NCBI GenBank assembly: GCA_965215005.1
Contig: CBDCCZ010000003.1
Location: 160,001 to 224,000 of the forward strand
DNA: 64,000 bases
Reading direction: 5' to 3'
Source of the DNA: Kofleriaceae bacterium
GTDB lineage: Bacteria > Myxococcota_A > Polyangia > Haliangiales > Haliangiaceae
Shown: one piece after another, positions 1 to 64,000 of the stretch
Numbering within the stretch: position 1 is the first letter of the stretch
Layout of the letters: each line of letters begins with the position of its first letter
The notes under the pieces: generated by a model
Told to the model about the DNA's origin: nothing
What the model saw: the letters and a program-made list of their open reading frames with translations, nothing else
Database searches by the model: none
Program-made: the position numbers and the translations under genes

Positions 1-199
1 TGACTCTGTCCTGCGTTTCCGGCTTCGTCTGAGGCGTTCACCAGGGCAACGTTCGGGCCGGCACGCCCAAAGCCGCACGGCAGTTTCGATTTGGCACATG
101 CAGTGTATCTGAACAGAGCCGCGACCTTCGGCCCCTTCTCCCGCTGGAATCGAGCTGGTGACTTGCTGCGGTCAGCGTCTGTCGCCACACTCGCGCGAT

Positions 200-703
200 A
201 TGCAACGTGGGGAGCACTCGGTGAGCGCTGGCCGGCGCGGCTTTCTTGACACCCGCACCCTCGCCCTTGCTATCACCCTAATCGTGGGAGTGAGCACCGC
301 ATCGTGCCGATCGGAGCCGCCGCCGTCGCAGTCGAGCGTCGCTGCCACGCCCGCGCCGGCACCTCTGGAGCCCCCCTCGCCCGTCGCACCACGGGCCGTC
401 GACCTGGTCGAGCACGTGGAAGAACATCTGCGTATCGTCGAAGAGATGGCGGCGGCGGCCCAGTCCTATGGCTCGAACTGCCAACGCCTAGCAGCAGCGC
501 TGCAGGCCATCGCCAGCCGCCATACGCGTTACTTCGTCGATGCCGACCGCCTCGCGCTGGAACCCGAGGTCACCGCCAAGCTCGAAGTCTTGGCAGCGCC
601 ACTCGAGGAACGCAGCGAAGCGGCCATGCGCAAGCTCGAGGCGGCCCACGATTGCCTTGATGACGAGGCGGTCACGGCTGCGCTCGAGGCCATGCCCCTA
701 TGA
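200..703 (+). CDS. Hypothetical lipoprotein (helical, Pro-rich linker)
   Basis: Hydrophobic stretch ending STAS-C (lipobox-like), Pro-rich linker, helical domain with two Cys; start uncertain (158-221). Confidence 0.6.
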   Translation: MQRGEHSVSAGRRGFLDTRTLALAITLIVGVSTASCRSEPPPSQSSVAATPAPAPLEPPSPVAPRAVDLVEHVEEHLRIVEEMAAAAQSYGSNCQRLAAALQAIASRHTRYFVDADRLALEPEVTAKLEVLAAPLEERSEAAMRKLEAAHDCLDDEAVTAALEAMPL

Positions 704-717
704 AACGCGACGCGCTG

Positions 718-2127
<1,410 letters not shown>

Positions 2128-2303
2128 CTTAATCACGCCAGCAGGGGGAGCGGAAGGCGTGGCTCGCCTCATGGTTCGCTCATGGCTATCGGCGCAGGCC
2201 GACGACCACGTGATGATGTTGGGGCTGACTGCCGCGAGCGTCACGGTCTGCGGCGCTCATCGTTGACCCACCGCCGGTCAAGGTCGACACTGCGGGCCGG
2301 CGC

Positions 2304-2990
2304 ATGCTGTTTCGGCAACTCTTCGATCAGACCTCCTGCACCTACACCTATCTGCTTGCCGCGGATGGCGAAGCGCTGCTCATCGATCCGGTCAAGCAGC
2401 AGCTCGGCTGTTACCTGCGATTGCTCACCGAGCTCGAGCTGCGCCTAACCGCCGCCCTCGACACCCACGTCCACGCCGACCACGTCACCGCGCTCGGTGC
2501 CCTTCGCGAAGCGCTCGGCTGCACCACTCTCATGGGTGAGCAAAGTCGCGCCGATTGCGTATCACGCAAGCTCAAAGACGGCGATCGCATCTACGTTGCC
2601 GACCTCGAGCTGCGCGCGGTCTACACCCCCGGCCACACCGACGACAGCTACTCGTTCGTCATGAGCGACCGCGTGTTCACCGGCGACACCTTGCTGATCC
2701 GCGGCACCGGCCGCACCGACTTTCAAAACGGCGATCCCTACCGCCAGTATCACAGCTTGTTCGAGCGTCTGCTGCGGCTGCCCGCCGATACGCTGGTGTA
2801 TCCCGCCCATGATTATAAAGGATGGACGGTGAGCACCATTGGCGAAGAACGCGCGCACAATCCCCGGCTGCAGGTCGACTCCGCCGCCGACTACGCCAAG
2901 CTGATGCACGGGCTCGAGCTACCGCATCCGCGACTGATGGATATCGCCGTACCCGCCAACCTCAGCTGCGGCATGGACGAAACGTCCTGA
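2304..2990 (+). CDS. MBL-fold hydrolase, persulfide dioxygenase (ETHE1/SDO)-like
   Basis: MLFRQLFD start, [28 protein letters not shown]-terminal AVPANLSCG. Confidence 0.9.
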
Positions 2991-3001
2991 GCCGAGCGTG
3001 T

Positions 3002-3030
3002 TTGACCACCTAGGAGCGGCAGTCTACCCT
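3002..3030 (+). promoter_or_regulatory. Sigma70-like promoter
   Basis: TTGACC (3002-3007), 17 bp, TACCCT (3025-3030); ATG at 3040. Confidence 0.45.
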
Positions 3031-3039
3031 CGTTGGGCC

Positions 3040-3336
3040 ATGGGCAAGTCGATCTCCCGCAACGATCCGTGCCCGTGTGGCAGCGGCAAGAAGTACAAAC
3101 ACTGCCACTATGGCAAGAACACCCTCGAGTCCACGGCTACGCGTTGGCTGCTGCCAGTCGTCGGCATCGCCGTCTCGGCAGCGCTTGGTATCTACATGGC
3201 GCTGCGCTACGACCTGAGCATTGGCGTCGGGTTCGGGGTCGGCGGGGTCATGGTTGTCGGCATCTTGCTCATCCTTCGCAACCCGCCACCACCGGGCGGC
3301 GGGGGCGATCCAGGCGCCATCAACTTCGGCGGCTAA
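3040..3336 (+). CDS. SEC-C zinc-binding motif protein with two TM helices
   Basis: [17 protein letters not shown] followed by two hydrophobic segments. Confidence 0.85.
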
Positions 3337-3479
3337 CGCGGCTGGCAGCTCGCAGCGGCGAGCAACGTCTCCTTCCCGCAGCGCACAAAAAAAGCGCAGC
3401 TCGAGGGCGGGCGTGGGAATTTGACCGGCGGGGTCGCGGTTGACAGTCCTTGCAAACCGATGCGATCAGGGACGTTGAT

Positions 3480-4466
<987 letters not shown>

Positions 4467-4477
4467 CCGAGGCGCCG

Positions 4478-5461
4478 ATGCTGCCAGCGGAGATCGCAGA
4501 GCAGGTCAAGCGCGTCCAGCTGCAGACCGGACGCCACGTCGCCGACGTGCTCGCCGGTCACTATCTATCGGTGTTCAAAGGCCGCGGCATGGAGTTCGAC
4601 GAGGTGCGCCCGTACGTTCCCGGGGATGACGTTCGCACCATCGACTGGAACGTCACGGCGCGCATGGGCGAGCCCTATATCAAGCGGTATGTCGAAGAGC
4701 GCGAGCTCACGGTCATGTTGCTGGTCGACGTCTCCGCCTCGCTCGACTTTGGCTCGGCGCGCCGCTCCAAACGCGAGGCCGCGGTCGAGCTGTCGGCGTT
4801 GCTGGCGTTCTCGGCAATCCACAACCACGACAAGGTCGGGTTGCTCTTGTTCCACGGTGCCGCCGAAGAATACATTCCGCCACGCAGCGGCCAAAAACAC
4901 GCTCTCCGGGTGATTCGCGAGGTTTTAGCTCGCGGCCGTGAAGACGCCCCCGCGCCTCCGCAGCGGCGTTTCAACCCGTTTGGCTTGCCGCGCGAGATCC
5001 TGTCGCGGTTTCGCCAACTCAAGGCGCAGTCGCGGCGTGAGCCGCGGCGGGCTACCAATATCGCCCATGCGTTGGATTTCTGCCGGCGCGTGCTGCCGCG
5101 TCGAACCGTGCTGTTCTTGATTAGCGACTTTTTGGACGACGGCTATCTCGACATCCTGCGCAGCGCCAATCGCCGCCACGACGTGGTCTCGGTGCTAGTG
5201 ACCGATGAGCGCGAGCTAGCGATGCCAGGCGCTGGACTCATCACGTTAGAAGACGCCGAGTCGGGCTCGACACGGCTCATCGACTCGCAGTCGAGCGAGT
5301 TTCGCCAGGCGCTTGCAGCGGGAGCCAGCGCACGCATCGAAGGGCTCGCGAGCAGCCTGCGCGCCTCGCGCGTCGACATGATGCGCATCGACGCCACGCG
5401 TCCCACCATCGACCCACTGCTCGAGTTCTTTCGCATGCGAGAAAAGAGGCTGCGCCGGTGA
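4478..5461 (+). CDS. DUF58 domain protein
   Basis: GRGMEFDEVRPYVPGDDVRTIDWNVTAR, DVSAS, ISDF; follows moxR. Confidence 0.93.
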   Translation: MLPAEIAEQVKRVQLQTGRHVADVLAGHYLSVFKGRGMEFDEVRPYVPGDDVRTIDWNVTARMGEPYIKRYVEERELTVMLLVDVSASLDFGSARRSKREAAVELSALLAFSAIHNHDKVGLLLFHGAAEEYIPPRSGQKHALRVIREVLARGREDAPAPPQRRFNPFGLPREILSRFRQLKAQSRREPRRATNIAHALDFCRRVLPRRTVLFLISDFLDDGYLDILRSANRRHDVVSVLVTDERELAMPGAGLITLEDAESGSTRLIDSQSSEFRQALAAGASARIEGLASSLRASRVDMMRIDATRPTIDPLLEFFRMREKRLRR

Positions 5462-6456
5462 AGTCATTGCTTGCAATGATCGCTCTTGCCATCGCGGTAG
5501 CCGGCTGCGATGCGCCGGCGCCCACAGCGACCCCCGAGGTTGCCGATGACGCCCTCACGTCAACCGCCGAGCTCGGACCGGTGCGAGCCACACTCGAGCT
5601 GCGGCCGAAGGAGCCGCGCCTGGGCGATGTGCTCACGCTTTCGCTCGTGGTCACAGCCGAGGCCGGGATCGAGGTCACGATGCCCGACTTCGGCGAGGCG
5701 CTGGGCCGCTTTAGCATCGTCTCGTTCGAGCCGCGAGAGCGGCACCAGGCTGGCCAAACCGTGCATGAACAGGTCTATGGGCTGCAACCGCCGATGAGCG
5801 GACCTCAACGCATTCCGCCGCTGCGCGTCGAGTTTGTCGATAAACGCAAACGCGCGGGAAAAAAGCAACTCGAGTCGCGCGAGCTGTTGACCGATGAGCT
5901 GGCCGTCAACGTGGCGTCGGTTCTTCCCGAAGGCGAGGTGACGAGCGAGCTGCGCGCGGCGCGGGACTCACTCGGGCCGCGCAACCAAACTCTGCTGCTT
6001 CGCTTCTGGTGGGCGTTTCTGGCCGCCGGCGTCGTTTTGGGTGGCGCGGTGATGGCGCTACTGCGCTGGCGTTCGAGTCGCGCGCAGATCGCCAAAGTCG
6101 ATGCGTACCAGGCGGCGATGCAGCGACTCGCGGTGCTAGAGGCGCGTGGATTGCCCACCGGCGAGACCGCCGATGCTTGGTACGTCGAGCTCTCGAGCAT
6201 CGTCCGTCGCTATCTCGAAGATCGGTATCGCGTCCGCGCTCCAGAGCTCACCACCGAAGAGTTCCTGCTAGAAGCGCAGCGCTCGCGCGAGCTTACCGGC
6301 GAGCATCGCGCGCTGTTGGCTTCGTTCTTGACGATCTGCGACCGAGTGAAGTTTGCCGGTCACGAGCCCAACGAGTCGGAATCGAGCGAAGCGCTCACCG
6401 CGGCGCGGCGATTTCTCTCCGAAACCCGTGCAACTGCGGCGCAGGAGGCAGCGTGA
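5458..6456 (+). CDS. Bat-operon lipoprotein/membrane protein (DUF4381-like C-terminus)
   Basis: Lipobox AVAG-C, Ig-like region, TM helix, LSSIVRRYLEDRY...TTEEFL...DRVKFA motif typical of this operon position. Confidence 0.75.
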   Translation: MKSLLAMIALAIAVAGCDAPAPTATPEVADDALTSTAELGPVRATLELRPKEPRLGDVLTLSLVVTAEAGIEVTMPDFGEALGRFSIVSFEPRERHQAGQTVHEQVYGLQPPMSGPQRIPPLRVEFVDKRKRAGKKQLESRELLTDELAVNVASVLPEGEVTSELRAARDSLGPRNQTLLLRFWWAFLAAGVVLGGAVMALLRWRSSRAQIAKVDAYQAAMQRLAVLEARGLPTGETADAWYVELSSIVRRYLEDRYRVRAPELTTEEFLLEAQRSRELTGEHRALLASFLTICDRVKFAGHEPNESESSEALTAARRFLSETRATAAQEAA

Positions 6457-7487
6457 TGCAGCTCTTCGGCGTTGGTTTTCGCCACCCGTGGCTGCTGCTC
6501 ACCGCGCTCTTGGCGTTGCCCGTGTTCTATTGGAGCTATCGGGCCTCTGCGCGGGTACTGTTTTCCTCGCTAGCAGCGCTGCCCACCCGCGGCTCGACCT
6601 GGCGCACGGCATTGTCGTGGGTGCCGGCGGCCCTGCTCGCGATCGCGACGCTGGCCTTGGCCGTAGCCCTCGCGGGACCGCGCACTGCGACCGACCTCCG
6701 TCGGATACGCCGCGAAGGCATCGCCATCATGATGGTGGTAGACATCTCGGGCTCGATGCGCGCGCTCGATCTCGCGCGCGATGGCAACAAAGACACCCGG
6801 CTCGATGCCGTGAAGCGAGTATTCGAAGACTTCGTGCTCGGCGGCAACGGACTGCCCGGCCGCCCCAACGATGCCATCGGCATCGTGAGCTTTGCCGGGT
6901 ACGCCGACACCCGCGCGCCGCTTACGCTCGATCACGAGCAGGTCGCCGAGATCGCCAAGCGACTGCGAATCGTCACCGATCGCTCCGAAGACGGCACCGC
7001 ACTCGGCGATGGCCTCGGGTTGGCCGTCGAGCGACTGCACCGCTCCAAGGCGCGCTCGAAGATCGCCATCGTGCTCACCGACGGCGTCAACAACGCCGGC
7101 GAGCTGACGCCGAGCGCGGCGGCTCAGCTGGCCAAGAAGAAAGGCATCAAGGTCTACACCATCGGCGCGGGCACCACTGGGATGGCGCCGATCGAGGTGC
7201 CTGATCCGTTCACCGGTCGCCCAACCATGCAGGCGGTGCCGGTAGAGATCGACGAGGCGACGCTGCAGGAGATCGCCGCTGAAACCAACGGCCAATACTT
7301 CCGCGCAAGCGATGCCGAGGCGTTGGCGCAGGTCTATCGCGAAATCGATTCACTCGAGCGCAGTGAGCTCGGCGAAGAACGAGAAACCGAGTACCACGAG
7401 CTCTACGCGCTGCCGCTGGGGCTCGGGCTGGCGCTGGCGTGCCTTGGCTGGCTCGCCCAGCTCACGGTGTTCAGGAGGCTGCCGTGA
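6456..7487 (+). CDS. batA: BatA-like VWA domain membrane protein
   Basis: N-terminal FxxPxxL TM segment, MIDAS DISGSM, GTALGDGL, LTDG, C-terminal TM then RRLP. Confidence 0.85.
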   Translation: MQLFGVGFRHPWLLLTALLALPVFYWSYRASARVLFSSLAALPTRGSTWRTALSWVPAALLAIATLALAVALAGPRTATDLRRIRREGIAIMMVVDISGSMRALDLARDGNKDTRLDAVKRVFEDFVLGGNGLPGRPNDAIGIVSFAGYADTRAPLTLDHEQVAEIAKRLRIVTDRSEDGTALGDGLGLAVERLHRSKARSKIAIVLTDGVNNAGELTPSAAAQLAKKKGIKVYTIGAGTTGMAPIEVPDPFTGRPTMQAVPVEIDEATLQEIAAETNGQYFRASDAEALAQVYREIDSLERSELGEERETEYHELYALPLGLGLALACLGWLAQLTVFRRLP

Positions 7488-8515
7488 TGAGCGCAATCTA
7501 TTTCGCCGAGCCGCAATGGGTTCATCTCATTTGGCTCGCAGCGGCATTGGTTGCGGTCTTCGGATGGCTAGAGCTGCGCCATCGCGAAGCCCTCGGTCGC
7601 TTCATCTCTTCGCTGATGGCGCGCCGGCTAGCGCGGGCACCGAGTCGCGGCGCGCGCATTGCGCGGCTGATCCTCATCGCGACGACGCTGCTGTTTGGCA
7701 TCTTGGCGCTGATGCGTCCGCAGACCGCCGGGGCGCCACGCAGCATCGCCGGAACCCGCGTATCGGGCGACGTGATGATCGTGCTCGACACCTCGCGCAG
7801 CATGCTCGCGGGTGACGCGGCGCCCTCGCGCCTGGCGCGCGCCAAAGCCGAGATTGCCGACCTGGCGGGACGCCTGGAGGAGCATCGCGTCGGGCTCGTC
7901 GCCTTTGCTGGCCGCGCAGCGGTGCTCGCGCCGCCGACCACCGATGATCAATTCTTTCGCATGGTGCTTCGCGAGGTCGATACCAGCACGGTGTCGCGAG
8001 GCGGCACCAACATCGGTCAGGCGCTGCGAGTCGCGGTAGAAGAGCTCGGACCAGGAGATGGCGCCAAGCTAATCGTGCTCATCACCGATGGCGAGGACCA
8101 CGACTCGCTTCCGCTCGATGCTGCCAAGGGAGCTCTCGAGGCCGGAATTCGGGTGGTAACCATCGGCTTTGGCAGCGAGACCGGCAGCGAGCTCTTCGAG
8201 GTCGATCCGCAGACCGGGGCACGCCGGCCGATTACCGACGCCAGCGGCGCGCCGGTAGTCTCACGACTCGATGGCGCGCTGCTTCGCGACATCGCCCGCA
8301 TCACCGAAGGCGCCTACATTCCCGCCGGCACCGCGGTGCTCGACCTCGAGTCGATCGTCAAGCGACACATCGAGCCGCTGGTGCGAGAAGCTGGCACCGA
8401 GCGCACCCGCACGATTCCCGGCGAGCAGTATCCATGGGCAGTGCTCGTCGCGCTGGCGTCGCTAGTAGCGGCGGTGTACGCCGGCAGCCGCAGCCGCGGC
8501 AGGAGGGCCCTTTGA
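7487..8515 (+). CDS. batB: BatB-like VWA domain membrane protein
   Basis: DTSRSMLA, PSRLARAK, GLVAFAG, GTNIG, ITDGED; coupled to batA. Confidence 0.85.
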   Translation: MSAIYFAEPQWVHLIWLAAALVAVFGWLELRHREALGRFISSLMARRLARAPSRGARIARLILIATTLLFGILALMRPQTAGAPRSIAGTRVSGDVMIVLDTSRSMLAGDAAPSRLARAKAEIADLAGRLEEHRVGLVAFAGRAAVLAPPTTDDQFFRMVLREVDTSTVSRGGTNIGQALRVAVEELGPGDGAKLIVLITDGEDHDSLPLDAAKGALEAGIRVVTIGFGSETGSELFEVDPQTGARRPITDASGAPVVSRLDGALLRDIARITEGAYIPAGTAVLDLESIVKRHIEPLVREAGTERTRTIPGEQYPWAVLVALASLVAAVYAGSRSRGRRAL

Positions 8516-10827
8516 TCCCACGTTTGACGGTGTTATGTGCGCTTGCCGCGGTGCTGGGCTGCAGCGATCCTGGCGCCAGCGATGCAGCGCGTACGCAATA
8601 CAATGAGGGCGTTGGCGCGTTGGCCGCGGGCGACCCGATTGCAGCACGATCGGCGCTACTGGCGGCGCGCGATGACGCCGGCGCCGATAGCGAGCTGCGC
8701 TATCGGGCCGCGTTCAATCTCGGGCTCACGTACGCTACCGAGGCGGCCGGGCTGGAGAAGAGCGAGCCGGAGCAAGCATTGGAAGCCTTGGGTCACGCCG
8801 CGGCGTGGTTTCGCGATGCGAGTAGCTTGCGTCCCGAAGATGACGACGCGCGCGCGAACCTAGAAGTCGTGTTGCGTCGCCGCCAGGTACTCGCCGATCA
8901 GCTCAATGACGGCAAGGCGTTGGCAGCACGGCTCGCGCGAGTGATCGAAGACGAGCGTGCCCTGCGCGATCAGCTCCGCGCACTGCTAAGCCAACTCAAA
9001 GCCGCCGGCGCCACTGCCGAGCCAGCGGCGTTTGCTTCCTCGTTCGAGGCACTCGCAACCCAGCAGCGGGTCCTGCGTGGCGACGCCGGCACCGTGTGGG
9101 ACCTGGCCAGCGCCGAGCTCGGCAATCTCTCGGCGAAGCCCGAGCAGGAGCAGACGGAGATCGACCGGGCGCGGGCGATAGCTCTCGAGCGGCTCACGCC
9201 GTATCTCGAACAGGCGCGGCAAGCCATGGAAACCACGCGAAGTCAGCTTCGCCAGTTGAACGTGGAAACCGCCCACGATGAGAGTGACGAAGCACTGGAG
9301 AAGCTCAAGCGCGCCTATGAGCAGCTCATGGATCCCGTGCAGCTGCTGCGCAGCTTGGTGGGCGAAGAAGATCAACTCGCGCGCCACACCACCCTCTTGA
9401 GCGCGCTCCGAGGTGGCGGCTTGCGGCTCGACGATGCCGCGCCGCCGCAGGAGGCGCCGCCGTGGCTCACCGGTGAGCGGCTTGCCTCGCAGCAACAGCG
9501 GCTCGAGGAGCGCACGAGCGAGCTGCAAGCGCGGCTCGCAGCGGGCGCGAGCGCCGAGCCCCCAGAAGACGCGCCACCCGAGCAGGTGCGGCTGATTGCT
9601 GCCGCCGCTGAAGCAGCGCCGCTGGTGAGCCAGGCGAGCTCGCAGATGCAAGCCGCGGCCACCGCGTTGAATGGCGGCGAGCTCGACGTCGCTGCCAAAC
9701 ACGAGACGGCGGCCATCGAGGCGCTACTAGCGGCCGCCGAGCGCTTTGCCGATATTCGCGCGCTCATCGAGCTAGCGCATGCCGACCAGCAGGCGGTCAT
9801 CGCACTGTTAACGCCGCCGAGCCAGCTCGAGCTCGGCGACGATGCCGCTCGCGTATTGACCGAGATGAGCACCGCCGAGCGCGCTGAGCTGCTCACCACC
9901 AAGGTGCGGAGTAACCAGGACCGCATGACCAAGCTCGAGGCGCTATTTGCCAGCGAGGTCGAGAAACTGGCCGCACCGACGCCAGCGGACCCGGCGCAGC
10001 CGCAAGCTGCGCAAAACCCCGAGCAGCTCGAGGCCGAGCGCGAGCGTCTGCGGCTCGCCGAAGAGCATCGCGTCGCCGCCAGCGCCGCGCTCACGACGCT
10101 AGCTGAAATTCTGGCCCGGTCGGCCAAAGGGGCGCTGCCGCCGGCGCAGACCGCCGGCGAGCACCTCGAAGAGCTACGACGGCTGTGGTTTAGCATCGTC
10201 GAGCACCTCGAAGAGCTGCGCGATCGCCAGGCGCAGACCTATGATGCGACCTCGACGGCGCAAGCTTCCGGGGGAATCGATCAGCGCGCGGAGCTCGGCG
10301 CACCTGCCGATGCGCAACGGCAGCACCTCGCGCGAGCAACGCCGCTGGCAGCGGCGCTGGAGGAGCAGGCCGATCGAGCAGCGGCCGCGTCCGAAGAAGC
10401 GGCGCGCGCTCAAGCCGAGAAACTGGGGCAAGCGGCAGAGCTGGTGCGAAGCGCCGAGGGCGAGATCAACGTCGCCGCCGAGGTGCTCGGCACGGCGGTC
10501 GATGAGACCGTCGCGGAGTCGGTGGAGCTCGAACCGGCGCTCGAGGCGCAGCGCAACGCCATGCAGCACCTCGACGAAGCGATCGCCCTGCTCAAGCCAC
10601 CGCCGCAAAATCAGCAGGATCAGCAGGACCAAGACCAGAACCAGCAGCAAACGCAGCAGGACCAAGACCAGAACCAGCAGCAAAAACAGCAAGACCAGGC
10701 GCAAGAGGTGTCGCAGCAGCAAGCCGAGCGCCAGCTGCAAGCGATTCGCGATCGCGAAGCCGCGCGCAAGCGCAGCGAAGAACAGCGCCAGCGCGCGCCG
10801 CGCGAGCCGGTCGCCAAGGATTGGTAA
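8512..10827 (+). CDS. Expanded BatC-like protein: TPR, long helical bundle and Q-rich linker
   Basis: TTG start overlapping previous stop, lipobox VLG-C, YNEG/FNLG/DARANLE TPR motifs, Q/D-rich linker, C-terminal KDW as in BatC. Confidence 0.75.
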   Translation: MIPRLTVLCALAAVLGCSDPGASDAARTQYNEGVGALAAGDPIAARSALLAARDDAGADSELRYRAAFNLGLTYATEAAGLEKSEPEQALEALGHAAAWFRDASSLRPEDDDARANLEVVLRRRQVLADQLNDGKALAARLARVIEDERALRDQLRALLSQLKAAGATAEPAAFASSFEALATQQRVLRGDAGTVWDLASAELGNLSAKPEQEQTEIDRARAIALERLTPYLEQARQAMETTRSQLRQLNVETAHDESDEALEKLKRAYEQLMDPVQLLRSLVGEEDQLARHTTLLSALRGGGLRLDDAAPPQEAPPWLTGERLASQQQRLEERTSELQARLAAGASAEPPEDAPPEQVRLIAAAAEAAPLVSQASSQMQAAATALNGGELDVAAKHETAAIEALLAAAERFADIRALIELAHADQQAVIALLTPPSQLELGDDAARVLTEMSTAERAELLTTKVRSNQDRMTKLEALFASEVEKLAAPTPADPAQPQAAQNPEQLEAERERLRLAEEHRVAASAALTTLAEILARSAKGALPPAQTAGEHLEELRRLWFSIVEHLEELRDRQAQTYDATSTAQASGGIDQRAELGAPADAQRQHLARATPLAAALEEQADRAAAASEEAARAQAEKLGQAAELVRSAEGEINVAAEVLGTAVDETVAESVELEPALEAQRNAMQHLDEAIALLKPPPQNQQDQQDQDQNQQQTQQDQDQNQQQKQQDQAQEVSQQQAERQLQAIRDREAARKRSEEQRQRAPREPVAKDW
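10621..10684 (+). repeat. 33-bp-period coding tandem duplication (QQDQDQNQQQ)
   Basis: cagcaggaccaagaccagaaccagcagcaaa at 10621 and 10654. Confidence 0.85.
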
Positions 10828-13364
10828 TGGAGACCGGGCCACGCACACACCGACACCTCCGGGTGGTTGCCGCGGCGGCAGCAACCCTTCTCCTTCTTGC
10901 AGCCACGCCGGCACTCGCGCAGCGTGCCGAGCTGCAGGTCGACCAAGAAGCCTATGCGGGCCTGCCGTTCAACGTGGTGGTCGGCGCAGTTGGCTTTGAG
11001 CCGAGCCCGGAGCCGCCGCCGCCCGAGCTCGACATCGCTGGCGCCACCGTCACCTATCTGGGCGTCTCTCCCAACATCCAGAGCTTCACCAGCAACATCA
11101 ACGGCCGCATCACGCGGCAACAGAACGTGACGTTCGTCTATCGCTATCGCGTGCAGGCGAGCACGCCGGGCCGCTACGAAATCCCACCGGTGCTAGTCGA
11201 GCAGAATGGCGCCAAGGCAGTCACTCGCGGTGCAACGGTCGTGGTGCGCGACATTGCCGCGACCGACGAGATGAAGATCGCCCTCGAGCTTCCCGAGCGA
11301 CCGGTTTGGATCGGCGAGACCTTCACCGCGCACCTCGACTGGTTTCTCCGCCGCGACGTCGAGGACCAACACCTCGCCGTGCCGCTCTTCGCGATGGAAG
11401 ATGCCTTTCACGTTCAGGCGCCGCCGAGCACGGATCGCCAAGTGCTGCTCTTCGAGGCTGGCGCTCGTGAGCTCGAGCTGCCATTCGAGAAGAGCGCCGT
11501 CACCATCGAGGGCCAGAGCTATACGCGCTTCCGCTTTCGAGCCGAGGTCACGCCCACGCGCGCCGGAAGCATTGACGTGCCCCCGGCGGTAGCGGTGGCG
11601 CAGCTGCGGGTCGGCGTCGGTCGCGACCGCTTTGGCTTTCGGGTACCGCAAACGCGCCTGTTTAAGGCAACGGGACAAGCGCAGCGACTCGAGGTCAAGC
11701 CGCTGCCACTGCAAAACCGTCCCAAGAGCTTTGCAGGCGCCGTAGGCACCGCATTCTCGATTTCGGCGCAGGCCGACCGCACGGTGGTCGCGGTGGGCGA
11801 GCCTATCTCGCTCGAGCTCTTGGTGCGTGGCGATGCGCCGATGGAGGGACTGAGCTTGCCCGACCTCGACGAGGGCGGCGGTCTCGATCCCGCCAAGTTT
11901 CAAGTTGCCGACGAAGCGATCACCGGAGAGCTCGCACCGGAGCAAAACGGCAAGCGATTCCAAGTGACCATTCGGCTGCAAGACGCCGACGTCCGCGAGA
12001 TTCCGCCGATCGAGCTGTCGTACTTCGACCCCACCGCGGCCGCGTATCGCACCGCCAAGAGTGAGCCGATCGCCCTGTCGGTGAAGGGCTCGGCCGTGGT
12101 CGGCGCAAGCCAAGTCGAGAGCACCAGCACCGAGCGCGCTGCCGCGCCAACGGCTCCCGCCAGTCTGGTCGACGCCGAGCTGTCGCTGTCGCCCTCGGCG
12201 CGCACCCTCGCCGGGGTTTGGACGATGCGCCAAGCGTGGCCTATCGCGGCGATGCTCTACGTGCTTGGCATGCTGGTGCTGGCCCTGCGGCTTTGGCAAG
12301 TGCGAACGCGCGAGACTCGCGACGAGAAGAGCGAGCTTCGGCAAGCGCGCCGGCGGGTTCTGCAGCGGATCGCCGAGGCTCGGTCGCAGCCGGCCCGGCA
12401 GGCCGCGGGTCCACTTGCCGCTGCCCTCGCGCAGCTGGCTCGGCTGGAGGGTAAGAGTCCTGCAGCGCTGCTCGCGCGCATCGAGACTGCCGGCTACTCG
12501 CCCACCGCTGCCGACGAGCCGCTTGCGCCCGAGCTGCTCGACGAAGCGGCGGCGTTCAGCAAGCGCCGCGCGAGCAACACGCCCGTAGGCACCATCGCCG
12601 TGGTGTTGGTAGTGGCGCTCGGGGCCGCCAGTGGCTCGGCGCGAGCAAATACTCTCGAAAGCGCGCGTTCGACCTACGAGAACGCATTGACGACACCCGA
12701 GCGCGGAGCGCGCACGAGTGCGTTTGCCGCCGCAGAAGCGCAGTTTGCCGAGCTGGTAGCCGCACACCCCCACAGCCCGGAGCTGCTCGTCGACTGGGGC
12801 AACGCCGCCCTTGGCGCCGGCGATTTGGGCACCGCCACGCTCGCGTATCGGCGCGCGCTCGCCCTCCAGCCGACCAATGCGCGGGCCCAACAAAACCTGC
12901 GCTGGTTGCGCAGTCGCAGCGCCTCGTGGCTGCCAACCACTCCGACGAGCGGCGCGATCGAGTCGCTATTCTTCTGGCACGACCTGCTCAGCACCGCACA
13001 AAAGCATCTATTGGCGGCAATCGCCTTCGTTCTAGGCGCGGTGCTGTTGGCGCCGTGGGGTCCGCCGCGCCAGCGACGGGTATGGCGTGGGTTGGCTGTG
13101 ATACCGGCGCTAGTGTGGCTCGGGCTGCTGGGTTCTGCGCTGCTCGAGCACGACCTCACCGCCGATGCGGTGGTCACGCGCGATGACGTGGTGCTGCGTG
13201 CGGCCGACAGTGAAGGTGCACCAGCCGCGATCCAGACGCCGTTGCCGGCAGGAGCAGAGGTCTCGGTGCGAGAGCACCGCGGCAGCTGGAAACGCGTCGC
13301 ATTGGCCAATGGCGCGGCCGGTTGGGTGCCGGCGGCCGCGGTCACCAGTGTCGCGACGCGATGA
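10827..13364 (+). CDS. BatD-BatE fusion (BatD Ig-like repeats, TM, TPR, SH3b-like)
   Basis: PGRYEIPP, FAGAVG, LSYFDP BatD motifs; then WGNA...AYRRALAL TPR, TM pair and C-terminal W..V.L.NG..GWV SH3-like domain. Confidence 0.8.
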   Translation: METGPRTHRHLRVVAAAAATLLLLAATPALAQRAELQVDQEAYAGLPFNVVVGAVGFEPSPEPPPPELDIAGATVTYLGVSPNIQSFTSNINGRITRQQNVTFVYRYRVQASTPGRYEIPPVLVEQNGAKAVTRGATVVVRDIAATDEMKIALELPERPVWIGETFTAHLDWFLRRDVEDQHLAVPLFAMEDAFHVQAPPSTDRQVLLFEAGARELELPFEKSAVTIEGQSYTRFRFRAEVTPTRAGSIDVPPAVAVAQLRVGVGRDRFGFRVPQTRLFKATGQAQRLEVKPLPLQNRPKSFAGAVGTAFSISAQADRTVVAVGEPISLELLVRGDAPMEGLSLPDLDEGGGLDPAKFQVADEAITGELAPEQNGKRFQVTIRLQDADVREIPPIELSYFDPTAAAYRTAKSEPIALSVKGSAVVGASQVESTSTERAAAPTAPASLVDAELSLSPSARTLAGVWTMRQAWPIAAMLYVLGMLVLALRLWQVRTRETRDEKSELRQARRRVLQRIAEARSQPARQAAGPLAAALAQLARLEGKSPAALLARIETAGYSPTAADEPLAPELLDEAAAFSKRRASNTPVGTIAVVLVVALGAASGSARANTLESARSTYENALTTPERGARTSAFAAAEAQFAELVAAHPHSPELLVDWGNAALGAGDLGTATLAYRRALALQPTNARAQQNLRWLRSRSASWLPTTPTSGAIESLFFWHDLLSTAQKHLLAAIAFVLGAVLLAPWGPPRQRRVWRGLAVIPALVWLGLLGSALLEHDLTADAVVTRDDVVLRAADSEGAPAAIQTPLPAGAEVSVREHRGSWKRVALANGAAGWVPAAAVTSVATR

Positions 13365-13392
13365 GGTCACGACACTGGCTTCTCGTGCTCCG

Positions 13393-14676
13393 CTAGCTCG
13401 ATATTCCAGGCAAGGCTCCGCCGTCGGCAGCAAACTCGCCGAATCGGTCGATCTCCGCCAGGCCCATCGCTTGGGCGATAGCGGCGAGCAGCCGGGTGTG
13501 CTGCTGCACCGTGGGCAGCTTGAGATAGCGGCCCGTACGGATCGAGGAACCGCCGCCGGCGAGAAGGAACGGCGTTGGCTCGTTGGCGTGGTCGCCGGTA
13601 GCCATCTCGGTGCTCATCACCACCAAGGTCTCATCGAGAAGTGACTGACCAGGCGAAGCTTCTGTGGTTGCGAGCAGCTGGAGGAAGCGCGCCAACTCGC
13701 CCATGAAGAAACGATTGATCTCGGCCGCTTCGGCGGAGCTGCCGTCGTGCTGGGCACTGTGTACAGTGCGCTGGGTCTGCAGCCCCGGGACGATGGTTTG
13801 GCTATCGGTGTTCGACAGTTGCAACGTAGCAACTCGGGTGAAATCGCACTGCAGCGCGGCCACCAAGAGCTCCGTCTGCAGCCGGATCACCGCGGGAAAG
13901 TTGGCGTCGAGCATCGCCGTTTCGGCAGTGTAGCTCGGCGCCTGTGCATTCGCCCCGCACTGCCCGCCGAGCGCATCGAGGCTGCGCTCGATGGATCTCA
14001 CCCCGTCGAGATGCTTTTCCACCTTGAAGCGATCCTCGGTATCGAGCGCGCCGTTCACGCGTTGCAGCTCGCCGGTGACGAAGTCGAGCACGCTGCGACG
14101 CTCGCGGCGCACTCGTTCCAACGCTGCAGCGTCTCCAAAGCTTTCGAATAGAAGCTTATAGATCGCATTGGGGTCATCTTGCGCCGGGACCGGTTGGTTG
14201 GGTCCTGCGTAGTGGACATATGGGTTACTGATGAAGGATGAGCGATTGGTCTGCACGCCGAAGTGCAGCGAGGCATATGGAGTGTCCTTGCCGAGCCGCT
14301 GCGCGACGACCTGGTCGATGGATGGATGCGTCGCCAGCTCTTGCAGGCCACCCTTGGGAGTTGCACCGGTCCAAAGGCCTACAGTGCCCTCGGAGTGCGC
14401 AAGCAAGAGGTTGCTAGTGCTGCCGCGCAATCCGTCGACGATGAGCATGCGATCGCGCAGCGGCGCAAACGGGGCCAGCGCCTCAGACATCTGAAAGTCG
14501 CGCTCGCCGCCGATTGGTTGCCAGCCGGGCTCGAGGCCTACCGGCCAGGTCACGACGACCAGACGCTTGGGACGGGCGAGCGACTGCGCCGCGGCGCGGC
14601 GCAAAAGACCGGTTGCAGGAGTAAGAAGAGCAGCGGCGCCCAAGCCGCCAAGAAAGCCTCGTCGAGAGATGCTCAT
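13393..14676 (-). CDS. DUF1552 domain protein, Tat-exported
   Basis: SRRGFLG twin-arginine signal; SIDQVVAQRLG, SVLDFV, HLDGVRSIE, CDFTRVATL, SLLDETLVV. Confidence 0.88.
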   Translation of the reverse strand: MSISRRGFLGGLGAAALLTPATGLLRRAAAQSLARPKRLVVVTWPVGLEPGWQPIGGERDFQMSEALAPFAPLRDRMLIVDGLRGSTSNLLLAHSEGTVGLWTGATPKGGLQELATHPSIDQVVAQRLGKDTPYASLHFGVQTNRSSFISNPYVHYAGPNQPVPAQDDPNAIYKLLFESFGDAAALERVRRERRSVLDFVTGELQRVNGALDTEDRFKVEKHLDGVRSIERSLDALGGQCGANAQAPSYTAETAMLDANFPAVIRLQTELLVAALQCDFTRVATLQLSNTDSQTIVPGLQTQRTVHSAQHDGSSAEAAEINRFFMGELARFLQLLATTEASPGQSLLDETLVVMSTEMATGDHANEPTPFLLAGGGSSIRTGRYLKLPTVQQHTRLLAAIAQAMGLAEIDRFGEFAADGGALPGISS

Positions 14677-14678
14677 TG

Positions 14679-16274
14679 TCAGTTACCTTTCGCCTGTGCA
14701 CGAAACATCGGGCTTTGCACGATGGCCAGGATGAGCTCGCGGACGTTCATGCCGCTGGCTAGATAGTCGGACTGAAGTGTGGCCACTGCCTCGGCATCGC
14801 GCGCGGTATCGCGGCGATGCAGCGCAAATCGCAGCCATTGACGCACCATGCAGCTCGCCACGGTTTCTGAGTGAGCAAAGCGGCGACCGAGCTCGGCGGC
14901 GCCTTGCACCTCGCCATCCACCGCTGGATCGCCAATGGCGATCACGCCGGTATCGTCGATGGGCTGGAAGCCTTCGGTGTCGCGGTAGACGCCAAGGGGA
15001 TCGAATCGCTCGAAGGAAAATCCAAGCGGGTCGATGATGCGATGGCACGAGGCGCATGCAGGCGCAGCGACATGCTCGGCGAACCGCTCACGCGTGGTCT
15101 GCAGCGGGTTGGGGTCCGGCAGCGGCGGAATTTCCAGCCCCTCGGGCAGCACCATCTCGTGGCAAAGAATGTTATCGAGCACGAAGACGCCCCGCTTCAC
15201 CGGCGAGGTGTGGTCGGTGTGCGAGGTTGCCGCCAATACGCTAGCGTGAGTGAGCACGCCCGCACGCTCGGGCCCGAGCTTGGTGGGACCGTCCTCGGCT
15301 TGGCTGAGACCGTAAATGGGTAGCAGCGGTTCGCTGGGGAACGAGAAATCGGCCGCAAACAGGGTCGACTGCAGGCCATCGCCCTGCCGTACGACGTAAT
15401 CGAAGAACTGCGCCGTCTCGCGCTGCATCGCCACGGGAAGCTCTGGCGTGAAGCTCGGAAAGATGTCGCTTGGACGGGTGATAAACTCGAGCTGCTCGAG
15501 GTTGAGCCATGCAAGGGCGAAACGTTCCATGGACGCACTGGCCTGCGGATCCGCCAGCAGCCGCTCCGCCTCCGCCAAGAGGCCCGCGTCGCTAGCCAGG
15601 GTGCCGGCTTCGGCGGCATCTAGAAGCGCGTCGTCTGGGGTTCTATCCCAGAGAAAAAACGCCAGACGAGCGGCCAGCTCGTAGCCGTCGAGCAGTCTGG
15701 CTGGAGCTTGAGGGGCAGGTTCAACCAGATACAAGAACTGAGGCGACTGCAAGACGGCGCTGATCACCAAACGAAGACCTACGGCGAAGCTCTCTTGAGT
15801 CGCATGGAGCTCCATGAGCGCCTGCGTTTGCGCGTCGGTGAGCGGGCGACGAAACGCGCGGCGACCGAACGATGTAATGAAGTCACGCGCACAAGCGGCG
15901 GCATCCACATTGGGATCACAGCTGAGAATCAGCGGCAGATGCTCCGGCGCAACCGCCGCCGAAGCAGCCTCTTCCGCCAGATTCATGAAGATGCGCACGT
16001 GCGCATCCGAAGGGGCAGCGGCGCTGTTTGCGGCAAACGGGCCCGCGCGATCATCGGCCGGCAGGCTGCCAGCAGTGAAGGAGGGCAGCGCGAGCAGATA
16101 ACTCACGCTCCGCTCGTATTGGCTGCGCGTGAGCCGGCGAAGCGGAGTGCGATCGCTTACCGCTTGCTCCATTTCGCCGGAGCCCCCGCTAGGGCCATCG
16201 ATGACACCGGTACACCCGATGAGGAACACCGCGGCTACCGCGGCACAGCTCGACCATTGTAACGTTACCTTCAT
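14679..16274 (-). CDS. DUF1592/DUF1588/DUF1595-type lipoprotein with one CxxCH motif
   Basis: Lipobox LIG-C; LRRLT; GRRAFRRP; LQSPQFLY; ELAARLAFFLW; TSPVKRG; CASCH. Confidence 0.88.
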   Translation of the reverse strand: MKVTLQWSSCAAVAAVFLIGCTGVIDGPSGGSGEMEQAVSDRTPLRRLTRSQYERSVSYLLALPSFTAGSLPADDRAGPFAANSAAAPSDAHVRIFMNLAEEAASAAVAPEHLPLILSCDPNVDAAACARDFITSFGRRAFRRPLTDAQTQALMELHATQESFAVGLRLVISAVLQSPQFLYLVEPAPQAPARLLDGYELAARLAFFLWDRTPDDALLDAAEAGTLASDAGLLAEAERLLADPQASASMERFALAWLNLEQLEFITRPSDIFPSFTPELPVAMQRETAQFFDYVVRQGDGLQSTLFAADFSFPSEPLLPIYGLSQAEDGPTKLGPERAGVLTHASVLAATSHTDHTSPVKRGVFVLDNILCHEMVLPEGLEIPPLPDPNPLQTTRERFAEHVAAPACASCHRIIDPLGFSFERFDPLGVYRDTEGFQPIDDTGVIAIGDPAVDGEVQGAAELGRRFAHSETVASCMVRQWLRFALHRRDTARDAEAVATLQSDYLASGMNVRELILAIVQSPMFRAQAKGN

Positions 16275-16756
16275 GTGCGTTTACTCCGCATCGAGCGCGA
16301 TGAAGTCGACGCTCGATGTACAGCCGTACCTTTCCAACAAATCAGAGACAGCAAGGTCCATGGGTTCCCATTCAGCACAGCGCGGACCATGCGCTTGCTC
16401 AGTCGCCTACTTGCGTCTTGTCGGGCACTTGCGGCATCTGCGGCCTTTTCAGTGGCGCGATCCACTACGCAGCGGTGTCGCTGACAGCACAACGATTGTG
16501 GAGATCTCCAACAACACGCTCGTGCACGGCTCTCGCTTCGCAAGGTTCGATGCACCCGCGAAGCACTTGCTCAATGCACTCCGCGAAGCGTCCCTTCGAT
16601 GCACTCTTAGCGGCTACACGATTGGATAGCGACCTACATCCAAGACGATGAGCCCGGTGGGACCGCGGTCACTACTTGCGCGGGAACAGCTGTCCCCAGC
16701 GCAGGCAACTGCACGTGATTTCAGGCAGCTAGCGGCGGGATCCCGCGCTGCTGCAG

Positions 16757-16772
16757 CGGCATACCGCTTGCT
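16757..16772 (+). promoter_or_regulatory. Sigma54 (-24/-12) promoter
   Basis: CGGCATACCGCTTGCT, GG-N10-GC, just upstream of ATG 16786. Confidence 0.6.
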
Positions 16773-16785
16773 GTCTTCCCTTTGC

Positions 16786-17949
16786 ATGCGTCTGGCTCGC
16801 TTGATCCTCTTCTCAGCAATCTTTGTCGGCTTCGCCTGCGGTGATGATGGTGCACGCCTCGGCGGTGCTGGTCCCTGCGACGTCGAGCCACCGGCCCCGG
16901 AATGCGCGACGAGCTGTACCAGAGATGCCGACTGCGGAAGCGACTTCTTCTGCGACTTAGCGGGTGGTCTCTGCAACGCAGAGTGTGTCGTTGGCGAGGA
17001 TAGTTGTGGTGAAGGGCGCAGCTGTAGCGGTGGCCACTGCATCGACGGAACCGACGATTCTACCAATGGGTGCCCAAGCGTGTCGGTGCGACTCACTGCG
17101 CAAGTGCCAACGGTCATGCTCGTCATTGATCAATCGGGAAGTATGGTGGACCCGTTTGGACCCGTGTCGCGTTGGGAGGCCGTGCATGATGCATTAGTCG
17201 GCCCAGCCGGTGCGGTGACCGCATTGGCCGAGCGGGTAATCTTTGGCGCTGCGCTCTATACCAGCAACGGCGGGAATGCTGGCGGCACTTGTCCCATGCT
17301 GCAAGAAACGCCTCCTCGCGCAGACAATCTCGGCGCGATAAAAATGCTTTTGGAGACCAACGGCCCCGCTGGCGACACGCCCACTGCTGAATCCATCGAT
17401 GCAGTCGTGGGCGGATTTCCGAGAGTAGATGTCGATCGCCCCGGACCGCGCGTCATCGTGCTCGCAACCGACGGCTCCCCCGACAACTGCACCGACCCCG
17501 ACGCCCACAACCAAGCATCGCGGGATCTATCGGAGGCTGCGGTCGCACGGGCCTATGAGGCCGGCATCTCGACGTATGTCCTCAGCGTCGGCACCGGTGT
17601 GCTTAAGGAGCACCTCGATCGAATCGCTGACATTGGTGTGGGAGCTGCCCCTGGCTCCGGTACCGGTGAGGCCAAGGTGGCCACCAACCCCGCCGCATTG
17701 GTTGCTGCGTTCGACCAGCTCATTCGCGGTGCCCGCGGCTGTCGCTTCAACCTCGACGGCAGCGTCAATGCCAATCGCGCCAACGACGGCACCGTCACGC
17801 TCGATGGGACAGAGCTGGAATATCAGACCGACTGGATTCTCGTGGATGATTCGACGCTCGAGCTACAGGGCGCGGCATGCGAAGCCGTCAAACAGCGCGA
17901 TGACGCCGTGCTCGACGCAGAGTTCCCCTGCGGCGTGGTGGTCCTCTGA
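16786..17949 (+). CDS. Cys-rich VWA lipoprotein (CglB-like family)
   Basis: Lipobox GFA-C, Cys-rich N-terminus, MIDAS DQSGSM, TPTAE, LATDG, C-terminal LELQGAAC...C. Confidence 0.8.
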   Translation: MRLARLILFSAIFVGFACGDDGARLGGAGPCDVEPPAPECATSCTRDADCGSDFFCDLAGGLCNAECVVGEDSCGEGRSCSGGHCIDGTDDSTNGCPSVSVRLTAQVPTVMLVIDQSGSMVDPFGPVSRWEAVHDALVGPAGAVTALAERVIFGAALYTSNGGNAGGTCPMLQETPPRADNLGAIKMLLETNGPAGDTPTAESIDAVVGGFPRVDVDRPGPRVIVLATDGSPDNCTDPDAHNQASRDLSEAAVARAYEAGISTYVLSVGTGVLKEHLDRIADIGVGAAPGSGTGEAKVATNPAALVAAFDQLIRGARGCRFNLDGSVNANRANDGTVTLDGTELEYQTDWILVDDSTLELQGAACEAVKQRDDAVLDAEFPCGVVVL

Positions 17950-18088
17950 TCCGCGTATCGAGACTACCTTTGCCACACGGCAGGACAACAGCGGCAAACA
18001 CCACCATCGAGACGAGTCGCTAAGACCGCATCGCTTCGTGTTACGTTGAGCTCCTGGCATCACGCTCGATGCCTTCAAAGAGGATTCG

Positions 18089-18588
18089 ATGAAACTGAGC
18101 TCTCTTGTCGCCGCCGGGCTGGCCGCCGCCGCACTGGTTGGTTGCGGTGGCGATCATGAACACGACCACGCAGGCGCGCATGATGGTTGCGGCCTCGAGG
18201 CCAACTGCACTGCCGATCTGCTGCGCTATCGCGACGGCATGGTGGTCTCCGGAGATGTCGGCAATCTCAAGATTCGGATCGTGAGCGCCACTCCAGCGCC
18301 CCGGGCGCCGAAGGGATGAACGTCTGGACGATTGATGTTCTCGATTCCGGTAATGACGTCGTGGCCGACGCCCAGATCACCCGCTTCAACACCTGGTCCG
18401 TTGACTGCGAGCACTACGGCGTTGAAGGCGAAGAAGGGGTTGACGTGAGCGGCATCAGCAACGGCGACGGAACCCACAGCATCGAGTTCTTTTGGGCCCA
18501 CGGCGGCCCCTGGCGTGCCGAGCTCGACGTCACCGCCAATGGCCTCACGGAGACCGTGCACATTGGCTTCTGCCTAGCCGAGGTCTAA
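18089..18588 (+). pseudogene. His-rich YtkA/FixH-like lipoprotein split by a frameshift (may be a sequencing error)
   Basis: Lipobox LVG-C and HEHDH in frame 1; NVWTIDV...HYG...GPW...FC in frame 2; one extra C in CCCC 18299-18302 joins them. Confidence 0.65.
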
Positions 18589-18639
18589 GCCCATCGCCTC
18601 GGCGCTCGGTTCTACGCGGGCCGAGGTACCATCGCGGCC

Positions 18640-21600
18640 GTGGCGAACCGTCCTCCCAGTCCTGGTTCCGAGGAAGGACCTGCCGAGCAGCCCTCGGCAG
18701 ACGGCCCGCTCCTGCGCAGGCCAGCCACCGCCGATGACAACACGCGCACCACGAACGCCGCAGAGCTTGCCGCGCTGCAGTTCGAGACCATCGCCGATGA
18801 CGTCTATGAACGCGCCGAAGAGCTCGCGCGCGGGGGACTTGGACGCATCGTGTTGGCGCGCGATCGCCGCCTCGCGCGCACCGTAGCGATCAAAGAGCTC
18901 ACGGTCGATCATCCCTTCGCGCAGGCGCGCTTTGCCCGTGAGGTGCGCATCACGGCGCGCCTTCAGCATCCCAGCATCGTCCCCGTTCACGAGGCGGGCC
19001 GCTGGCGCGACGGCACTCCGTTTTACGCGATGAAGCACGTGCGTGGGCGCCCGCTCACCGCGGCGATCGAAGCCGCTAATGGCTGCAGCGAACGGCTGGC
19101 GCTCGTGGCGCATGTCATCGACGTTGCCGACGCCATGGCTTATGCCCACGCCGAAGGCATCCTCCATCGCGACCTGAAACCGGCCAACGTGCTCGTGGGA
19201 CCCTTCGGTGAAACCGTCGTCATCGACTGGGGACTCGCCAAGAACCTCCGCGATCCGGATGATCGACCGCCGCCCCTATCGCGCCCCGTCGCCCCTTATG
19301 AGACCAGCGACGGCACGGTCGTTGGAACGCCTGCGTACATGCCGCCCGAGCAGGCGCTCGGTAAGCCGGTTGATCTTCGCGCCGATGTCTATGCGCTAGG
19401 GGCCATCCTTTATCAGGTGCTCGCGGGGCGACGTCCTTATGCGGAAGCCGTCGCCGCCAATGTCGTTGCTAGCGTCACCGCTGGGCCGCCCACAACCGCT
19501 CGCGCAGCTCGCACCAGAGGCACCGCGTGACTTGATCGCTATCGTCGAAAAAGCGATGGCTCGCGACCCCAGCGCCCGTTACGCTGACGCCCAAGAGATG
19601 GCCGCGGAGCTCAGTCGCTACGACGCCGATGGCCTGGTCGGAGCGCACCGTTACACGTCGATGGAGCTCCTGCGGCGCTTTTATCGCCGCAGGCGCGCCG
19701 CGCTGCTCACCGCCGCGGCCGCATTCATGCTTCTAGTGCTCATTGGGACGCTCAGCGTCATCAACATCGCGAGCCAACGCCGCCGCGCCGAAGCCAGCGC
19801 GCGAGCCGAAATTCTGGCTCGACAGAAAGCAGATCGAGCCGCCGCCGCAGAGGCCAGTGCGCGTGCGGAAGCCGAGTCGCGCTTTGATCAACTGGTGGTC
19901 GAACGGGCACGCTCGCTACTGGATAGTGATCCCACGGCCGCGCTGGCTTGGCTCAAAGAGCTCGGGGTCGTCGTCTCGGGTGCAGCATCGATCGCCGCCG
20001 ACGCCCAGCAGCGAGGCGTGGCGCGGTGGGTCTTCGCAGGTCACGGCGGCGAAGTCTGGGACGTGGCGCTCAGCTCCGATGGCGAGCGACTCGCCTCCGG
20101 TGCAAGCGATGGAAACGTCCGGGTGTGGGAGCTCGACAGCGGCCGACTGCGGCTGTTGCGCGGTCATGAGGCGCGGGTTCCGACGGTGGCATTCTCTCCA
20201 AGCGGAGGATTGCTGGCCAGCGGCAGCTATGACGGCACGGTGCGGCTTTGGGATCTGAGCCAGGCGAGCCCGCGCGCGCGGGTGCTGTCCGACCACAAGG
20301 GCGAAATCAAACGAATCGTGTTTTCGCCGGATGGAAACCGTCTCGCCGCCCTCGGTTCCGGCGACATCGCGGTGTGGGACCTCTCCAACGGCCGCGTGGC
20401 CCATCGCAACGCAGGAGGCGCTCGCGAGGCGCTGCTAGCATTCTCGCCGGATGGGAAGCTTCTAGCAAATGGCCCCCACTCCACTGGGATCGAGCTTTGG
20501 GATCAAACGAGCGGCGCCATCACCAAGCTGCGTGGGCCCCGCGACGAAGTCACCGCGCTGGCGTTCTCGAGCGACGGCAAGGCGTTGGTCATCGGCGACG
20601 AAGGCGGCAATGTCTGGATTTCTGGCCTCGACGGTCGCAGCCGGCTAATCGGCACCAGCTCGGCGATGATCCGCGCGGTGGCGTTCGCACCGGATGCAGC
20701 GAGTGTTGCTTCAGGCGATCAAGACGGCGGGGTGTGGATCTGGGATGCAGCCGGCCGAGGCGGCCGCGCTATCGGCGCGCATGAAGAGCGCGTGACTGCG
20801 CTTGCTTACTCCATTGACGACACGCTAATCACGACCAGCTGGGACAAAACCGCGCGCATTTGGTCGCTCTCCGAGGAGACCGTCGAGACCTTGCGCGGTC
20901 ACACCGGTGTGATCGAGGCATTGGCGGTTTCGCCAACGGGCATGGTGGCTACCGGCTCATGGGACAAGACGGTGCGGGTATGGCCTGTACAGGCACCAAC
21001 TCGCCGCGTCCTCCGCGGTCATCGCATTGGCGTCAAGGCCATTGCGGTAGCGCCTAGCGGCCGGCTCTTGGCCTCAGGAGCGCACGACGACACGGTTCGC
21101 GTATGGAATCTTCAAAGCGGGACGAGCCGCGCCTTTACCGGTCACACAGACCATATCTTTCGCGTGCTCTTCTCGCCCGATGGAAGCACCATCGCCAGCT
21201 CCTCCGATGACCGCACGGTGCGCCTCTGGAACCTCACTACAGGACGAGCGCGAGTGCTCGAGGGCCACACCGGCGATGTCGAAGAGCTCGCTTTCTCCCC
21301 CGACGGTCGATATCTCGTATCCGGCGCAGAGGATCAGAGCGCGCGACTTTGGAATCTGGCCAGCGACGAGAGTCGCATCTTGCCCGCCAACGCCGATGTC
21401 TCCGATGTCGCATTCTCGCCAACCGGTGATTCGGTCGCGGTTGCCAGTCTCGATGGCCGCGTTCGCGTTTGGCCGGTCGCAGGCGGCGCACCCGAAGAGC
21501 TCGATGGATCGGATGCCGGCGTCGGAACGCTGGAATTCCTCGACCAAGCAACGCTGCTTTGGGGCGACGCCGCCGGCAGGCTGCATCTGGTGAATCGGCA

Positions 21601-22069
21601 CAGCGGGTCAACGCGCTCGCTCGCCACCGGCTTGCCCAACGTGCGCTCGCTAGCGGTTCATCCAGCAAGCGCACAGGTTGCAGCGATAGGCGCATCCCCC
21701 GACGTGGCCTTCTGCGACCTCGATGCTGGCACCTGCCGCACCTGGGTTGGCCACGAAGGCGAGGTGCTAGCGCTGGCTTTTTCTGCCGATGGTCGCGCGC
21801 TCGCAACCGGGGGCGCCGACGACACCGTGCGGCTTTGGTCGGTGGCTACCGGTGAGCATCGACCGCTCCGAGGTCCCGATGCGCCTATCTTCGACGTCGC
21901 GTTCACGCCCAGTGGCGAAGAAGTGCTCGCAGGGAGCGGCGACGGAACCATCTCGCGGTGGCCGGCCGAGCTTCCACCCAGGCCGAGCATGCTACGCAGC
22001 TGGCTGCAAAAGGCGACCACGATGGAGGTAGCGCCCCTGCGGTCTCAACAGCGCGCGGCCAGCAAGTAG
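18640..22069 (+). pseudogene. Ser/Thr kinase with about 13-14 WD40 repeats, split by a +1 frameshift (may be a sequencing error)
   Basis: [35 protein letters not shown] in 18640-19530; kinase C-lobe continues in next frame ([14 protein letters not shown]) then TM and GH...WD repeats; removing one C at 19489-19491 fuses them. Confidence 0.85.
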
Positions 22070-22758
22070 CCAACGCCGCGCACCGACTTGATGAGCATGG
22101 GCTCGCGAGCATCGTCGCCGAGCTTGGTGCGCAACAGTGACACCCGCCGATCGATCGAGCGATCGAGGCCGTCGTGGGCGATACCGCGGGTCTCGCGATA
22201 GATGCGATCGCGGCTGAGAGCCTCACCAGCATGGCGCACAAGCAGCCAGAGCAGCTCAAACTCCGCGCAGGTCAGCTCGACGCGTTTGCCGGCGACGGTG
22301 GCGGCGCGGGCGGCGGGATCGACGAGCAGCGCGCCCACGCGAATCGGCCGCGGCACGTCGAGTTCGCCTTCTAGAACCGAGCTAGCGCGACGAAGCAGCG
22401 AACGCACCCGCGCGAGTAAGAGCCGCGGTCGCAGCGGCTTGCGCACGAAGTCATCGGCACCCAGCTCGAGCGCGACGATCTCATCGACGTCTTCGCCACC
22501 CGCCGAGATTACGAGGATTGGTCCCGAGAAGCTCTGGCGCACGCGCCGGCAGACCTCGAAGCCATCGATATCGGGCAGCGCCGTGCCGACAATCATCAGA
22601 TCGGGTGGCCGCAGAGCCGCGTGCTCGCAGCCGCCGAGCCCCGAGTCTTCGACGTCGACGACGTAGCCATTGGCCATCAAGTACTCGCGGACCACTCGCG
22701 CCAACAGCGCATCGTCCTCAACGAGCAACAGTTGCTTCACTCGCTCCACACAAGCCAT
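22045..22758 (-). CDS. OmpR/RstA-like response regulator with atypical receiver
   Basis: LLVEDD, LGADDFVRKP, winged helix LT..EF.LL, IKSVRGVGY; phospho-site position reads IVGTALP; start uncertain. Confidence 0.88.
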   Translation of the reverse strand: MACVERVKQLLLVEDDALLARVVREYLMANGYVVDVEDSGLGGCEHAALRPPDLMIVGTALPDIDGFEVCRRVRQSFSGPILVISAGGEDVDEIVALELGADDFVRKPLRPRLLLARVRSLLRRASSVLEGELDVPRPIRVGALLVDPAARAATVAGKRVELTCAEFELLWLLVRHAGEALSRDRIYRETRGIAHDGLDRSIDRRVSLLRTKLGDDAREPMLIKSVRGVGYLLAARC

Positions 22759-23002
22759 CGCCGCGTCGGACCATCGCATAGCCGAGCGGCCAGCGGAAGG
22801 TCCTATGAAAAGCGACCATTCCCGCTTGCCGCCTCATGAAAATACCTAGGAATCTCGAACTGCTATGACCACCCACGCAGCGTTTCGATGCTGGCCGCAG
22901 GGGACACGTGGCGACGTTGGTTGCTTGCACACAACTGGCTGCAGTCGCCGGCTGGGGCCCAAGGAGGTGCCGCCAACCGGCTGAATTGGCGTAGGCGGGT
23001 GT

Positions 23003-23018
23003 GGGCCCAATGCTTGCT
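23003..23018 (+). promoter_or_regulatory. Sigma54-like promoter
   Basis: GGGCCCAATGCTTGCT, GG-N10-GC; ATG at 23031. Confidence 0.45.
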
Positions 23019-23030
23019 AGGTCGGCGCCT

Positions 23031-25187
23031 ATGGCGAATCGCCTCGGCGTTGTCTCGGTGTTACTGCTCGCTTCCGCCTGTGCGGCCGATCTGGCTCCTG
23101 AGCCGGAAGGCGAGGACGTTGGTGACGTGTATGAGGAGACGGCGGTCGTCGACTGCGAGGTTATCGTGGCTGGCGGCTCCACGGCGGCCCTAGCGGCGGC
23201 GCTGACGGCGGCGCGGGAAGGCGCGCAAACGTGTCTGCTCGAGCCAACGGATTGGGTGGGCGGACAGCTCACGGCGAGCGCGGTACCTGCAATTGACTTC
23301 GCGTGGCACAAGGTCGGCGAGCTCGATGTGAAGCGCGCCGCGCACGATCCGCGCAACATTCCCCGCGAGCTCAATGAGCTCTTGGCCGCCGTCGGCAATC
23401 CCGGCAGCTGTTGGGTGTCGCGCAACTGCTTTCGCCCCGATGCGTTCCATGACAATCGCCTGCAGCCCGCCATCGCGGCGCAGTCGCGGCTACAGGTGTT
23501 TCTCAACACGGTCGTCAAAGATGTGGTTACTCAGCCTGGCGTCGAAGACACGATCATCGAGTCGCTGGTGGCCATCCGTCGCACCGCTCGTCCCGGCGTC
23601 GATGCGTGGGACCGCCGGCTTTCCGCAGAGCTTGGCGACTGGTACTCCCCCACTAGTTCGGCGCGTTTCGTCAAAGAGACGCTGCGGTTTCGCGGCGTCG
23701 GCGGAGCCATTCCGATCGTCATCGATGCGACTGAGCTAGGTGACGTGCTGGTGCTTTCGGGTGCTCCGTATCTGCAAGGCGCGGAGGTGCTCGATGGCAC
23801 CACCGAGCTCGCCGACGACCGCTGTGGCCAGGCCGCCGTAGTGCCGTTCGCGATGAAATATCACACCGGTCCCCGCACCGAGCCGCCGGTTCCGCTGCCC
23901 ACCGAGCACCGAGACTTCTATGGCCTCGGAGCGCACAGCTGGGAGCGCATCTGGAGCTATCGCCGAATCATAAAGGCGCCAGGACAAGCTCTCTATGGCG
24001 ACGTAACGCTGCAGAACTGGAATCCGGGAAACGATTTCCCCTTCGGATATTTGCTACTCGGCGCCGCAGCCACTGAAGCGCAGCGCAGCAACTGGCAAGG
24101 CGGTGTAGATCTCACCGCGCTCGCAGCCTTGGAGCTCCACGCCTATGGCTTCTACAATTGGTTCAAAGCCCGCGCGCCCAACGGCCAGTCGAGCTGGCTC
24201 ACTCTCGATCGGGAGATCCTCGGCAGCTCGACAGGGTTGGCCAAGATGCCCTATCTCCGTGACACGCGGCGCAGCGTAGGGCTCGACGGCTTCGTCCTCG
24301 CCGGCCGGCACTTTCGCGGCACCGCCGCCGACGTCACTGGCACGCGCTTCGCCGACCGCGTTGCGATCGGCTCCTACGTGGTCGACATTCATCCGCTGCA
24401 CACCTGTCGGTTGCCGAGCTGGGCCTTTGGCAGTCCGCTCACGCTGCCGTACTTCATTCCGTTTCGCGCGCTCACCAATGCCGACCTCGAGAACCTCCTC
24501 GTCGCTGGCAAGACGATGGCGCAGTCCTCCCTTGCCAATGCCGCAACCCGGTTGCAGCCCACCGAATGGTCGACTGGCATCGCCGCGGGTGCTGCCGCGG
24601 CGCATATGCGCGCCGCGGGACTCGAGACCACGCGCGAGGCGCTGCAGAACATCGGCGCGATTCAGGCGCGCATTCGCAACCACGCGCCGATCGACTGGAC
24701 CATTGACGGCAACACCTATCCCGCCGCCAACGAGGTGCTACCGCCGGTTGCGCAGACTATTTACTGTCCAGATGGAGCCCGCTTTGACGAAGGCTATGGC
24801 TTTTGCGTCTCGGGTGAGCACGCCTGGGGGCCCTTCACCCATGGGATGATCGAGCGCTGCAACGCCGCCGGCGGCGGCAACGCCTGCTCGCAAACCACCG
24901 TCACCACGATCGCCGGACGCTCCGTTCGACTACGCCGGTGGGCCAAGAGCTTTGCGCGCACCATTCGCGGCGACGGCTCGTGCCCGCTGGGCGCCGAACG
25001 CTCCGCCGAATACCTTGGCCACTGCACGGAACGCTACTTTGACGGCCAAGCCTGGCAGCACGACGTGTTTGGACCTTTCGGTGCTGACCTCGTCGAGGCG
25101 TGCTCACGCGCCGGCGGCGGCAACGCCTGCGTAACACACCGCTGGGGCGCACCGTTCTTCCGCCAGCTCGTCGGCTCGCTGCGCTAA
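23031..25187 (+). CDS. Lipoprotein FAD-dependent oxidoreductase (FAD_oxidored-like) with duplicated C-terminal Cys module
   Basis: Lipobox ASA-C; VIVAGGSTA, WVGGQLT, IDATELGD, PYLRDTRR, IPFRAL, NLLVAGK, RLQPTEW. Confidence 0.85.
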   Translation: MANRLGVVSVLLLASACAADLAPEPEGEDVGDVYEETAVVDCEVIVAGGSTAALAAALTAAREGAQTCLLEPTDWVGGQLTASAVPAIDFAWHKVGELDVKRAAHDPRNIPRELNELLAAVGNPGSCWVSRNCFRPDAFHDNRLQPAIAAQSRLQVFLNTVVKDVVTQPGVEDTIIESLVAIRRTARPGVDAWDRRLSAELGDWYSPTSSARFVKETLRFRGVGGAIPIVIDATELGDVLVLSGAPYLQGAEVLDGTTELADDRCGQAAVVPFAMKYHTGPRTEPPVPLPTEHRDFYGLGAHSWERIWSYRRIIKAPGQALYGDVTLQNWNPGNDFPFGYLLLGAAATEAQRSNWQGGVDLTALAALELHAYGFYNWFKARAPNGQSSWLTLDREILGSSTGLAKMPYLRDTRRSVGLDGFVLAGRHFRGTAADVTGTRFADRVAIGSYVVDIHPLHTCRLPSWAFGSPLTLPYFIPFRALTNADLENLLVAGKTMAQSSLANAATRLQPTEWSTGIAAGAAAAHMRAAGLETTREALQNIGAIQARIRNHAPIDWTIDGNTYPAANEVLPPVAQTIYCPDGARFDEGYGFCVSGEHAWGPFTHGMIERCNAAGGGNACSQTTVTTIAGRSVRLRRWAKSFARTIRGDGSCPLGAERSAEYLGHCTERYFDGQAWQHDVFGPFGADLVEACSRAGGGNACVTHRWGAPFFRQLVGSLR

Positions 25188-25313
25188 GCGGTCTTGAATA
25201 AGGGAGGCGACCGAGGCACCTTCGCGCGTGTCTTCACTTGCGGGGTCTTGCTCTTCGGCGCGATGACGGCCGCGTGCGTTGCCGTTGTCACTCCCATAGC
25301 GCGGAGGCGACCG

Positions 25314-25469
25314 TGGGGCTATGGACATGCCGGGGCGAGGACAAGTCCTATCCGCTCCGCGGTGCCCTATGCACAGCTCGCCTTCGGCCACCTGCGCATA
25401 GGACAATGAACTTGCCCACGCCTCTTGGACAACCCTCCTTCGTCGGGTTGCCCACCTGCCCACAGCCCC
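25314..25469 (-). repeat. Multi-stem palindromic element, candidate structured RNA
   Basis: Nested inverted repeats: ggggctatggaca/tgcccacagcccc, ggacaagt/acttgccc, cctatgcacag/ctgcgcatagg, tggacaaccc/gggttgccca. Confidence 0.6.
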
Positions 25470-25472
25470 GAG

Positions 25473-25625
25473 TAGTACGCCGCCGCGGGATTGATGACGC
25501 AGAAATCCGCCGCCCCGATGCGGGGCAAGGGCGGCAGATTTCTGCTGCTCAGGCGCCCCGTTCGGCGTCTCCCCAAGCGATTGTTGTTTTTCTAGCGGTT
25601 CACGACTTCCGCCGTGAACCACTAG
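25473..25625. mobile_element. 150-bp TAG-bounded palindromic MITE/REPIN-like element, copy 1 (intergenic)
   Basis: Matches 28543-28695 at all but 7 of 153 positions; TAG at both ends, 150 bp apart; two long stems. Confidence 0.85.
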
Positions 25626-25830
25626 CCCTTTAAATGGGAACACAACAAGAACGCGAACCGCATGCGTGACGAGACCAACACTTGGCTCACCGCCGGCGGG
25701 AATGCTTGTTCACCGGCAAGGGGCAATTAAGCCGGATCACCCGAAGGTGCTCCGAGAGGAGTTGCAGTCCATCTGATGCTGGGCGTCGAGCCAGCCGGTC
25801 TACCTCTCGCATCGCTTTGCGGGGGAAGTC

Positions 25831-25911
25831 TCTCGCCTGGCGCAGGCTTGCATCTGGCATTCTGCGTCTGGCGCAGGTCTGCGTCTCGCGCAGGTCCGCC
25901 TCCAGCGCGAG
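25831..25911 (+). repeat. Tandem 17-bp mini-hairpins upstream of the HUH transposase
   Basis: tctgcgtctggcgcagg (25861), tctgcgtctcgcgcagg (25878), degenerate copies at 25831 and 25895. Confidence 0.55.
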
Positions 25912-26057
25912 CACGCGCCGCAGAGCGCAAGTACTCGCCTGGCGCGGCCGGTCCTTCTCGCCAGTGCCGATGCCCGCGCTGGGTCTGCACCTCTGGGCGC
26001 CGGCCGCGCCGGGGGCAAACTGTCAGACGCGCGTGAGAGATTGTCTGCCGATTGAAG

Positions 26058-26717
26058 ATGGTGGGCACGAAGTTCAAAGTGAAGACTCGGAGGAAGCGAC
26101 ACCGGCAGGAAGCGTTCGCGTTTCGCACCTGGGGTGGCAAGCGCGAGGGTGCTGGGCGCAAGCCGACGGGCAAGCGCGCCGGGGTGTCCCACGCGCCGCG
26201 TGCGCGCATTCGCCGCACGACGCCGGTGCACGTCACGCTTCGCATGGCGCCGCATGTCTACAATCTGCGCAGCAGGCGGTCGTTCCGGGTCATTCAGCAG
26301 GCGTTGTTTGCGGCTAGCAATCGCCTAGGCACCAAGATTCTCGAGTTCTCGGTGCAGGGCAACCACGTGCATCTGCTCGCCGAGACGCAGGACGACGCTG
26401 CGCTCTCCCGAGCGATGAAGGGCTTGTCGGTGCGCCTCGCTCGGGGCCTCAACAAGATGATGGGCAAGCGCGGCCGGGTGCTCGGCGACCGCTACCACGC
26501 TCACGTGCTGCGGACGCCCACCGAGGTGGTGCGCGTCCGCGCTTACATCAAGCGCAACTACCGCAAGCACGCCGCCGAGCGCGGGCACAAGCTGCCCGCG
26601 GGCTTCGTAGATCCATATTCGTCGTCGGCGCCCGGAATGCGCCGCAGGCTCGGGCTACCGGCGCCTGGCTGGCTCGCGAGCCACGGCGCCTCCGCCACGG
26701 CAGAAAACACGACGTGA
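26058..26717 (+). CDS. Y1 HUH transposase (IS200-like / REP-associated tyrosine transposase, RAYT)
   Basis: WGGKREGAGRK, PVHVTLR, HUH motif GNHVHLL, DRYH, catalytic Tyr in AYIKRN. Confidence 0.85.
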   Translation: MVGTKFKVKTRRKRHRQEAFAFRTWGGKREGAGRKPTGKRAGVSHAPRARIRRTTPVHVTLRMAPHVYNLRSRRSFRVIQQALFAASNRLGTKILEFSVQGNHVHLLAETQDDAALSRAMKGLSVRLARGLNKMMGKRGRVLGDRYHAHVLRTPTEVVRVRAYIKRNYRKHAAERGHKLPAGFVDPYSSSAPGMRRRLGLPAPGWLASHGASATAENTT

Positions 26718-26748
26718 CAGCTCGTCGCCTCGCTACGCTAACATCGTT

Positions 26749-29610
26749 TCACAGCGGCGCTGCGTCATCGAGCGGTACGTCGACCACCAGCCGGGTGCCT
26801 ATGCCCGGGCTCGAGCCGATGCGCGCGGTACCGCCGAGCTCCTCCGCTGCGAGCTTGATGGCATCCATCCCTACGCCGCGCCCGGAAATGGTCGAGACGC
26901 GCTCAGCCGTCGAAAAGCCGGGCAAGAACAACAGCTCGTCGATTTGGGTGTCAATGAGCTGGGTTGCATGCGCGGGGTCGACCAGGCCTTTATCGATGGC
27001 GCGCCGGCGGACGCGGTCGCGGTCGATGCCGCGGCCATCGTCGCCCACGGTGACGCGCAACCGTTCGTCGTCGACCTCGAGCTGCACGCGCACGATGCCG
27101 CGCTCGGGCTTGCCTTGGCGAACGCGGTCGGCTGGATCTTCGAGGCCGTGATCGATGGCGTTGCGAACCGCATGCAAGAGAATCTCGCCGAGCTTGCGCA
27201 GGCGGCTCTCTTCCACTAGTGGTGATGCTCCCTCGAACCGCAACTCGACCGGCTTACCGAGCTCTTCGCCTAAGTCGGTCGCCAGCGAGCCCAGGCGATC
27301 CGCGAGTCCACGAACGGGAACACACGTGAGCCCCCGGACCGCACGACGCAGGCGTCCATACGCTTCGTGAAGCTCGTCAGATAACGCGCGTCCCGCGCCG
27401 GTCAACGCGTCCAGCGAGGCCATCTCGGTTTGCACCAACGCCGCGCGTTCGGCTGCCGAGTGGCCAACGCCTGCTTGCGCCGCGGGCCGCACGGTGAACG
27501 CGCTGGCATCGCGAAACAGTCGCTCCAAGCGAGCCGAGGCCAGAGAGGTGCCCGCGCTCAAGGTCTGCCGCAGCGTGAGGATGCCGAGCGACTCGGCCTC
27601 GGTGGCCAGCTCTTCGAGCACGTTGACGAGCGGCGGCGGCGCGCTGGCGACGCGATCGATGGCGCGCTCGAGAAACAGTCGGCCATCGGCGCTGCGCACC
27701 TCGACCATGAAGGATTGGTAGAGGCGAAGCTGCTCGTCGAGCTCGGTGAGCCACGCCTCGACCCGGGCGGTGATACTGCGTTGCGGTCGCTCTGCGCGCA
27801 TCGCGTCGTCGAGCAGCTCGTGCAGCTCGCGGGCGTGAGCGCTCAAAGCCGGAAAGCGATAGCGTCGCGCGCATGCGGCGTAGCTATGGGCAAGCTCGTA
27901 GATACGCGCCAGTGCGCTCTTATCGCGCAGCCGCGTGCTCCAGCGCTCATACCCCCGCTGCATCTGCGAGAGCAGCTTACGCGCTTCGTCGTGAAAGCTC
28001 GCTAGGGCATCGACCACGCGCTCTTGCGGCGCGAGCGGAGCAATGGCTCGGGCGGCGTCGAGAAGCTCGAGAAGCTCGACCACCAGATAGTCATCGGGAC
28101 CGGCAACGCACGCCTCGACGTCAAAGACCATCTGCATGGCTGCTTGCGCGGCAACTCTTACGCTCTCGATAGCAAAGCTCTCTGCTGCACTTCGGGCGGC
28201 GTCGATCGCTCTGAGCAGCGCGCACATCACCAGTGGGTCTTCGCGTCGTTCGCACCAGCGATCGTGGCTTCGATCGATCTCGCTGGCGATCACCGCGCAC
28301 TCGGCGACGAAGTGCTCGGGCAAGTCCGAGCGGCCGAGCTCCGCCACTAGCGTGGTGACCCGAGCGAGCTCCTGCTCTAGGAGCGCCAGCGCTTCGGCGC
28401 GCGCCAGCGGATCGTGCAAGCTCTCCACCACCGGCACCGCAGCGCGGTGTAGCGCTCCTAGCGGCCGCACCCCGGCGGCATCGATGGCGCGCAGCAACTC
28501 GCGCCCAACGCGCTCGAGCTGACCAGCGTCGGTCGAGGCGGCTAGTACGCCGCCGCGGGATGGATGACGCAGAAATCCGCCGCCCCGATGCGGGGCAAGG
28601 GCGGCAGATTTCTGCTGCTCACCGCCCCCCTTCGGCGTCTCCCCAAGCGATTGTTGTGTTTCTAGCGGTTCACGACTTCCGCCGTGAACCACTAGGTGGC
28701 GGCAGGCGTCGACGGCTGCGATGACGCGAGCTAGCGAATCACGTCGCTGGGGCGCGTCCACCTCGGCAGAGCGGCTGAACTGCGCCGCCTCGCCGATCAG
28801 GTCGCGCAGACCGCCGATCAAGCTGCGAATGCGCGCGATCTGCTCGGGGGTGAGCGGCTCACGAGCGGCGCGCATCGGCTCGAGCTCATCTTCCGCGCTA
28901 TGCGCTGCTGCTTGCAAAGCATCGAGGTGAACCGCCCGCGCGTTGCCTTTGAGGGTATGAATGGCGCGAAAGATTTTGTGCACGGCGTGGCGCGCGGACG
29001 GGTCGGTTTGCAGGCGATCGGCCGCGGCGCTGCACTCGGTGAGAAGCCCCTGCGCTTCGGCGCGAAAGGTCTCGACGGCCACGGGATCCACGGCGGGTGC
29101 CGTCTGCGCCCGTGGCACCGAGGTCTGCTCGGAGGCGGGCACGGCCTCGGCTAGTCGTGCAAACATGAGCACGCGCACCAGCGCGCCGTCTTCATAAATA
29201 GGAGCATAGTCGAGCGCGAGCTCGGTACCGCCAGCGTCGGCGCGGCGCGGTGCTTCGTCGAGTTGCAGTGACCAGCCTTCGGAATCCGTTCCGGAGACGC
29301 ATGCGAGCCAGAGCGTCCACATGGCGGCAACGTCGGAGTCTTCTGAGACGCCGAGCGCATCGTGGAGCAAACAGCCGCGGCTCTGCTGCGCAGGCACGGC
29401 GGCGAGATTGGAGTGCAGGGTTTCGACCTCACCCGAGGTTGCATCGAACAGCACCACCACCCCGGGAAACTGCGCGAGCATCAGCTGCCCTAGCTCTGGC
29501 GCCGGCTCATGCACCGACTCGGCGATCGGCTCGATGACCTGACTTCCCATGGGCTCGTCGGCGAGCGGGAAGCTGCCGGTGCGGCGCTTCTTGAAGAATC
29601 CGCTAATCAT
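26749..29610 (-). CDS. CheA-like (class III-type) histidine kinase: PAS-like, Hpt, degenerate Hpt repeats, CheA-type HATPase, no CheW domain
   Basis: Hpt IFRAIHTLKG; HAVRNAIDHGLE, DDGRGID, LFLPGFSTAERVSTISGRGVGMD; protein ends right after the ATPase. Confidence 0.88.
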   Translation of the reverse strand: MISGFFKKRRTGSFPLADEPMGSQVIEPIAESVHEPAPELGQLMLAQFPGVVVLFDATSGEVETLHSNLAAVPAQQSRGCLLHDALGVSEDSDVAAMWTLWLACVSGTDSEGWSLQLDEAPRRADAGGTELALDYAPIYEDGALVRVLMFARLAEAVPASEQTSVPRAQTAPAVDPVAVETFRAEAQGLLTECSAAADRLQTDPSARHAVHKIFRAIHTLKGNARAVHLDALQAAAHSAEDELEPMRAAREPLTPEQIARIRSLIGGLRDLIGEAAQFSRSAEVDAPQRRDSLARVIAAVDACRHLVVHGGSREPLETQQSLGETPKGGGEQQKSAALAPHRGGGFLRHPSRGGVLAASTDAGQLERVGRELLRAIDAAGVRPLGALHRAAVPVVESLHDPLARAEALALLEQELARVTTLVAELGRSDLPEHFVAECAVIASEIDRSHDRWCERREDPLVMCALLRAIDAARSAAESFAIESVRVAAQAAMQMVFDVEACVAGPDDYLVVELLELLDAARAIAPLAPQERVVDALASFHDEARKLLSQMQRGYERWSTRLRDKSALARIYELAHSYAACARRYRFPALSAHARELHELLDDAMRAERPQRSITARVEAWLTELDEQLRLYQSFMVEVRSADGRLFLERAIDRVASAPPPLVNVLEELATEAESLGILTLRQTLSAGTSLASARLERLFRDASAFTVRPAAQAGVGHSAAERAALVQTEMASLDALTGAGRALSDELHEAYGRLRRAVRGLTCVPVRGLADRLGSLATDLGEELGKPVELRFEGASPLVEESRLRKLGEILLHAVRNAIDHGLEDPADRVRQGKPERGIVRVQLEVDDERLRVTVGDDGRGIDRDRVRRRAIDKGLVDPAHATQLIDTQIDELLFLPGFSTAERVSTISGRGVGMDAIKLAAEELGGTARIGSSPGIGTRLVVDVPLDDAAPL
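28543..28695. mobile_element. 150-bp palindromic element, copy 2, inserted in frame in the kinase gene
   Basis: CTAG at 28542-28545 and 28692-28695; about 95% identical to 25473-25625; adds 50 codons with no stop. Confidence 0.88.
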
Positions 29611-30089
29611 TCGCCCTCGATGATGCGCACGCCGATGAGAATCTTCAGAACTCCGGCGCTGGTGTCGAGCGAGACTACGAGAACCTGCTCGGTCAAGCTG
29701 CGATCTTCGATCGAGCCACTGTGAATTCGCGGCGGTAAAATCTCTACTTCATAGCCAGCATCGAGGAGCAGTCCCGTTGCATTGCCGGTGATGATGTTGG
29801 CGAGCTCGCTCACCACGTCGTCGCAAACTGCTTGCTCGAGCGCATCCATCGCGTCGATGGCCATCATCTTGGTGGCAAACAGTCGCGCGAGCTCTTCGCT
29901 GAATACCCACGTGATCGGCCCCGCTAGGCGACCCGTCATCTCCACGGTGCACACCAGGCTCGGCGGCGGATCGATCGCTCGGGTGATGCTGAGCCCGGCC
30001 GGCTGCACATCGATGCCGATGAACGTCTTGATGACGTCGACGACTGGATCGACGAAGGCATTGACGACCTGTGCATTGATGTTAGCCAT
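29607..30089 (-). CDS. cheX: CheX family phosphatase
   Basis: INAQVVNAFV start, MTGRLAG, catalytic-type SELANIITGNA (ExxN), ILPP. Confidence 0.85.
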   Translation of the reverse strand: MANINAQVVNAFVDPVVDVIKTFIGIDVQPAGLSITRAIDPPPSLVCTVEMTGRLAGPITWVFSEELARLFATKMMAIDAMDALEQAVCDDVVSELANIITGNATGLLLDAGYEVEILPPRIHSGSIEDRSLTEQVLVVSLDTSAGVLKILIGVRIIEGE

Positions 30090-30100
30090 CGCCCGCGCCC

Positions 30101-31741
30101 TCATCCTCGGGTAACGCGCATAACCTCGCGCGCGGAGGTAATGCCAGCAATGAGCTTCTTGAGCGCCTGGAACCGCATCGGCTTGAAGCCTTCACTTAAC
30201 GCATGCTCGCGGATCGCCTCGGTGGTGGCACCGCGCGAGATGAGCGCGCGCAGCGGCTCCGTCACTTCGAGTAGCTCACGCACCGCGGTCCGGCCCGAGT
30301 AGCCGGTATCGTTGCAGCGAAAGCAGCCACGCCCGCGCTTGAAGCGAATTTCGGGTGGCAGGTTCTGCAGCCCCAGCGCTTCACGCTCCTGCAGCGACGG
30401 CTCGTACTCTTCTACGCAGCCGGTGCAGACCTTGCGCAACAGCCGCTGCGCGATGACGCCTACCATGGATGGCGCGACGAGATACGGCTGCACGCCCATT
30501 TCCGTGAGCCGGGTAATCGCGCCGGGCGCATCGTTGGTGTGCAGCGACGCCAGCACGAGATGGCCCGTGAGCGCCGCTTCTGAAGCGATGACTCCAGTCT
30601 CGTGGTCGCGAATCTCGCCGATGAGAATCACGTCGGGGTCCTGGCGCAGGATCGAGCGCAGCGCCCCCGCGAAGCTCAGGCCGCGTTTGACATTGACCTG
30701 CACCTGATTGATGCCGGGCAGCTGATACTCGATGGGATCTTCGACCGAGACGATGTTGATGTCGGGCGCTCGAACCGTGTTGAGCGCGCCGTAGAGGGTG
30801 GTGCTCTTGCCACTACCGGTCGGCCCCGTGACCAAGAGCAGCCCGTATGGCGCCGTCACCATGGTCTGAAAGATCTCGAGCTGCTTCTTGTCGAATCCGA
30901 GGTCCTCGAGCGGCAAGAGGGCTTTCTTGCTGTCGAGGATGCGCATGCAGACCTTCTCACCCCAATAGGTGGGAAGAACGGAGACGCGCAGATCGATCTC
31001 GCCCTCCGCGCGCCGCATCTTGATACGGCCGTCTTGCGGCACGTAGCGCACCGAGATGTCGAGCTCCGCGAGCACCTTGATGCGCGAAACGATCGCCGGA
31101 TGCAGCTCGGCGGGGCGCGTGTCGACGTGGCGCAATCCACCATCGACGCGATAGCGGGTGACGGTCTCTTTCTCGCTGGCCTCGATGTGAATGTCGCTAG
31201 CGCCCGCTTCAACAGCGCCTGCAATGAGTCGATCGACGATTTGAGTCGCTTCTAAGAGCGCCTCTTGCGTGACGTCGACCTCTTCTTCCACGGCCACGAT
31301 CTTGGTCGCTGGCTCGTCATACAGGCGACGAATCGCGCGATCAATCTCCAGCGGCGAAGCCAAGAGAATCGAGACGCTGCGCTTGAGCTCGGCCCCAATC
31401 CAGTCAAAGACCTCGAGCTGGGTCGGGTCTGCGGTGGCGATGGAGACCTCGCTGCCGTCGAGATAGGTGGGCACCAAGCGATGGCGTTCCGCTAGATGCC
31501 GCGGCAACAGAGTCGCGAGCTCGACGGCAATCTCGACACCATCGAGCTCGAGGCGCGCTACGTTGAAGCGCCGAGCCACCACCTCGAGCAGATCATCGAC
31601 GCTGGCGAAACCTGCAGCCGACAAACTGGCCTCGGAGAGGCGGCGCTGCTTGAGCAGCTCGAGCGCGGCGCGGTCGCGATTGGCTGCTGCGGTCGGTGCT
31701 GGCGTCGAGGCCTTCGCAGTGCCGGAAAACCGCAGGTTCAA
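30101..31741 (-). CDS. GspE/PulE/PilB family secretion or pilus-assembly ATPase
   Basis: T2SSE_N-like domain, ASDIHIE, PQDGR, GPTGSGKS, LRQDPDVILIGEIRD, LHTNDA, CxxC...CxxC. Confidence 0.93.
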   Translation of the reverse strand: MNLRFSGTAKASTPAPTAAANRDRAALELLKQRRLSEASLSAAGFASVDDLLEVVARRFNVARLELDGVEIAVELATLLPRHLAERHRLVPTYLDGSEVSIATADPTQLEVFDWIGAELKRSVSILLASPLEIDRAIRRLYDEPATKIVAVEEEVDVTQEALLEATQIVDRLIAGAVEAGASDIHIEASEKETVTRYRVDGGLRHVDTRPAELHPAIVSRIKVLAELDISVRYVPQDGRIKMRRAEGEIDLRVSVLPTYWGEKVCMRILDSKKALLPLEDLGFDKKQLEIFQTMVTAPYGLLLVTGPTGSGKSTTLYGALNTVRAPDINIVSVEDPIEYQLPGINQVQVNVKRGLSFAGALRSILRQDPDVILIGEIRDHETGVIASEAALTGHLVLASLHTNDAPGAITRLTEMGVQPYLVAPSMVGVIAQRLLRKVCTGCVEEYEPSLQEREALGLQNLPPEIRFKRGRGCFRCNDTGYSGRTAVRELLEVTEPLRALISRGATTEAIREHALSEGFKPMRFQALKKLIAGITSAREVMRVTRG

Positions 31742-32193
31742 AAGCCATCTCCGAACAACCGATCGAGATCATCCTGAGTCACGCGGCCTTGCGGCAGCGC
31801 CACCTCGTTCTCCGGCTCGTCGGCGTCTTCGAGGAGTTGGGCGATTTCGGCAGCATCGACCACCTCGATTTCTTGACTAATGCGAGGCGTCTTGCTGCTA
31901 ACGGCCGGCTCTGCGGGTTCTTGCGGTCTTGGCTCAGGCGCCGGTGCCACGGCGACTGGCGCTGGCAAGGGAGCCGGAGCGATGGGCGCCGGAGCGATGG
32001 GCCTAGCCATTGGACGCGCCGCGCGGGGCGCGTGCGCCGCGGCGACGAGCTCTGCGCCGCAGCCGCCACAGTAGTGATCGCGGGCTTCGTTGGCGAAGGC
32101 ACACCCGCCGCATACCTGGCGCAAGGATGAGCCGCAGTCGCCACAGTAGCGGCGACGGTCATCATTCTCGCGACTACATTGCATGCAATTCAT
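31738..32193 (-). CDS. Double zinc-ribbon protein with Pro-rich linker and CheZ/FliM-like acidic tail
   Basis: Four CxxC pairs, AP linker, tail VDAAEIAQLL...VTQDDLDRLF; ATGA overlap with cheY. Confidence 0.8.
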   Translation of the reverse strand: MNCMQCSRENDDRRRYCGDCGSSLRQVCGGCAFANEARDHYCGGCGAELVAAAHAPRAARPMARPIAPAPIAPAPLPAPVAVAPAPEPRPQEPAEPAVSSKTPRISQEIEVVDAAEIAQLLEDADEPENEVALPQGRVTQDDLDRLFGDGF

Positions 32194-32591
32194 CGAGCCG
32201 CCTCCGACGCCGCCGCTGGGGCTTGACCAATGCGAGTGAGCAGATGGCGAATGACGCCCACGACTTTGTCGGGCTTGAACGGCTTGAGCAGGTAATGGCT
32301 CACGCCGGCCTTCTGACACGCGACGATCTTTTCGCGCACCGTGAGCGAGGTGCACATCACCACCACCGCGTCGGGATACTTCTGCAGCAGCTCGGTAGCG
32401 GCGGTGACGCCGTCTTTGCCCGGCATCACGATGTCCATCGTGACGATGGTCGGGCGATAGCGCTCATAGAGCCCCATCGCATCGTCGCCACTGCCGCCTT
32501 CGGCCACCACCTGGCAGCCAGCCTGCTCCAGGAGCGGCCGCAGAGATCGGCGCATGATGGGCGAATCGTCGATGACAACGGCGGTGGGCAT
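32190..32591 (-). CDS. cheY: CheY-like single-domain response regulator
   Basis: VIDDS, TMDIVMPGKDG, CTS, LLKP; AGGAGG RBS upstream. Confidence 0.88.
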   Translation of the reverse strand: MPTAVVIDDSPIMRRSLRPLLEQAGCQVVAEGGSGDDAMGLYERYRPTIVTMDIVMPGKDGVTAATELLQKYPDAVVVMCTSLTVREKIVACQKAGVSHYLLKPFKPDKVVGVIRHLLTRIGQAPAAASEAAR

Positions 32592-32707
32592 GGATCGAAG
32601 TACCTCCTGAGCACTCGCAACGCGAGAAGGCGCGTGGCTCGCATGGAGGAATCGGTCGTTTGCCGCGTAGGTTTAGCGCCGCTTTGCGATTCTCTGCGGC
32701 GTAAGCG

Positions 32708-35700
32708 CTATTGCCCGAGTCGGCGCGCGTAGGGATCGCCGTTGATGCGGCTTTGCGAGCGAAAGTCGATCCATCCGATTACAGCGGCGCGCATAAACCC
32801 ACCACCGGTGGCGCGCGTGATCACCGGACTCAGCGCCTTGCCGGCGCCTTCATCGATGCGCTGATGCGTGAAGCTCCAGCTCATTCCAGCATCGATCGAG
32901 CTGGTCGCAAACACGTGCTCGGTGGTGGTGCCTTGGCCGAGATCGCTCGTGTATGCGAGCACCACCACGTCGCCGCCGGCGTAGGCGATTGCCGGCCGCC
33001 GCGTCACGCCTACGAGCGGCATGCCCTCGGCCGAGGACGCGAGCAGCGGGTTAGCGAAGCTAGCGCCGCCGTCGGTCGAGGTACTGGTGAAGATCTGCGT
33101 CCCCTGCCGCCGGTCCTCCCATGCCACGAAGATACGGTCGTCAGCGCCGCCAGCACCCGCGGGGTCGACCGCGAGCGCTGGAGTGAACGACGCGGAGACT
33201 TCGCCGGCCGGATCATCGAGAACGCGCTCACTGCCAAAGCTTGCGCCGGCATCCGTGGAGCGTACGAACATCGCATCGGAGCCGCCCCCCTGCTGCCGCG
33301 CCAGGTCCTGCCACACCACGTAAACGCGATTGCCGGTGACGTTCATCTTGGGAAAGTCACTGTTGCGATTATCGCCCGCGTCGCCGTCGAGCCGGCGCTC
33401 GTTGGCCGCAGGGATGGCGGCCGTTGCGCTGTCGGAGAACGCGGCGTAGACGTTGGGAGTTGCGCCGCCGCGCGCCTCCCGCCAAACCCAAATGAAGCGC
33501 CCGCCGCTGGTGATACCAACCTGCGGCCTGCCAGCCAGCGGCGATGCACCACTGCCGACGTTGATGGTTCGCGCCGCCGCGTAGGTCGCGCCGCTATCGG
33601 TGGAAACGCGGCTCACGATGTTGCGCGTGAGCGTACCGGTGTTCAGCGCCTCCCACACGATAGCCACGGTGGCGCCGTCAGCGCTGATTGCAAGCTCGTG
33701 ATGGAACGCATCGACGGGACCGTCGAGCGCCGCGGTCGGAGCCGAAAAGCTGCTGCCGTTGTCACTCGAGGTTTGCACGCGTATATCGCGGACGCCGCCG
33801 TTGACGCTTTGGTAGGCAATGTAGATGCGATCGCTGCCCGCCGCCGGCGCCACCGCGATGCGCGGCTGTACCGCGGCGTTGTTGACGCTGGAGGTGAGGT
33901 TGATGATGTCGCCCCAGCTGGCGCCGCCGTCGGTGGAGCGGCGAAAGAAGATGTCGCTGGTGCCATTGGTGAGATCCGACCAAACCGCATACACGCGTTG
34001 GCCGACGGGCGAGCCACCGGAGGCCAAGGTCAAGTCGAAGCTATGGCGTGCCCCCGCAGCGGTGCCGAGCGCGCCGCCGGCCGCATCGAGTCGAACCTCG
34101 CCCGCAACGGTCGTGCAGCCTTCGCCGGCGTCGCCCTGACCATCACAGTCGCTGTCGGCGCCGTCGCCACAGATGTCGACCTCATCGACGATTTGCCCAC
34201 GGCAGACGCCGTAGACGCCAAAGGTGCAGGTTTGATTGCCGCTTACGCACTCGCCGATGCCAGCGGTTCCAGGGGTGCCGTCGTAGCAAGCGCGAACCAG
34301 GGGGCCACCAGCGGCGGCTTCGTCGATGGTGGCGTCGCAGTCGTCATCGCGGTTGTTGCAAGCTTCGGCCCGCGGAAGCGTCTGACCGACGCACGCGCCT
34401 TCAAAGCGGCCAGCGATGCACGCTTGCTCACCACCGCGGCACTCGCCCACTCCTTCGGTGCCGGCGGCGCCGGTGTAGCAAGCGCGAGTCACCCCCTCGT
34501 CGGCGGAGCCATCGCAGTCATCATCGACTGCATTGCAGACCTCGCTCGTTGGTCCCGGCGCGCCCATGCAGACCAGCCCGCCGCGAGAGCAAATGAGCTG
34601 GCCGCTGTTGGTGCACGCACCGGTTGCCACCCCACCCGGCGCGCTGTTGCACGCGCCCCCGGTATCGACGAGATTGTCATCAGCGACGCCATTGCAGTCG
34701 TTGTCGATCGAGTCGCAAATTTCGACTCCGGCGTTGGAGATGTTGCACGCGTACTCACACCCGTCGACGCTGCGGCCGTTGGCGTCATGAAAGCCGGGAT
34801 TGCAGTCGCGCGCTGGATCGAACGTGCAAGCGCCTGCGACGCAAGATGGGCTCGCGTTGGCAAATCGGCACACGGCTCCGCATTGCCCGCAGTTGCGGAC
34901 ATCGGTTTGGAGATCGAAGGCTTCATCGACGGCGCCATCGCAGTCGTTATCGACCAAGTCACACGCCTCTTGTCCGCCATTGGACGCGCTGCAGCGATAC
35001 TCACAGCCGTTGGCTTGCTGGCCGTCGATGTCGAAGAACCCCGGATTGCAGTCGGTTTGGCCATCGAAGGCGCAGACGCCCGCTCGGCATTCCGCGCCGG
35101 TTACTTGAAAGAATCCGCAGACCCGGCCGCACTGACCACAGTTGTTCTCATCGCCTTGCAAGTCAAACGCCTCATCGAGCTCGCCATCGCAGTCGTTGTC
35201 GATGCCATCGCAGGCTTCTTCCCCGGCGTTGGAGACAAAGCAGCGGTACTCGCAGCCGTTCGAGCTCTCATACGCGCCGGCGGTATCGCCATCGAGATCG
35301 ATGTTGCCGGGAAAACAACCGACGAGCTCACAAGCACCCTCGTTGCAAGTGCTGATGGCGCCGCTTCGATCGCAGAGGTTGCCGCAAGCGCCGCAGTGGC
35401 GAACATCGGCGGTTAAGTCGAAGGCTTCGTCGATCTGGCCGTCGCAGTCGTTGTCGAGCTCGTCGCACGCCTCGGGGAACACCACGCCGCGATCGCAATC
35501 TGCGATGCTGGCGTCGCCGCCGGCTCCTGCGTCGCCGCCCGAGCTCGTCCCACTATCGCCATTGCCAGCACCAGCGTCGCTCGAAGCGCCGGGCGCTGGA
35601 CAGTTGATGCAGTACTCGCTCACGTCGCAGCCGGAAACCAGAAGGCCGCAAACCGCGAGCATCACGAGCCAGCCGCGCCTTCGCCGCCGAGGCAGCGCCA

Positions 35701-38317
35701 AGGCCCAGAGAGCGATTCCCAGCGCCCACAGCGCACTGGGCGCACCGCCGCCAGCGCTGCAACCGCCGCCGCCCGCCGCCGTGACATATTCCGCCGGCGG
35801 CCCCGCGTCGGCAGAGTCGGGCCGGGCGAAGCAGTCGCCACCAGCACACAGCTGATCGCCTGGGCAGACGACTCCAAAGCAGGGATCTTCGACACACGCC
35901 CCCGTCTCTGGATCACAGGCCTCGTCCTCACCACACCTCACGCCCAGACACGAACTGATGACGCACTGGCCGCTCGCCCGGTCGCACACCTGGTCGATGG
36001 AGCAGTCGACGCTGCAGCCGGTCGCTTCGCACGCGCCGTCGACGCAGCGCTCCGCGACGTCGCAGTCGATTCCGGCGCAGCTGCCAACGCACTCGCCGCG
36101 ACGACAGAAGGCGTCGTCCTCGCAGCTCACCTCGAAGCACGGATCGCTCACGCAGGTGCCGGCTCGACACAGCTCATCTGCTGCGCAGATGCCGTCGACG
36201 AACTCGCAGGTGTTGGGCACGCACGCGCCATCCCGCGGCCGGCACACCAAGTCGGCCGCGCAGCTGACGCGGTCGCAAAGTGGCGTGCAGACGCCCTCGA
36301 TGCATTGGGTTGGCTCGCCGGCCTGATTGGGCACGCACGTGACGCCAAAACACGGATTCTGCACGCAGAACCCGTTTTCGCAGACGCGGCCGATAGGACA
36401 CTGGAACTCGCCCTCGGCGCACGCGGTCGCGCACTCGCCGGCCTCGCACACCCCGCCTTGGCACAAATCGCCATCGTCGATCACGCCGTCGCAGTCATCA
36501 TCTAGACCGTTGCAGATCTCGGTGCCGGCGGTGACGCCGCCAACGCACTGCAGCTCGCCAGCGATGCACGCCAGCTGCCCCGGCTCGCACACGCCGGGCC
36601 CATCGCCGCAGGTGCCACCCGCGTCTGCTGGCATTTCATCGATGATCCCATCGCAGTCATCGTCATCGCCGTTGCATAGCTCGATCGTACCGGTCACCGC
36701 GCCATCGCAGACCGGGCCGCTCGCGGTGCAAACGGTTACGCCGGGCTCGCAAATGCCGACGCTGGTACCGCAAGGCTGGCCGACATCGACGGGCGACTCA
36801 TCCACGCTTCCATCGCAGTCGTTGTCGCGGGTGTCGCAGGTTTCCGGAACCGGACCAACTTCGCCCGCGCAGTCCAAGGTGCCGCCAATGCAGATGGTCT
36901 CCCCCAGCTCACAGGTGCCGCGATCGGTGACGCCGCAGCTCTGGCCAACATCGATCGGCGCATCATCGATGACCGCATCGCAGTCGTTGTCGAGGCCATC
37001 GCAACGCTCGGGGCTCGGCCCTACGTCGCCGGTGCAGGTCGGCGCGCCGGCGACGCACGCCAGCGTGCCCGGAGAGCACTCGCCGAGGCTCGAGCCGCAG
37101 CTACCGCCAACATCAATGGGCGACTCGTCGACCATCCCATCGCAGTCGTCGTCGCTGCCGTTGCAGCGCTCGAGATTGGGGCCGGTGTCGTCGCTGCAGC
37201 TGAGCGCTCCGGCGGTGCAGACCTCAACGCCTTCCTGGCATAGGTCGGCGTCGGGGCCATCGCACGGGGCACCGGTGCCACTGGGGTTGTCGTCGATGGC
37301 ATTGTTGCAGTTGTTGTCGAGGCCATCACAAACCTCCGGTGACGGCGCCACTACCGAGGCGCACTGCAGCTCTGCTTGCTGGCAAATGGTCTCGCCGGCG
37401 CGGCATTCGCCAAATACGGCACCGTCGGAACAGGTTAGGTCGACGTTATCGCACTGACACGGCTCGCCCTCGCCGGTGAGGTCGGGGTCATCGACATCGA
37501 CCAAGTCATCGCAGTCGTTGTCGATGCCGTCGCAGACTTCGACCGTGGGCACGCACGGCGGCGTGAGACCATCGACGCCGATCATCATGTCTTCGAAGTC
37601 GTTGTCGCCGCCGCGAAACAGATCTTCGAAGCCAAAGTAAAATGTATCGGCGTCGAGCGCCGAGCTGTAGACGAGGTGGTGAACGAAGTCGCCATCGTCA
37701 TTAAGATCTTTTTGCGTAAAGTAGATCCGCCCAAAGAAAACATCCGCGCGGGTGAGATAATCGGCATCGCCGCAGCGGCCGCCGTTGCCCTCGGGTGTGA
37801 TGAGATAGAAGCCGATGAAGCCGCCGTCGTATCGGCCAGCGGCTTGCTCCGCCGCGAAGTCGACGGTGATCATCGCGGGAGGCTCGGCGTTGCGAACGTA
37901 CTGCGCGGGATTGCCGTGCTGATGGTCGGCGTGCGCCGCGGGATTGGCGGGATCATAGGCGTGGTTCTGCATCGGCGTCCCGCAGCCGAGAATGGGATGC
38001 AGGTTGCTGGCGCGCCCGACGAGGCTGCTCACGTCATCGCCGACGTTGTACCAACCAAAGCTGTTCTCGAAGCCAGCGCCTTCGGCGTGGTCGCGGAAGA
38101 CCACCGGCTGGGCGACGTTGGGCAAGAAGACCTCGGGCAACTCGGCAGCGTCTAGGCGAGCGTTCAACGGCTCGCCTAAAGAGTTGAGTACCGCTTGCAA
38201 GCGGTTGCCGACTGGAATGATGGTGCCGTCGACTTGCGTGATAGTGGCGTGCGCTGCGCTCAGACCGATAACGATCGAGCCCAGCGACGCGAGCGCCGCG
38301 TGCCTGCGTGTCCCCAC
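32708..38317 (-). CDS. Giant Cys-rich surface protein: DUF4114-like, 7 MopE-type repeats, internal MYXO-CTERM, lipobox, 7 more repeats, BNR propeller
   Basis: GFEDLFRGGDNDFED; 14 ExC(D/N)xxD(N/D)DCDGxxD(E/D) repeats (last degenerate); six SxDxGxx(W/F/Y) Asp boxes; start 38317 or 38353. Confidence 0.85.
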   Translation of the reverse strand: MGTRRHAALASLGSIVIGLSAAHATITQVDGTIIPVGNRLQAVLNSLGEPLNARLDAAELPEVFLPNVAQPVVFRDHAEGAGFENSFGWYNVGDDVSSLVGRASNLHPILGCGTPMQNHAYDPANPAAHADHQHGNPAQYVRNAEPPAMITVDFAAEQAAGRYDGGFIGFYLITPEGNGGRCGDADYLTRADVFFGRIYFTQKDLNDDGDFVHHLVYSSALDADTFYFGFEDLFRGGDNDFEDMMIGVDGLTPPCVPTVEVCDGIDNDCDDLVDVDDPDLTGEGEPCQCDNVDLTCSDGAVFGECRAGETICQQAELQCASVVAPSPEVCDGLDNNCNNAIDDNPSGTGAPCDGPDADLCQEGVEVCTAGALSCSDDTGPNLERCNGSDDDCDGMVDESPIDVGGSCGSSLGECSPGTLACVAGAPTCTGDVGPSPERCDGLDNDCDAVIDDAPIDVGQSCGVTDRGTCELGETICIGGTLDCAGEVGPVPETCDTRDNDCDGSVDESPVDVGQPCGTSVGICEPGVTVCTASGPVCDGAVTGTIELCNGDDDDCDGIIDEMPADAGGTCGDGPGVCEPGQLACIAGELQCVGGVTAGTEICNGLDDDCDGVIDDGDLCQGGVCEAGECATACAEGEFQCPIGRVCENGFCVQNPCFGVTCVPNQAGEPTQCIEGVCTPLCDRVSCAADLVCRPRDGACVPNTCEFVDGICAADELCRAGTCVSDPCFEVSCEDDAFCRRGECVGSCAGIDCDVAERCVDGACEATGCSVDCSIDQVCDRASGQCVISSCLGVRCGEDEACDPETGACVEDPCFGVVCPGDQLCAGGDCFARPDSADAGPPAEYVTAAGGGGCSAGGGAPSALWALGIALWALALPRRRRRGWLVMLAVCGLLVSGCDVSEYCINCPAPGASSDAGAGNGDSGTSSGGDAGAGGDASIADCDRGVVFPEACDELDNDCDGQIDEAFDLTADVRHCGACGNLCDRSGAISTCNEGACELVGCFPGNIDLDGDTAGAYESSNGCEYRCFVSNAGEEACDGIDNDCDGELDEAFDLQGDENNCGQCGRVCGFFQVTGAECRAGVCAFDGQTDCNPGFFDIDGQQANGCEYRCSASNGGQEACDLVDNDCDGAVDEAFDLQTDVRNCGQCGAVCRFANASPSCVAGACTFDPARDCNPGFHDANGRSVDGCEYACNISNAGVEICDSIDNDCNGVADDNLVDTGGACNSAPGGVATGACTNSGQLICSRGGLVCMGAPGPTSEVCNAVDDDCDGSADEGVTRACYTGAAGTEGVGECRGGEQACIAGRFEGACVGQTLPRAEACNNRDDDCDATIDEAAAGGPLVRACYDGTPGTAGIGECVSGNQTCTFGVYGVCRGQIVDEVDICGDGADSDCDGQGDAGEGCTTVAGEVRLDAAGGALGTAAGARHSFDLTLASGGSPVGQRVYAVWSDLTNGTSDIFFRRSTDGGASWGDIINLTSSVNNAAVQPRIAVAPAAGSDRIYIAYQSVNGGVRDIRVQTSSDNGSSFSAPTAALDGPVDAFHHELAISADGATVAIVWEALNTGTLTRNIVSRVSTDSGATYAAARTINVGSGASPLAGRPQVGITSGGRFIWVWREARGGATPNVYAAFSDSATAAIPAANERRLDGDAGDNRNSDFPKMNVTGNRVYVVWQDLARQQGGGSDAMFVRSTDAGASFGSERVLDDPAGEVSASFTPALAVDPAGAGGADDRIFVAWEDRRQGTQIFTSTSTDGGASFANPLLASSAEGMPLVGVTRRPAIAYAGGDVVVLAYTSDLGQGTTTEHVFATSSIDAGMSWSFTHQRIDEGAGKALSPVITRATGGGFMRAAVIGWIDFRSQSRINGDPYARRLGQ

Positions 38318-38402
38318 CCGCGCAGGATACGACGTCGCGACCACTGGCCTCAATGCGCAGGGCGCACTCGCTGCGCGCTGCCGCGTTCACCACGCTCCCG
38401 CG

Positions 38403-39578
38403 TCAGTAGCCGATGCCGGTGGTGGCGGCCTGCTCGCGCAGCATCTCGACCACGTTGCCATCGAAGCTGTCGCCGCCATCATTGGCCTCTTCGGCTTCGA
38501 CGTGCGCGTCTCGCTTGGCGCTCAGCTCTTCGATGCGACCCGTGAGGGCGGCGCGTTTAGCCGCTTTCTCCGCAATCCAAGCGCGCTTTTCGCTCGCGCT
38601 TTTGCTGGCCAGCTCGGCTGGCAGCGCGGTGGCCGGCAAGGATTCCACCGCAACGCGGCCACGGCGCGTGTCGTAGAGGAGATCCTTGCTGCCGACATAT
38701 CCGCCCTTCTTGGCGGCAAACGAAGCCGCATCCGCCGCCGCCGGAGCCGCCATGGCTTTGCGTGCTTCGCGCGCTCCCTCGGCGCGGCGTCGATCGTCGG
38801 CGGCACCATAGGTCACAGCGGTATCTGCGAGCTCGACGCCAAGGCGTGCAAGCTCCTCATCGTAGGGCGTGGCAACGGCGATGGCGCCGCCATCGTGCGC
38901 GATCGACGCAAACTTGCCGCCACCCGCTTCGGCAATCGCTCTCCAAGCGAGCTCGGTGAGCGCATCGCCTCCGCAGCGCAGCGTGTTGATAACGATGTTG
39001 TGTTGTCGTGCAAGCACCGCCAGCTCGCGACTGGTCGGTACATCGTCGTAGTCATCGTGAGGCGGCGCATCGCCCACCAAGAAGATCAGCTTGAGCGTGT
39101 TGCCGTCGCGCCATTGCATGCCGTGGATTGCGTCGTAAAGGCCGCGATTGACGTGCTCGGGGCCATCGCCGCCGCCGCCCGCCGCGAGACCCGAGAGCTG
39201 TTGATAGACCTCGCCGGGATCTTCGCTGAGCGCCACCGTGCGGGTGATGTAGTCATCGCCCTTGTCGCGGAATGCCACCAGGCCGAAGCGAACATCGGGC
39301 TCGGGCTGACCCGCGGCGATCTTGTTGGCAACCGACCAGACTTTGCGCTTGGCGCTGTCGATGAGGCCACTCATGCTCGCGGTGGTATCCAGCACGAACA
39401 CCACGTCGACCTGCGGGGCAGGCGCCTTCGGTTTGACGGCGGCAAGCAGCCGAGGCGCAACGGCGACATCGGAGAGGGCTATGCGCTGGGGCTGGGGCTC
39501 TGCGGCCAAGACTAGGACCGTGACCGCGGCGGAAACGAAAATGACGCTGATGAGAGCGAGGCCTCGATGGGTGTGCAC
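38403..39578 (-). CDS. Secreted VWA domain protein
   Basis: Signal/TM, DVVFVLDTTASM, GLVAFRD, GGGDGPE, LVGDAPPH; GAGG RBS before GTG 39578. Confidence 0.85.
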   Translation of the reverse strand: MHTHRGLALISVIFVSAAVTVLVLAAEPQPQRIALSDVAVAPRLLAAVKPKAPAPQVDVVFVLDTTASMSGLIDSAKRKVWSVANKIAAGQPEPDVRFGLVAFRDKGDDYITRTVALSEDPGEVYQQLSGLAAGGGGDGPEHVNRGLYDAIHGMQWRDGNTLKLIFLVGDAPPHDDYDDVPTSRELAVLARQHNIVINTLRCGGDALTELAWRAIAEAGGGKFASIAHDGGAIAVATPYDEELARLGVELADTAVTYGAADDRRRAEGAREARKAMAAPAAADAASFAAKKGGYVGSKDLLYDTRRGRVAVESLPATALPAELASKSASEKRAWIAEKAAKRAALTGRIEELSAKRDAHVEAEEANDGGDSFDGNVVEMLREQAATTGIGY

Positions 39579-39689
39579 TGGTTCCTCACAGGTTTGAGTG
39601 GGGTTTGGGTGTGAGGAGTGCAACGCGTGGGCAAGCCACAAGATCTGCCATGGCTCGATCCGGCTTCTGTATTGCTCGGCTCGCGACGC

Positions 39690-39695
39690 TATAAT
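39690..39695 (+). promoter_or_regulatory. Consensus -10 box, probably leaderless transcript
   Basis: TATAAT 6 nt before ATG 39702; no SD. Confidence 0.5.
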
Positions 39696-39701
39696 CGCGA
39701 G

Positions 39702-39878
39702 ATGGCGACTTGCAAAGCATGCGATGACGAGGTCGACACTCTAGTAACCGTGAAGGTGGGCAAACGGAGCCAGAAGGTCTGCGAAGACTGCGCCGACCGC
39801 ATGCGCGAAGCTGCCGAGCTCGCCGAAGAAGGCGAAGCGGCGATGCAGACCATGATGGGTTTCAAGGGCCGCTGGTAG
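39702..39878 (+). CDS. Small Zn-ribbon protein (58 aa)
   Basis: CKAC...CEDC then helical tail; fills intergenic gap; -10 box upstream. Confidence 0.75.
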   Translation: MATCKACDDEVDTLVTVKVGKRSQKVCEDCADRMREAAELAEEGEAAMQTMMGFKGRW

Positions 39879-39886
39879 CGCTGCTA

Positions 39887-40813
39887 CTAGCTTGGCCGCG
39901 CGAAGACCGATAGCCGCAGCGCCGCGGTTGGATCGTCTTCGGGAAAATCGAGGCCGCTGGTGCCGCGCCAGAGCGGCTGCAGCGGTATCTCCACGGTTTT
40001 CAGCACGGCACGCTCGAGCTGCTCGTGGCTCTGGCCGCGGTCGTGAAACAAGCACAGCATCCAGCCACCGGGGGTGAGCATTCGCGCAACCAGCGGGGCA
40101 ATCGCTGCGGGGCCGCGACCGCCGGGGCTGTTATCGCTGGCGCGGCCAAAGAACGAGAGCGGCGGCGCGTCGATGATGACGCCATCGAACCGCTGGCGAC
40201 TGGCGCCGAGCTTGCGCAGGTGTTGGTAAAGATTCACGCGCATGAGGCAGCGATCGTCGATCGGCAGCTCGTTGAGCTCGTGATTGGCGCGGCACAGCTC
40301 GAGCGCGCTGGCTTGGGTGTCGACGTGCACCACCTCGCGAGCGCCGCCCACGGCGGCGGCGATCCCAAGGCTGCCGGCAAACGCAAACAGGTTGAGGACC
40401 CGGCGGCTGGCGCTGTTGGCGGTGATCCAGCGGCGCGCCTCGCGCGCGTCGAGAAACAATCCAGGATTGCCGACTCGCCATGGCTCGATGAGAAAGCGCG
40501 CCGACCCTTCTCGAACCACGAGGCGAGCGGCGGGAACCGAGCCGCGTAGGGCATCGGGGGCCGAGCGCCGCGTCTTGCTCAGCACCACGTCGAAGCGCCG
40601 CTGGGTATCGAGCGCCTCGAGCACGCGGGGCAGCGCGGAGGCGGTGTGCGCGCGATAGCCGATCAATACCAGCTCACCGTAGCGATCAATCTCGATGCCG
40701 CGCTCGCCCTCGGTCCAGCCGTGGAACAGTCGATAGGCGGTGGTGTCGCTGTCGTGCAACGCTTGGCGGCGTTGCCAGGCGCTACCGATTGCCTGCTGCC
40801 AATCGACCTCCAC
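39887..40813 (-). CDS. Class I SAM-dependent methyltransferase, RlmI/RlmK-like
   Basis: AYRLFHG, IDRYG, GLFLDAR, VLNLFAFAG, IIDAPP. Confidence 0.85.
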   Translation of the reverse strand: MEVDWQQAIGSAWQRRQALHDSDTTAYRLFHGWTEGERGIEIDRYGELVLIGYRAHTASALPRVLEALDTQRRFDVVLSKTRRSAPDALRGSVPAARLVVREGSARFLIEPWRVGNPGLFLDAREARRWITANSASRRVLNLFAFAGSLGIAAAVGGAREVVHVDTQASALELCRANHELNELPIDDRCLMRVNLYQHLRKLGASRQRFDGVIIDAPPLSFFGRASDNSPGGRGPAAIAPLVARMLTPGGWMLCLFHDRGQSHEQLERAVLKTVEIPLQPLWRGTSGLDFPEDDPTAALRLSVFARPS

Positions 40814-40814
40814 G

Positions 40815-41909
40815 TTAGACGTTGAACAAGAAGTGCAAGACGTCGCCGTCGACGACTTGATACTCCTTGCCCTCGACCCGCAGCTTGCCCGCAGCCTTCA
40901 AAGCCGCTTCGGTGCCGTACTGCTCGAGCGCCTCGATGGTGTAGACCTGGGCGCGGATGAAGCCCTTCTCGAAGTCAGTGTGAATCACCCCGGCTGCCTC
41001 GGGCGCCTTTGCTCCCTTGCGAATCGTCCACGCGCGAATTTCTTTTTCGCCGGCGGTGAAATAGCTCTGCAGGCCGAGCAGCTCATAGCAAGCTCGGATG
41101 AGGGCGTTGAGACTCGGCTCCTGAAGGCCATAGCTCGCGAGTAGCTCCAGCTTATCGGCGGCATCCAGACCGGAGAGCTCTTCTTCGATCTTGCCGCACA
41201 CCACCACCACCCCCGCGCCGACCTTCTCGGCATAGCCGCGAACGGCATCGACGTAGGCGTTGCCCTCCGGCAGATCCTCTTCGCCGACGTTACAGCAGTA
41301 CAAGACCGGCTTGTTGGTGAGCAGCTGGAAGTCGCGCAGCAGCGGCGCTTCGTCGTCGCCAACCTCAACCGTGCGAGCCGATGTTCCTGCCTCGAGATGG
41401 GCTTTGACCCGCTCGACGAGCGCCAGCTCGGCCTTGGCCTCTTTGGCGCCGGTCTTGGCCTGCCCTTGCACCCGTTTGAGGCGCTTTTCGACGGTCTCGA
41501 GGTCAGCAAGCGCCAGCTCGAGCTCGATGACTTCGATATCGCGCATGGGATCGACGCTGCCGTCAACGTGCACGACGTTGGGATCTTCGAAACAGCGCAC
41601 CAACATCAAGATGGCGTTGGTCTCGCGAATGTTGGCCAAGAACTTGTTGCCAAGCCCCTCGCCCTTGGATGCCCCTTTGACGAGGCCGGCGATGTCGACG
41701 ATCTCGACCACCGCGGGGATGATCTTTTGCGTCTTGATGTGCTTTTGAATTCGCTCGAGGCGAGCATCGGGCACCGGCACGATGCCGACATTGGGATCGA
41801 TGGTGCAGAACGGATAGTTCGCACTCTCGGCACCGCCGGCGGTCAAGGCATTGAAGATGGTCGACTTGCCAACGTTGGGCAGACCGACGATTCCGACACT
41901 CAAAGACAT
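40815..41909 (-). CDS. ychF: Redox-regulated ATPase YchF (Obg family)
   Basis: [54 protein letters not shown]. Confidence 0.97.
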
Positions 41910-41969
41910 ACGCGACTTCCTCGACTGAAATGAGCGAGCACAACCAATGAACTACCGCGAATGGCGCCG

Positions 41970-43250
<1,281 letters not shown>

Positions 43251-43259
43251 GACGTGCTC

Positions 43260-45224
43260 CTACTCGTGCAAGAACGCAGCGGGAACCCGCGGCCCGTTCT
43301 GGATGAAGTTCTTCATGCCGATATCCATATCGACCGTTTGTTTGCAGCGCGCAAAGCCTTCGGCCTCCACTGCCAGCCCTTCGGCGAGCGGTCGAGCGAG
43401 GCCGCGCTGCAAGACGTCTACGACGATGCTGTCAATGGCCACCGAGCGATGACCAAGCTCTACCGCCGGCAGCCTCACCTGCGTCAGCGGCGCCGGATCG
43501 ATCGGCTCGAGCCGCACTGTGCCCGCAATATGTTGCTTGATGAGCGCTTTGGCGGCGGCGACGACCTCCGTAGTGGGCTCGCCGTGAGCCCATCCCCACG
43601 CGCACGCCACCGCGGCGCCGATGGAGCGCGCGGTGCGGATCATCTCCGAGGCGCGCTCGACGCCGATCAAGCGCGGCAATCGCTGGGTGCCGCCGTAGCC
43701 GGGCAAAATGCCGAGGTTGACCTCGGGCTGGCCGAGGACGAGGTTTGGCCCCACGACTCGCGCGTGGCACGCCATGGCCAGCTCGGCGCCGCCGCCGAGG
43801 ACGGGTCCGTCCACGGCCGCCACCACCGGCTTACTGGCATCGGCAATGCGAGCGAAGATCGGGTGCGAGGACAGGCAGATGTCGCGGCAGGCGGCCGCCG
43901 TGGGCAACGCTGCGAGCTCGCCGATATCGGCGCCCGCAAACGAACCGTCGTAGCTGGTCAAGACGATGCCGCGCACCGCTGCGTCGCGATCGAGCTCCGC
44001 GATGGCCTCGCCGACTTCGGCGATGGTGCGCGCCGACAGCGCGTTCTTGACCTCGGGTCGAAACACCGAGACCACGCCGATATCGCCGTCTCGCGCGACC
44101 TTCACGAACCGGCGAAACGAGGTGAGCTTGCCGTCGCGAAGGCTCGCTGGCACCGGAAATCCCGGATGCGCCGCAGCGTAGCTCGTGCACAGCTGGCGAC
44201 ACCGCTCCGCGCCCAGCTCGGCAGCCAAGTCGACCAGGCCGGTGCGAAAGCCGAGCGCCATCTTAGTCATCCAATCGAGCTCCGTGGCCTCGCAGATGTC
44301 CTCGTCGACCACGAAATAGGTGCGGCCGAGCAGCACCGCGAGAATGCGGTCGAGCACCACGTCGCGCAACGCTGCGTCATAGGCGGCCGACTGCGGGTTC
44401 TTGCGATCGTGCCACGGCGCATCGCCTTTCTCCGACAGGATCGCCGGCGGCGCAAACCACTCGGTGCCGGTCGGCGCCTGCCGCATCAGCTCCTGGCAAT
44501 GCACGGTGAGCAGGTTTCCGCGGGTCGCGTCCATTACATTGAATGGGCCGCCGCCGCCGATCGCGTCGTTGACGATGCGGTCGACTTGCGCTGGCGAAGC
44601 GAGGCCCTCGGCGACGATGCGAGCCGCTTCGGAAATGTAGTTGCAAAAGATGTCGTCGGCGGCAAAGCAGGCAACGTCAGCGGTAACCACCGGAACCTTG
44701 CCCAGCTTCTCGAGCGTCGCGAGCATGCGCTGGCCGAGCGCGTCGTCGCCGGAGAAGACCACCTCCACGGGCAGCGAGCGCCACGCGGGAAAGAACGGGT
44801 GATTCACGAAGCAGCGCTCGGGCCGCTTGGCGCTCTTCGCGATATGCGCCCGCGGCAGGCCGGACGTCGCAAACCCGATCAAGCAATCGTCGGCCACCAC
44901 GCCCTCGAGCTCGGCGAGAATGCGTTGTTTGACGGCAAGGTCCTCGGAAGCGGCCTCGAGCACATACTCGCAGTCGGCCAAGTCGCGCAGCTGCAGCGTC
45001 GGAGTGAGCGCCGCTTCGATCGCCGCCGCCGCTTTCGTGGAGAGCTTGCCGCGCGAGACGCCCTTCTGAACATAGCCGCGAATGCGGGCGCAGCCGGCGT
45101 CGAGCGCCTCTTGCTTGATATCTACGAGATAGACCCGAGCTCCGTCTTCGCGGGCCAGAGCCGACAAAAAGCCGTAGGCTAGATCGGGTCCGATGGACCC
45201 GGAGCCGATGACGCCGACGTTCAT
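43260..45224 (-). CDS. 3-hydroxyacyl-CoA dehydrogenase / enoyl-CoA hydratase fusion (HAD first)
   Basis: GVIGSGSIG, EAASEDL..K, NHPFFP; C-terminal AGADI, LGGGAELAMAC, QPEVNLGILPGYGGTQRLPRL; AAGGAG RBS. Confidence 0.9.
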   Translation of the reverse strand: MNVGVIGSGSIGPDLAYGFLSALAREDGARVYLVDIKQEALDAGCARIRGYVQKGVSRGKLSTKAAAAIEAALTPTLQLRDLADCEYVLEAASEDLAVKQRILAELEGVVADDCLIGFATSGLPRAHIAKSAKRPERCFVNHPFFPAWRSLPVEVVFSGDDALGQRMLATLEKLGKVPVVTADVACFAADDIFCNYISEAARIVAEGLASPAQVDRIVNDAIGGGGPFNVMDATRGNLLTVHCQELMRQAPTGTEWFAPPAILSEKGDAPWHDRKNPQSAAYDAALRDVVLDRILAVLLGRTYFVVDEDICEATELDWMTKMALGFRTGLVDLAAELGAERCRQLCTSYAAAHPGFPVPASLRDGKLTSFRRFVKVARDGDIGVVSVFRPEVKNALSARTIAEVGEAIAELDRDAAVRGIVLTSYDGSFAGADIGELAALPTAAACRDICLSSHPIFARIADASKPVVAAVDGPVLGGGAELAMACHARVVGPNLVLGQPEVNLGILPGYGGTQRLPRLIGVERASEMIRTARSIGAAVACAWGWAHGEPTTEVVAAAKALIKQHIAGTVRLEPIDPAPLTQVRLPAVELGHRSVAIDSIVVDVLQRGLARPLAEGLAVEAEGFARCKQTVDMDIGMKNFIQNGPRVPAAFLHE

Positions 45225-45312
45225 TCGCTTTGCTCCTTGCTGATACGCGTCCGATTCGAGACCGGGCACGTTAGACCGATGTGGCTCCTCGAGCCAAGCC
45301 CTTCGTCGGTGG

Positions 45313-45328
45313 AGCGACGCGGGTGCCA
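45313..45328 (-). promoter_or_regulatory. Sigma54 promoter for the HAD-ECH/thiolase operon
   Basis: Minus-strand TGGCACCCGCGTCGCT, GG-N10-GC. Confidence 0.5.
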
Positions 45329-45344
45329 ATTCTATGGATTGGCC

Positions 45345-46727
45345 TCAGCGGCGGATGCGCCCGAGATTGTGTCGATCGAGGAAAGCGCTGATGGTGGCGG
45401 CCTCTTGGGGCGCGGCATTGCGCCGATAGAGGTGGCCGAGGCGGCCCGCGTTGACCTCGGCCCACTGCAAGACGTCGTGATCCAAGGTTCGAAAGCTGGA
45501 GCCTTGGCACGAAGCGGGCAGCATGTCGGCGTCGATTTCCACGCCGGGCAGCGCGATGGGGGCGGCCGGCTGACCAGCAGCAAGCCGCTCGAGATCGATG
45601 CAGTCGGTCAGGTCGCTGGCGGCGCTCGAACGGGCAGTCAACGGCTCGAGGCCATGCACGTTCTCGAGGTGCTTGAGCGCCGACGTGTGATCGTAGACCA
45701 CCGAGCTCACGTAGCCCTGCTTGGTGTATGGGCCGATCACCATCGCTGGAACGCGAAAACCGAGCTGGTCAAAGCCCTGCGCGGCGCGCTCATCGGCGGC
45801 CTTGGGCGGGGGAACATGATCGAAAAAGCCGCCGTTCTCATCATAGGTGACGACGAGCATGCAGCGCTCCCAGTGCGGCGAGGTCGCCAACGCTTGGTAG
45901 ACCGCAGCGATGAGCTGCTGCCCGAGAAGAGGATGGTGCGGCGGGTGGTCGTCGTTGAGGCTAAACGTGGGATCGATATAGACCACCGGCGGCAGCGCGC
46001 CCGCGGCGGCATCGGCAATGAAGGCGTCCATGGTCGGACGCAAGCGCCCCGAAAGCGGAATCCCATCGAGCACCGCTAGCACCGGAAAGTCGCCGTAGTA
46101 GTAGGCCCAGTCGATATCGGCGGCGTTGAGCCGATGGTAGATCGTCGGGAGCCCCTCGAATGCACCATTGAGCACTTCCTGATTGGTCATGGCGCCGTTG
46201 GAAGTCGCTGCATGCCAGTACATGCGGTTTGGCAGCGTGGGGCCCAGGACTGAAGAGAACCAGCGATCGCAGGTGGTATAGGCATCCGCCAACGCCCAGC
46301 TCACCGGCAAATGCTCGCGCAGCATGTACTGCATGGGTTCGATAAGCAGGCTGCCGCCATGCTCCTCTTGATGAGCGATGACGAAGCCGTCATTTTGACC
46401 GGCAGCAAACTGCGTGCGTGAAGCGTCCCAGCCGTGAGGCGGATCGATGACGCACTGCTCGCCGGCCGACGCAGCGAAGATTGGCACTTGGGTACCGTCG
46501 AGCGCGGGGTTGGTCATGCCCTCGCGCAGACCATCGCCCGGTGCGCTCCCGAGCAGCGACCGCGCACCGAAGTAGTGATCGTAGCTGCGGTTCTCCATCA
46601 TCAAGAACACCAGCGTGTCGATGCCAGCGTCGCTATCGTCCGCGTCGCCGCACGCGGTTAATACCTTGGACATGCTGGCCGCCCCCGCCAGTGCCCCCAT
46701 CGCCTTGATGGCGTCGCGTCGATTCAT
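45345..46727 (-). CDS. Phosphoesterase / phospholipase C family, Tat lipoprotein
   Basis: NRRDAIK and LTA-C; MMENRSYDHYFG, GPTLPNR, DDHPPH, TYDENGGFFDHV, GFRVP, YDHTS. Confidence 0.9.
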   Translation of the reverse strand: MNRRDAIKAMGALAGAASMSKVLTACGDADDSDAGIDTLVFLMMENRSYDHYFGARSLLGSAPGDGLREGMTNPALDGTQVPIFAASAGEQCVIDPPHGWDASRTQFAAGQNDGFVIAHQEEHGGSLLIEPMQYMLREHLPVSWALADAYTTCDRWFSSVLGPTLPNRMYWHAATSNGAMTNQEVLNGAFEGLPTIYHRLNAADIDWAYYYGDFPVLAVLDGIPLSGRLRPTMDAFIADAAAGALPPVVYIDPTFSLNDDHPPHHPLLGQQLIAAVYQALATSPHWERCMLVVTYDENGGFFDHVPPPKAADERAAQGFDQLGFRVPAMVIGPYTKQGYVSSVVYDHTSALKHLENVHGLEPLTARSSAASDLTDCIDLERLAAGQPAAPIALPGVEIDADMLPASCQGSSFRTLDHDVLQWAEVNAGRLGHLYRRNAAPQEAATISAFLDRHNLGRIRR

Positions 46728-46834
46728 GCTCCCTCCGCGCGGCTAAGCCGCAAGATGCGCCAAGCATACGCGATTCCTTGGCGTAGTGGTCGGACATGTG
46801 CCACGGCGCCATCGCCGTCACGGGTGGAGCCGCT

Positions 46835-47737
46835 TCAGAAGCGCGTGCCGAGCCATCCCAATACCGTAGCTACGGCGAGACCATAGCTGGTGTAGTGCGA
46901 GAATCCCTTATGACCCGCAAGCGGCAGCACGACGTACTCGACGTCGACCGAAGCGCTCAATAGCGCCGAATCATCTTGCGGCACGAAGAGCTCGTCGAGC
47001 TCGGCCTGCAGCAGCAAGACCGGCACCGTGATGGCGGCGCGCAGCGGCGCCGATTCGTTGTTCAACGCGGAAACGATCTCGCCGCGGGGGACCAGCGAGC
47101 GGGTGCGATTGTCCAAGGCGATGAGCCAGCGAAATGCCCACGGCAAGGCATAGAAGAACTCGCGGCGGAAATCGCTACCGAAATCGAAGTACGGCCCTTG
47201 TAAGAGCCAGGCATTCACGTCGACCGCCAACAGCTCCGGTTGCAGCTGGTTGGTCTGAAATGCGACCACCACGCCATCTACGTCGCCATAGATGCCCGCC
47301 TCGACGATCGCGATGTCGGCGCCTGCCGACGGCCCTAGCAGCACGATCTGCGGGGGCAGAAATCCCAGCGCTCCGCTGCGCACTGCTTGGACGACCTCGT
47401 GCAGGTACCCCGCGCTAGTCGCAAAGCTGAGGCTATCGCCATCGGGACGGCTGGAGGCGCCGTAGCCGACGCGGTCCACCGCCAGCACTCCATAGCCAGC
47501 ATGGGCAATGGCGCGGGCGGCGCGAAACCACGCCACAAAATCGAACACCGCGTGGGTATCCGATGCGCCGTGGACCATCAGCACCAACGGCCGGGTCTCG
47601 CTCTGCCCATAGACGTAGCCGACCATGGTGTTGCCGTCGTCGAGCTCAAACGCGAGCTCCACGGGTGCTCTGCTATGAGCATCCGCCGACGAGATCGACA
47701 CCAGCAGCACCCACGACACCGCGATCCATCGAATCAT
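46835..47737 (-). CDS. Secreted alpha/beta hydrolase
   Basis: Signal peptide, VHGA, DRVGYGAS, GPSAG nucleophile elbow, AGH. Confidence 0.8.
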   Translation of the reverse strand: MIRWIAVSWVLLVSISSADAHSRAPVELAFELDDGNTMVGYVYGQSETRPLVLMVHGASDTHAVFDFVAWFRAARAIAHAGYGVLAVDRVGYGASSRPDGDSLSFATSAGYLHEVVQAVRSGALGFLPPQIVLLGPSAGADIAIVEAGIYGDVDGVVVAFQTNQLQPELLAVDVNAWLLQGPYFDFGSDFRREFFYALPWAFRWLIALDNRTRSLVPRGEIVSALNNESAPLRAAITVPVLLLQAELDELFVPQDDSALLSASVDVEYVVLPLAGHKGFSHYTSYGLAVATVLGWLGTRF

Positions 47738-47874
47738 GCGTTCCTCCTGCGGCACTGCCGCCCCCTCGCCCGCTGTTGCGGCGCTTGCACCATCCTTTCG
47801 AGAATGGCCGCCGAACGCAATCGCTTTATGGGAGCTGCCTCGCCCACACCCGGCGACACCACCCCGAAAGCGAT

Positions 47875-49590
47875 TTACTGCTCGAAGAGCACGCCGCCGA
47901 GCAGCGCGCGCAACTCTTCACCGACGAATGGCTTTTTCAAGATCGCATCGCAAGCGGTGGAACGGCGATCGCTGCGCACCTGCTCGGCATCCCACCCGGT
48001 CATGAGCACGAGCTTGCCCTGATAGCCGATCCGTCGGAGCTCCTCGGCCACATCCAATCCGCTCTTTTCCGGCATGCCGACATCACAGAGAATCACGTCG
48101 AAGTGCTCTCGTGCGGCTAAGCTCAGCGCTTCGCTGGCCGAGGTCACGGTGACCACCTGATGCCCTAGCGGCTCGAGAAAGGCGTTGATGATGAACACGA
48201 CGTCGGGGTCGTCATCGACCGCCAAGAGGCGTTTGGCGCTCTCGGTACCGGCTGGCTCGGGAGGCGTCTTCGCCGGCACGCTGACGGCATCGGCGACTGC
48301 GGCACTGAGCGTGAGCTCAAAGACCGCACCGCCACCCGGGGCGTTGCGAGCCTCCAGGCGGCCACCGAAGTGCTCGAGCGAGGCACGCCCCGCCGCCAGG
48401 CCGATGCCGGCGTGCGAGCCGCCTTTGGTGGAGACGAACGGGCGAAACAGCGAACGCATCACCTCGGGCGCCAAGCCGGGCCCCGTATCAGTGATGAGCA
48501 ACCGAATCAGCCCTTCATCGTCGCGCAGCCGGAGACGCAACGTGCGGCCCGCAGAAGGCATTTCGAGCAGGGCGTCACGGGCGTTGAGCACCAGATTGAG
48601 AATCACCTGATGGAGCAGAGTCGCATCCACCGCCACCGGCGGCACCGGCGGGGTTTGGGCATCGACCTCGATAGACGCTTCCCGGAGAAGCGGCGCGACC
48701 ATCACCAAGATGTCATCGACGATCTCTGCAACGTTGGCCAGCGCTGGCACCTGTCCGCGATCGGCGCGGGCGATGCGTTGCAGCCGGCCAACCAAGTCGC
48801 CAATGGCCCGCGTCGCGCGAGCGATGCGCGGCAACACATCGCTCGCTGCTTCGGGCGAGCGCTCGCCCGCGCTCACCGCCAAGAGCGCAATGCCGGAGAG
48901 GTTGTTGAGGTCGTGCGCCACCGCCGCTGCGAGCTCGCCAACCGCCTTAATTCGCGCGTCGCGCTCGATGGTTGCTTGCGCCTCGAGGAGCTGGGCGTTC
49001 ACGCGCTCGAGCCGCGCCACGTGCATCGCTCGCTCCATGGCGATGCCTAGATGATTCATGAAGGCGCGCAACAAGCCCTCTCCAAACAACGTGTCCGGAA
49101 TCGGTTGCTTGCCGCGATATGAAGACAGGCCGAGCGCGCCGACGGGTTGGCCGCGACTGCCGAGCAGCGGCCCGCAAGCGAATGGGTGGCCGCGCAAGTG
49201 CTCATAGATCACGCGCGGCAGCGCCAACACGCCATCGGGAACCTCGGTGTCGTCGTCCTCGATGATGAACAGCGAGTCCGGATCGGCGATGTTGATCATC
49301 CGGCCCTCGCGGAAGCCGTGGCCGATTGGCTGCCGCATGTCGAGCATGAAGATGGTCGGCATCTCGTCGGTGGTGTCGACGCCGTCAATCATCTCCTTGA
49401 GCGTCAACAGGTGACCATCGTCGTTGAGCTGCGCCATCCACACCGCGGAAAATCCCAGCGCGATAATCTCCCCAACCACCATCTCAACGATCTCTTCAAG
49501 GCTGGCCGTGGATGCGAGCCGCGCGGTGAGCCCAGCGAGGAGCTCGAACGGTGGCAGCGAGGAATGACTGTGCGGGTGCGGCTCGCTCAT
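47875..49590 (-). CDS. Hybrid histidine kinase (GAF-HisKA-HATPase-REC)
   Basis: AVAHDLNN, NLVLNARDA, DTGPG, FVSTK, GIGL; REC VDDD, CDVGMP, KKP. Confidence 0.92.
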   Translation of the reverse strand: MSEPHPHSHSSLPPFELLAGLTARLASTASLEEIVEMVVGEIIALGFSAVWMAQLNDDGHLLTLKEMIDGVDTTDEMPTIFMLDMRQPIGHGFREGRMINIADPDSLFIIEDDDTEVPDGVLALPRVIYEHLRGHPFACGPLLGSRGQPVGALGLSSYRGKQPIPDTLFGEGLLRAFMNHLGIAMERAMHVARLERVNAQLLEAQATIERDARIKAVGELAAAVAHDLNNLSGIALLAVSAGERSPEAASDVLPRIARATRAIGDLVGRLQRIARADRGQVPALANVAEIVDDILVMVAPLLREASIEVDAQTPPVPPVAVDATLLHQVILNLVLNARDALLEMPSAGRTLRLRLRDDEGLIRLLITDTGPGLAPEVMRSLFRPFVSTKGGSHAGIGLAAGRASLEHFGGRLEARNAPGGGAVFELTLSAAVADAVSVPAKTPPEPAGTESAKRLLAVDDDPDVVFIINAFLEPLGHQVVTVTSASEALSLAAREHFDVILCDVGMPEKSGLDVAEELRRIGYQGKLVLMTGWDAEQVRSDRRSTACDAILKKPFVGEELRALLGGVLFEQ

Positions 49591-49647
49591 GGCGCGGATG
49601 ATGGATTGCCGCGCGAGGGGTTGCAAACCCCTACAAGGGGCATTGGC

Positions 49648-49779
49648 TCATGCTTGAATGCCGGTGGGCCAGAGTCGTAAACAGCGTTCGGCCAGCGAGA
49701 AATGATCCTCGAGGCGCACGTCTTCTCCGCCGGCAATAGCGAGAGCGGCAAACCACATAGCGATGACGACGGGGTGCAT
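49648..49779 (-). CDS. Possible 43-aa small secreted protein
   Basis: Signal-like MHPVVIAMWFAALAIAG directly downstream of a sigma54-like motif. Confidence 0.35.
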   Translation of the reverse strand: MHPVVIAMWFAALAIAGGEDVRLEDHFSLAERCLRLWPTGIQA

Positions 49780-49791
49780 GTCGCATTCTTG

Positions 49792-49807
49792 TGCACACGT
49801 CGGGCCA
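49792..49807 (-). promoter_or_regulatory. Sigma54-like promoter
   Basis: Minus-strand TGGCCCGACGTGTGCA, GG-N10-GC. Confidence 0.45.
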
Positions 49808-49980
49808 ATAGGCGACACAAGCGGGAATTCGCGGCAACGACGGGTTCCCTGCGCCGAGGTGTTGCGAAGCAGCGTAAGCGCAGCGGCGAAGCGGGGCCCA
49901 AACACCCCGGCATAGGTGCAATCGGCGCTGGCCTGGCTAACGCTGCGGCCACGCCAGAACGCGCACCCGGCCGTTGCCAA

Positions 49981-50511
49981 TCATCGGCAACGCTCCGACT
50001 TCACGTTGCTGGCGAAGGCGCCGATCACATTGCCGGGCGGATCGTAGTTGCACACCCAAAGCTCGCCGCCGCCACAGCGTGCGACGCCGCAGCCGAGCGA
50101 GCGGGTATTCGCCCATATCAACTGCGTGAAGTGCCCCGTCTTCATGCTGAAGCGGGCTTGGCGATAGCTATAGTCGGCTTTCTCCGCGTACCAAGCCTGG
50201 GTGACGCGGGCGGCGTCGGCACTGCCAACGGGTGCGAAGAACGCCAAATTCTCGCCGTAGCTCTGGCCGGAACTGTGCTCGAAGGCGCAGCCGCGAGCAC
50301 GCAGTTGGTCGGCCCATCGCTGGGCGTGTCGTGCCAACGCGTCTGACCATACCAGTGGCTTGGCGCAGTGGCGTGCACGAGCGCGATTGTGCGCGCGCAG
50401 CATGCCGTCCAGAGGTCCGGCGGCGCGCGGACCACCGGCGCTCACCGTGGCAACGCTGGGGTCGCTTGGCGTGGCCGAGCCGCAAGCCACCGCGAGCAGC
50501 GCCACGAGCAT
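49981..50511 (-). CDS. CAP (SCP/PR-1) domain lipoprotein
   Basis: AHNRAR, L.WS..LA..AQ.WA, GENL, GHFTQLIW, VCNYDPPGN; lipobox AVA-C; start uncertain. Confidence 0.88.
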   Translation of the reverse strand: MLVALLAVACGSATPSDPSVATVSAGGPRAAGPLDGMLRAHNRARARHCAKPLVWSDALARHAQRWADQLRARGCAFEHSSGQSYGENLAFFAPVGSADAARVTQAWYAEKADYSYRQARFSMKTGHFTQLIWANTRSLGCGVARCGGGELWVCNYDPPGNVIGAFASNVKSERCR

Positions 50512-50748
50512 GGCCACAGGCCTGGCGCGATTGTGGGTAAGGAGCTGCAGCAACGATGGAATGGTAGCAGCTCGATGCGCCCTCTCGAGCTCAAAATCCA
50601 GCCTCTTGTATGCACGACGATGTCGGCCACGCGCGCCGCAATTCCCACCTTGCAGCATCACTCCTGCGGGCGATCCTCGACAGGCTCGCGAAGCGATGGT
50701 CCGACGCGTTATGATGAAGCTTGTCGTGTCGATCGGGGGGTTGACGGC

Positions 50749-53700
50749 TTGCTAGCCGGTCCAGGATTCGAGTTCATCGGAACCGAGCGCTTCGAGATTC
50801 GTCGACGCCTCGGCGCCGGCGGAATGGGCGTGGTGTACGAAGCCTTCGACCGCCAGCACGAGGTCGCCGTCGCCCTAAAGACGCTACGCGACGTCGACGC
50901 CAACAAGATCTACCGACTCAAGACTGAGTTCCGCGCCCTGCACGGTATCGAGCACCCCAACATCGTGCATTTGGGCGAGTTGCTTTCGGAGCACGGCGTC
51001 TGGTTCTTCACCATGGAGTTCGTCGACGGTGTCGACTTTCTGGCCCACGTTCGCGGACGAGCCGCACCGCGGGTGACCACGCCGACCGCGTTTGCGCCCA
51101 CCATCGATAGCGTCGAGAATCACGAACTGCCGCGACCCCGAGCAGCGCCGGTGCAAGCGAGCGCGGTGCTCGATGAGGAGCGGCTGCGTGCGGCGTTGGT
51201 GCAGCTCGCCAGCGGCCTCGCCTCGCTGCATGAAGCCGGCAAAGTACACCGCGACATCAAACCCTCCAACGTGCTCGTTACTCCCACCGGTCGCGTGGTC
51301 ATTCTCGACCTCGGACTCGCCGCACCGGTTCACATGGAGAGGGATGCAACCTTCATCGGTGGCGCCGGAACGGTGGAATACATGGCGCCGGAGCAAGCGA
51401 TGAACGGCGCCGTCGGTCCCGCCGCCGATTGGTACAGCTTTGGTGTCGTGCTCTACGAAGCCTTGACGGGCTGCTTGCCGCACACTGGTGAAACTACCTT
51501 CGCAGTGCTGCGACAAAAGCAGGAGCAGGTCCCCACGCCGCCGCACGCGCTGTGTCCCGGCCTTTCCGAACAGCTCTCGGCTCTGGCCATGGAGCTACTG
51601 GCCAAAGATCCCAGCGCACGACCCGAGGCCGCCGCCGTGCTCCACCGACTCGGCGCCAGCGCCGTTGCTCACAAACGTCTCGAGGAGCGCAGTGAGGTGC
51701 CGTTTGTCGGCCGCACCCGCGAGCTCACCGCGCTGCACGTGGCGTGGCGCGAAGCCGAGCGCGGCGCTCCGGTATTGGTCGTGGTTCACGGTGAGTCGGG
51801 CATTGGCAAGAGCGCGCTGGTCGAGCGCTTCAGTAGTCAGCTCACCAGTGACGGCGCTGCGGTGAGCCTTCACGGTCGCTGCTATGAGCGCGAATCGGTG
51901 CCTTATAAGGCATTCGATGGCGTCGCCGACGCGCTCAGCCGTTACCTCCTGCGGCTTGGCGACGAGGAGGTGCGAGCGCTGTTGCCGCGGCGAGCACGGC
52001 AGCTCGCTCAGCTGTTCCCGGTGTTGCAGCGGGTTCCAGCGATTGCGACCGCGCCGCGCAACGTCGGTGATGTCATCGATCCGCGCGAGCAACGCATGCG
52101 CCTGTTCGACGCGTTTCGCGAGCTCCTCGGGCGCATGGCCGAGAAGCACCCCGTAGTCGCCTATATCGACGACTTTCAGTGGGCCGACGCCGATAGCCTG
52201 CTGCTGCTACGCGAGCTTCTCGACCCGCACGAGGCCCCAGCGCTATTGCTGATCATCACGGTGCGTACCGATGCCGGCGGGTTGGGGCTTGGCGATATCG
52301 AAGCGGCGTTGGCTGAGCTCGACGTCGATGTGCGGCTGCTGCCGATTCGAGAGCTGTCAGCATCCGAAGCGCGGCAGATGGTTCGTGCGCTCGGTGCCGG
52401 CGCGGTGGAGACCATCGCAGAGAGCGCCGGCGGTCATCCGCTGTTCTTGCGCGAGCTCGCCCGACACGCTGCCGAGCGCGGAACCACAAAAGGCCCACTG
52501 CGGCTCGATGACGCCATTTGCGAGCGGGTCACGCGGCTTTCGGGAAGCGAGCGCTCGGTGCTCGAGATTCTGTGCGTCGCGGCAGCGCCGCTCGAGCGGC
52601 GGGTCCTCACGGCAGCCACCGGCGTAGACGCAACGACGTTGGATAAGGCGCTTGGCCGGCTGCGCGTCCAGTGCATGGCGCAAGCTGCCAGCACCTCGGC
52701 GAGCGCGTTCGAGCCCTACCACGACCGGGTGCGCAAGGCGATCCTGCGGGATCTCAGCAGCGAGCAGCTACGCCGCCATCATGCCGCCGTCGCCGCCGCG
52801 CTAGAAGCAGAAGGAGCGGCCAAAGCCGATCCCCAGATGCTGGTGCTGCACCTCGAGGGCGCCGGCGATATGGCCGGTGCTTCGCGCTTGGCGGCCGCCG
52901 CCGGCGAGCAAGCCGCTGAAGCCATGGCGTTCGAGCGCGCTGCTGAGTTCTATGCGATCGCGCTGCGCGATGAGGAGCGCGCTGTCGACCAACGATGCGC
53001 ACTGCGCATCGCCCTGGGCGAAGCGTTGATCAATGCGGGACGCGGTGCCGACGCGGCTGACGAGCTACTGCGAGCGGCCGCCGACGCCGAGCCGGCGGTC
53101 AGCATGGAGTGCGAGCGGCTGGCGGCCGAGCAGCTACTGATCTCCGGGCACATCGAGCGCGGCACCGAGGTGCTTGCGCGGCTGCTCGCGGCGCAACGCT
53201 TGACCATGCCCAAGACGCCGCAACGCGCGCTGGCGGCCTTGCTCTGGCACCGCGGATTGTTGCGCCTGCGCGGCATCCGCTGGCGAGCTCGCAGCGAAGC
53301 TGAAATTCCGGCTTCCGAGCTCATGCGCCTCGACACCTATCGAGCGGCCGGCGTCGGGCTCGGAACCGTCGATACCATTCGCGGCGCCTACTTTCAGACC
53401 CGCACGGTGCGCGAAGCGCTGCGCGTTGGTGAGCCGGTTCGACTGTGTCACGCGCTGGCGTACGAGGCTGGTTTCGTGGCTACGCAGAGCCCGCGGGGCA
53501 TTGCGCGGGCTCGCGCGATCCTGGCGCACGCGCGAAGCATGGCCGAGGCCAGCAAGGAGACTTCACCCCTCGCGTGGACCATGGCGATGGAGGGTGTGGT
53601 CGACTACATGAGCGGGCAGTTCGTCGCTGGCGCCGAGGCGCTGCAGCTTGCCGAGCAGATGTTCCGCGAGCGCACCACCGGCAGCACGTGGGCCATCAAC

Positions 53701-54480
53701 CAGACCCGCATGTTTCGCGTATGGGCGCTGATTTGGGCGGGCGACTATGCCGAGATGACCGCGGCGCACGATGCGTACTTGCGCGATGCGATTCGCCGCG
53801 GCGATCGCTATGTCGAGACCACGCTGCGGTGCTCGTGCAGCATCGTATGGCTGGTGCGGGGCGACCTCGATCGCGCACGCGCCAACCTCGAGCGCGCGTT
53901 GTGGACCCCGCCCGCCGATCAGTATCACCTGCAGCATTGGTTCACGCTCAAGGCGCGGGTGGAAAACGAGCTCTATGCCGCCGCCGACGAAGCGATGCTA
54001 GCCACGCTGGCCGAGGAGTTCACCGCGCTCGAGCGATCGCTGCTCACGCGCGTGCAGATCGTTCGCATCGAGGCGAGCTGGCTTCGTGGGCGGCTCGCGC
54101 TCGCGCGGCTGGCGCGGGGCAACGCCAGCGAGCTGCCGGTGGCTGCCAAGCTAGCGCGGCGCCTTGGGCGTGAAGGTTTGATATATGCGTCGGTCTGCGC
54201 GGCGCTGTTGACCGCGGGTGTCGAGCTCGCCCAGCAGCGGCGCGATGCGGTGGCGAGCTCACTCTCGAGCGCAATCGAGCTCGCCGCTGAGTGCGGCATG
54301 TCGGCGGCCGAGACCGCTGCCCGCTACTGGCGGGGCGCGCTGATCGGCGGTGACGAGGGCACCGTCGAGCGCGCGGAAGCAAGGCGATGGGCTCAGCGGC
54401 ATGGCGTGGCCGCTCCAGAGCGGTTTCTCGAGGTGCTGGTGCCAGGCTGGAATTTCAGCCTGCCCAAGCTCCTCGGCTAG
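50749..54480 (+). CDS. Ser/Thr kinase fused to AAA_16-type ATPase and helical/TPR region
   Basis: LGAGGMG, VALK, HRDIKPSN, DLG, GTVEYMAPE; FVGR..EL, GESGIGKS, IDDFQWAD, GHPLFL; start uncertain (ORF open from 50368). Confidence 0.9.
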   Translation: MLAGPGFEFIGTERFEIRRRLGAGGMGVVYEAFDRQHEVAVALKTLRDVDANKIYRLKTEFRALHGIEHPNIVHLGELLSEHGVWFFTMEFVDGVDFLAHVRGRAAPRVTTPTAFAPTIDSVENHELPRPRAAPVQASAVLDEERLRAALVQLASGLASLHEAGKVHRDIKPSNVLVTPTGRVVILDLGLAAPVHMERDATFIGGAGTVEYMAPEQAMNGAVGPAADWYSFGVVLYEALTGCLPHTGETTFAVLRQKQEQVPTPPHALCPGLSEQLSALAMELLAKDPSARPEAAAVLHRLGASAVAHKRLEERSEVPFVGRTRELTALHVAWREAERGAPVLVVVHGESGIGKSALVERFSSQLTSDGAAVSLHGRCYERESVPYKAFDGVADALSRYLLRLGDEEVRALLPRRARQLAQLFPVLQRVPAIATAPRNVGDVIDPREQRMRLFDAFRELLGRMAEKHPVVAYIDDFQWADADSLLLLRELLDPHEAPALLLIITVRTDAGGLGLGDIEAALAELDVDVRLLPIRELSASEARQMVRALGAGAVETIAESAGGHPLFLRELARHAAERGTTKGPLRLDDAICERVTRLSGSERSVLEILCVAAAPLERRVLTAATGVDATTLDKALGRLRVQCMAQAASTSASAFEPYHDRVRKAILRDLSSEQLRRHHAAVAAALEAEGAAKADPQMLVLHLEGAGDMAGASRLAAAAGEQAAEAMAFERAAEFYAIALRDEERAVDQRCALRIALGEALINAGRGADAADELLRAAADAEPAVSMECERLAAEQLLISGHIERGTEVLARLLAAQRLTMPKTPQRALAALLWHRGLLRLRGIRWRARSEAEIPASELMRLDTYRAAGVGLGTVDTIRGAYFQTRTVREALRVGEPVRLCHALAYEAGFVATQSPRGIARARAILAHARSMAEASKETSPLAWTMAMEGVVDYMSGQFVAGAEALQLAEQMFRERTTGSTWAINQTRMFRVWALIWAGDYAEMTAAHDAYLRDAIRRGDRYVETTLRCSCSIVWLVRGDLDRARANLERALWTPPADQYHLQHWFTLKARVENELYAAADEAMLATLAEEFTALERSLLTRVQIVRIEASWLRGRLALARLARGNASELPVAAKLARRLGREGLIYASVCAALLTAGVELAQQRRDAVASSLSSAIELAAECGMSAAETAARYWRGALIGGDEGTVERAEARRWAQRHGVAAPERFLEVLVPGWNFSLPKLLG

Positions 54481-55409
54481 GGTGAGAGGCCGGATTTCTG
54501 GCCACTCACCGACGCCACCGCCACGCCGCGAATTACGAGTGTCTGGGAATCCTGCGCAAACACCACCACCTCGAGAGCCTCTGGCGCCAGCTGCGACGGC
54601 ACCTCGATTGATAACGTCTTGGCGGCGTGCGGTTGACCAGGTTGCATGACGAACGCTTGCTCGAGCGCCCGCACGACGTGATGATTTTGCAGCTGGCGGC
54701 CGGCATTTTCGCCGCGCTTCACCGCCGTGACCGCCTCTCGCTGAGCCACCGCCACCATGATGTCGAGCGGCGAGGTCGGCGCGCCTTTGGCAGCGACCGT
54801 CACCTGCACGCGGCCATCGGCGAGCATCGTCGCAGTTGCATCGAGCGTCACCGTCGGCGAGGTCGCAGCGTGCTCGATGGCGGCAATGACCTCATTGCGC
54901 TTTGAGCCAACGACGGCGACGACACCACCAGCGACCAGCTGCGGCGTGTAGACGCGACCACCCGGCAAGCGCTGCGCGTAGCGGCGCTGGCGCTGGCTGA
55001 AGCGAGCCGACGCGAAGGGATCCGCCCAGCCGAGGTCGTTCCAGTAGTCGACGTGATAGGAGAGAGCCGCGAGCGGCGTTGTTAGCTCGAGCGTATGGAG
55101 CTCGCCGAGCAGCCGATCGGCTGGCGGGCACGAGCTACACCCCTGGGAGGTAAACAGCTCGACCAACACCGGGGCATCCGCGACCTGCGACGCGGTTGAC
55201 GCGGTTGACGCGGTTGACGCGGTCATCGGCAGCGGTGTGTGCTCGACGTGACTCGAGCCGCGACAGCTCGAGCCGAGAAGCAACGATAGCGACACCCAAA
55301 CCAGCGGCGACACCTCCTCTGTACGCGGCGCGACCCATTGAGTTACTGCGCGGCTGCTTGCGTGAATCGGGCCCCCACGTGGTTGGCAAGGAGTGCTACG
55401 AAGGCGCAT
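54477..55409 (-). CDS. DUF1223 thioredoxin-like protein
   Basis: VELFTSQGCSSCPPAD, YHVDYWN.LGW.DPF, YTPQ, GENAGR.L; true start probably downstream of 55409. Confidence 0.88.
   Translation of the reverse strand: MRLRSTPCQPRGGPIHASSRAVTQWVAPRTEEVSPLVWVSLSLLLGSSCRGSSHVEHTPLPMTASTASTASTASQVADAPVLVELFTSQGCSSCPPADRLLGELHTLELTTPLAALSYHVDYWNDLGWADPFASARFSQRQRRYAQRLPGGRVYTPQLVAGGVVAVVGSKRNEVIAAIEHAATSPTVTLDATATMLADGRVQVTVAAKGAPTSPLDIMVAVAQREAVTAVKRGENAGRQLQNHHVVRALEQAFVMQPGQPHAAKTLSIEVPSQLAPEALEVVVFAQDSQTLVIRGVAVASVSGQKSGLSP
55192..55226. repeat. 9-bp coding tandem repeat (gcggttgac) x3+
   Basis: Seen directly; encodes TAS-TAS-TAS linker on minus strand. Confidence 0.8.
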
Positions 55410-56169
55410 GTCACTTGCTGATCGAGTCTATTTAATCACCGGCGGTGCGGCGGGAATCGGCCGCGCGTGCGCCCTTCGACTGGCGCGCGAGGGCGCCCGT
55501 GTGGTCATCGCGGATATCGATGCCGAACGCGGCCGAGCCACCGCCGATGAAGCCGCGGCGACTTTCGTCCCGTGCGACGTCGGCGATCGCAGCGCCGTCG
55601 AGGGCGCGGTCAACCTGGCGGTGCAAACCTACGGCCGTATCGATGGTGCCGTGGCCAATGCCGGCATCGTGCACGCGGCGAATTTTCTCGATCTAGAAGA
55701 AGCAGACTTCGACCGCGTGCTGCGGGTGAACCTCAAGGGCGCCTTCCTCACCGGTCAAGCGGTCGCGCGGCGGCTCGTCGGCCAGCGCGGCGGCGGCGCC
55801 ATCGTTAATATGTCGTCGGTCAACGCGGTCATGGCAATCCCGACCATCACGCCATACGTGGTGTCCAAAGGCGGCATCAATCAGCTCACTCGCGTCATGG
55901 CGCTGGCGCTGGCCCCACACGGTATCCGGGTCAATGCCGTCGGCCCCGGCTCCATTCAGACCGACATGCTCGGCGATGTCGCCAGCGACGCTGCCGCGCG
56001 CCAGAAAATCCTCTCGCGCACGCCGCTTGGCCGCGTAGGCGGTCCAGATGAAATCGCTTCGGTCGTCGCGTTTCTGCTCTCCGATGACGCAAGCTACCTC
56101 ACCGGACAGACGCTGTATGCCGACGGCGGCCGCCTCGCACTCAACTACACGGTTCCCGTAGAGTCGTAG
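55408..56169 (+). CDS. SDR family NAD(P)-dependent oxidoreductase
   Basis: TGGAAGIG, NAG, NMSS, YVVSK, IRVNAVGPG. Confidence 0.93.
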   Translation: MSLADRVYLITGGAAGIGRACALRLAREGARVVIADIDAERGRATADEAAATFVPCDVGDRSAVEGAVNLAVQTYGRIDGAVANAGIVHAANFLDLEEADFDRVLRVNLKGAFLTGQAVARRLVGQRGGGAIVNMSSVNAVMAIPTITPYVVSKGGINQLTRVMALALAPHGIRVNAVGPGSIQTDMLGDVASDAAARQKILSRTPLGRVGGPDEIASVVAFLLSDDASYLTGQTLYADGGRLALNYTVPVES

Positions 56170-56371
56170 CTCTGGCTGCGGGTGCGAGAATGTGCCTCAG
56201 CGCACGTCGCGGCGCTCGAAGCGCCGTGGGCAGGGAGGTGCGACTGCGCTCACCTTTGGTTACTGGGGTGTGACAGTGCGGCGTCAAGTTCGCGTTCGGG
56301 CGTCTCCTGACAGAGGCTGTCGCTGAATTACCCGTTGCTCATTGACACACTTTATCCCCATGGTCGTCCCC

Positions 56372-60457
<4,086 letters not shown>

Positions 60458-60470
60458 TCTTCTCCCCCAC

Positions 60471-60540
60471 GCGGGCTCAACGCGAGCCCGCCCCACCTTC
60501 CCAACAGCCGCGCTCCTCCGAGCGCGGCTATTGCCGTTTC
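60471..60540 (+). terminator. Tandem GC hairpins after the M36 gene
   Basis: gcgggctc/gagcccgc and agccgcgctc/gagcgcggct; weak U tract. Confidence 0.5.
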
Positions 60541-60861
60541 GGTCGCCTCCTTCGCCACTCGTCCGGCGCATGGGCGCAGGGTCAAGCAGCGCGCCCGTTG
60601 TCATCGAACATCGTTCAAGAAAAAGCTACGAGGGTCCACAGAGCCGGGCCGATATGATCTACGTCTGTAGTGGACGCGAACGACTCAGAGCTGCTTGTTC
60701 GCCAGACGTGGTGCCTGTTGAAGTAGACGCGGGATGAGCGGGCACGGCGGCTGTGGGCGGGCGCGGAAGCGGACGCGCCGCGGCGGTGGCGCCACGGGGG
60801 GGCGGTGGCGCGGGCGACGGGCATGGCTATCGTAATGGACGGCACGGACTGCGAACCGACA

Positions 60862-60993
60862 GTACGCGCTCGACAGTTCGCACCGGCCGAAGGACGTGCA
60901 GCTGTGCGAGAAGGCAGGGGTGGAATGTAGTGAACCAGGGAGGGCCGCCGAGGACGGTCTATCTAACGCGTTCGCGTCAGGGGAGAGTACAGC
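60862..60993 (-). mobile_element. Degenerate IS66 right-end remnant
   Basis: Colinear with 62100-62231, including a decayed terminal repeat (gtacgcgctcgacag vs gtaagcgcccgacag). Confidence 0.7.
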
Positions 60994-61338
60994 AACCACA
61001 GCAACGCGAAGTCGCTTTTGCAGAACGGCAGATCGCCGCGCTGCAAAACGAACAGCTGGTGCGCGACCATCGCCATCGTGCAGGCTCTTCTCACCCTGCT
61101 CGGCGCTGCCGCCGAGCGTCCGCCTCAACCGGCTCATCATCAAGCGAACGCCGTAAAAGCGCCGCGCGCACTCCCCGGGTACAACGTCATTTCCACTTCA
61201 ACGGGAGAAGTGGGTTGCGGCGCTACTAGAGCGATTCGAACAGCTCCTTCAGGAGCATGAAGCCACGCGCGATCGGCTCAGGAGGAGTTGAGGAGAAGTG
61301 TCAGGTTTCGCAAACCTTGGCATATCCGGCGGTGTGCA

Positions 61339-61935
61339 CTATTGATCGCGATCGCTCCGAACGACCCGCGCCCGGGGTAGGCTCGATTGGTTTCCCGCCG
61401 CCACGTACTCGGGCGGAGTTTCAAGCGACTCGGCGAACGGCGATGGCTTGGACTCGCTATACGCCTTCGCGCTACACACCAGTGCAGCGACCGCTTGTGA
61501 CGCGGACTCGACGTACTTCCGAAGAAACCTACCCGCCGGGATCTTCACCACCGCGCCGTCCGTTCCTATCGACCCCGCCGACGCCTCGATCTTCTGCTTT
61601 ATTGCCAATGTGAGCATCGCTTCTTGCGCATTCGGCGGCTCGAATTCCACATCGACTATACGCGGCGGAGACCACGAACCTATCTTCACGAAAAAGCGCG
61701 GCCATTCCGGGTCATAATCGGCTTCAAAGTACGCGCCCCCAGCAGACCAGGAGACTCTCACACGAACACCGTACCGCTGAACTTCGAACTCCCATGACCA
61801 CCAGCCAACTCTACGAAGACGCTCTGCACCGAGACGCCGGACGATGCGTCTAACCAGCCACTCCAACCAGAGCTTGTGTAGAAGCGGAAAAAGAATCCAG
61901 CAGACGCCAAGAATCACGTACTTCCTAAGCTCCAT
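61339..61935 (-). CDS. Hypothetical membrane-anchored protein, lower GC, possible immunity protein
   Basis: N-terminal TM, Trp-rich, AGAGGT RBS, atypical codon use. Confidence 0.6.
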   Translation of the reverse strand: MELRKYVILGVCWILFPLLHKLWLEWLVRRIVRRLGAERLRRVGWWSWEFEVQRYGVRVRVSWSAGGAYFEADYDPEWPRFFVKIGSWSPPRIVDVEFEPPNAQEAMLTLAIKQKIEASAGSIGTDGAVVKIPAGRFLRKYVESASQAVAALVCSAKAYSESKPSPFAESLETPPEYVAAGNQSSLPRARVVRSDRDQ

Positions 61936-61946
61936 TGGCTCTACCT

Positions 61947-62099
61947 CTAAAGAAACGGGCGGGCCAGCCGATCGCTGACGACAGTATACAAGAAGTCTGC
62001 CACGGAGGAGGTTATTGCACCACCTGTCGCATCATCAATGAAACGGGTTACGCCGTATGTAGCTGCTCCAGTCGCCATGACCGGGGCTGCTGTTGTGGC
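61947..62099 (-). pseudogene. C-terminal 50-codon remnant of a gene cut by IS66
   Basis: Open frame ATTAAPVMATGAATYGVTRFIDDATGGAITSSVADFLY...PFL* starting exactly at the IS end. Confidence 0.5.
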
Positions 62100-63633
62100 G
62101 TAAGCGCCCGACAGCGCGCACCTGCCTAAGGCGGTGCGGCCGTGCGAAAAGGCGGGGGTGAAATGTAGTGAACCAGGAAGAGCCGCCGAGGACGGGCTCG
62201 CCGGCGCTTTGGCGTCAGGAGAGAGTATCGCCGGCGGGCTGCTCTGGGCACTCGCGGGCGGCGAGCCAGGCGCGTGGCAGGAGCTCAGGGGCGCGGCTCA
62301 TCATCCAGCCGTTAGCGACTTTGTCGATGACATCGGCGAGGTAGTCGTAGGGGTTGACGCCGTCGATCTCGCACTGGAGAACGAGCGAGAGGAGGATGGC
62401 AAAGCGCTGACCTGCCTCGACGCTGCCGACGAAGAGGCAGTTTTTGCGGAAGATGCCGACGGTGCGCAGCCGGCGCTCGACGTGGGCGTTGGAGATGGGC
62501 AGCGAGCCATCGGTAAGAAAGACCTCGAGTGTTGGCAGCTGGCGCTGAAAGTAGACGACGGCTTTGCCCAATGCACTCTTGCTGCCTGCTTGCGGCGCGA
62601 GTTTGGCAACGGCCTCTGTGAGCCGTTTCCAGGTCGGCACCGACGCGGCAGCGCGCAGCGTGCCCCGCCCCACGTCATCTAGCCCGCGCTCTTTAGCCTC
62701 GCGTTCGATGGCGTAGAGTGCTTTGTAGATGTCGACGATCGGCTGAGCGCGTCGATCGCCTTGCTCGAGCGCAGCCACGAATTTGCGGCGTGCATGGTCG
62801 TTGCAGCCGACGCGGATAGGTCCACCTTCGCGGGCGAATAGCGGATTGATGCCGCCATAGCCGTCGCCTTGGATGCTGCCGGAAAAACTAGAAAGCACAG
62901 CGCGAGGGTGCTTTCCTTTCCAGTCTTCGCTGAATTCAGCGTAAGCGATACGACTGATGTCGCCAAGGTAAAGCCATTGACGGCCGCGCACCATCGTCTT
63001 GCCGCTTGGCGAGCCGCGGCTTTGTGCCTTGAGCGGTGTGTCGTCCAAACTGATGAGTCTAGACTTTAGAAGCTCTGTTCGCAGGAGCGGATGGAGAAAC
63101 GCCAGCATGCGTGCCGTCTCGCCAAACCAGTCGTTGAGGGTCGACGTAGCTAGATTCGCACCATGGCGGCGGAGGCCGCGGGCAATACGCTCGATCGGCA
63201 GACCATCGAGCACTTTGCCAACCACCAAATGGGCAAGCAAGCTGGCTGACGCCATGCTACCGGAGATGGGCTTTGCAGGCAGTTGAGGCGGCGCCGTTAC
63301 GATGCCGTCGTCGCAGCGCCGACATGCGTACTTGAAGCGGTGCTCTTCCAGCTTATAGAGCTGCGCCGGCTGAAAGATGATGCGCCGCTGGATATCTGGC
63401 GGCAGCTCCGCTCGCGTCTTGCCGCACGAGCCGCAGTTACGCTCGTCGCCAGTGAGGCGTGCTTCGACCACCTCGACACGTAGCTCCTTGCCACGACGCA
63501 CTCGCTTCTGTTTTGGCTTTGCCGGCGCGCTGCGTTCAACTTCCACTGGCTCCGGGGAAGTCACTTCGCGGTTGAAGGCGAGCACATTCAACAGATCCAG
63601 CGCTAACTGTCCAGCGGGCACCGCTTCAGCCTT
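62100..63633 (-). mobile_element. tnpC: IS66 family element (right end and tnpC 62215-63633, 5' part cut off)
   Basis: Terminus GTAAGCG at 62100; QLAL leucine-zipper end, CxxC..CxxC, DDTP, QGDGY, C..HARRKF, SNAHVERRLR, GVNPYDYL. Confidence 0.9.
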
Positions 63634-64000
63634 GGGTGTAGTTCTGATCCTGCGCATCTCAGGCCGCAGCGGCGTCACCGCTTTCGAGACCACGCTGGAC
63701 TGAAAGGCACCACGTTGGCTAGGACATGAACTTCAGCCTGGTAGTGCGCAGCGAGCAGTGCCCAGGCTTGGTCGAAACGCTCGCTTTGATCCCAGCCGCG
63801 TGCGGTAAGAATGGCTTGCGCGCCGTGGCCCCAGCGCATACCGCTGAGCTTGAGGCGCTGCGCAACGAGAGTCTTGCATGCGGCCTCAACGACGCCCGAG
63901 CCGATGGGTAGGCCCTCCGCTTTGAGCGCCGCGTACTGCATGCGACGCCGGTTCTTGCGGAAGTAGGCAGCACACTGGCGGAGCTTCTCTCGACGCGGGA
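63634..64000 (-). mobile_element. ISKra4-like element, 3' end (transposase C-terminus 63675 to beyond the window)
   Basis: YFRKNRRRMQY...GLPIGSGVVEAACK..V.QRLKLSGMRW; terminus-like GGGTGTAGTTC at 63634 where IS66-like protein sequence begins. Confidence 0.8.

Follow-up and report, generated by a model that had tools for sequence, protein, structure and literature searches.

Palindromic repeats that have spread into genes in frame are familiar above all from Rickettsia, and a few scattered cases involving REPs come from other genomes. As the available portions of two reports describe them, Rickettsia palindromic elements (RPEs) are palindromic units of ~150 bp that are present in many copies, lie in frame in unrelated genes and add a peptide that is tolerated (PMC10969869, PMC3733652). 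Nearly half of the RPE copies are intragenic according to the accessible part of the first report (PMC10969869), and the accessible part of the second gives CGTC as the RPE end tag (PMC3733652). The same part of the latter describes GTAG REPs, whose ends supply TAG stop codons to flanking open reading frames and some copies of which lie inside such frames, and describes head-to-tail REP dimers as absent or rare in most genomes (PMC3733652). ERIC, YPAL and other small mobile sequences of enterobacteria (Delihas 2007/2008) are intragenic at times and carry open frames, as far as the available part of PMC2229807 relates. For myxobacteria we found such elements neither in literature searches nor under six myxobacterial names in the main text of PMC3733652. 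Here we describe a 153-bp stretch that is very probably a copy of a non-autonomous mobile repeat, lying in frame in a kinase gene and most likely translated and tolerated.

The window analysed is a stretch of DNA of 64,000 nucleotides. On its minus strand, at 26749..29610, an open reading frame with matches to Pfam and to CheA models encodes a CheA-like Hpt histidine kinase of 953 aa, insert included. Pfam places Hpt at residues 179-269 and HATPase_c at 806-948, and the CheA models match residues 745-948 only. The original prediction held that this gene carries, just after the Hpt domain, an in-frame 50-aa insert encoded by one of two copies of a repeat, each bounded by TAG 150 bp apart, and all of this is borne out. 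The intragenic copy, TAG to TAG, spans 28543..28695 (plus strand; nhmmer 158.0 bits, model positions 1-149) and is identical to 25473-25625 at 146/153 positions (95.4%; blastn E 1.7e-65). The latter is an intergenic copy, hereafter copy A (25473..25625, plus strand; nhmmer 167.7 bits), with its TAGs at 25473-25475 and 25623-25625, ~430 bp upstream of a Y1 transposase ORF; the TAG-to-TAG distance is 150 bp in both copies alike. Read on the minus strand, the kinase copy is residues 307-356 (50 aa), and because the Hpt match ends at 269, the insert begins 37 residues after it. The two junctions are CTAG sites, at 28542..28545 on the left, where the gene strand reads CTA/G and gives the Leu after the insert, and at 28692..28695 on the right, where the same reading gives the Leu preceding it. 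Across the insert the protein runs ...CRH L VVHGGSREPLETQQSLGETPKGGGEQQKSAALAPHRGGGFLRHPSRGGV L AAST...

The unit consists of a ~92-nt long hairpin, a T-rich spacer and a 34-nt right hairpin ending in CTAG. In the kinase copy the left module, a long imperfect hairpin, occupies 28550..28641 (approximate ends, transferred from the fold of copy A), and its core is a 17-nt stem with arms at 28569-28585 and 28599-28615 that are 94% complementary. The right module, at 28662..28695, consists of CTAGCGGTTCACG, a loop and CGTGAACCACTAG, and its 13-nt stem is present in both of the folds computed. Specifically, copy A folds as plus-strand DNA at -40.7 kcal/mol (z -4.5) and the kinase copy as minus-strand RNA at -93.8 kcal/mol (z -8.7), with 0/200 shuffles as stable in each case. 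The right module also occurs alone, as solo matches to positions 105-153. Covariation shows the element hairpins to be under selection. The left module has compensatory changes at pairs 27-69, 29-67 and 30-66, and at pair 127-142 in the right hairpin 41 copies have CG and 15 have TA. With pairs taken from the fold of the consensus (RNAalifold with DNA parameters gave no usable consensus), 12/46 predicted pairs have double-sided changes, in 50 cells as against 21-34 cells in shifted controls, and the Watson-Crick share of pair cells across the family is 85%. Both stems had been foreseen, along with one C-A mismatch in each that becomes G-U on the minus strand. That mismatch is real, yet it is a trait of the family consensus and not specific to the kinase, and the preference for the minus strand holds for the two consensus mismatches and not family-wide (wobble cells: G-T 143, C-A 81). 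A promoter scan found 0 promoter-like sites in or at the copies, and a terminator scan found 4 terminator-like sites against 2.5 expected, every one of them away from the copies.

Across the genome the repeat forms a family far larger than the two copies in the window. A genome-wide nhmmer search returned 158 matches at E <= 1e-3, 81 of which cover at least 135 of the 149 model positions, and 60 copies that run from model position <= 4 to >= 146 were taken as full length. The junction consensus of these 60 is YTA/G...CCACT/AG. Their left flank has C in 35 and T in 15 at -3, T in 39 at -2 and A in 47 at -1; the base before the left TAG is C in 35, T in 15, G in 5 and A in 5; and the right end, ...CCACT/AG, has its A in 46/60 and its G in 49/60 copies. 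Some units stand in head-to-tail arrays in which neighbours share one TAG (e.g. C38:43188-43718). A paralogous stretch on contig C46 is without copy A, and its empty site reads GCTGG, not CTAG. Because of this empty site, and because the flanks of full copies do not co-vary, duplication of the target and regeneration by the element's own end are indistinguishable.

The majority of copies lie between genes or next to stop codons. By a simple, rough gene caller of our own making, which underlies all gene contexts and stop-codon coincidences given here, 91/158 copies are intergenic and at most 15/158 intragenic. Among the 92 matches having a left end, 17 use as their left TAG the stop codon of an upstream co-directional gene, and among the 105 having a right end, 15 use as their right CTA the stop of a convergent gene; in all, 32 element ends fall exactly on a flanking gene's TAG stop codon. 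The 6552 CTAG sites outside the copies comprise 1406 that are intergenic, 409 at stop codons, 3738 read CTA/G in CDS and 993 read xCT/AGx in CDS. Occupancy is ~7% for stop-codon CTAG (32/441), likewise ~7% for intergenic CTAG, and well under 1% for CDS CTA/G (<= 15 of ~3750), a contrast between stop codons and coding sequence that is consistent with insertion at CTAG and subsequent purifying selection. The original prediction went further and described an element of codon-multiple length that is stop-free in its frame. The frames are indeed open, in both CTA/G phases, but the gain is exactly 150 bp in only 29/60 full copies (a multiple of three in 34/60), and both frames are also open in 13.9% of 5000 dinucleotide-preserving shuffles, so that adaptation to coding sequence is not established and the openness may be due to chance.

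Alongside the observed family, junctions, stop-codon coincidences, in-frame copies and empty sites, we propose the following course of events. New copies would arise at a palindromic (C)TAG, turning it into CTAG, 146 nt and CTAG, with a net gain of 150 bp. Such a copy would survive where the gain is harmless, either between genes or on a TAG stop codon, which would be regenerated at the junction on either side. Survival within a gene would be rare and would occur where the CTAG is read CTA/G, the element being open in both orientations, and the peptide so gained would be ~50 residues long, hydrophilic and rich in Gly, Pro, Ser and Arg. In the kinase, the copy would occupy a variable linker after Hpt and be tolerated as a loop. 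Judging from the sequence, translation and tolerance of this insert are most likely.

The claim that the element enters open reading frames without breaking them is sustained by six in-frame copies in real genes, one of them with a clean paralogous empty site. These genes encode the CheA-like kinase, a GNAT protein, a HAD hydrolase, a phosphomannomutase, a Ser/Thr kinase-AAA protein and a TonB receptor, and are counted as real on the basis of Pfam, a solved homologue, a paralogue or distant orthologues that flank or span the insert. A copy lies in frame in two more cases, one an unnamed protein and the other a C-terminal tail. The insert peptides are carried by unrelated proteins, in two different frames. 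In the Ser/Thr kinase, AAA_16 spans the insert in Pfam, and a tandem paralogue (C14:128968-131445) matches residues 2-454 and 505-866 without a break in its own coordinates; its empty site, GNE/LSAP against GNE[50 aa]LAAS, is a clean 50-aa gap. In the phosphomannomutase, the PGM_PMM_III match is split, and the solved structure 9du5_A aligns through its residues 5-275 and 279-362 with query residues 49-344 and 397-488. In Pfam, the inserts of the GNAT protein, the HAD hydrolase and the TonB receptor have the respective domains around them. For GNAT, no orthologue was found in 30 relatives, and the match to solved structures is restricted to the part following the insert. The solved homologue of the HAD hydrolase aligns up to residue 162 only, directly ahead of the insert, and orthologues of the TonB receptor align from residue 101-124 onward only, the insert lying in the unaligned N-terminal stretch. 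For the C42 protein, the search found no orthologue in the 30 relatives and no Pfam family. A repeat family with in-frame copies in unrelated genes supports the Rickettsia-like reading proposed at the outset.

The kinase itself was compared with relatives from 30 genomes, none of the same genus. A search for homologues of residues 150-520 returned only proteins from the same genome. Two orthologue-like genes, L023 and L013, have the order of N-terminus, Hpt and ATPase in common with the kinase, and their proteins, 35-39% identical, are without most or all of the 50-aa insert. The linker after Hpt, where the insert lies, differs in length from one orthologue-like protein to another; L023 has 58 residues between the RRD and VR.L landmarks, a stretch that in the kinase measures 96 residues with the insert and 46 once the insert is discounted (manual count). 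Of the expectation that orthologues would align across a clean 50-aa gap, the lack of most or all of the segment was observed and the clean gap was not, since the nearest orthologues are just 35-39% identical and the linker is variable, which leaves the gap in the kinase approximate.

One could argue from the age of the copy that the insertion inactivated the kinase and that the gene, although it still looks open, is a recent pseudogene. The kinase copy is young (95-96% identity to other copies; at 158 bits it ranks 15th of 60), so that selection may not have had time to act, and it adds 50 aa at 37 residues past the Hpt domain. We nevertheless consider inactivation unlikely. The 953-aa frame is open, with the coding GC1/GC2/GC3 pattern on both sides of the insert, and the site falls in a linker whose length varies among orthologue-like proteins. 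Moreover, at least five other genes carry in-frame copies inside conserved domains, one of them much diverged, from which we argue that such inserts are tolerated.

It is less probable still that the working kinase is made without the 50 aa, the element being lost from the DNA by excision in some of the population or taken out of mRNA or protein. The gene-strand transcript is very stable across the insert (the -93.8 kcal/mol, z -8.7 fold above), and the exact CTAG...CTAG bounds would permit precise removal. Older in-frame copies speak against removal, having diverged strongly and stayed open; the phosphomannomutase copy scores 44 bits versus ~150-168 in young copies, and the Ser/Thr kinase has kept its frame although mutation has turned the two CTAGs that flank its copy into CGAG and CTGG. 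Rfam gave no self-splicing family, its sole match being a sub-threshold miRNA hairpin (33 bits versus a gathering score of 100). Empty-site sequences had been suggested as a check, and no contig of the public run X1 joins 28542 to 28696, a weak argument as contigs drop rare variants.

The same run bears on whether the kinase is in truth uninterrupted and the repeat at 28543-28695 a product of the assembly, through a repeat-induced misjoin. The genome is a metagenome-type assembly in 62 contigs with 92.8% completeness, the family has many near-identical copies, and the short-read contigs of the run break within the repeat. Two of these contigs, 28200-28592 and 28666-29050 (depths 5.5 and 5.9), nonetheless pass from unique flank into the copy and bridge both kinase junctions with zero differences, which speaks against the misassembly considered in the original prediction, although the run is possibly the source sample of the window and its support is not fully independent. 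The flanks continue one frame and one protein, and the orthologue-like relatives are collinear; a chance join would keep the frame 1/3 of the time and would not unite the halves of one gene. We regard a misjoin as highly improbable. The reverse direction, in which the kinase has long contained the 50-aa segment and the dispersed copies are fragments of its gene, has a negligible chance and is ruled out by the family census: it has the shared sequence in its favour and nothing beyond, against 158 copies of which 91 are intergenic by our own gene calls, ends alike at (C)TAG in all copies, orthologue-like kinases without most or all of the segment, and unrelated proteins that carry it in two frames.

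Beyond this genome the element is scarce. Among 1.84 billion representatives, the 50-aa peptide was found in five proteins of the same genome and in one spurious repeat protein. Element DNA is present in 2/31 related genomes including this one (G000), that is, in one relative (G016), whose family has the right hairpin in common with the element and a different left end. The exact 24-mer of the right hairpin occurs, among 185,579 species genomes, in one named MAG, titled Nannocystineae, which makes the predicted myxobacterial label plausible.

Two resident transposases were considered as the mobilising enzyme. An IS200-like Y1 (HUH) transposase gene, one of five paralogues, lies at 26052..26717 on the plus strand (PF01797, E 2.7e-7). 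It scores 31.2 bits against Pfam Y1_Tnp (cut-off 23) and 33.9 bits against REP_Tyr_transpos (NF047646, NCBIfam), below the cut-off of 80. We tentatively propose that this transposase moves the element via the conserved right hairpin, a proposal we hold at well under even chances, and the link between the two is weak. An element copy lies within 0.5 kb of 1/5 Y1 genes, on one side only; around the other four there is none within 2.5 kb, and no long direct repeats were found there. The conserved flanks of the five genes contain no element hairpin and have other motifs instead, and in the relative 0/5 listed Y1 genes lie on the same contig as any of 11 element matches. The orientation of the element relative to the sign of local GC skew, 62 with and 85 against, shows no clear bias (p ~0.07-0.08; 62 contigs, origin not placed). 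A search for an autonomous parent found no pair of left and right ends enclosing a transposase, the single pair found being 10.9 kb apart.

IS630 elements target CTAG and duplicate TA. In this genome an IS630-type IS of ~1525 bp is present in three copies, ~99% identical and each bounded by CTA/G...C/TAG, and two of these three lie within the CTAG that ends an element copy. DDE_3 has three matches in the genome, at 113.6 bits each, and one partial match; the relative, a 500-contig assembly, gave no DDE_3 match. The element's ends show no terminal inverted repeat beyond CTAGT, and its left end agrees with the IS630-type end at 11/15 nt (manual count), its right end being unlike it. Only slightly less likely than the Y1 proposal is that the resident IS630-type transposase, which uses the same CTAG/TA target, moves the element. 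The remaining probability falls to some other enzyme. IS4/IS5-type transposases were rejected as a source, with no match to PF01609 or PF13586.

The kind of event described here is already known from in-frame insertions of REPs, RPEs and MITEs, and the element is a new member of that kind, its sequence found only in this genome and one relative. It offers a clear, countable case in a free-living, gene-dense genome of myxobacterial type, with CTAG junctions, a paralogous empty site, copies of differing age in conserved enzymes and a simple neutral-site model. The natural 50-aa loop insertions in the CheA-like kinase, GNAT, HAD hydrolase, phosphomannomutase and STAND-type kinase can be tested for tolerance or new function. 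For annotation, many TAG stops in this genome lie in element junctions, and the repeat peptide produces false similarity between unrelated proteins. A bolder reading, which we hold to be rather unlikely, is that the element is the founding example of a third, CTAG-tagged class of palindromic repeats next to those tagged GTAG and CGTC, moved by Y1 via the right hairpin and adapted to coding sequence. On that reading the exact 150-bp gain and the open CTA/G frames would yield flexible hydrophilic loops, and TAG stops would be regenerated; if true, the family could spread through the genes and stop codons of a gene-dense genome and seed new protein loops.

Each of the known systems shares some features with the element. 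Like a MITE of the IS630/Tc1-mariner type, it has TA within a CTAG target, TA at both ends and a source of transposase in the genome; it differs in being without terminal inverted repeats, with a left end that only resembles the IS end. Subterminal hairpins, the lack of inverted terminal repeats and a tetranucleotide repeated by the right end recall non-autonomous elements of IS200/IS605, and head-to-tail arrays that share one TAG fit that type, whereas the element's ends and hairpins were not found in the resident Y1-transposase elements. With ERIC and YPAL, as described in the available part of PMC2229807, it has in common that it is a small non-autonomous repeat with open frames and copies inside genes, but those families are defined by terminal inverted repeats and live in other hosts. 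The likeness to the GTAG REP/RAYT system, as the available part of PMC3733652 presents it, lies in the imperfect palindrome, an end tetranucleotide containing TAG, ends that form stop codons and copies in ORFs, and an IS200-like Y1 gene adjoins one element copy. The tag, however, is GTAG there and CTAG here (right end ACTAG), and the REP unit of 20-40 bp contrasts with a usual 150-bp composite that contains a second, unrelated long hairpin, although the 34-nt hairpin also stands solo. The element forms head-to-tail arrays, unlike GTAG REPs in most genomes according to the same part of that source (PMC3733652), and RAYT genes are flanked by repeats, whereas the element's Y1 has five paralogues, is unflanked and falls below the RAYT model cut-off. 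From RPEs, as the accessible parts of the reports describe them, the element differs in its intragenic share (at most 15/158 versus nearly half; PMC10969869) and in its end tag ((C)TAG in 46-49/60 copies versus CGTC), the two being set apart here by description. RPEs reside in Rickettsia, and the element in a large-genome, free-living lineage titled Nannocystineae. It resembles them, within the same limits of those descriptions, in its palindromic units of ~150 bp, here with 158 matches, and in its in-frame copies in unrelated genes.

Two near-identical copies of the element lie in the window, one intergenic (copy A, 25473-25625) and one inside a minus-strand kinase gene (the kinase copy, 28543-28695). 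As the original prediction held, they form a TAG-bounded pair, aligning without gaps at 146 of 153 positions (blastn 95.4%, E 1.7e-65). Both run from TAG to TAG at a spacing of 150 bp, and in the kinase copy each bounding TAG belongs to a CTAG (28542-28545 and 28692-28695). The kinase reading frame (26749-29610, minus strand) is open throughout the copy, ...CRH-L-VVHGGSREPLETQQSLGETPKGGGEQQKSAALAPHRGGGFLRHPSRGGV-L-AAST..., which bears out the proposed in-frame addition of 50 amino acids, here residues 307-356. An Hpt domain (residues 179-269) and HATPase_c (806-948) in Pfam, together with a match to NCBIfam CheA models limited to residues 745-948, identify the host as a CheA-like Hpt kinase. 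Directly upstream on the same strand are a CheX-like gene (29607-30104) and a PilB/T2SSE-type ATPase gene (30101-31741).

No close relative of the kinase was found in the collections searched, and a word-index search returned only proteins of the same genome that share the peptide. The best orthologue-like kinases, at loci L023 and L013 of related genomes, are 35-39% identical and have the N-terminal region and Hpt domain in common with it, as well as the ATPase in L013; the L023 kinase, in genome G026, likewise has a CheX-like gene upstream. Both lack the full 50 residues, with about 10 residues opposite the insert in L013 and about 25 in L023, and by our own count the landmarks RRD and VR.L are 58 residues apart in L023, compared with 96 in the kinase with the insert and 46 without it. 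Because this linker is variable, the comparison shows that the insert is absent from the orthologue-like kinases but does not yield the residue-exact gap that had been expected. Contigs from one public run, which may be the source sample, enter the kinase copy from each unique flank with zero differences, and none in that run skips it. By inference, the copy in the kinase is translated, and the linker tolerates it as a hydrophilic loop.

Both of the stems originally described are found in the folds of the element, and the predicted fold extends beyond them: the left ~92 nt form a single long imperfect hairpin, followed by a T-rich spacer and a second hairpin comprising the final 34 nt and terminating in CTAG. 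Copy A folds as DNA at -40.7 kcal/mol (z -4.5); for the kinase copy, RNA of the gene strand reaches -93.8 kcal/mol (z -8.7), with 0 of 200 shuffles as stable in either case. Across copies, 85% of hairpin cells are Watson-Crick. Double-sided changes occur in 12 of 46 pairs (for example pair 127-142, CG in 41 and TA in 15), for a total of 50 such cells versus 21-34 in shifted controls.

A two-round nhmmer search (E ≤ 1e-3) of the whole genome (6.21 Mb, 62 contigs, 65% G+C) revealed a family of 158 matches rather than a pair, 81 of which cover at least 135 of the 149 model positions; 60 are full copies (model position ≤ 4 through ≥ 146). The element is a multi-copy, non-autonomous repeat with conserved hairpins. 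Head-to-tail arrays, in which adjoining units have one TAG in common, include pairs on contigs C23, C46, C9 and C4, and the right-hand 47 nt of the element are also found solo. Another such array (C38:43188-43718), made of about 3.5 units that belong to a sub-family with right end GCAAACCGCT, starts directly 3' of the TAG stop of one gene and extends to a convergent gene. Among 30 related genomes only G016 has matches, limited to the right hairpin and spacer. Its sister family (loci L002, L004, L006, L008 and L010; 15 matches, units of ~149-152 nt, tandem pairs) shares these parts and has a different long left hairpin; several of its copies are located at contig ends. When 185,579 species genomes were searched for the right hairpin's exact 24-mer, a single named record set contained it, "MAG: Nannocystineae bacterium", which makes the suggestion of a myxobacterial element plausible. 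Among 1.84 billion representative proteins, phmmer matched the 50-residue peptide to six, five from this genome and one unrelated repeat protein.

The element has fixed (C)TAG junctions. Its 60 full copies have YTA|G on the left (C in 35 and T in 15 at -3, T in 39 at -2, A in 47 at -1) and ...CCACT|AG at the right end (A in 46, G in 49), and there is no terminal inverted repeat beyond CTAGT. Since CTAG is its own reverse complement, the junction can be used by a gene on either side. Gene contexts were taken from our own simple codon-usage caller (4966 genes, 88.8% coding). In 17 of the 92 matches bearing a left end, the left TAG serves as stop codon for an upstream co-directional gene; in 15 of the 105 bearing a right end, the right CTA does so for a convergent gene. 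TAG terminates 1418 of the 4966 called genes. CTAG itself is three-fold under-represented (6730 sites versus ~20,086 expected from base composition). The 6552 sites outside element copies include 1406 intergenic sites, 409 in stop codons, 6 straddling a gene edge and, within coding sequence, 3738 in phase CTA|G and 993 in phase xCT|AGx. The element occupies ~7% of stop-codon CTAGs (32 of 441) and well under 1% of coding CTA|G sites, at most 15 matches lying inside called genes. This pattern, in which copies persist at neutral sites and a few coding sites, is what would be expected if the element inserted at CTAG and harmful copies were then lost.

Copies were taken as in-frame candidates where they cross a long ORF whose GC pattern is coding on both flanks. 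A clean empty site is offered by a Ser/Thr kinase-AAA protein (C14:124872-127484; insert spanned by AAA_16), whose tandem paralogue, 66-72% identical, aligns to residues 2-454 and 505-866 without a break in its own numbering. The empty paralogue reads GNE|LSAP and the filled gene GNE[50 aa]LAAS, with both flanking CTAGs since mutated; the clean 50-residue gap predicted for the CheA-like kinase is thus found, but in another gene. In a phosphomannomutase (C6:35235-37100) domain III is split by an element in the opposite orientation. Residues 5-275 and 279-362 of the solved homologue 9du5_A align to query residues 49-344 and 397-488, giving an insert of ~49 residues at the position of an element copy that has diverged strongly (44 bits). 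Further cases are a GNAT gene (C4:128622-129194) with Acetyltransf_1 around the insert, a HAD hydrolase (C12:171557-172387) in which the Pfam match stops just 5' of the insert and a GDS..D motif follows it, and a TonB-dependent receptor (C28:1934-4423) with the insert between a signal-peptide-like start and the plug. Less well supported are a 442-aa protein on C42, with no family match and no orthologue among the related genomes; a LytS-like histidine kinase (P0007, Pfam His_kinase; C3:233232-234434, outside the window), whose last ~50 residues come from an element copy read in the frame used in the CheA-like kinase and make up a new C-terminal tail; and short diverged pieces in a STAND/TPR protein, a DnaJ-domain protein and a hybrid histidine kinase. 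Five other apparently intragenic copies were discounted because their ORFs are short and low-scoring. In searches with the host proteins, the common peptide produced strong false similarity within this genome, both to proteins that are unrelated and to intergenic DNA (E down to 1e-25), which can mislead homology-based annotation.

Two of the six frames of the element consensus are open, precisely the pair, one per orientation, in which the junction falls as CTA|G; stops interrupt the xCT|AGx phase in both orientations, and the third phase is impossible for a coding CTAG. Both of these frames are also open in 13.9% of 5000 shuffles that preserve dinucleotides, a gain of exactly 150 bp is seen in only 29 of the 60 full copies, and the prior for a length divisible by three is 1/3. 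The element is probably not demonstrably designed for coding compatibility.

One candidate for the mobilising enzyme is the IS200-like Y1 transposase adjoining copy A (26052-26717). An element with hairpins, head-to-tail arrays and no inverted ends, whose right end is the same as its target and whose right hairpin is the only part conserved between genera, would suit such an enzyme. However, the protein falls short of the RAYT model cut-off and is one of five paralogues in this genome, 81-91% identical. It is also common elsewhere, with several copies in each of 18 out of 31 related genomes, the majority of them without the element (two have 34 matches apiece); moreover, its gene flanks carry no element hairpin and the element's orientation shows no clear bias. 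The other Y1 genes are at C25:2932-3591, C17:91302-91964, C4:217204-217863 and C46:5219-5875. The transposase (~221 aa) has a K/R-rich N-terminal extension, and a conserved TGTCAGACGCGCGTGAGAGATTGTCTGC-like motif precedes its start codon. Two 24-nt direct repeats (25164-25187 and 26718-26741, 22 of 24 identical), the first being the 3' end and stop codon of a FAD-oxidoreductase-like gene, bracket a 1530-bp block containing copy A and the Y1 gene, as if the block had been inserted whole between two convergent genes; the other four Y1 genes show no comparable flanking repeat. The ~680 bp upstream of the Y1 gene and the gene's 5' part (25223-26229) are duplicated without copy A at C46:~6079-6879, downstream of the C46 Y1 gene, with the paralogous empty site CCCCG|GCTGG|CCCTTT.

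The other candidate is an IS630-type IS of ~1525 bp encoding a 400-aa DDE_3 transposase, with ends GTACCCGGCCACAG. Its three copies (C14:~184018-185542; C6:~55891-57414, with a partial tandem copy to ~58311; C21:~67490-69013) are ~99% identical and all bounded by CTA|G...C|TAG, those on C6 and C21 each sit within the CTAG that terminates an element copy, and its end resembles the element's left end at 11 of 15 nt; yet it is unlike the right end, and G016 yielded no DDE_3 match. The C6 copy has stops within the transposase frame.

The observation behind the original prediction is confirmed, and its interpretation as a Rickettsia-like in-frame palindromic mobile element is supported. Our literature searches turned up no account of elements of this kind in myxobacteria, and six myxobacterial names are absent from the text of PMC3733652. 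Rickettsia palindromic elements are about 150 bp and insert in frame (PMC10969869). With GTAG-tagged REPs, the end of the repeat frequently supplies the TAG stop of a neighbouring ORF, and in several species these repeats lie inside ORFs, with clusters encoding 43-82 aa (PMC3733652). The element behaves like the former in its ~150-bp length and in-frame insertion and like the latter in supplying TAG stops and entering ORFs, whereas it differs from both in its CTAG tag, composite two-hairpin unit, head-to-tail arrays and host lineage.

Follow-up and report, generated by a model that had tools for sequence, protein, structure and literature searches.

How chemotaxis-like pathways without a flagellum to control reach their targets is a long-standing question, and to our knowledge only a few routes are known, i.e., FliM/FliY, archaeal CheF, and the direct binding of PilB by PixG or EmvR. 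In the flagellar route, CheY-P docks on the N-terminal sequence of FliM (FliM-N; bioRxiv 10.1101/781468), and EIDALL is the motif of FliM-type CheY-P docking (PMC9126983). Archaea employ the adaptor CheF, which binds CheY-P through its C-terminal part and is seated on the archaellum motor with its other end (PMC9126983). The single-domain receiver EmvR of Xanthomonas oryzae binds PilB directly and without an adaptor (PMC11973254), and so does PixG-P of Synechocystis (PMC11181946). Two further proteins are partners of the polarity GTPase MglA. The C-terminal helix of Myxococcus xanthus MglB (residues 147-157) binds the allosteric pocket of MglA in PDB 6IZW, with D154 contacting MglA K185 and F157 contacting K181 (PMC6785124). 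GltJ, a membrane protein of its machinery with one zinc ribbon and a GYF domain, carries an MglA-GTP-binding motif in a 95-residue linker, and the ribbon binds the linker until a partner displaces it (PMC11135422).

Here we describe a locus of a Kofleriaceae bacterium, found in a stretch of 64,000 nucleotides (the window; contig CBDCCZ010000003.1, positions 160,001 to 224,000), in which a receiver gene and the gene of a PilB/GspE-type ATPase flank the gene of a small zinc-ribbon protein. The locus shares with the EmvR and PixG-P systems a CheY-like receiver and a PilB-type ATPase that the receiver would control, but those systems have two partners, whereas here a conserved third protein is encoded between receiver and ATPase. 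With CheF the zinc-ribbon protein would share the role proposed below, that of a dedicated adaptor between CheY-P and a motor, which in archaea is the archaellum, a type-IV-pilus-like machine. CheF is, however, described as a dimer with PH-like domains, which sets the zinc-ribbon protein apart, and it binds CheY beside the phosphorylation site via a helical bundle and not via a FliM-type peptide; as far as that description goes, the two proteins have no sequence relation.

Organization of the operon

Five genes on the minus strand, joined by four 4-base overlaps, form one operon in the order cheY, zinc-ribbon gene, ATPase gene, cheX, and a gene for a CheA-like kinase. The stop codon of cheY (32190..32591) shares the ATGA at 32190-32193 with the ATG of the zinc-ribbon gene (31738..32193, stop codon included), whose reading frame opens at 32193 and closes with the stop codon at 31738-31740. 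This stop codon in turn shares the TTGA at 31738-31741 with the TTG start of the ATPase gene (30101..31741). Translational coupling to both cheY and the ATPase gene, as proposed in an earlier sequence-only reading of this DNA, agrees with the overlaps at both junctions. Downstream follow cheX (29607..30104) and the kinase gene (26749..29610), and both further overlaps, between the ATPase gene and cheX and between cheX and the kinase gene, are ATGA. A terminator-like hairpin on the same strand at 26709..26728, directly 3' of the kinase gene, is a possible end of the operon; it is a weak call from a consensus scan only, which found two sites against a mean of 3.3 in shuffled sequences. A sigma-70 promoter scan of 26300..33100 gave no site, and no pilus or secretion genes were seen beside the ATPase gene.

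The cheY product, a 133-aa single-domain CheY-type receiver, matches Pfam Response_reg (E 1.1e-23), and its closest solved relatives are CheY proteins (6er7, 5e-25; 1tmy, 2.2e-21). Its Asp53, Thr81, Tyr100 and Lys103 align with D57, T87, Y106 and K109 of E. coli CheY, and in the alignment with the E. coli protein all 15 module receivers keep the phospho-acceptor Asp as well as the Tyr and Lys equivalent to Y106 and K109. The 546-aa ATPase of the PilB/GspE family has a T2SSE_N/MshEN-type N-domain and matches Pfam T2SSE (2.2e-122) and MshEN (1.2e-18). Its scores of 527 bits for PilB and 520.5 bits for GspE lie under the NCBIfam equivalog cut-offs (675.65 and 630.25 bits), and it is a member of the T2SSE superfamily, neither a named PilB nor a named GspE equivalog. 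Its closest solved structure is Geobacter PilB (6olj, 1e-118), with which the motifs GPTGSGKS, EDPIE, DPDVILIGEIRD and GHLVLASLHTN as well as the Cys motifs align. The 165-aa CheX belongs to the CheY-P phosphatase family (Pfam CheX, 1.1e-12), and its match to NCBIfam CheX_Thtogales (2.5e-18) lies below the cut-off. The 953-aa CheA-like kinase has an Hpt domain at residues 179-269 (Pfam Hpt, 6.8e-14), HATPase_c (8.3e-17), and a CheA-type catalytic region at about 745-948; the NCBIfam CheA models cover only residues 745-948, and no CheW-like domain was detected in the kinase.

The zinc-ribbon protein and its family

The 151-aa zinc-ribbon protein begins with a double zinc ribbon (residues 3-46; 32056..32187), which matches Pfam DZR (PF12773) at E 7.6e-8; the score of 32.8 bits exceeds the gathering cut-off of 27.3. 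Its four CxxC pairs begin at residues 3, 17, 28 and 42 and are predicted to hold two zinc ions. A Pro/Ala-rich linker follows (residues 51-100; 31894..32043) in which 32 of 50 positions are P or A, and after it come two docking-like helices, motif 1 with the sequence VDAAEIAQLL (residues 112-121; 31831..31860) and motif 2, hereafter the tail, with the sequence VTQDDLDRLF (residues 138-147; 31753..31782). Residues 138-151 read VTQDDLDRLFGDGF. All the parts that had been noticed from the letters, namely the four CxxC pairs, the long Pro/Ala linker, VDAAEIAQLL and the C-terminal tail, could be placed by residue. In the AlphaFold2 model of the protein (mean pLDDT 79.7), the ribbon reaches 92-94 and the linker 56-75; the linker is predicted without secondary structure, and the sole helices predicted after the zinc ribbon are 114-123, i.e., motif 1, and 140-148, i.e., motif 2. 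No hydrophobic segment was seen when the protein was inspected by eye. When the model was compared with the PDB by Foldseek, nothing matched at E <= 0.001, and the best-ranked rows were RanBP2/NZF-type zinc fingers with E 0.39-2 over 24-27 columns.

We ran a profile search over 1.84 billion representatives and examined the best 150 of 13,650 matches, 117 of which are small DZR proteins that span 87-247 aa and combine four CxxC pairs with the tail [VI][ST]QDDLD[RA]LFG. These listed members are annotated only as 'hypothetical protein', and no description of the family was found in the literature on zinc ribbons, CheY, PilB, type IV pili or the tail strings. One sequence, P0134, was excluded from alignment A4; it resembles a read-through of cheY into the zinc-ribbon gene and has a scrambled middle. 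Across the 117 listed sequences, the Cys columns of the ribbon are invariant or at least 90% conserved, and the linker varies in length and sequence among the listed members. No other part of the family, the zinc ligands excepted, is as well conserved as the tail. The tail set (n = 118) consists of the 117 sequences and P0004, and in it Q(0) is kept in 117/118, D(+4) in 112/118, L(+6) in 110/118 and F(+7) in 117/118. In 116 of the 118, 1-5 residues separate the tail from the C-terminus, and a G follows the LF in 85, with 0-4 variable residues after it. Conservation of the tail had been named beforehand as what the adaptor proposal of the sequence-only reading depended on, and it held, the tail being near-invariant in the 118 listed relatives.

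Motif 1 has the family consensus LSAAELAELL and the tail [VI][ST]QDDLD[RA]LF followed by G among the listed members, in which motif 1 lies at a median of 14 residues upstream of the tail. In 98 of the 118, its score exceeds the 95th percentile obtained with shuffled linkers. In one of two groups of loci distinguished below, group B, a different element (A..L..LN) stands in place of motif 1.

The tail pattern exceeds chance: among six-frame open reading frames of at least 60 aa in the 6.2-Mb genome, a loose regular expression for it found only the zinc-ribbon gene and one internal site. Searches for the tail elsewhere gave one chance-level row among PDB sequences (phmmer, E 0.78) and no match to Pfam for four tails (hmmscan, E <= 10), and none of 75 candidates for longer, fused tail carriers scored with the region 101-151, which is weak evidence against fused forms. 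Look-alikes of other kinds, namely the QL[SD]LF motif of beta-clamp ligands, the C-terminal peptide of FtsZ and the tail of SSB, were considered and rejected because the spacing of their hydrophobic residues differs from that of the tail.

Likeness to the CheY-docking peptides of FliM and CheZ

A tail matrix built solely from the 118 listed tails was scored against a null of 5,991,599 positions. In E. coli FliM (334 aa), its best site is residues 6-15, LSQAEIDALL, with 14.4 bits, a score reached at 7 of the 5,991,599 null positions (4e-4 such sites expected per protein). In E. coli CheZ (214 aa), the best site is residues 200-209, ASQDQVDDLL, with 10.3 bits, a score reached at 38 null positions (1.3e-3 expected per protein); this site is the C-terminal peptide with which CheZ docks CheY. 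The motif-1 matrix selects FliM 6-15 and CheZ 200-209 too. The likeness to FliM and CheZ claimed from the letters stands insofar as the matrices pick out both docking peptides, but the terminal GF that had been counted toward it is peculiar to the window protein; CheZ has it in common with this protein only, and it is unconserved in the zinc-ribbon family.

The tail conforms to the pattern Q-x-[DE]-[ILV]-D-x-L-[LF] and is predicted to form a terminal helix on a flexible segment. With the N-peptide of FliM/FliY it shares the order hydrophobic, S/T, Q, x, acidic, I/L, D, x, L, hydrophobic, the build as a short helix on a flexible segment (on the side of the zinc-ribbon protein, from the AlphaFold2 model), and the presence of a cognate CheY with the equivalents of Y106 and K109. 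The differences are that the FliM/FliY peptide stands at the N-terminus of a rotor protein and the tail at the C-terminus of the zinc-ribbon protein, that two motifs stand here in tandem, and that the last residue is L there and F here; FliM and CheZ alike have L where the tail has its near-invariant F(+7). The CheZ C-peptide (E. coli residues about 200-214) resembles the tail in being an acidic helix at the C-terminus that is preceded by a linker and has the core SQD..D.L, whereas CheZ has a phosphatase domain and the zinc-ribbon protein does not. No FliM was found in the Kofleriaceae genome (92.8% complete), and therefore a flagellar target is unlikely.

From the observed anatomy, tail conservation, motif likeness and conserved gene neighbourhood, we infer a putative switch role for the zinc-ribbon protein. 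We hypothesize that the CheA-like kinase of the operon phosphorylates CheY and that CheY-P would then expose its alpha4-beta5-alpha5 face, including Tyr100, the equivalent of E. coli Y106. This face could clamp motif 2 much as CheY-P clamps the FliM N-peptide or the CheZ C-peptide, and perhaps motif 1 as well, while the zinc-ribbon end would hold the ATPase, the product of the translationally coupled next gene. Phosphorylation would in this way recruit CheY-P onto the ATPase and alter its activity or location, and CheX would reset the signal. The chances that the tail binds CheY-P are about even. Binding of the ATPase by the zinc ribbon is a tentative proposal that falls noticeably short of even chances, and the whole, an undescribed adaptor tethering CheY-P to the ATPase, is on sequence grounds our candidate reading at slightly less than an even chance. 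On this reading, the unnamed small proteins of the zinc-ribbon family are candidate adaptors. The replacement of motif 1 in group B speaks against a CheY-P adaptor, as do the precedents of receivers that reach PilB directly and the higher score of the MglB C-terminus described below.

Gene neighbourhood and the ATPase as possible partner

In 20 of the 21 loci, the ATPase gene directly follows the tail-bearing gene, and the stop/start overlap from the zinc-ribbon gene to the ATPase gene is ATGA, GTGA or TTGA. A single-domain receiver adjoins the pair in 17/21 loci, i.e., in all where the contig extends far enough; in L015, L023, L025 and L027 the contig breaks off at the expected position of the receiver. 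Group A has the receiver gene upstream, whereas group B has it after the ATPase gene, and the tail is kept in both groups. The ATPases of the two groups are 44-49% identical and the receivers 26-31%. The gene is thus fixed to the ATPase and the receiver is mobile in position, which means that the ATPase fits as the partner at least as well as CheY.

It is to be considered that the tail or both helices bind the ATPase, e.g., its N-terminal domain, and that the protein is a dedicated ATPase cofactor, as PilZ/FimX are for PilB, with CheY binding the ATPase or the zinc ribbon directly. The close linkage with overlapping codons, a tail common to groups whose ATPases are more alike than their receivers, the joint inheritance of the gene and the ATPase subfamily, and the precedent for direct binding of a receiver to PilB (PMC11973254, PMC11181946) all favour such a cofactor. 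It is opposed by the exceptional locus L024, in which the gene stands in the order cheA-cheY-zinc-ribbon gene-cheX, followed by a gene for a FIST protein, and has no adjacent ATPase gene; there, the gene remains with the Che genes. Moreover, two known ligands of CheY and one of MglA fit the motif class, whereas no ligand of an ATPase is known to do so, and the accessible text of a review of PilB cofactors mentions no such peptide (PMC11656802). We regard a pure ATPase cofactor as unlikely.

The gene is carried by 7 of 41 relatives (G000, G001, G014, G017, G018, G025, G032). Orthologues of the ATPase, with 63-65% identity, were found among 40 relatives only in G014 and G032, both of which carry the group-A gene. 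Among 401 genomes sampled from the phylum as a whole, the only full-length match was that in the window's own genome; the other matches in this sample are partial, cover mostly the zinc-ribbon end, and none reaches the tail. All loci with a named organism belong to Myxococcota, and one family member comes from a Deferrisomatales MAG.

Relation to the MglB C-terminal helix

A closer look-alike of the tail than FliM or CheZ, overlooked in the sequence-only reading, is the C-terminal helix of MglB. With the tail matrix, the C-terminus of the MglB encoded by the same genome, ITDDDIDNLF, located 2 residues from the end, scores 25.8 bits and is the best site of the genome besides the zinc-ribbon gene, compared with 14.4 bits for FliM and 10.3 bits for CheZ. 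An mglB-mglA operon is present in this genome, on another contig. D151, D152, D154 and F157 of M. xanthus MglB correspond to tail positions +1, +2, +4 and +7 (D, D, D, F), and both D(+4) and F(+7) belong to the four positions best conserved in the 118 listed tails. The two peptides thus share the extreme C-terminal location, and the MglA-contacting acidic residues and Phe of MglB are kept in the tail. They differ in that the MglB helix stands on a Roadblock/LC7 domain encoded beside mglA, whereas the tail stands on a DZR protein encoded beside cheY, and in position 0, which is D in MglB and Q in 117/118 listed family tails.

The tail could accordingly mimic the MglB helix and bind the allosteric pocket of MglA (alpha5, beta2, and the beta2-beta3 loop), which we consider rather improbable. 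The protein would then join MglA to the ATPase or compete with MglB, and CheY would act elsewhere, on the ATPase or on motif 1; this role is improbable to the same degree. In its favour are the score of the MglB C-terminus, which likewise lies at the extreme end after a flexible stretch, the mglB-mglA operon in the genome, the matching residues, two of which (D154 and F157) are MglA contacts (PMC6785124), the action of the N-terminal zinc ribbon and linker motif of GltJ with MglA-GTP and MglB (PMC11135422), and the restriction of loci with a named organism to Myxococcota. However, no gene for a small GTPase occurs in any annotated context, and a receiver always accompanies the gene (17/17 loci where the contig allows). 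In addition, position 0 sides with FliM and CheZ, motif 1 is nearer to FliM (15.7 bits) than to MglB (13.6 bits), and one member comes from the Deferrisomatales MAG.

The architecture of an N-terminal zinc ribbon, a flexible linker and a short partner-binding motif is that of GltJ, as described, and of ZitP. GltJ has one ribbon where the protein described here has a double ribbon, and the Foldseek search against the PDB gave no match at the threshold above. By analogy with GltJ, motif 1 or motif 2 might work through switching between ribbon and linker.

It is also conceivable, at long odds, that the acidic helix [ST]-[QD]-D-D-[LI]-D-x-L-F is a docking code common to CheY-like receivers and MglA in non-flagellated Myxococcota. 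The MglB C-terminal helix would then be the still-missing docking site for FrzX-P, the phosphorylated Frz receiver, and the zinc-ribbon tail its equivalent on a PilB-type ATPase. With such a shared code, competition between the two tails for MglA is also conceivable, which would link a Che-type pathway to the polarity GTPase and to a motor ATPase via one peptide.

Least probable of all is that the helices tether CheY-P for a phosphatase, in a CheZ-like delivery to CheX or the kinase with no direct role for the ATPase: CheZ has such a C-terminal peptide (the site selected by the tail matrix), which serves it in this way, and cheX occurs in group-A operons and directly after the gene in L024, but the group-B loci L016 and L018 keep the tail with no CheX or CheA among their annotated neighbours, and no link between a zinc ribbon and CheX is known.

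Conclusions

The family is large, accounting for 117 of the best 150 library representatives, and its annotation does not go beyond 'hypothetical protein'. Binding of CheY-P by the tail would mean that the docking code of FliM is reused outside the flagellum, where it would address a pilus/secretion-type ATPase. If the tail binds MglA instead, the protein would be a new link from the polarity GTPase to such an ATPase. That the C-terminal helix of MglB resembles FliM-N matters under either partner.

Architecture of the zinc-ribbon protein and its operon

The zinc-ribbon gene runs on the minus strand from an ATG at 32193 to a stop codon at 31738-31740, and encodes 151 amino acids. Residues 3-46 match the Pfam double zinc ribbon family DZR (E 7.6e-8, 32.8 bits against a cut-off of 27.3) with four CxxC pairs at residues 3, 17, 28 and 42, and the ribbon alone was recognised by Pfam and NCBIfam. 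It is followed by a linker (residues 51-100) in which 32 of 50 residues are proline or alanine, and by an acidic C-terminal segment of 51 residues (14 D/E against 4 K/R) with VDAAEIAQLL at residues 112-121 (motif 1) and VTQDDLDRLFGDGF at residues 138-151 (the tail). In an AlphaFold2 model built from 117 sequences the ribbon is confident (pLDDT 92-94) and the linker is of low confidence; just two helices are predicted, 114-123 and 140-148, and they coincide with motif 1 and the tail. The best fold matches of each half of the ribbon (model m8d37079826ef) are RanBP2/NZF-type zinc fingers, at non-significant E-values of 0.39-2 over 24-27 columns; several of these structures were solved with the small GTPase Ran-GDP, a curiosity beside the MglA alternative considered below and no evidence for it.

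The zinc-ribbon gene stands second in a run of five on the minus strand, joined in order by the four-base overlaps ATGA, TTGA, ATGA and ATGA: cheY (32190..32591, a 133-aa CheY-type receiver), the zinc-ribbon gene, a 546-aa PilB/GspE-family ATPase gene (30101..31741), cheX (29607..30104) and a CheA-like kinase gene (26749..29610). The sequence-only reading had described the CxxC pairs, the linker, both peptides and the coupling to cheY and the ATPase gene, and the open reading frame, family match, motifs and overlaps therefore bear it out in every particular. The 953-aa kinase combines an Hpt domain with a CheA-type catalytic region; Pfam and NCBIfam detected no CheW-like domain, no Pfam family matched its putative P2 region, and about 470 residues between its domains match no family in either library. 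The annotated ORFs of at least 200 aa between window positions 13393 and 49626 include no MCP or CheW gene, and the 36 kb annotated around the operon contain no pilin, platform or secretin gene. The ATPase falls under the NCBIfam equivalog cut-offs for PilB and GspE alike; in an alignment with Geobacter PilB its nucleotide-binding and Cys motifs are intact. This genome has three full-length PilB/GspE-like genes, the operon's included; another lies on contig C27 directly before a shorter T2SSE-family gene, and we infer that these two are an ordinary pilB-pilT pair.

Directly upstream of cheY, 32708..38353 on the minus strand encodes an 1881-aa protein with eight MopE-type Cys-rich metal-binding motifs, a DUF4114 domain and a BNR-like C-terminal domain; it is not kept beside the operon in the relative G032, where a histidine kinase lies upstream. 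Just past the operon end, an ORF at 26052..26717 on the plus strand weakly matches an IS200-like Y1 transposase (E 2.7e-7), and at 18640..22069 on the plus strand a Ser/Thr protein kinase gene precedes, and overlaps in a different frame, a gene for an 876-aa WD40-repeat protein.

Conservation of the tail

Three database relatives (32-37% identity) and the syntenic gene of G032 (42%) all end in QD[DT]LDRLFG. Six further loci came from a scan of species genomes and ten from a metagenome scan, in which 380 stretches matched [TDG]QD[DQ][LI]D[RA]LF and 10 encoded relatives of the protein; the remaining carriers could include MglB-like or FliM/FliY-like proteins. The organisms named in the scan records are Kofleriaceae, Haliangiales or "Myxococcales" MAGs. 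A profile of 13 sequences searched against 1.84 billion representatives gave 13,650 matches at E <= 0.001, many of them probably through the zinc ribbon alone. Among the best 150 of these 13,650, 117 are small, at 87-247 aa, and carry the tail inside the last 22 residues; the remaining 33 are either long proteins of several domains or short proteins that lack the tail. A Deferrisomatales MAG is the named source of one library member, and among 401 genomes sampled evenly from the phylum the window's own was the only one with a full-length match.

With the library protein P0004 added, the 117 give 118 tails with the consensus [VI][ST]QDDLD[RA]LF followed by G. Counting the Q as position 0, D at +4 is kept in 112, L at +6 in 110 and G at +8 in 85, and the distance from the end of the motif to the C-terminus is 1-5 residues in 116 of the 118; the terminal GF of the window's protein is not a family feature. 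The sequence-only reading had staked its proposal, that the protein tethers CheY-P to the adjacent ATPase, on conservation of the tail, and the tail is conserved, with Q at 0 and F at +7 each present in 117 of 118. Between ribbon and motifs, the linker varies freely in length and sequence.

Motif 1 was found by expectation-maximisation on the linkers, seeded with four family sequences, and converged on L-S-A-A-E-L-A-E-L-[LF]. In 98 of the 118 members it scores beyond the 95th percentile of the shuffled-linker scores, and 11-15 residues (median 14) separate its end from the tail. Members from the second of two operon arrangements (group B) have a different middle element (A..L..LN) and the same tail.

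Similar N-terminal double zinc ribbons also head proteins of 400-1400 aa (loci L004 and L008; library proteins P0119, P0122, P0129, P0149 and P0150; many phylum-sample matches). By eye, the ribbon in these proteins leads into an adenylate-cyclase-like region and after that an AAA/TPR-like one, and the tail is absent; such proteins are frequent in the phylum sample, with matches at E <= 1e-10 in 27 of the 400 genomes other than the window's. The window's genome has another small double-zinc-ribbon ORF (L057, contig C19:69610-69891, plus strand, open frame of 137 aa), which covers profile positions 3-84 only, and no tail match was seen in it.

Similarity to CheY-docking peptides

A log-odds matrix built from the 118 tails alone was scored on E. 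coli FliM and CheZ (sequences, with CheY, from the K-12 record), with all 5,991,599 positions of six-frame ORFs of at least 100 aa from the window's own genome as the null. In CheZ (214 aa) the best site was ASQDQVDDLL at 200-209 (10.3 bits, reached by 38 null positions, 1.3e-3 expected per protein), the C-terminal peptide that docks CheY. In FliM (334 aa) it was LSQAEIDALL at 6-15 (14.4 bits, 7 null positions, 4e-4 expected per protein), and the second-best site in either protein scored below 0 bits. A motif-1 matrix, whose seeds were picked by eye from the family, selected the same FliM and CheZ sites (15.7 and 12.7 bits; 84 and 425 null positions). Both sites are known CheY-P docking peptides; the FliM-N sequence, M1GDSILSQAEIDALL16, appears in bioRxiv 10.1101/781468, and PMC9126983 reports an "EIDALL" motif conserved in FliM and FliY. 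The proposed likeness to FliM and CheZ is upheld insofar as both matrices score best at the known docking sites. Position 0 is Q in both proteins as in the tails, whereas F(+7) of the tail is L in both.

Among solved structures, the nearest relatives of the window's CheY are CheY proteins (6er7, 5e-25; 1tmy, 2.2e-21), and all 15 module receivers keep the Asp, Thr/Ser, Tyr and Lys aligned with E. coli D57, T87, Y106 and K109; group-B receivers have E-S or E-Q where the D12-D13 pair stands. FliM was not found in the window's genome (92.8% complete) by a search that found it in four control genomes.

Gene context and the candidate partners

The tail-bearing gene was compared at 21 loci: the window, G032 (L009/L010), G014 (L019), G001, G017 and G018 (L016-L018), L011-L015 and L020-L029. 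The ATPase gene directly follows in 20, and a single-domain receiver adjoins the pair in 17; at the other four (L015, L023, L025, L027) the contig ends at the expected receiver place. Group A has the order cheY, zinc-ribbon gene, ATPase, cheX, cheA-like, with ATPases 56-65% identical to the window's; in group B the order is zinc-ribbon gene, ATPase, receiver (HDOD next in L016), with ATPases 44-49% and receivers 26-31% identical to the window's. L021 and L022 fall between the two groups. Of 40 relatives, only G014 and G032 have ATPase orthologues at 63-65% identity, and each of them carries a group-A gene; G025 has a group-B-like pair. The one locus where the ATPase gene does not follow directly, L024, reads cheA-like, cheY, zinc-ribbon gene, cheX and a FIST protein gene, and the 1.1 kb beyond these hold no ATPase gene. 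In L016 (G001:C21:27000-45000) the group-B unit of zinc-ribbon gene, ATPase, receiver and HDOD protein lies inside a cell-division cluster, flanked by ddl on one side and ftsQ-ftsA-ftsZ on the other, and murB and a Mur ligase gene come after ddl on its far side; L017 (G017:C35), compared by ORF layout alone, matches this pattern in ORF sizes and strands.

Since the ATPase gene keeps its adjacency and overlap while the receiver moves, the ATPase is favoured as the partner of some part of the protein. The same constancy speaks for the tail itself binding the ATPase, which we consider unlikely; the ATPase-binding part would most simply be the zinc ribbon, as an adaptor needs. CheY-P is favoured for the tail by the constant presence of a receiver, the invariant Q at position 0, the FliM-like motif 1 and L024, where the zinc-ribbon gene stays among Che genes.

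A rather less probable partner would be the small GTPase MglA. Scanned over the whole genome, the tail matrix gave the zinc-ribbon gene itself 36.2 bits and, next best, 25.8 bits for ...SVFAEITDDDIDNLFND, 2 residues from the end of a Roadblock/LC7 ORF (contig C54:67350-68090, L061:857..1591, plus strand). Directly after it, L061:1610..2197 encodes a small GTPase whose sequence was read as MglA, and the two look like an mglB-mglA operon. The MglB C-terminal helix, ITDDDIDNLF, also scores 13.6 bits on the FliM-like motif-1 matrix, and by these two scores is itself FliM-N-like. In M. xanthus the MglB helix (residues 147-157) binds an MglA pocket lined by alpha5, beta2 and the beta2-beta3 loop; its D150-D152 are important for activity, and D154 and F157 contact MglA K185 and K181, respectively (PMC6785124). 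D150-D152, D154 and F157 correspond to tail positions 0 to +2, +4 and +7, so that two of the family's four most conserved positions, D(+4) and F(+7), match MglB residues that are named as contacting MglA, and the L of FliM and CheZ at +7 also speaks for MglA. Against it, position 0 is D in MglB, in contrast to the Q of the tails, FliM and CheZ. The order of N-terminal ribbon, linker and short motif is paralleled in M. xanthus GltJ, for which PMC11135422 describes a 95-residue linker with a short motif that binds MglA-GTP or, intramolecularly, GltJ's own ribbon, which when freed recruits MglB. That the protein is a tether for CheX seems very improbable.

The partner more likely comes from the same tightly coupled operon, and our leading, still tentative reading is a putative adaptor that would hold the ATPase at one end and dock CheY-P at the other; a small share of the probability goes to some explanation outside those named here.

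Significance of the family

The only name among the looked-up family members is "hypothetical protein", and we found no description of the family in the literature; the consulted portion of a review of PilB cofactors (PMC11656802) covers c-di-GMP, PilZ, FimX and two-component inputs, with no such zinc-ribbon protein. The feature is real, conserved and undescribed. Judged by sequence, the CheY-tethering idea survives the finding on tail conservation and gains quantitative support, and the likeness to the FliM/CheZ peptides and to the MglB helix places the tail in a motif class with two known kinds of reader, CheY-P and MglA. The zinc-ribbon protein is a new architecture on a known kind of docking peptide.
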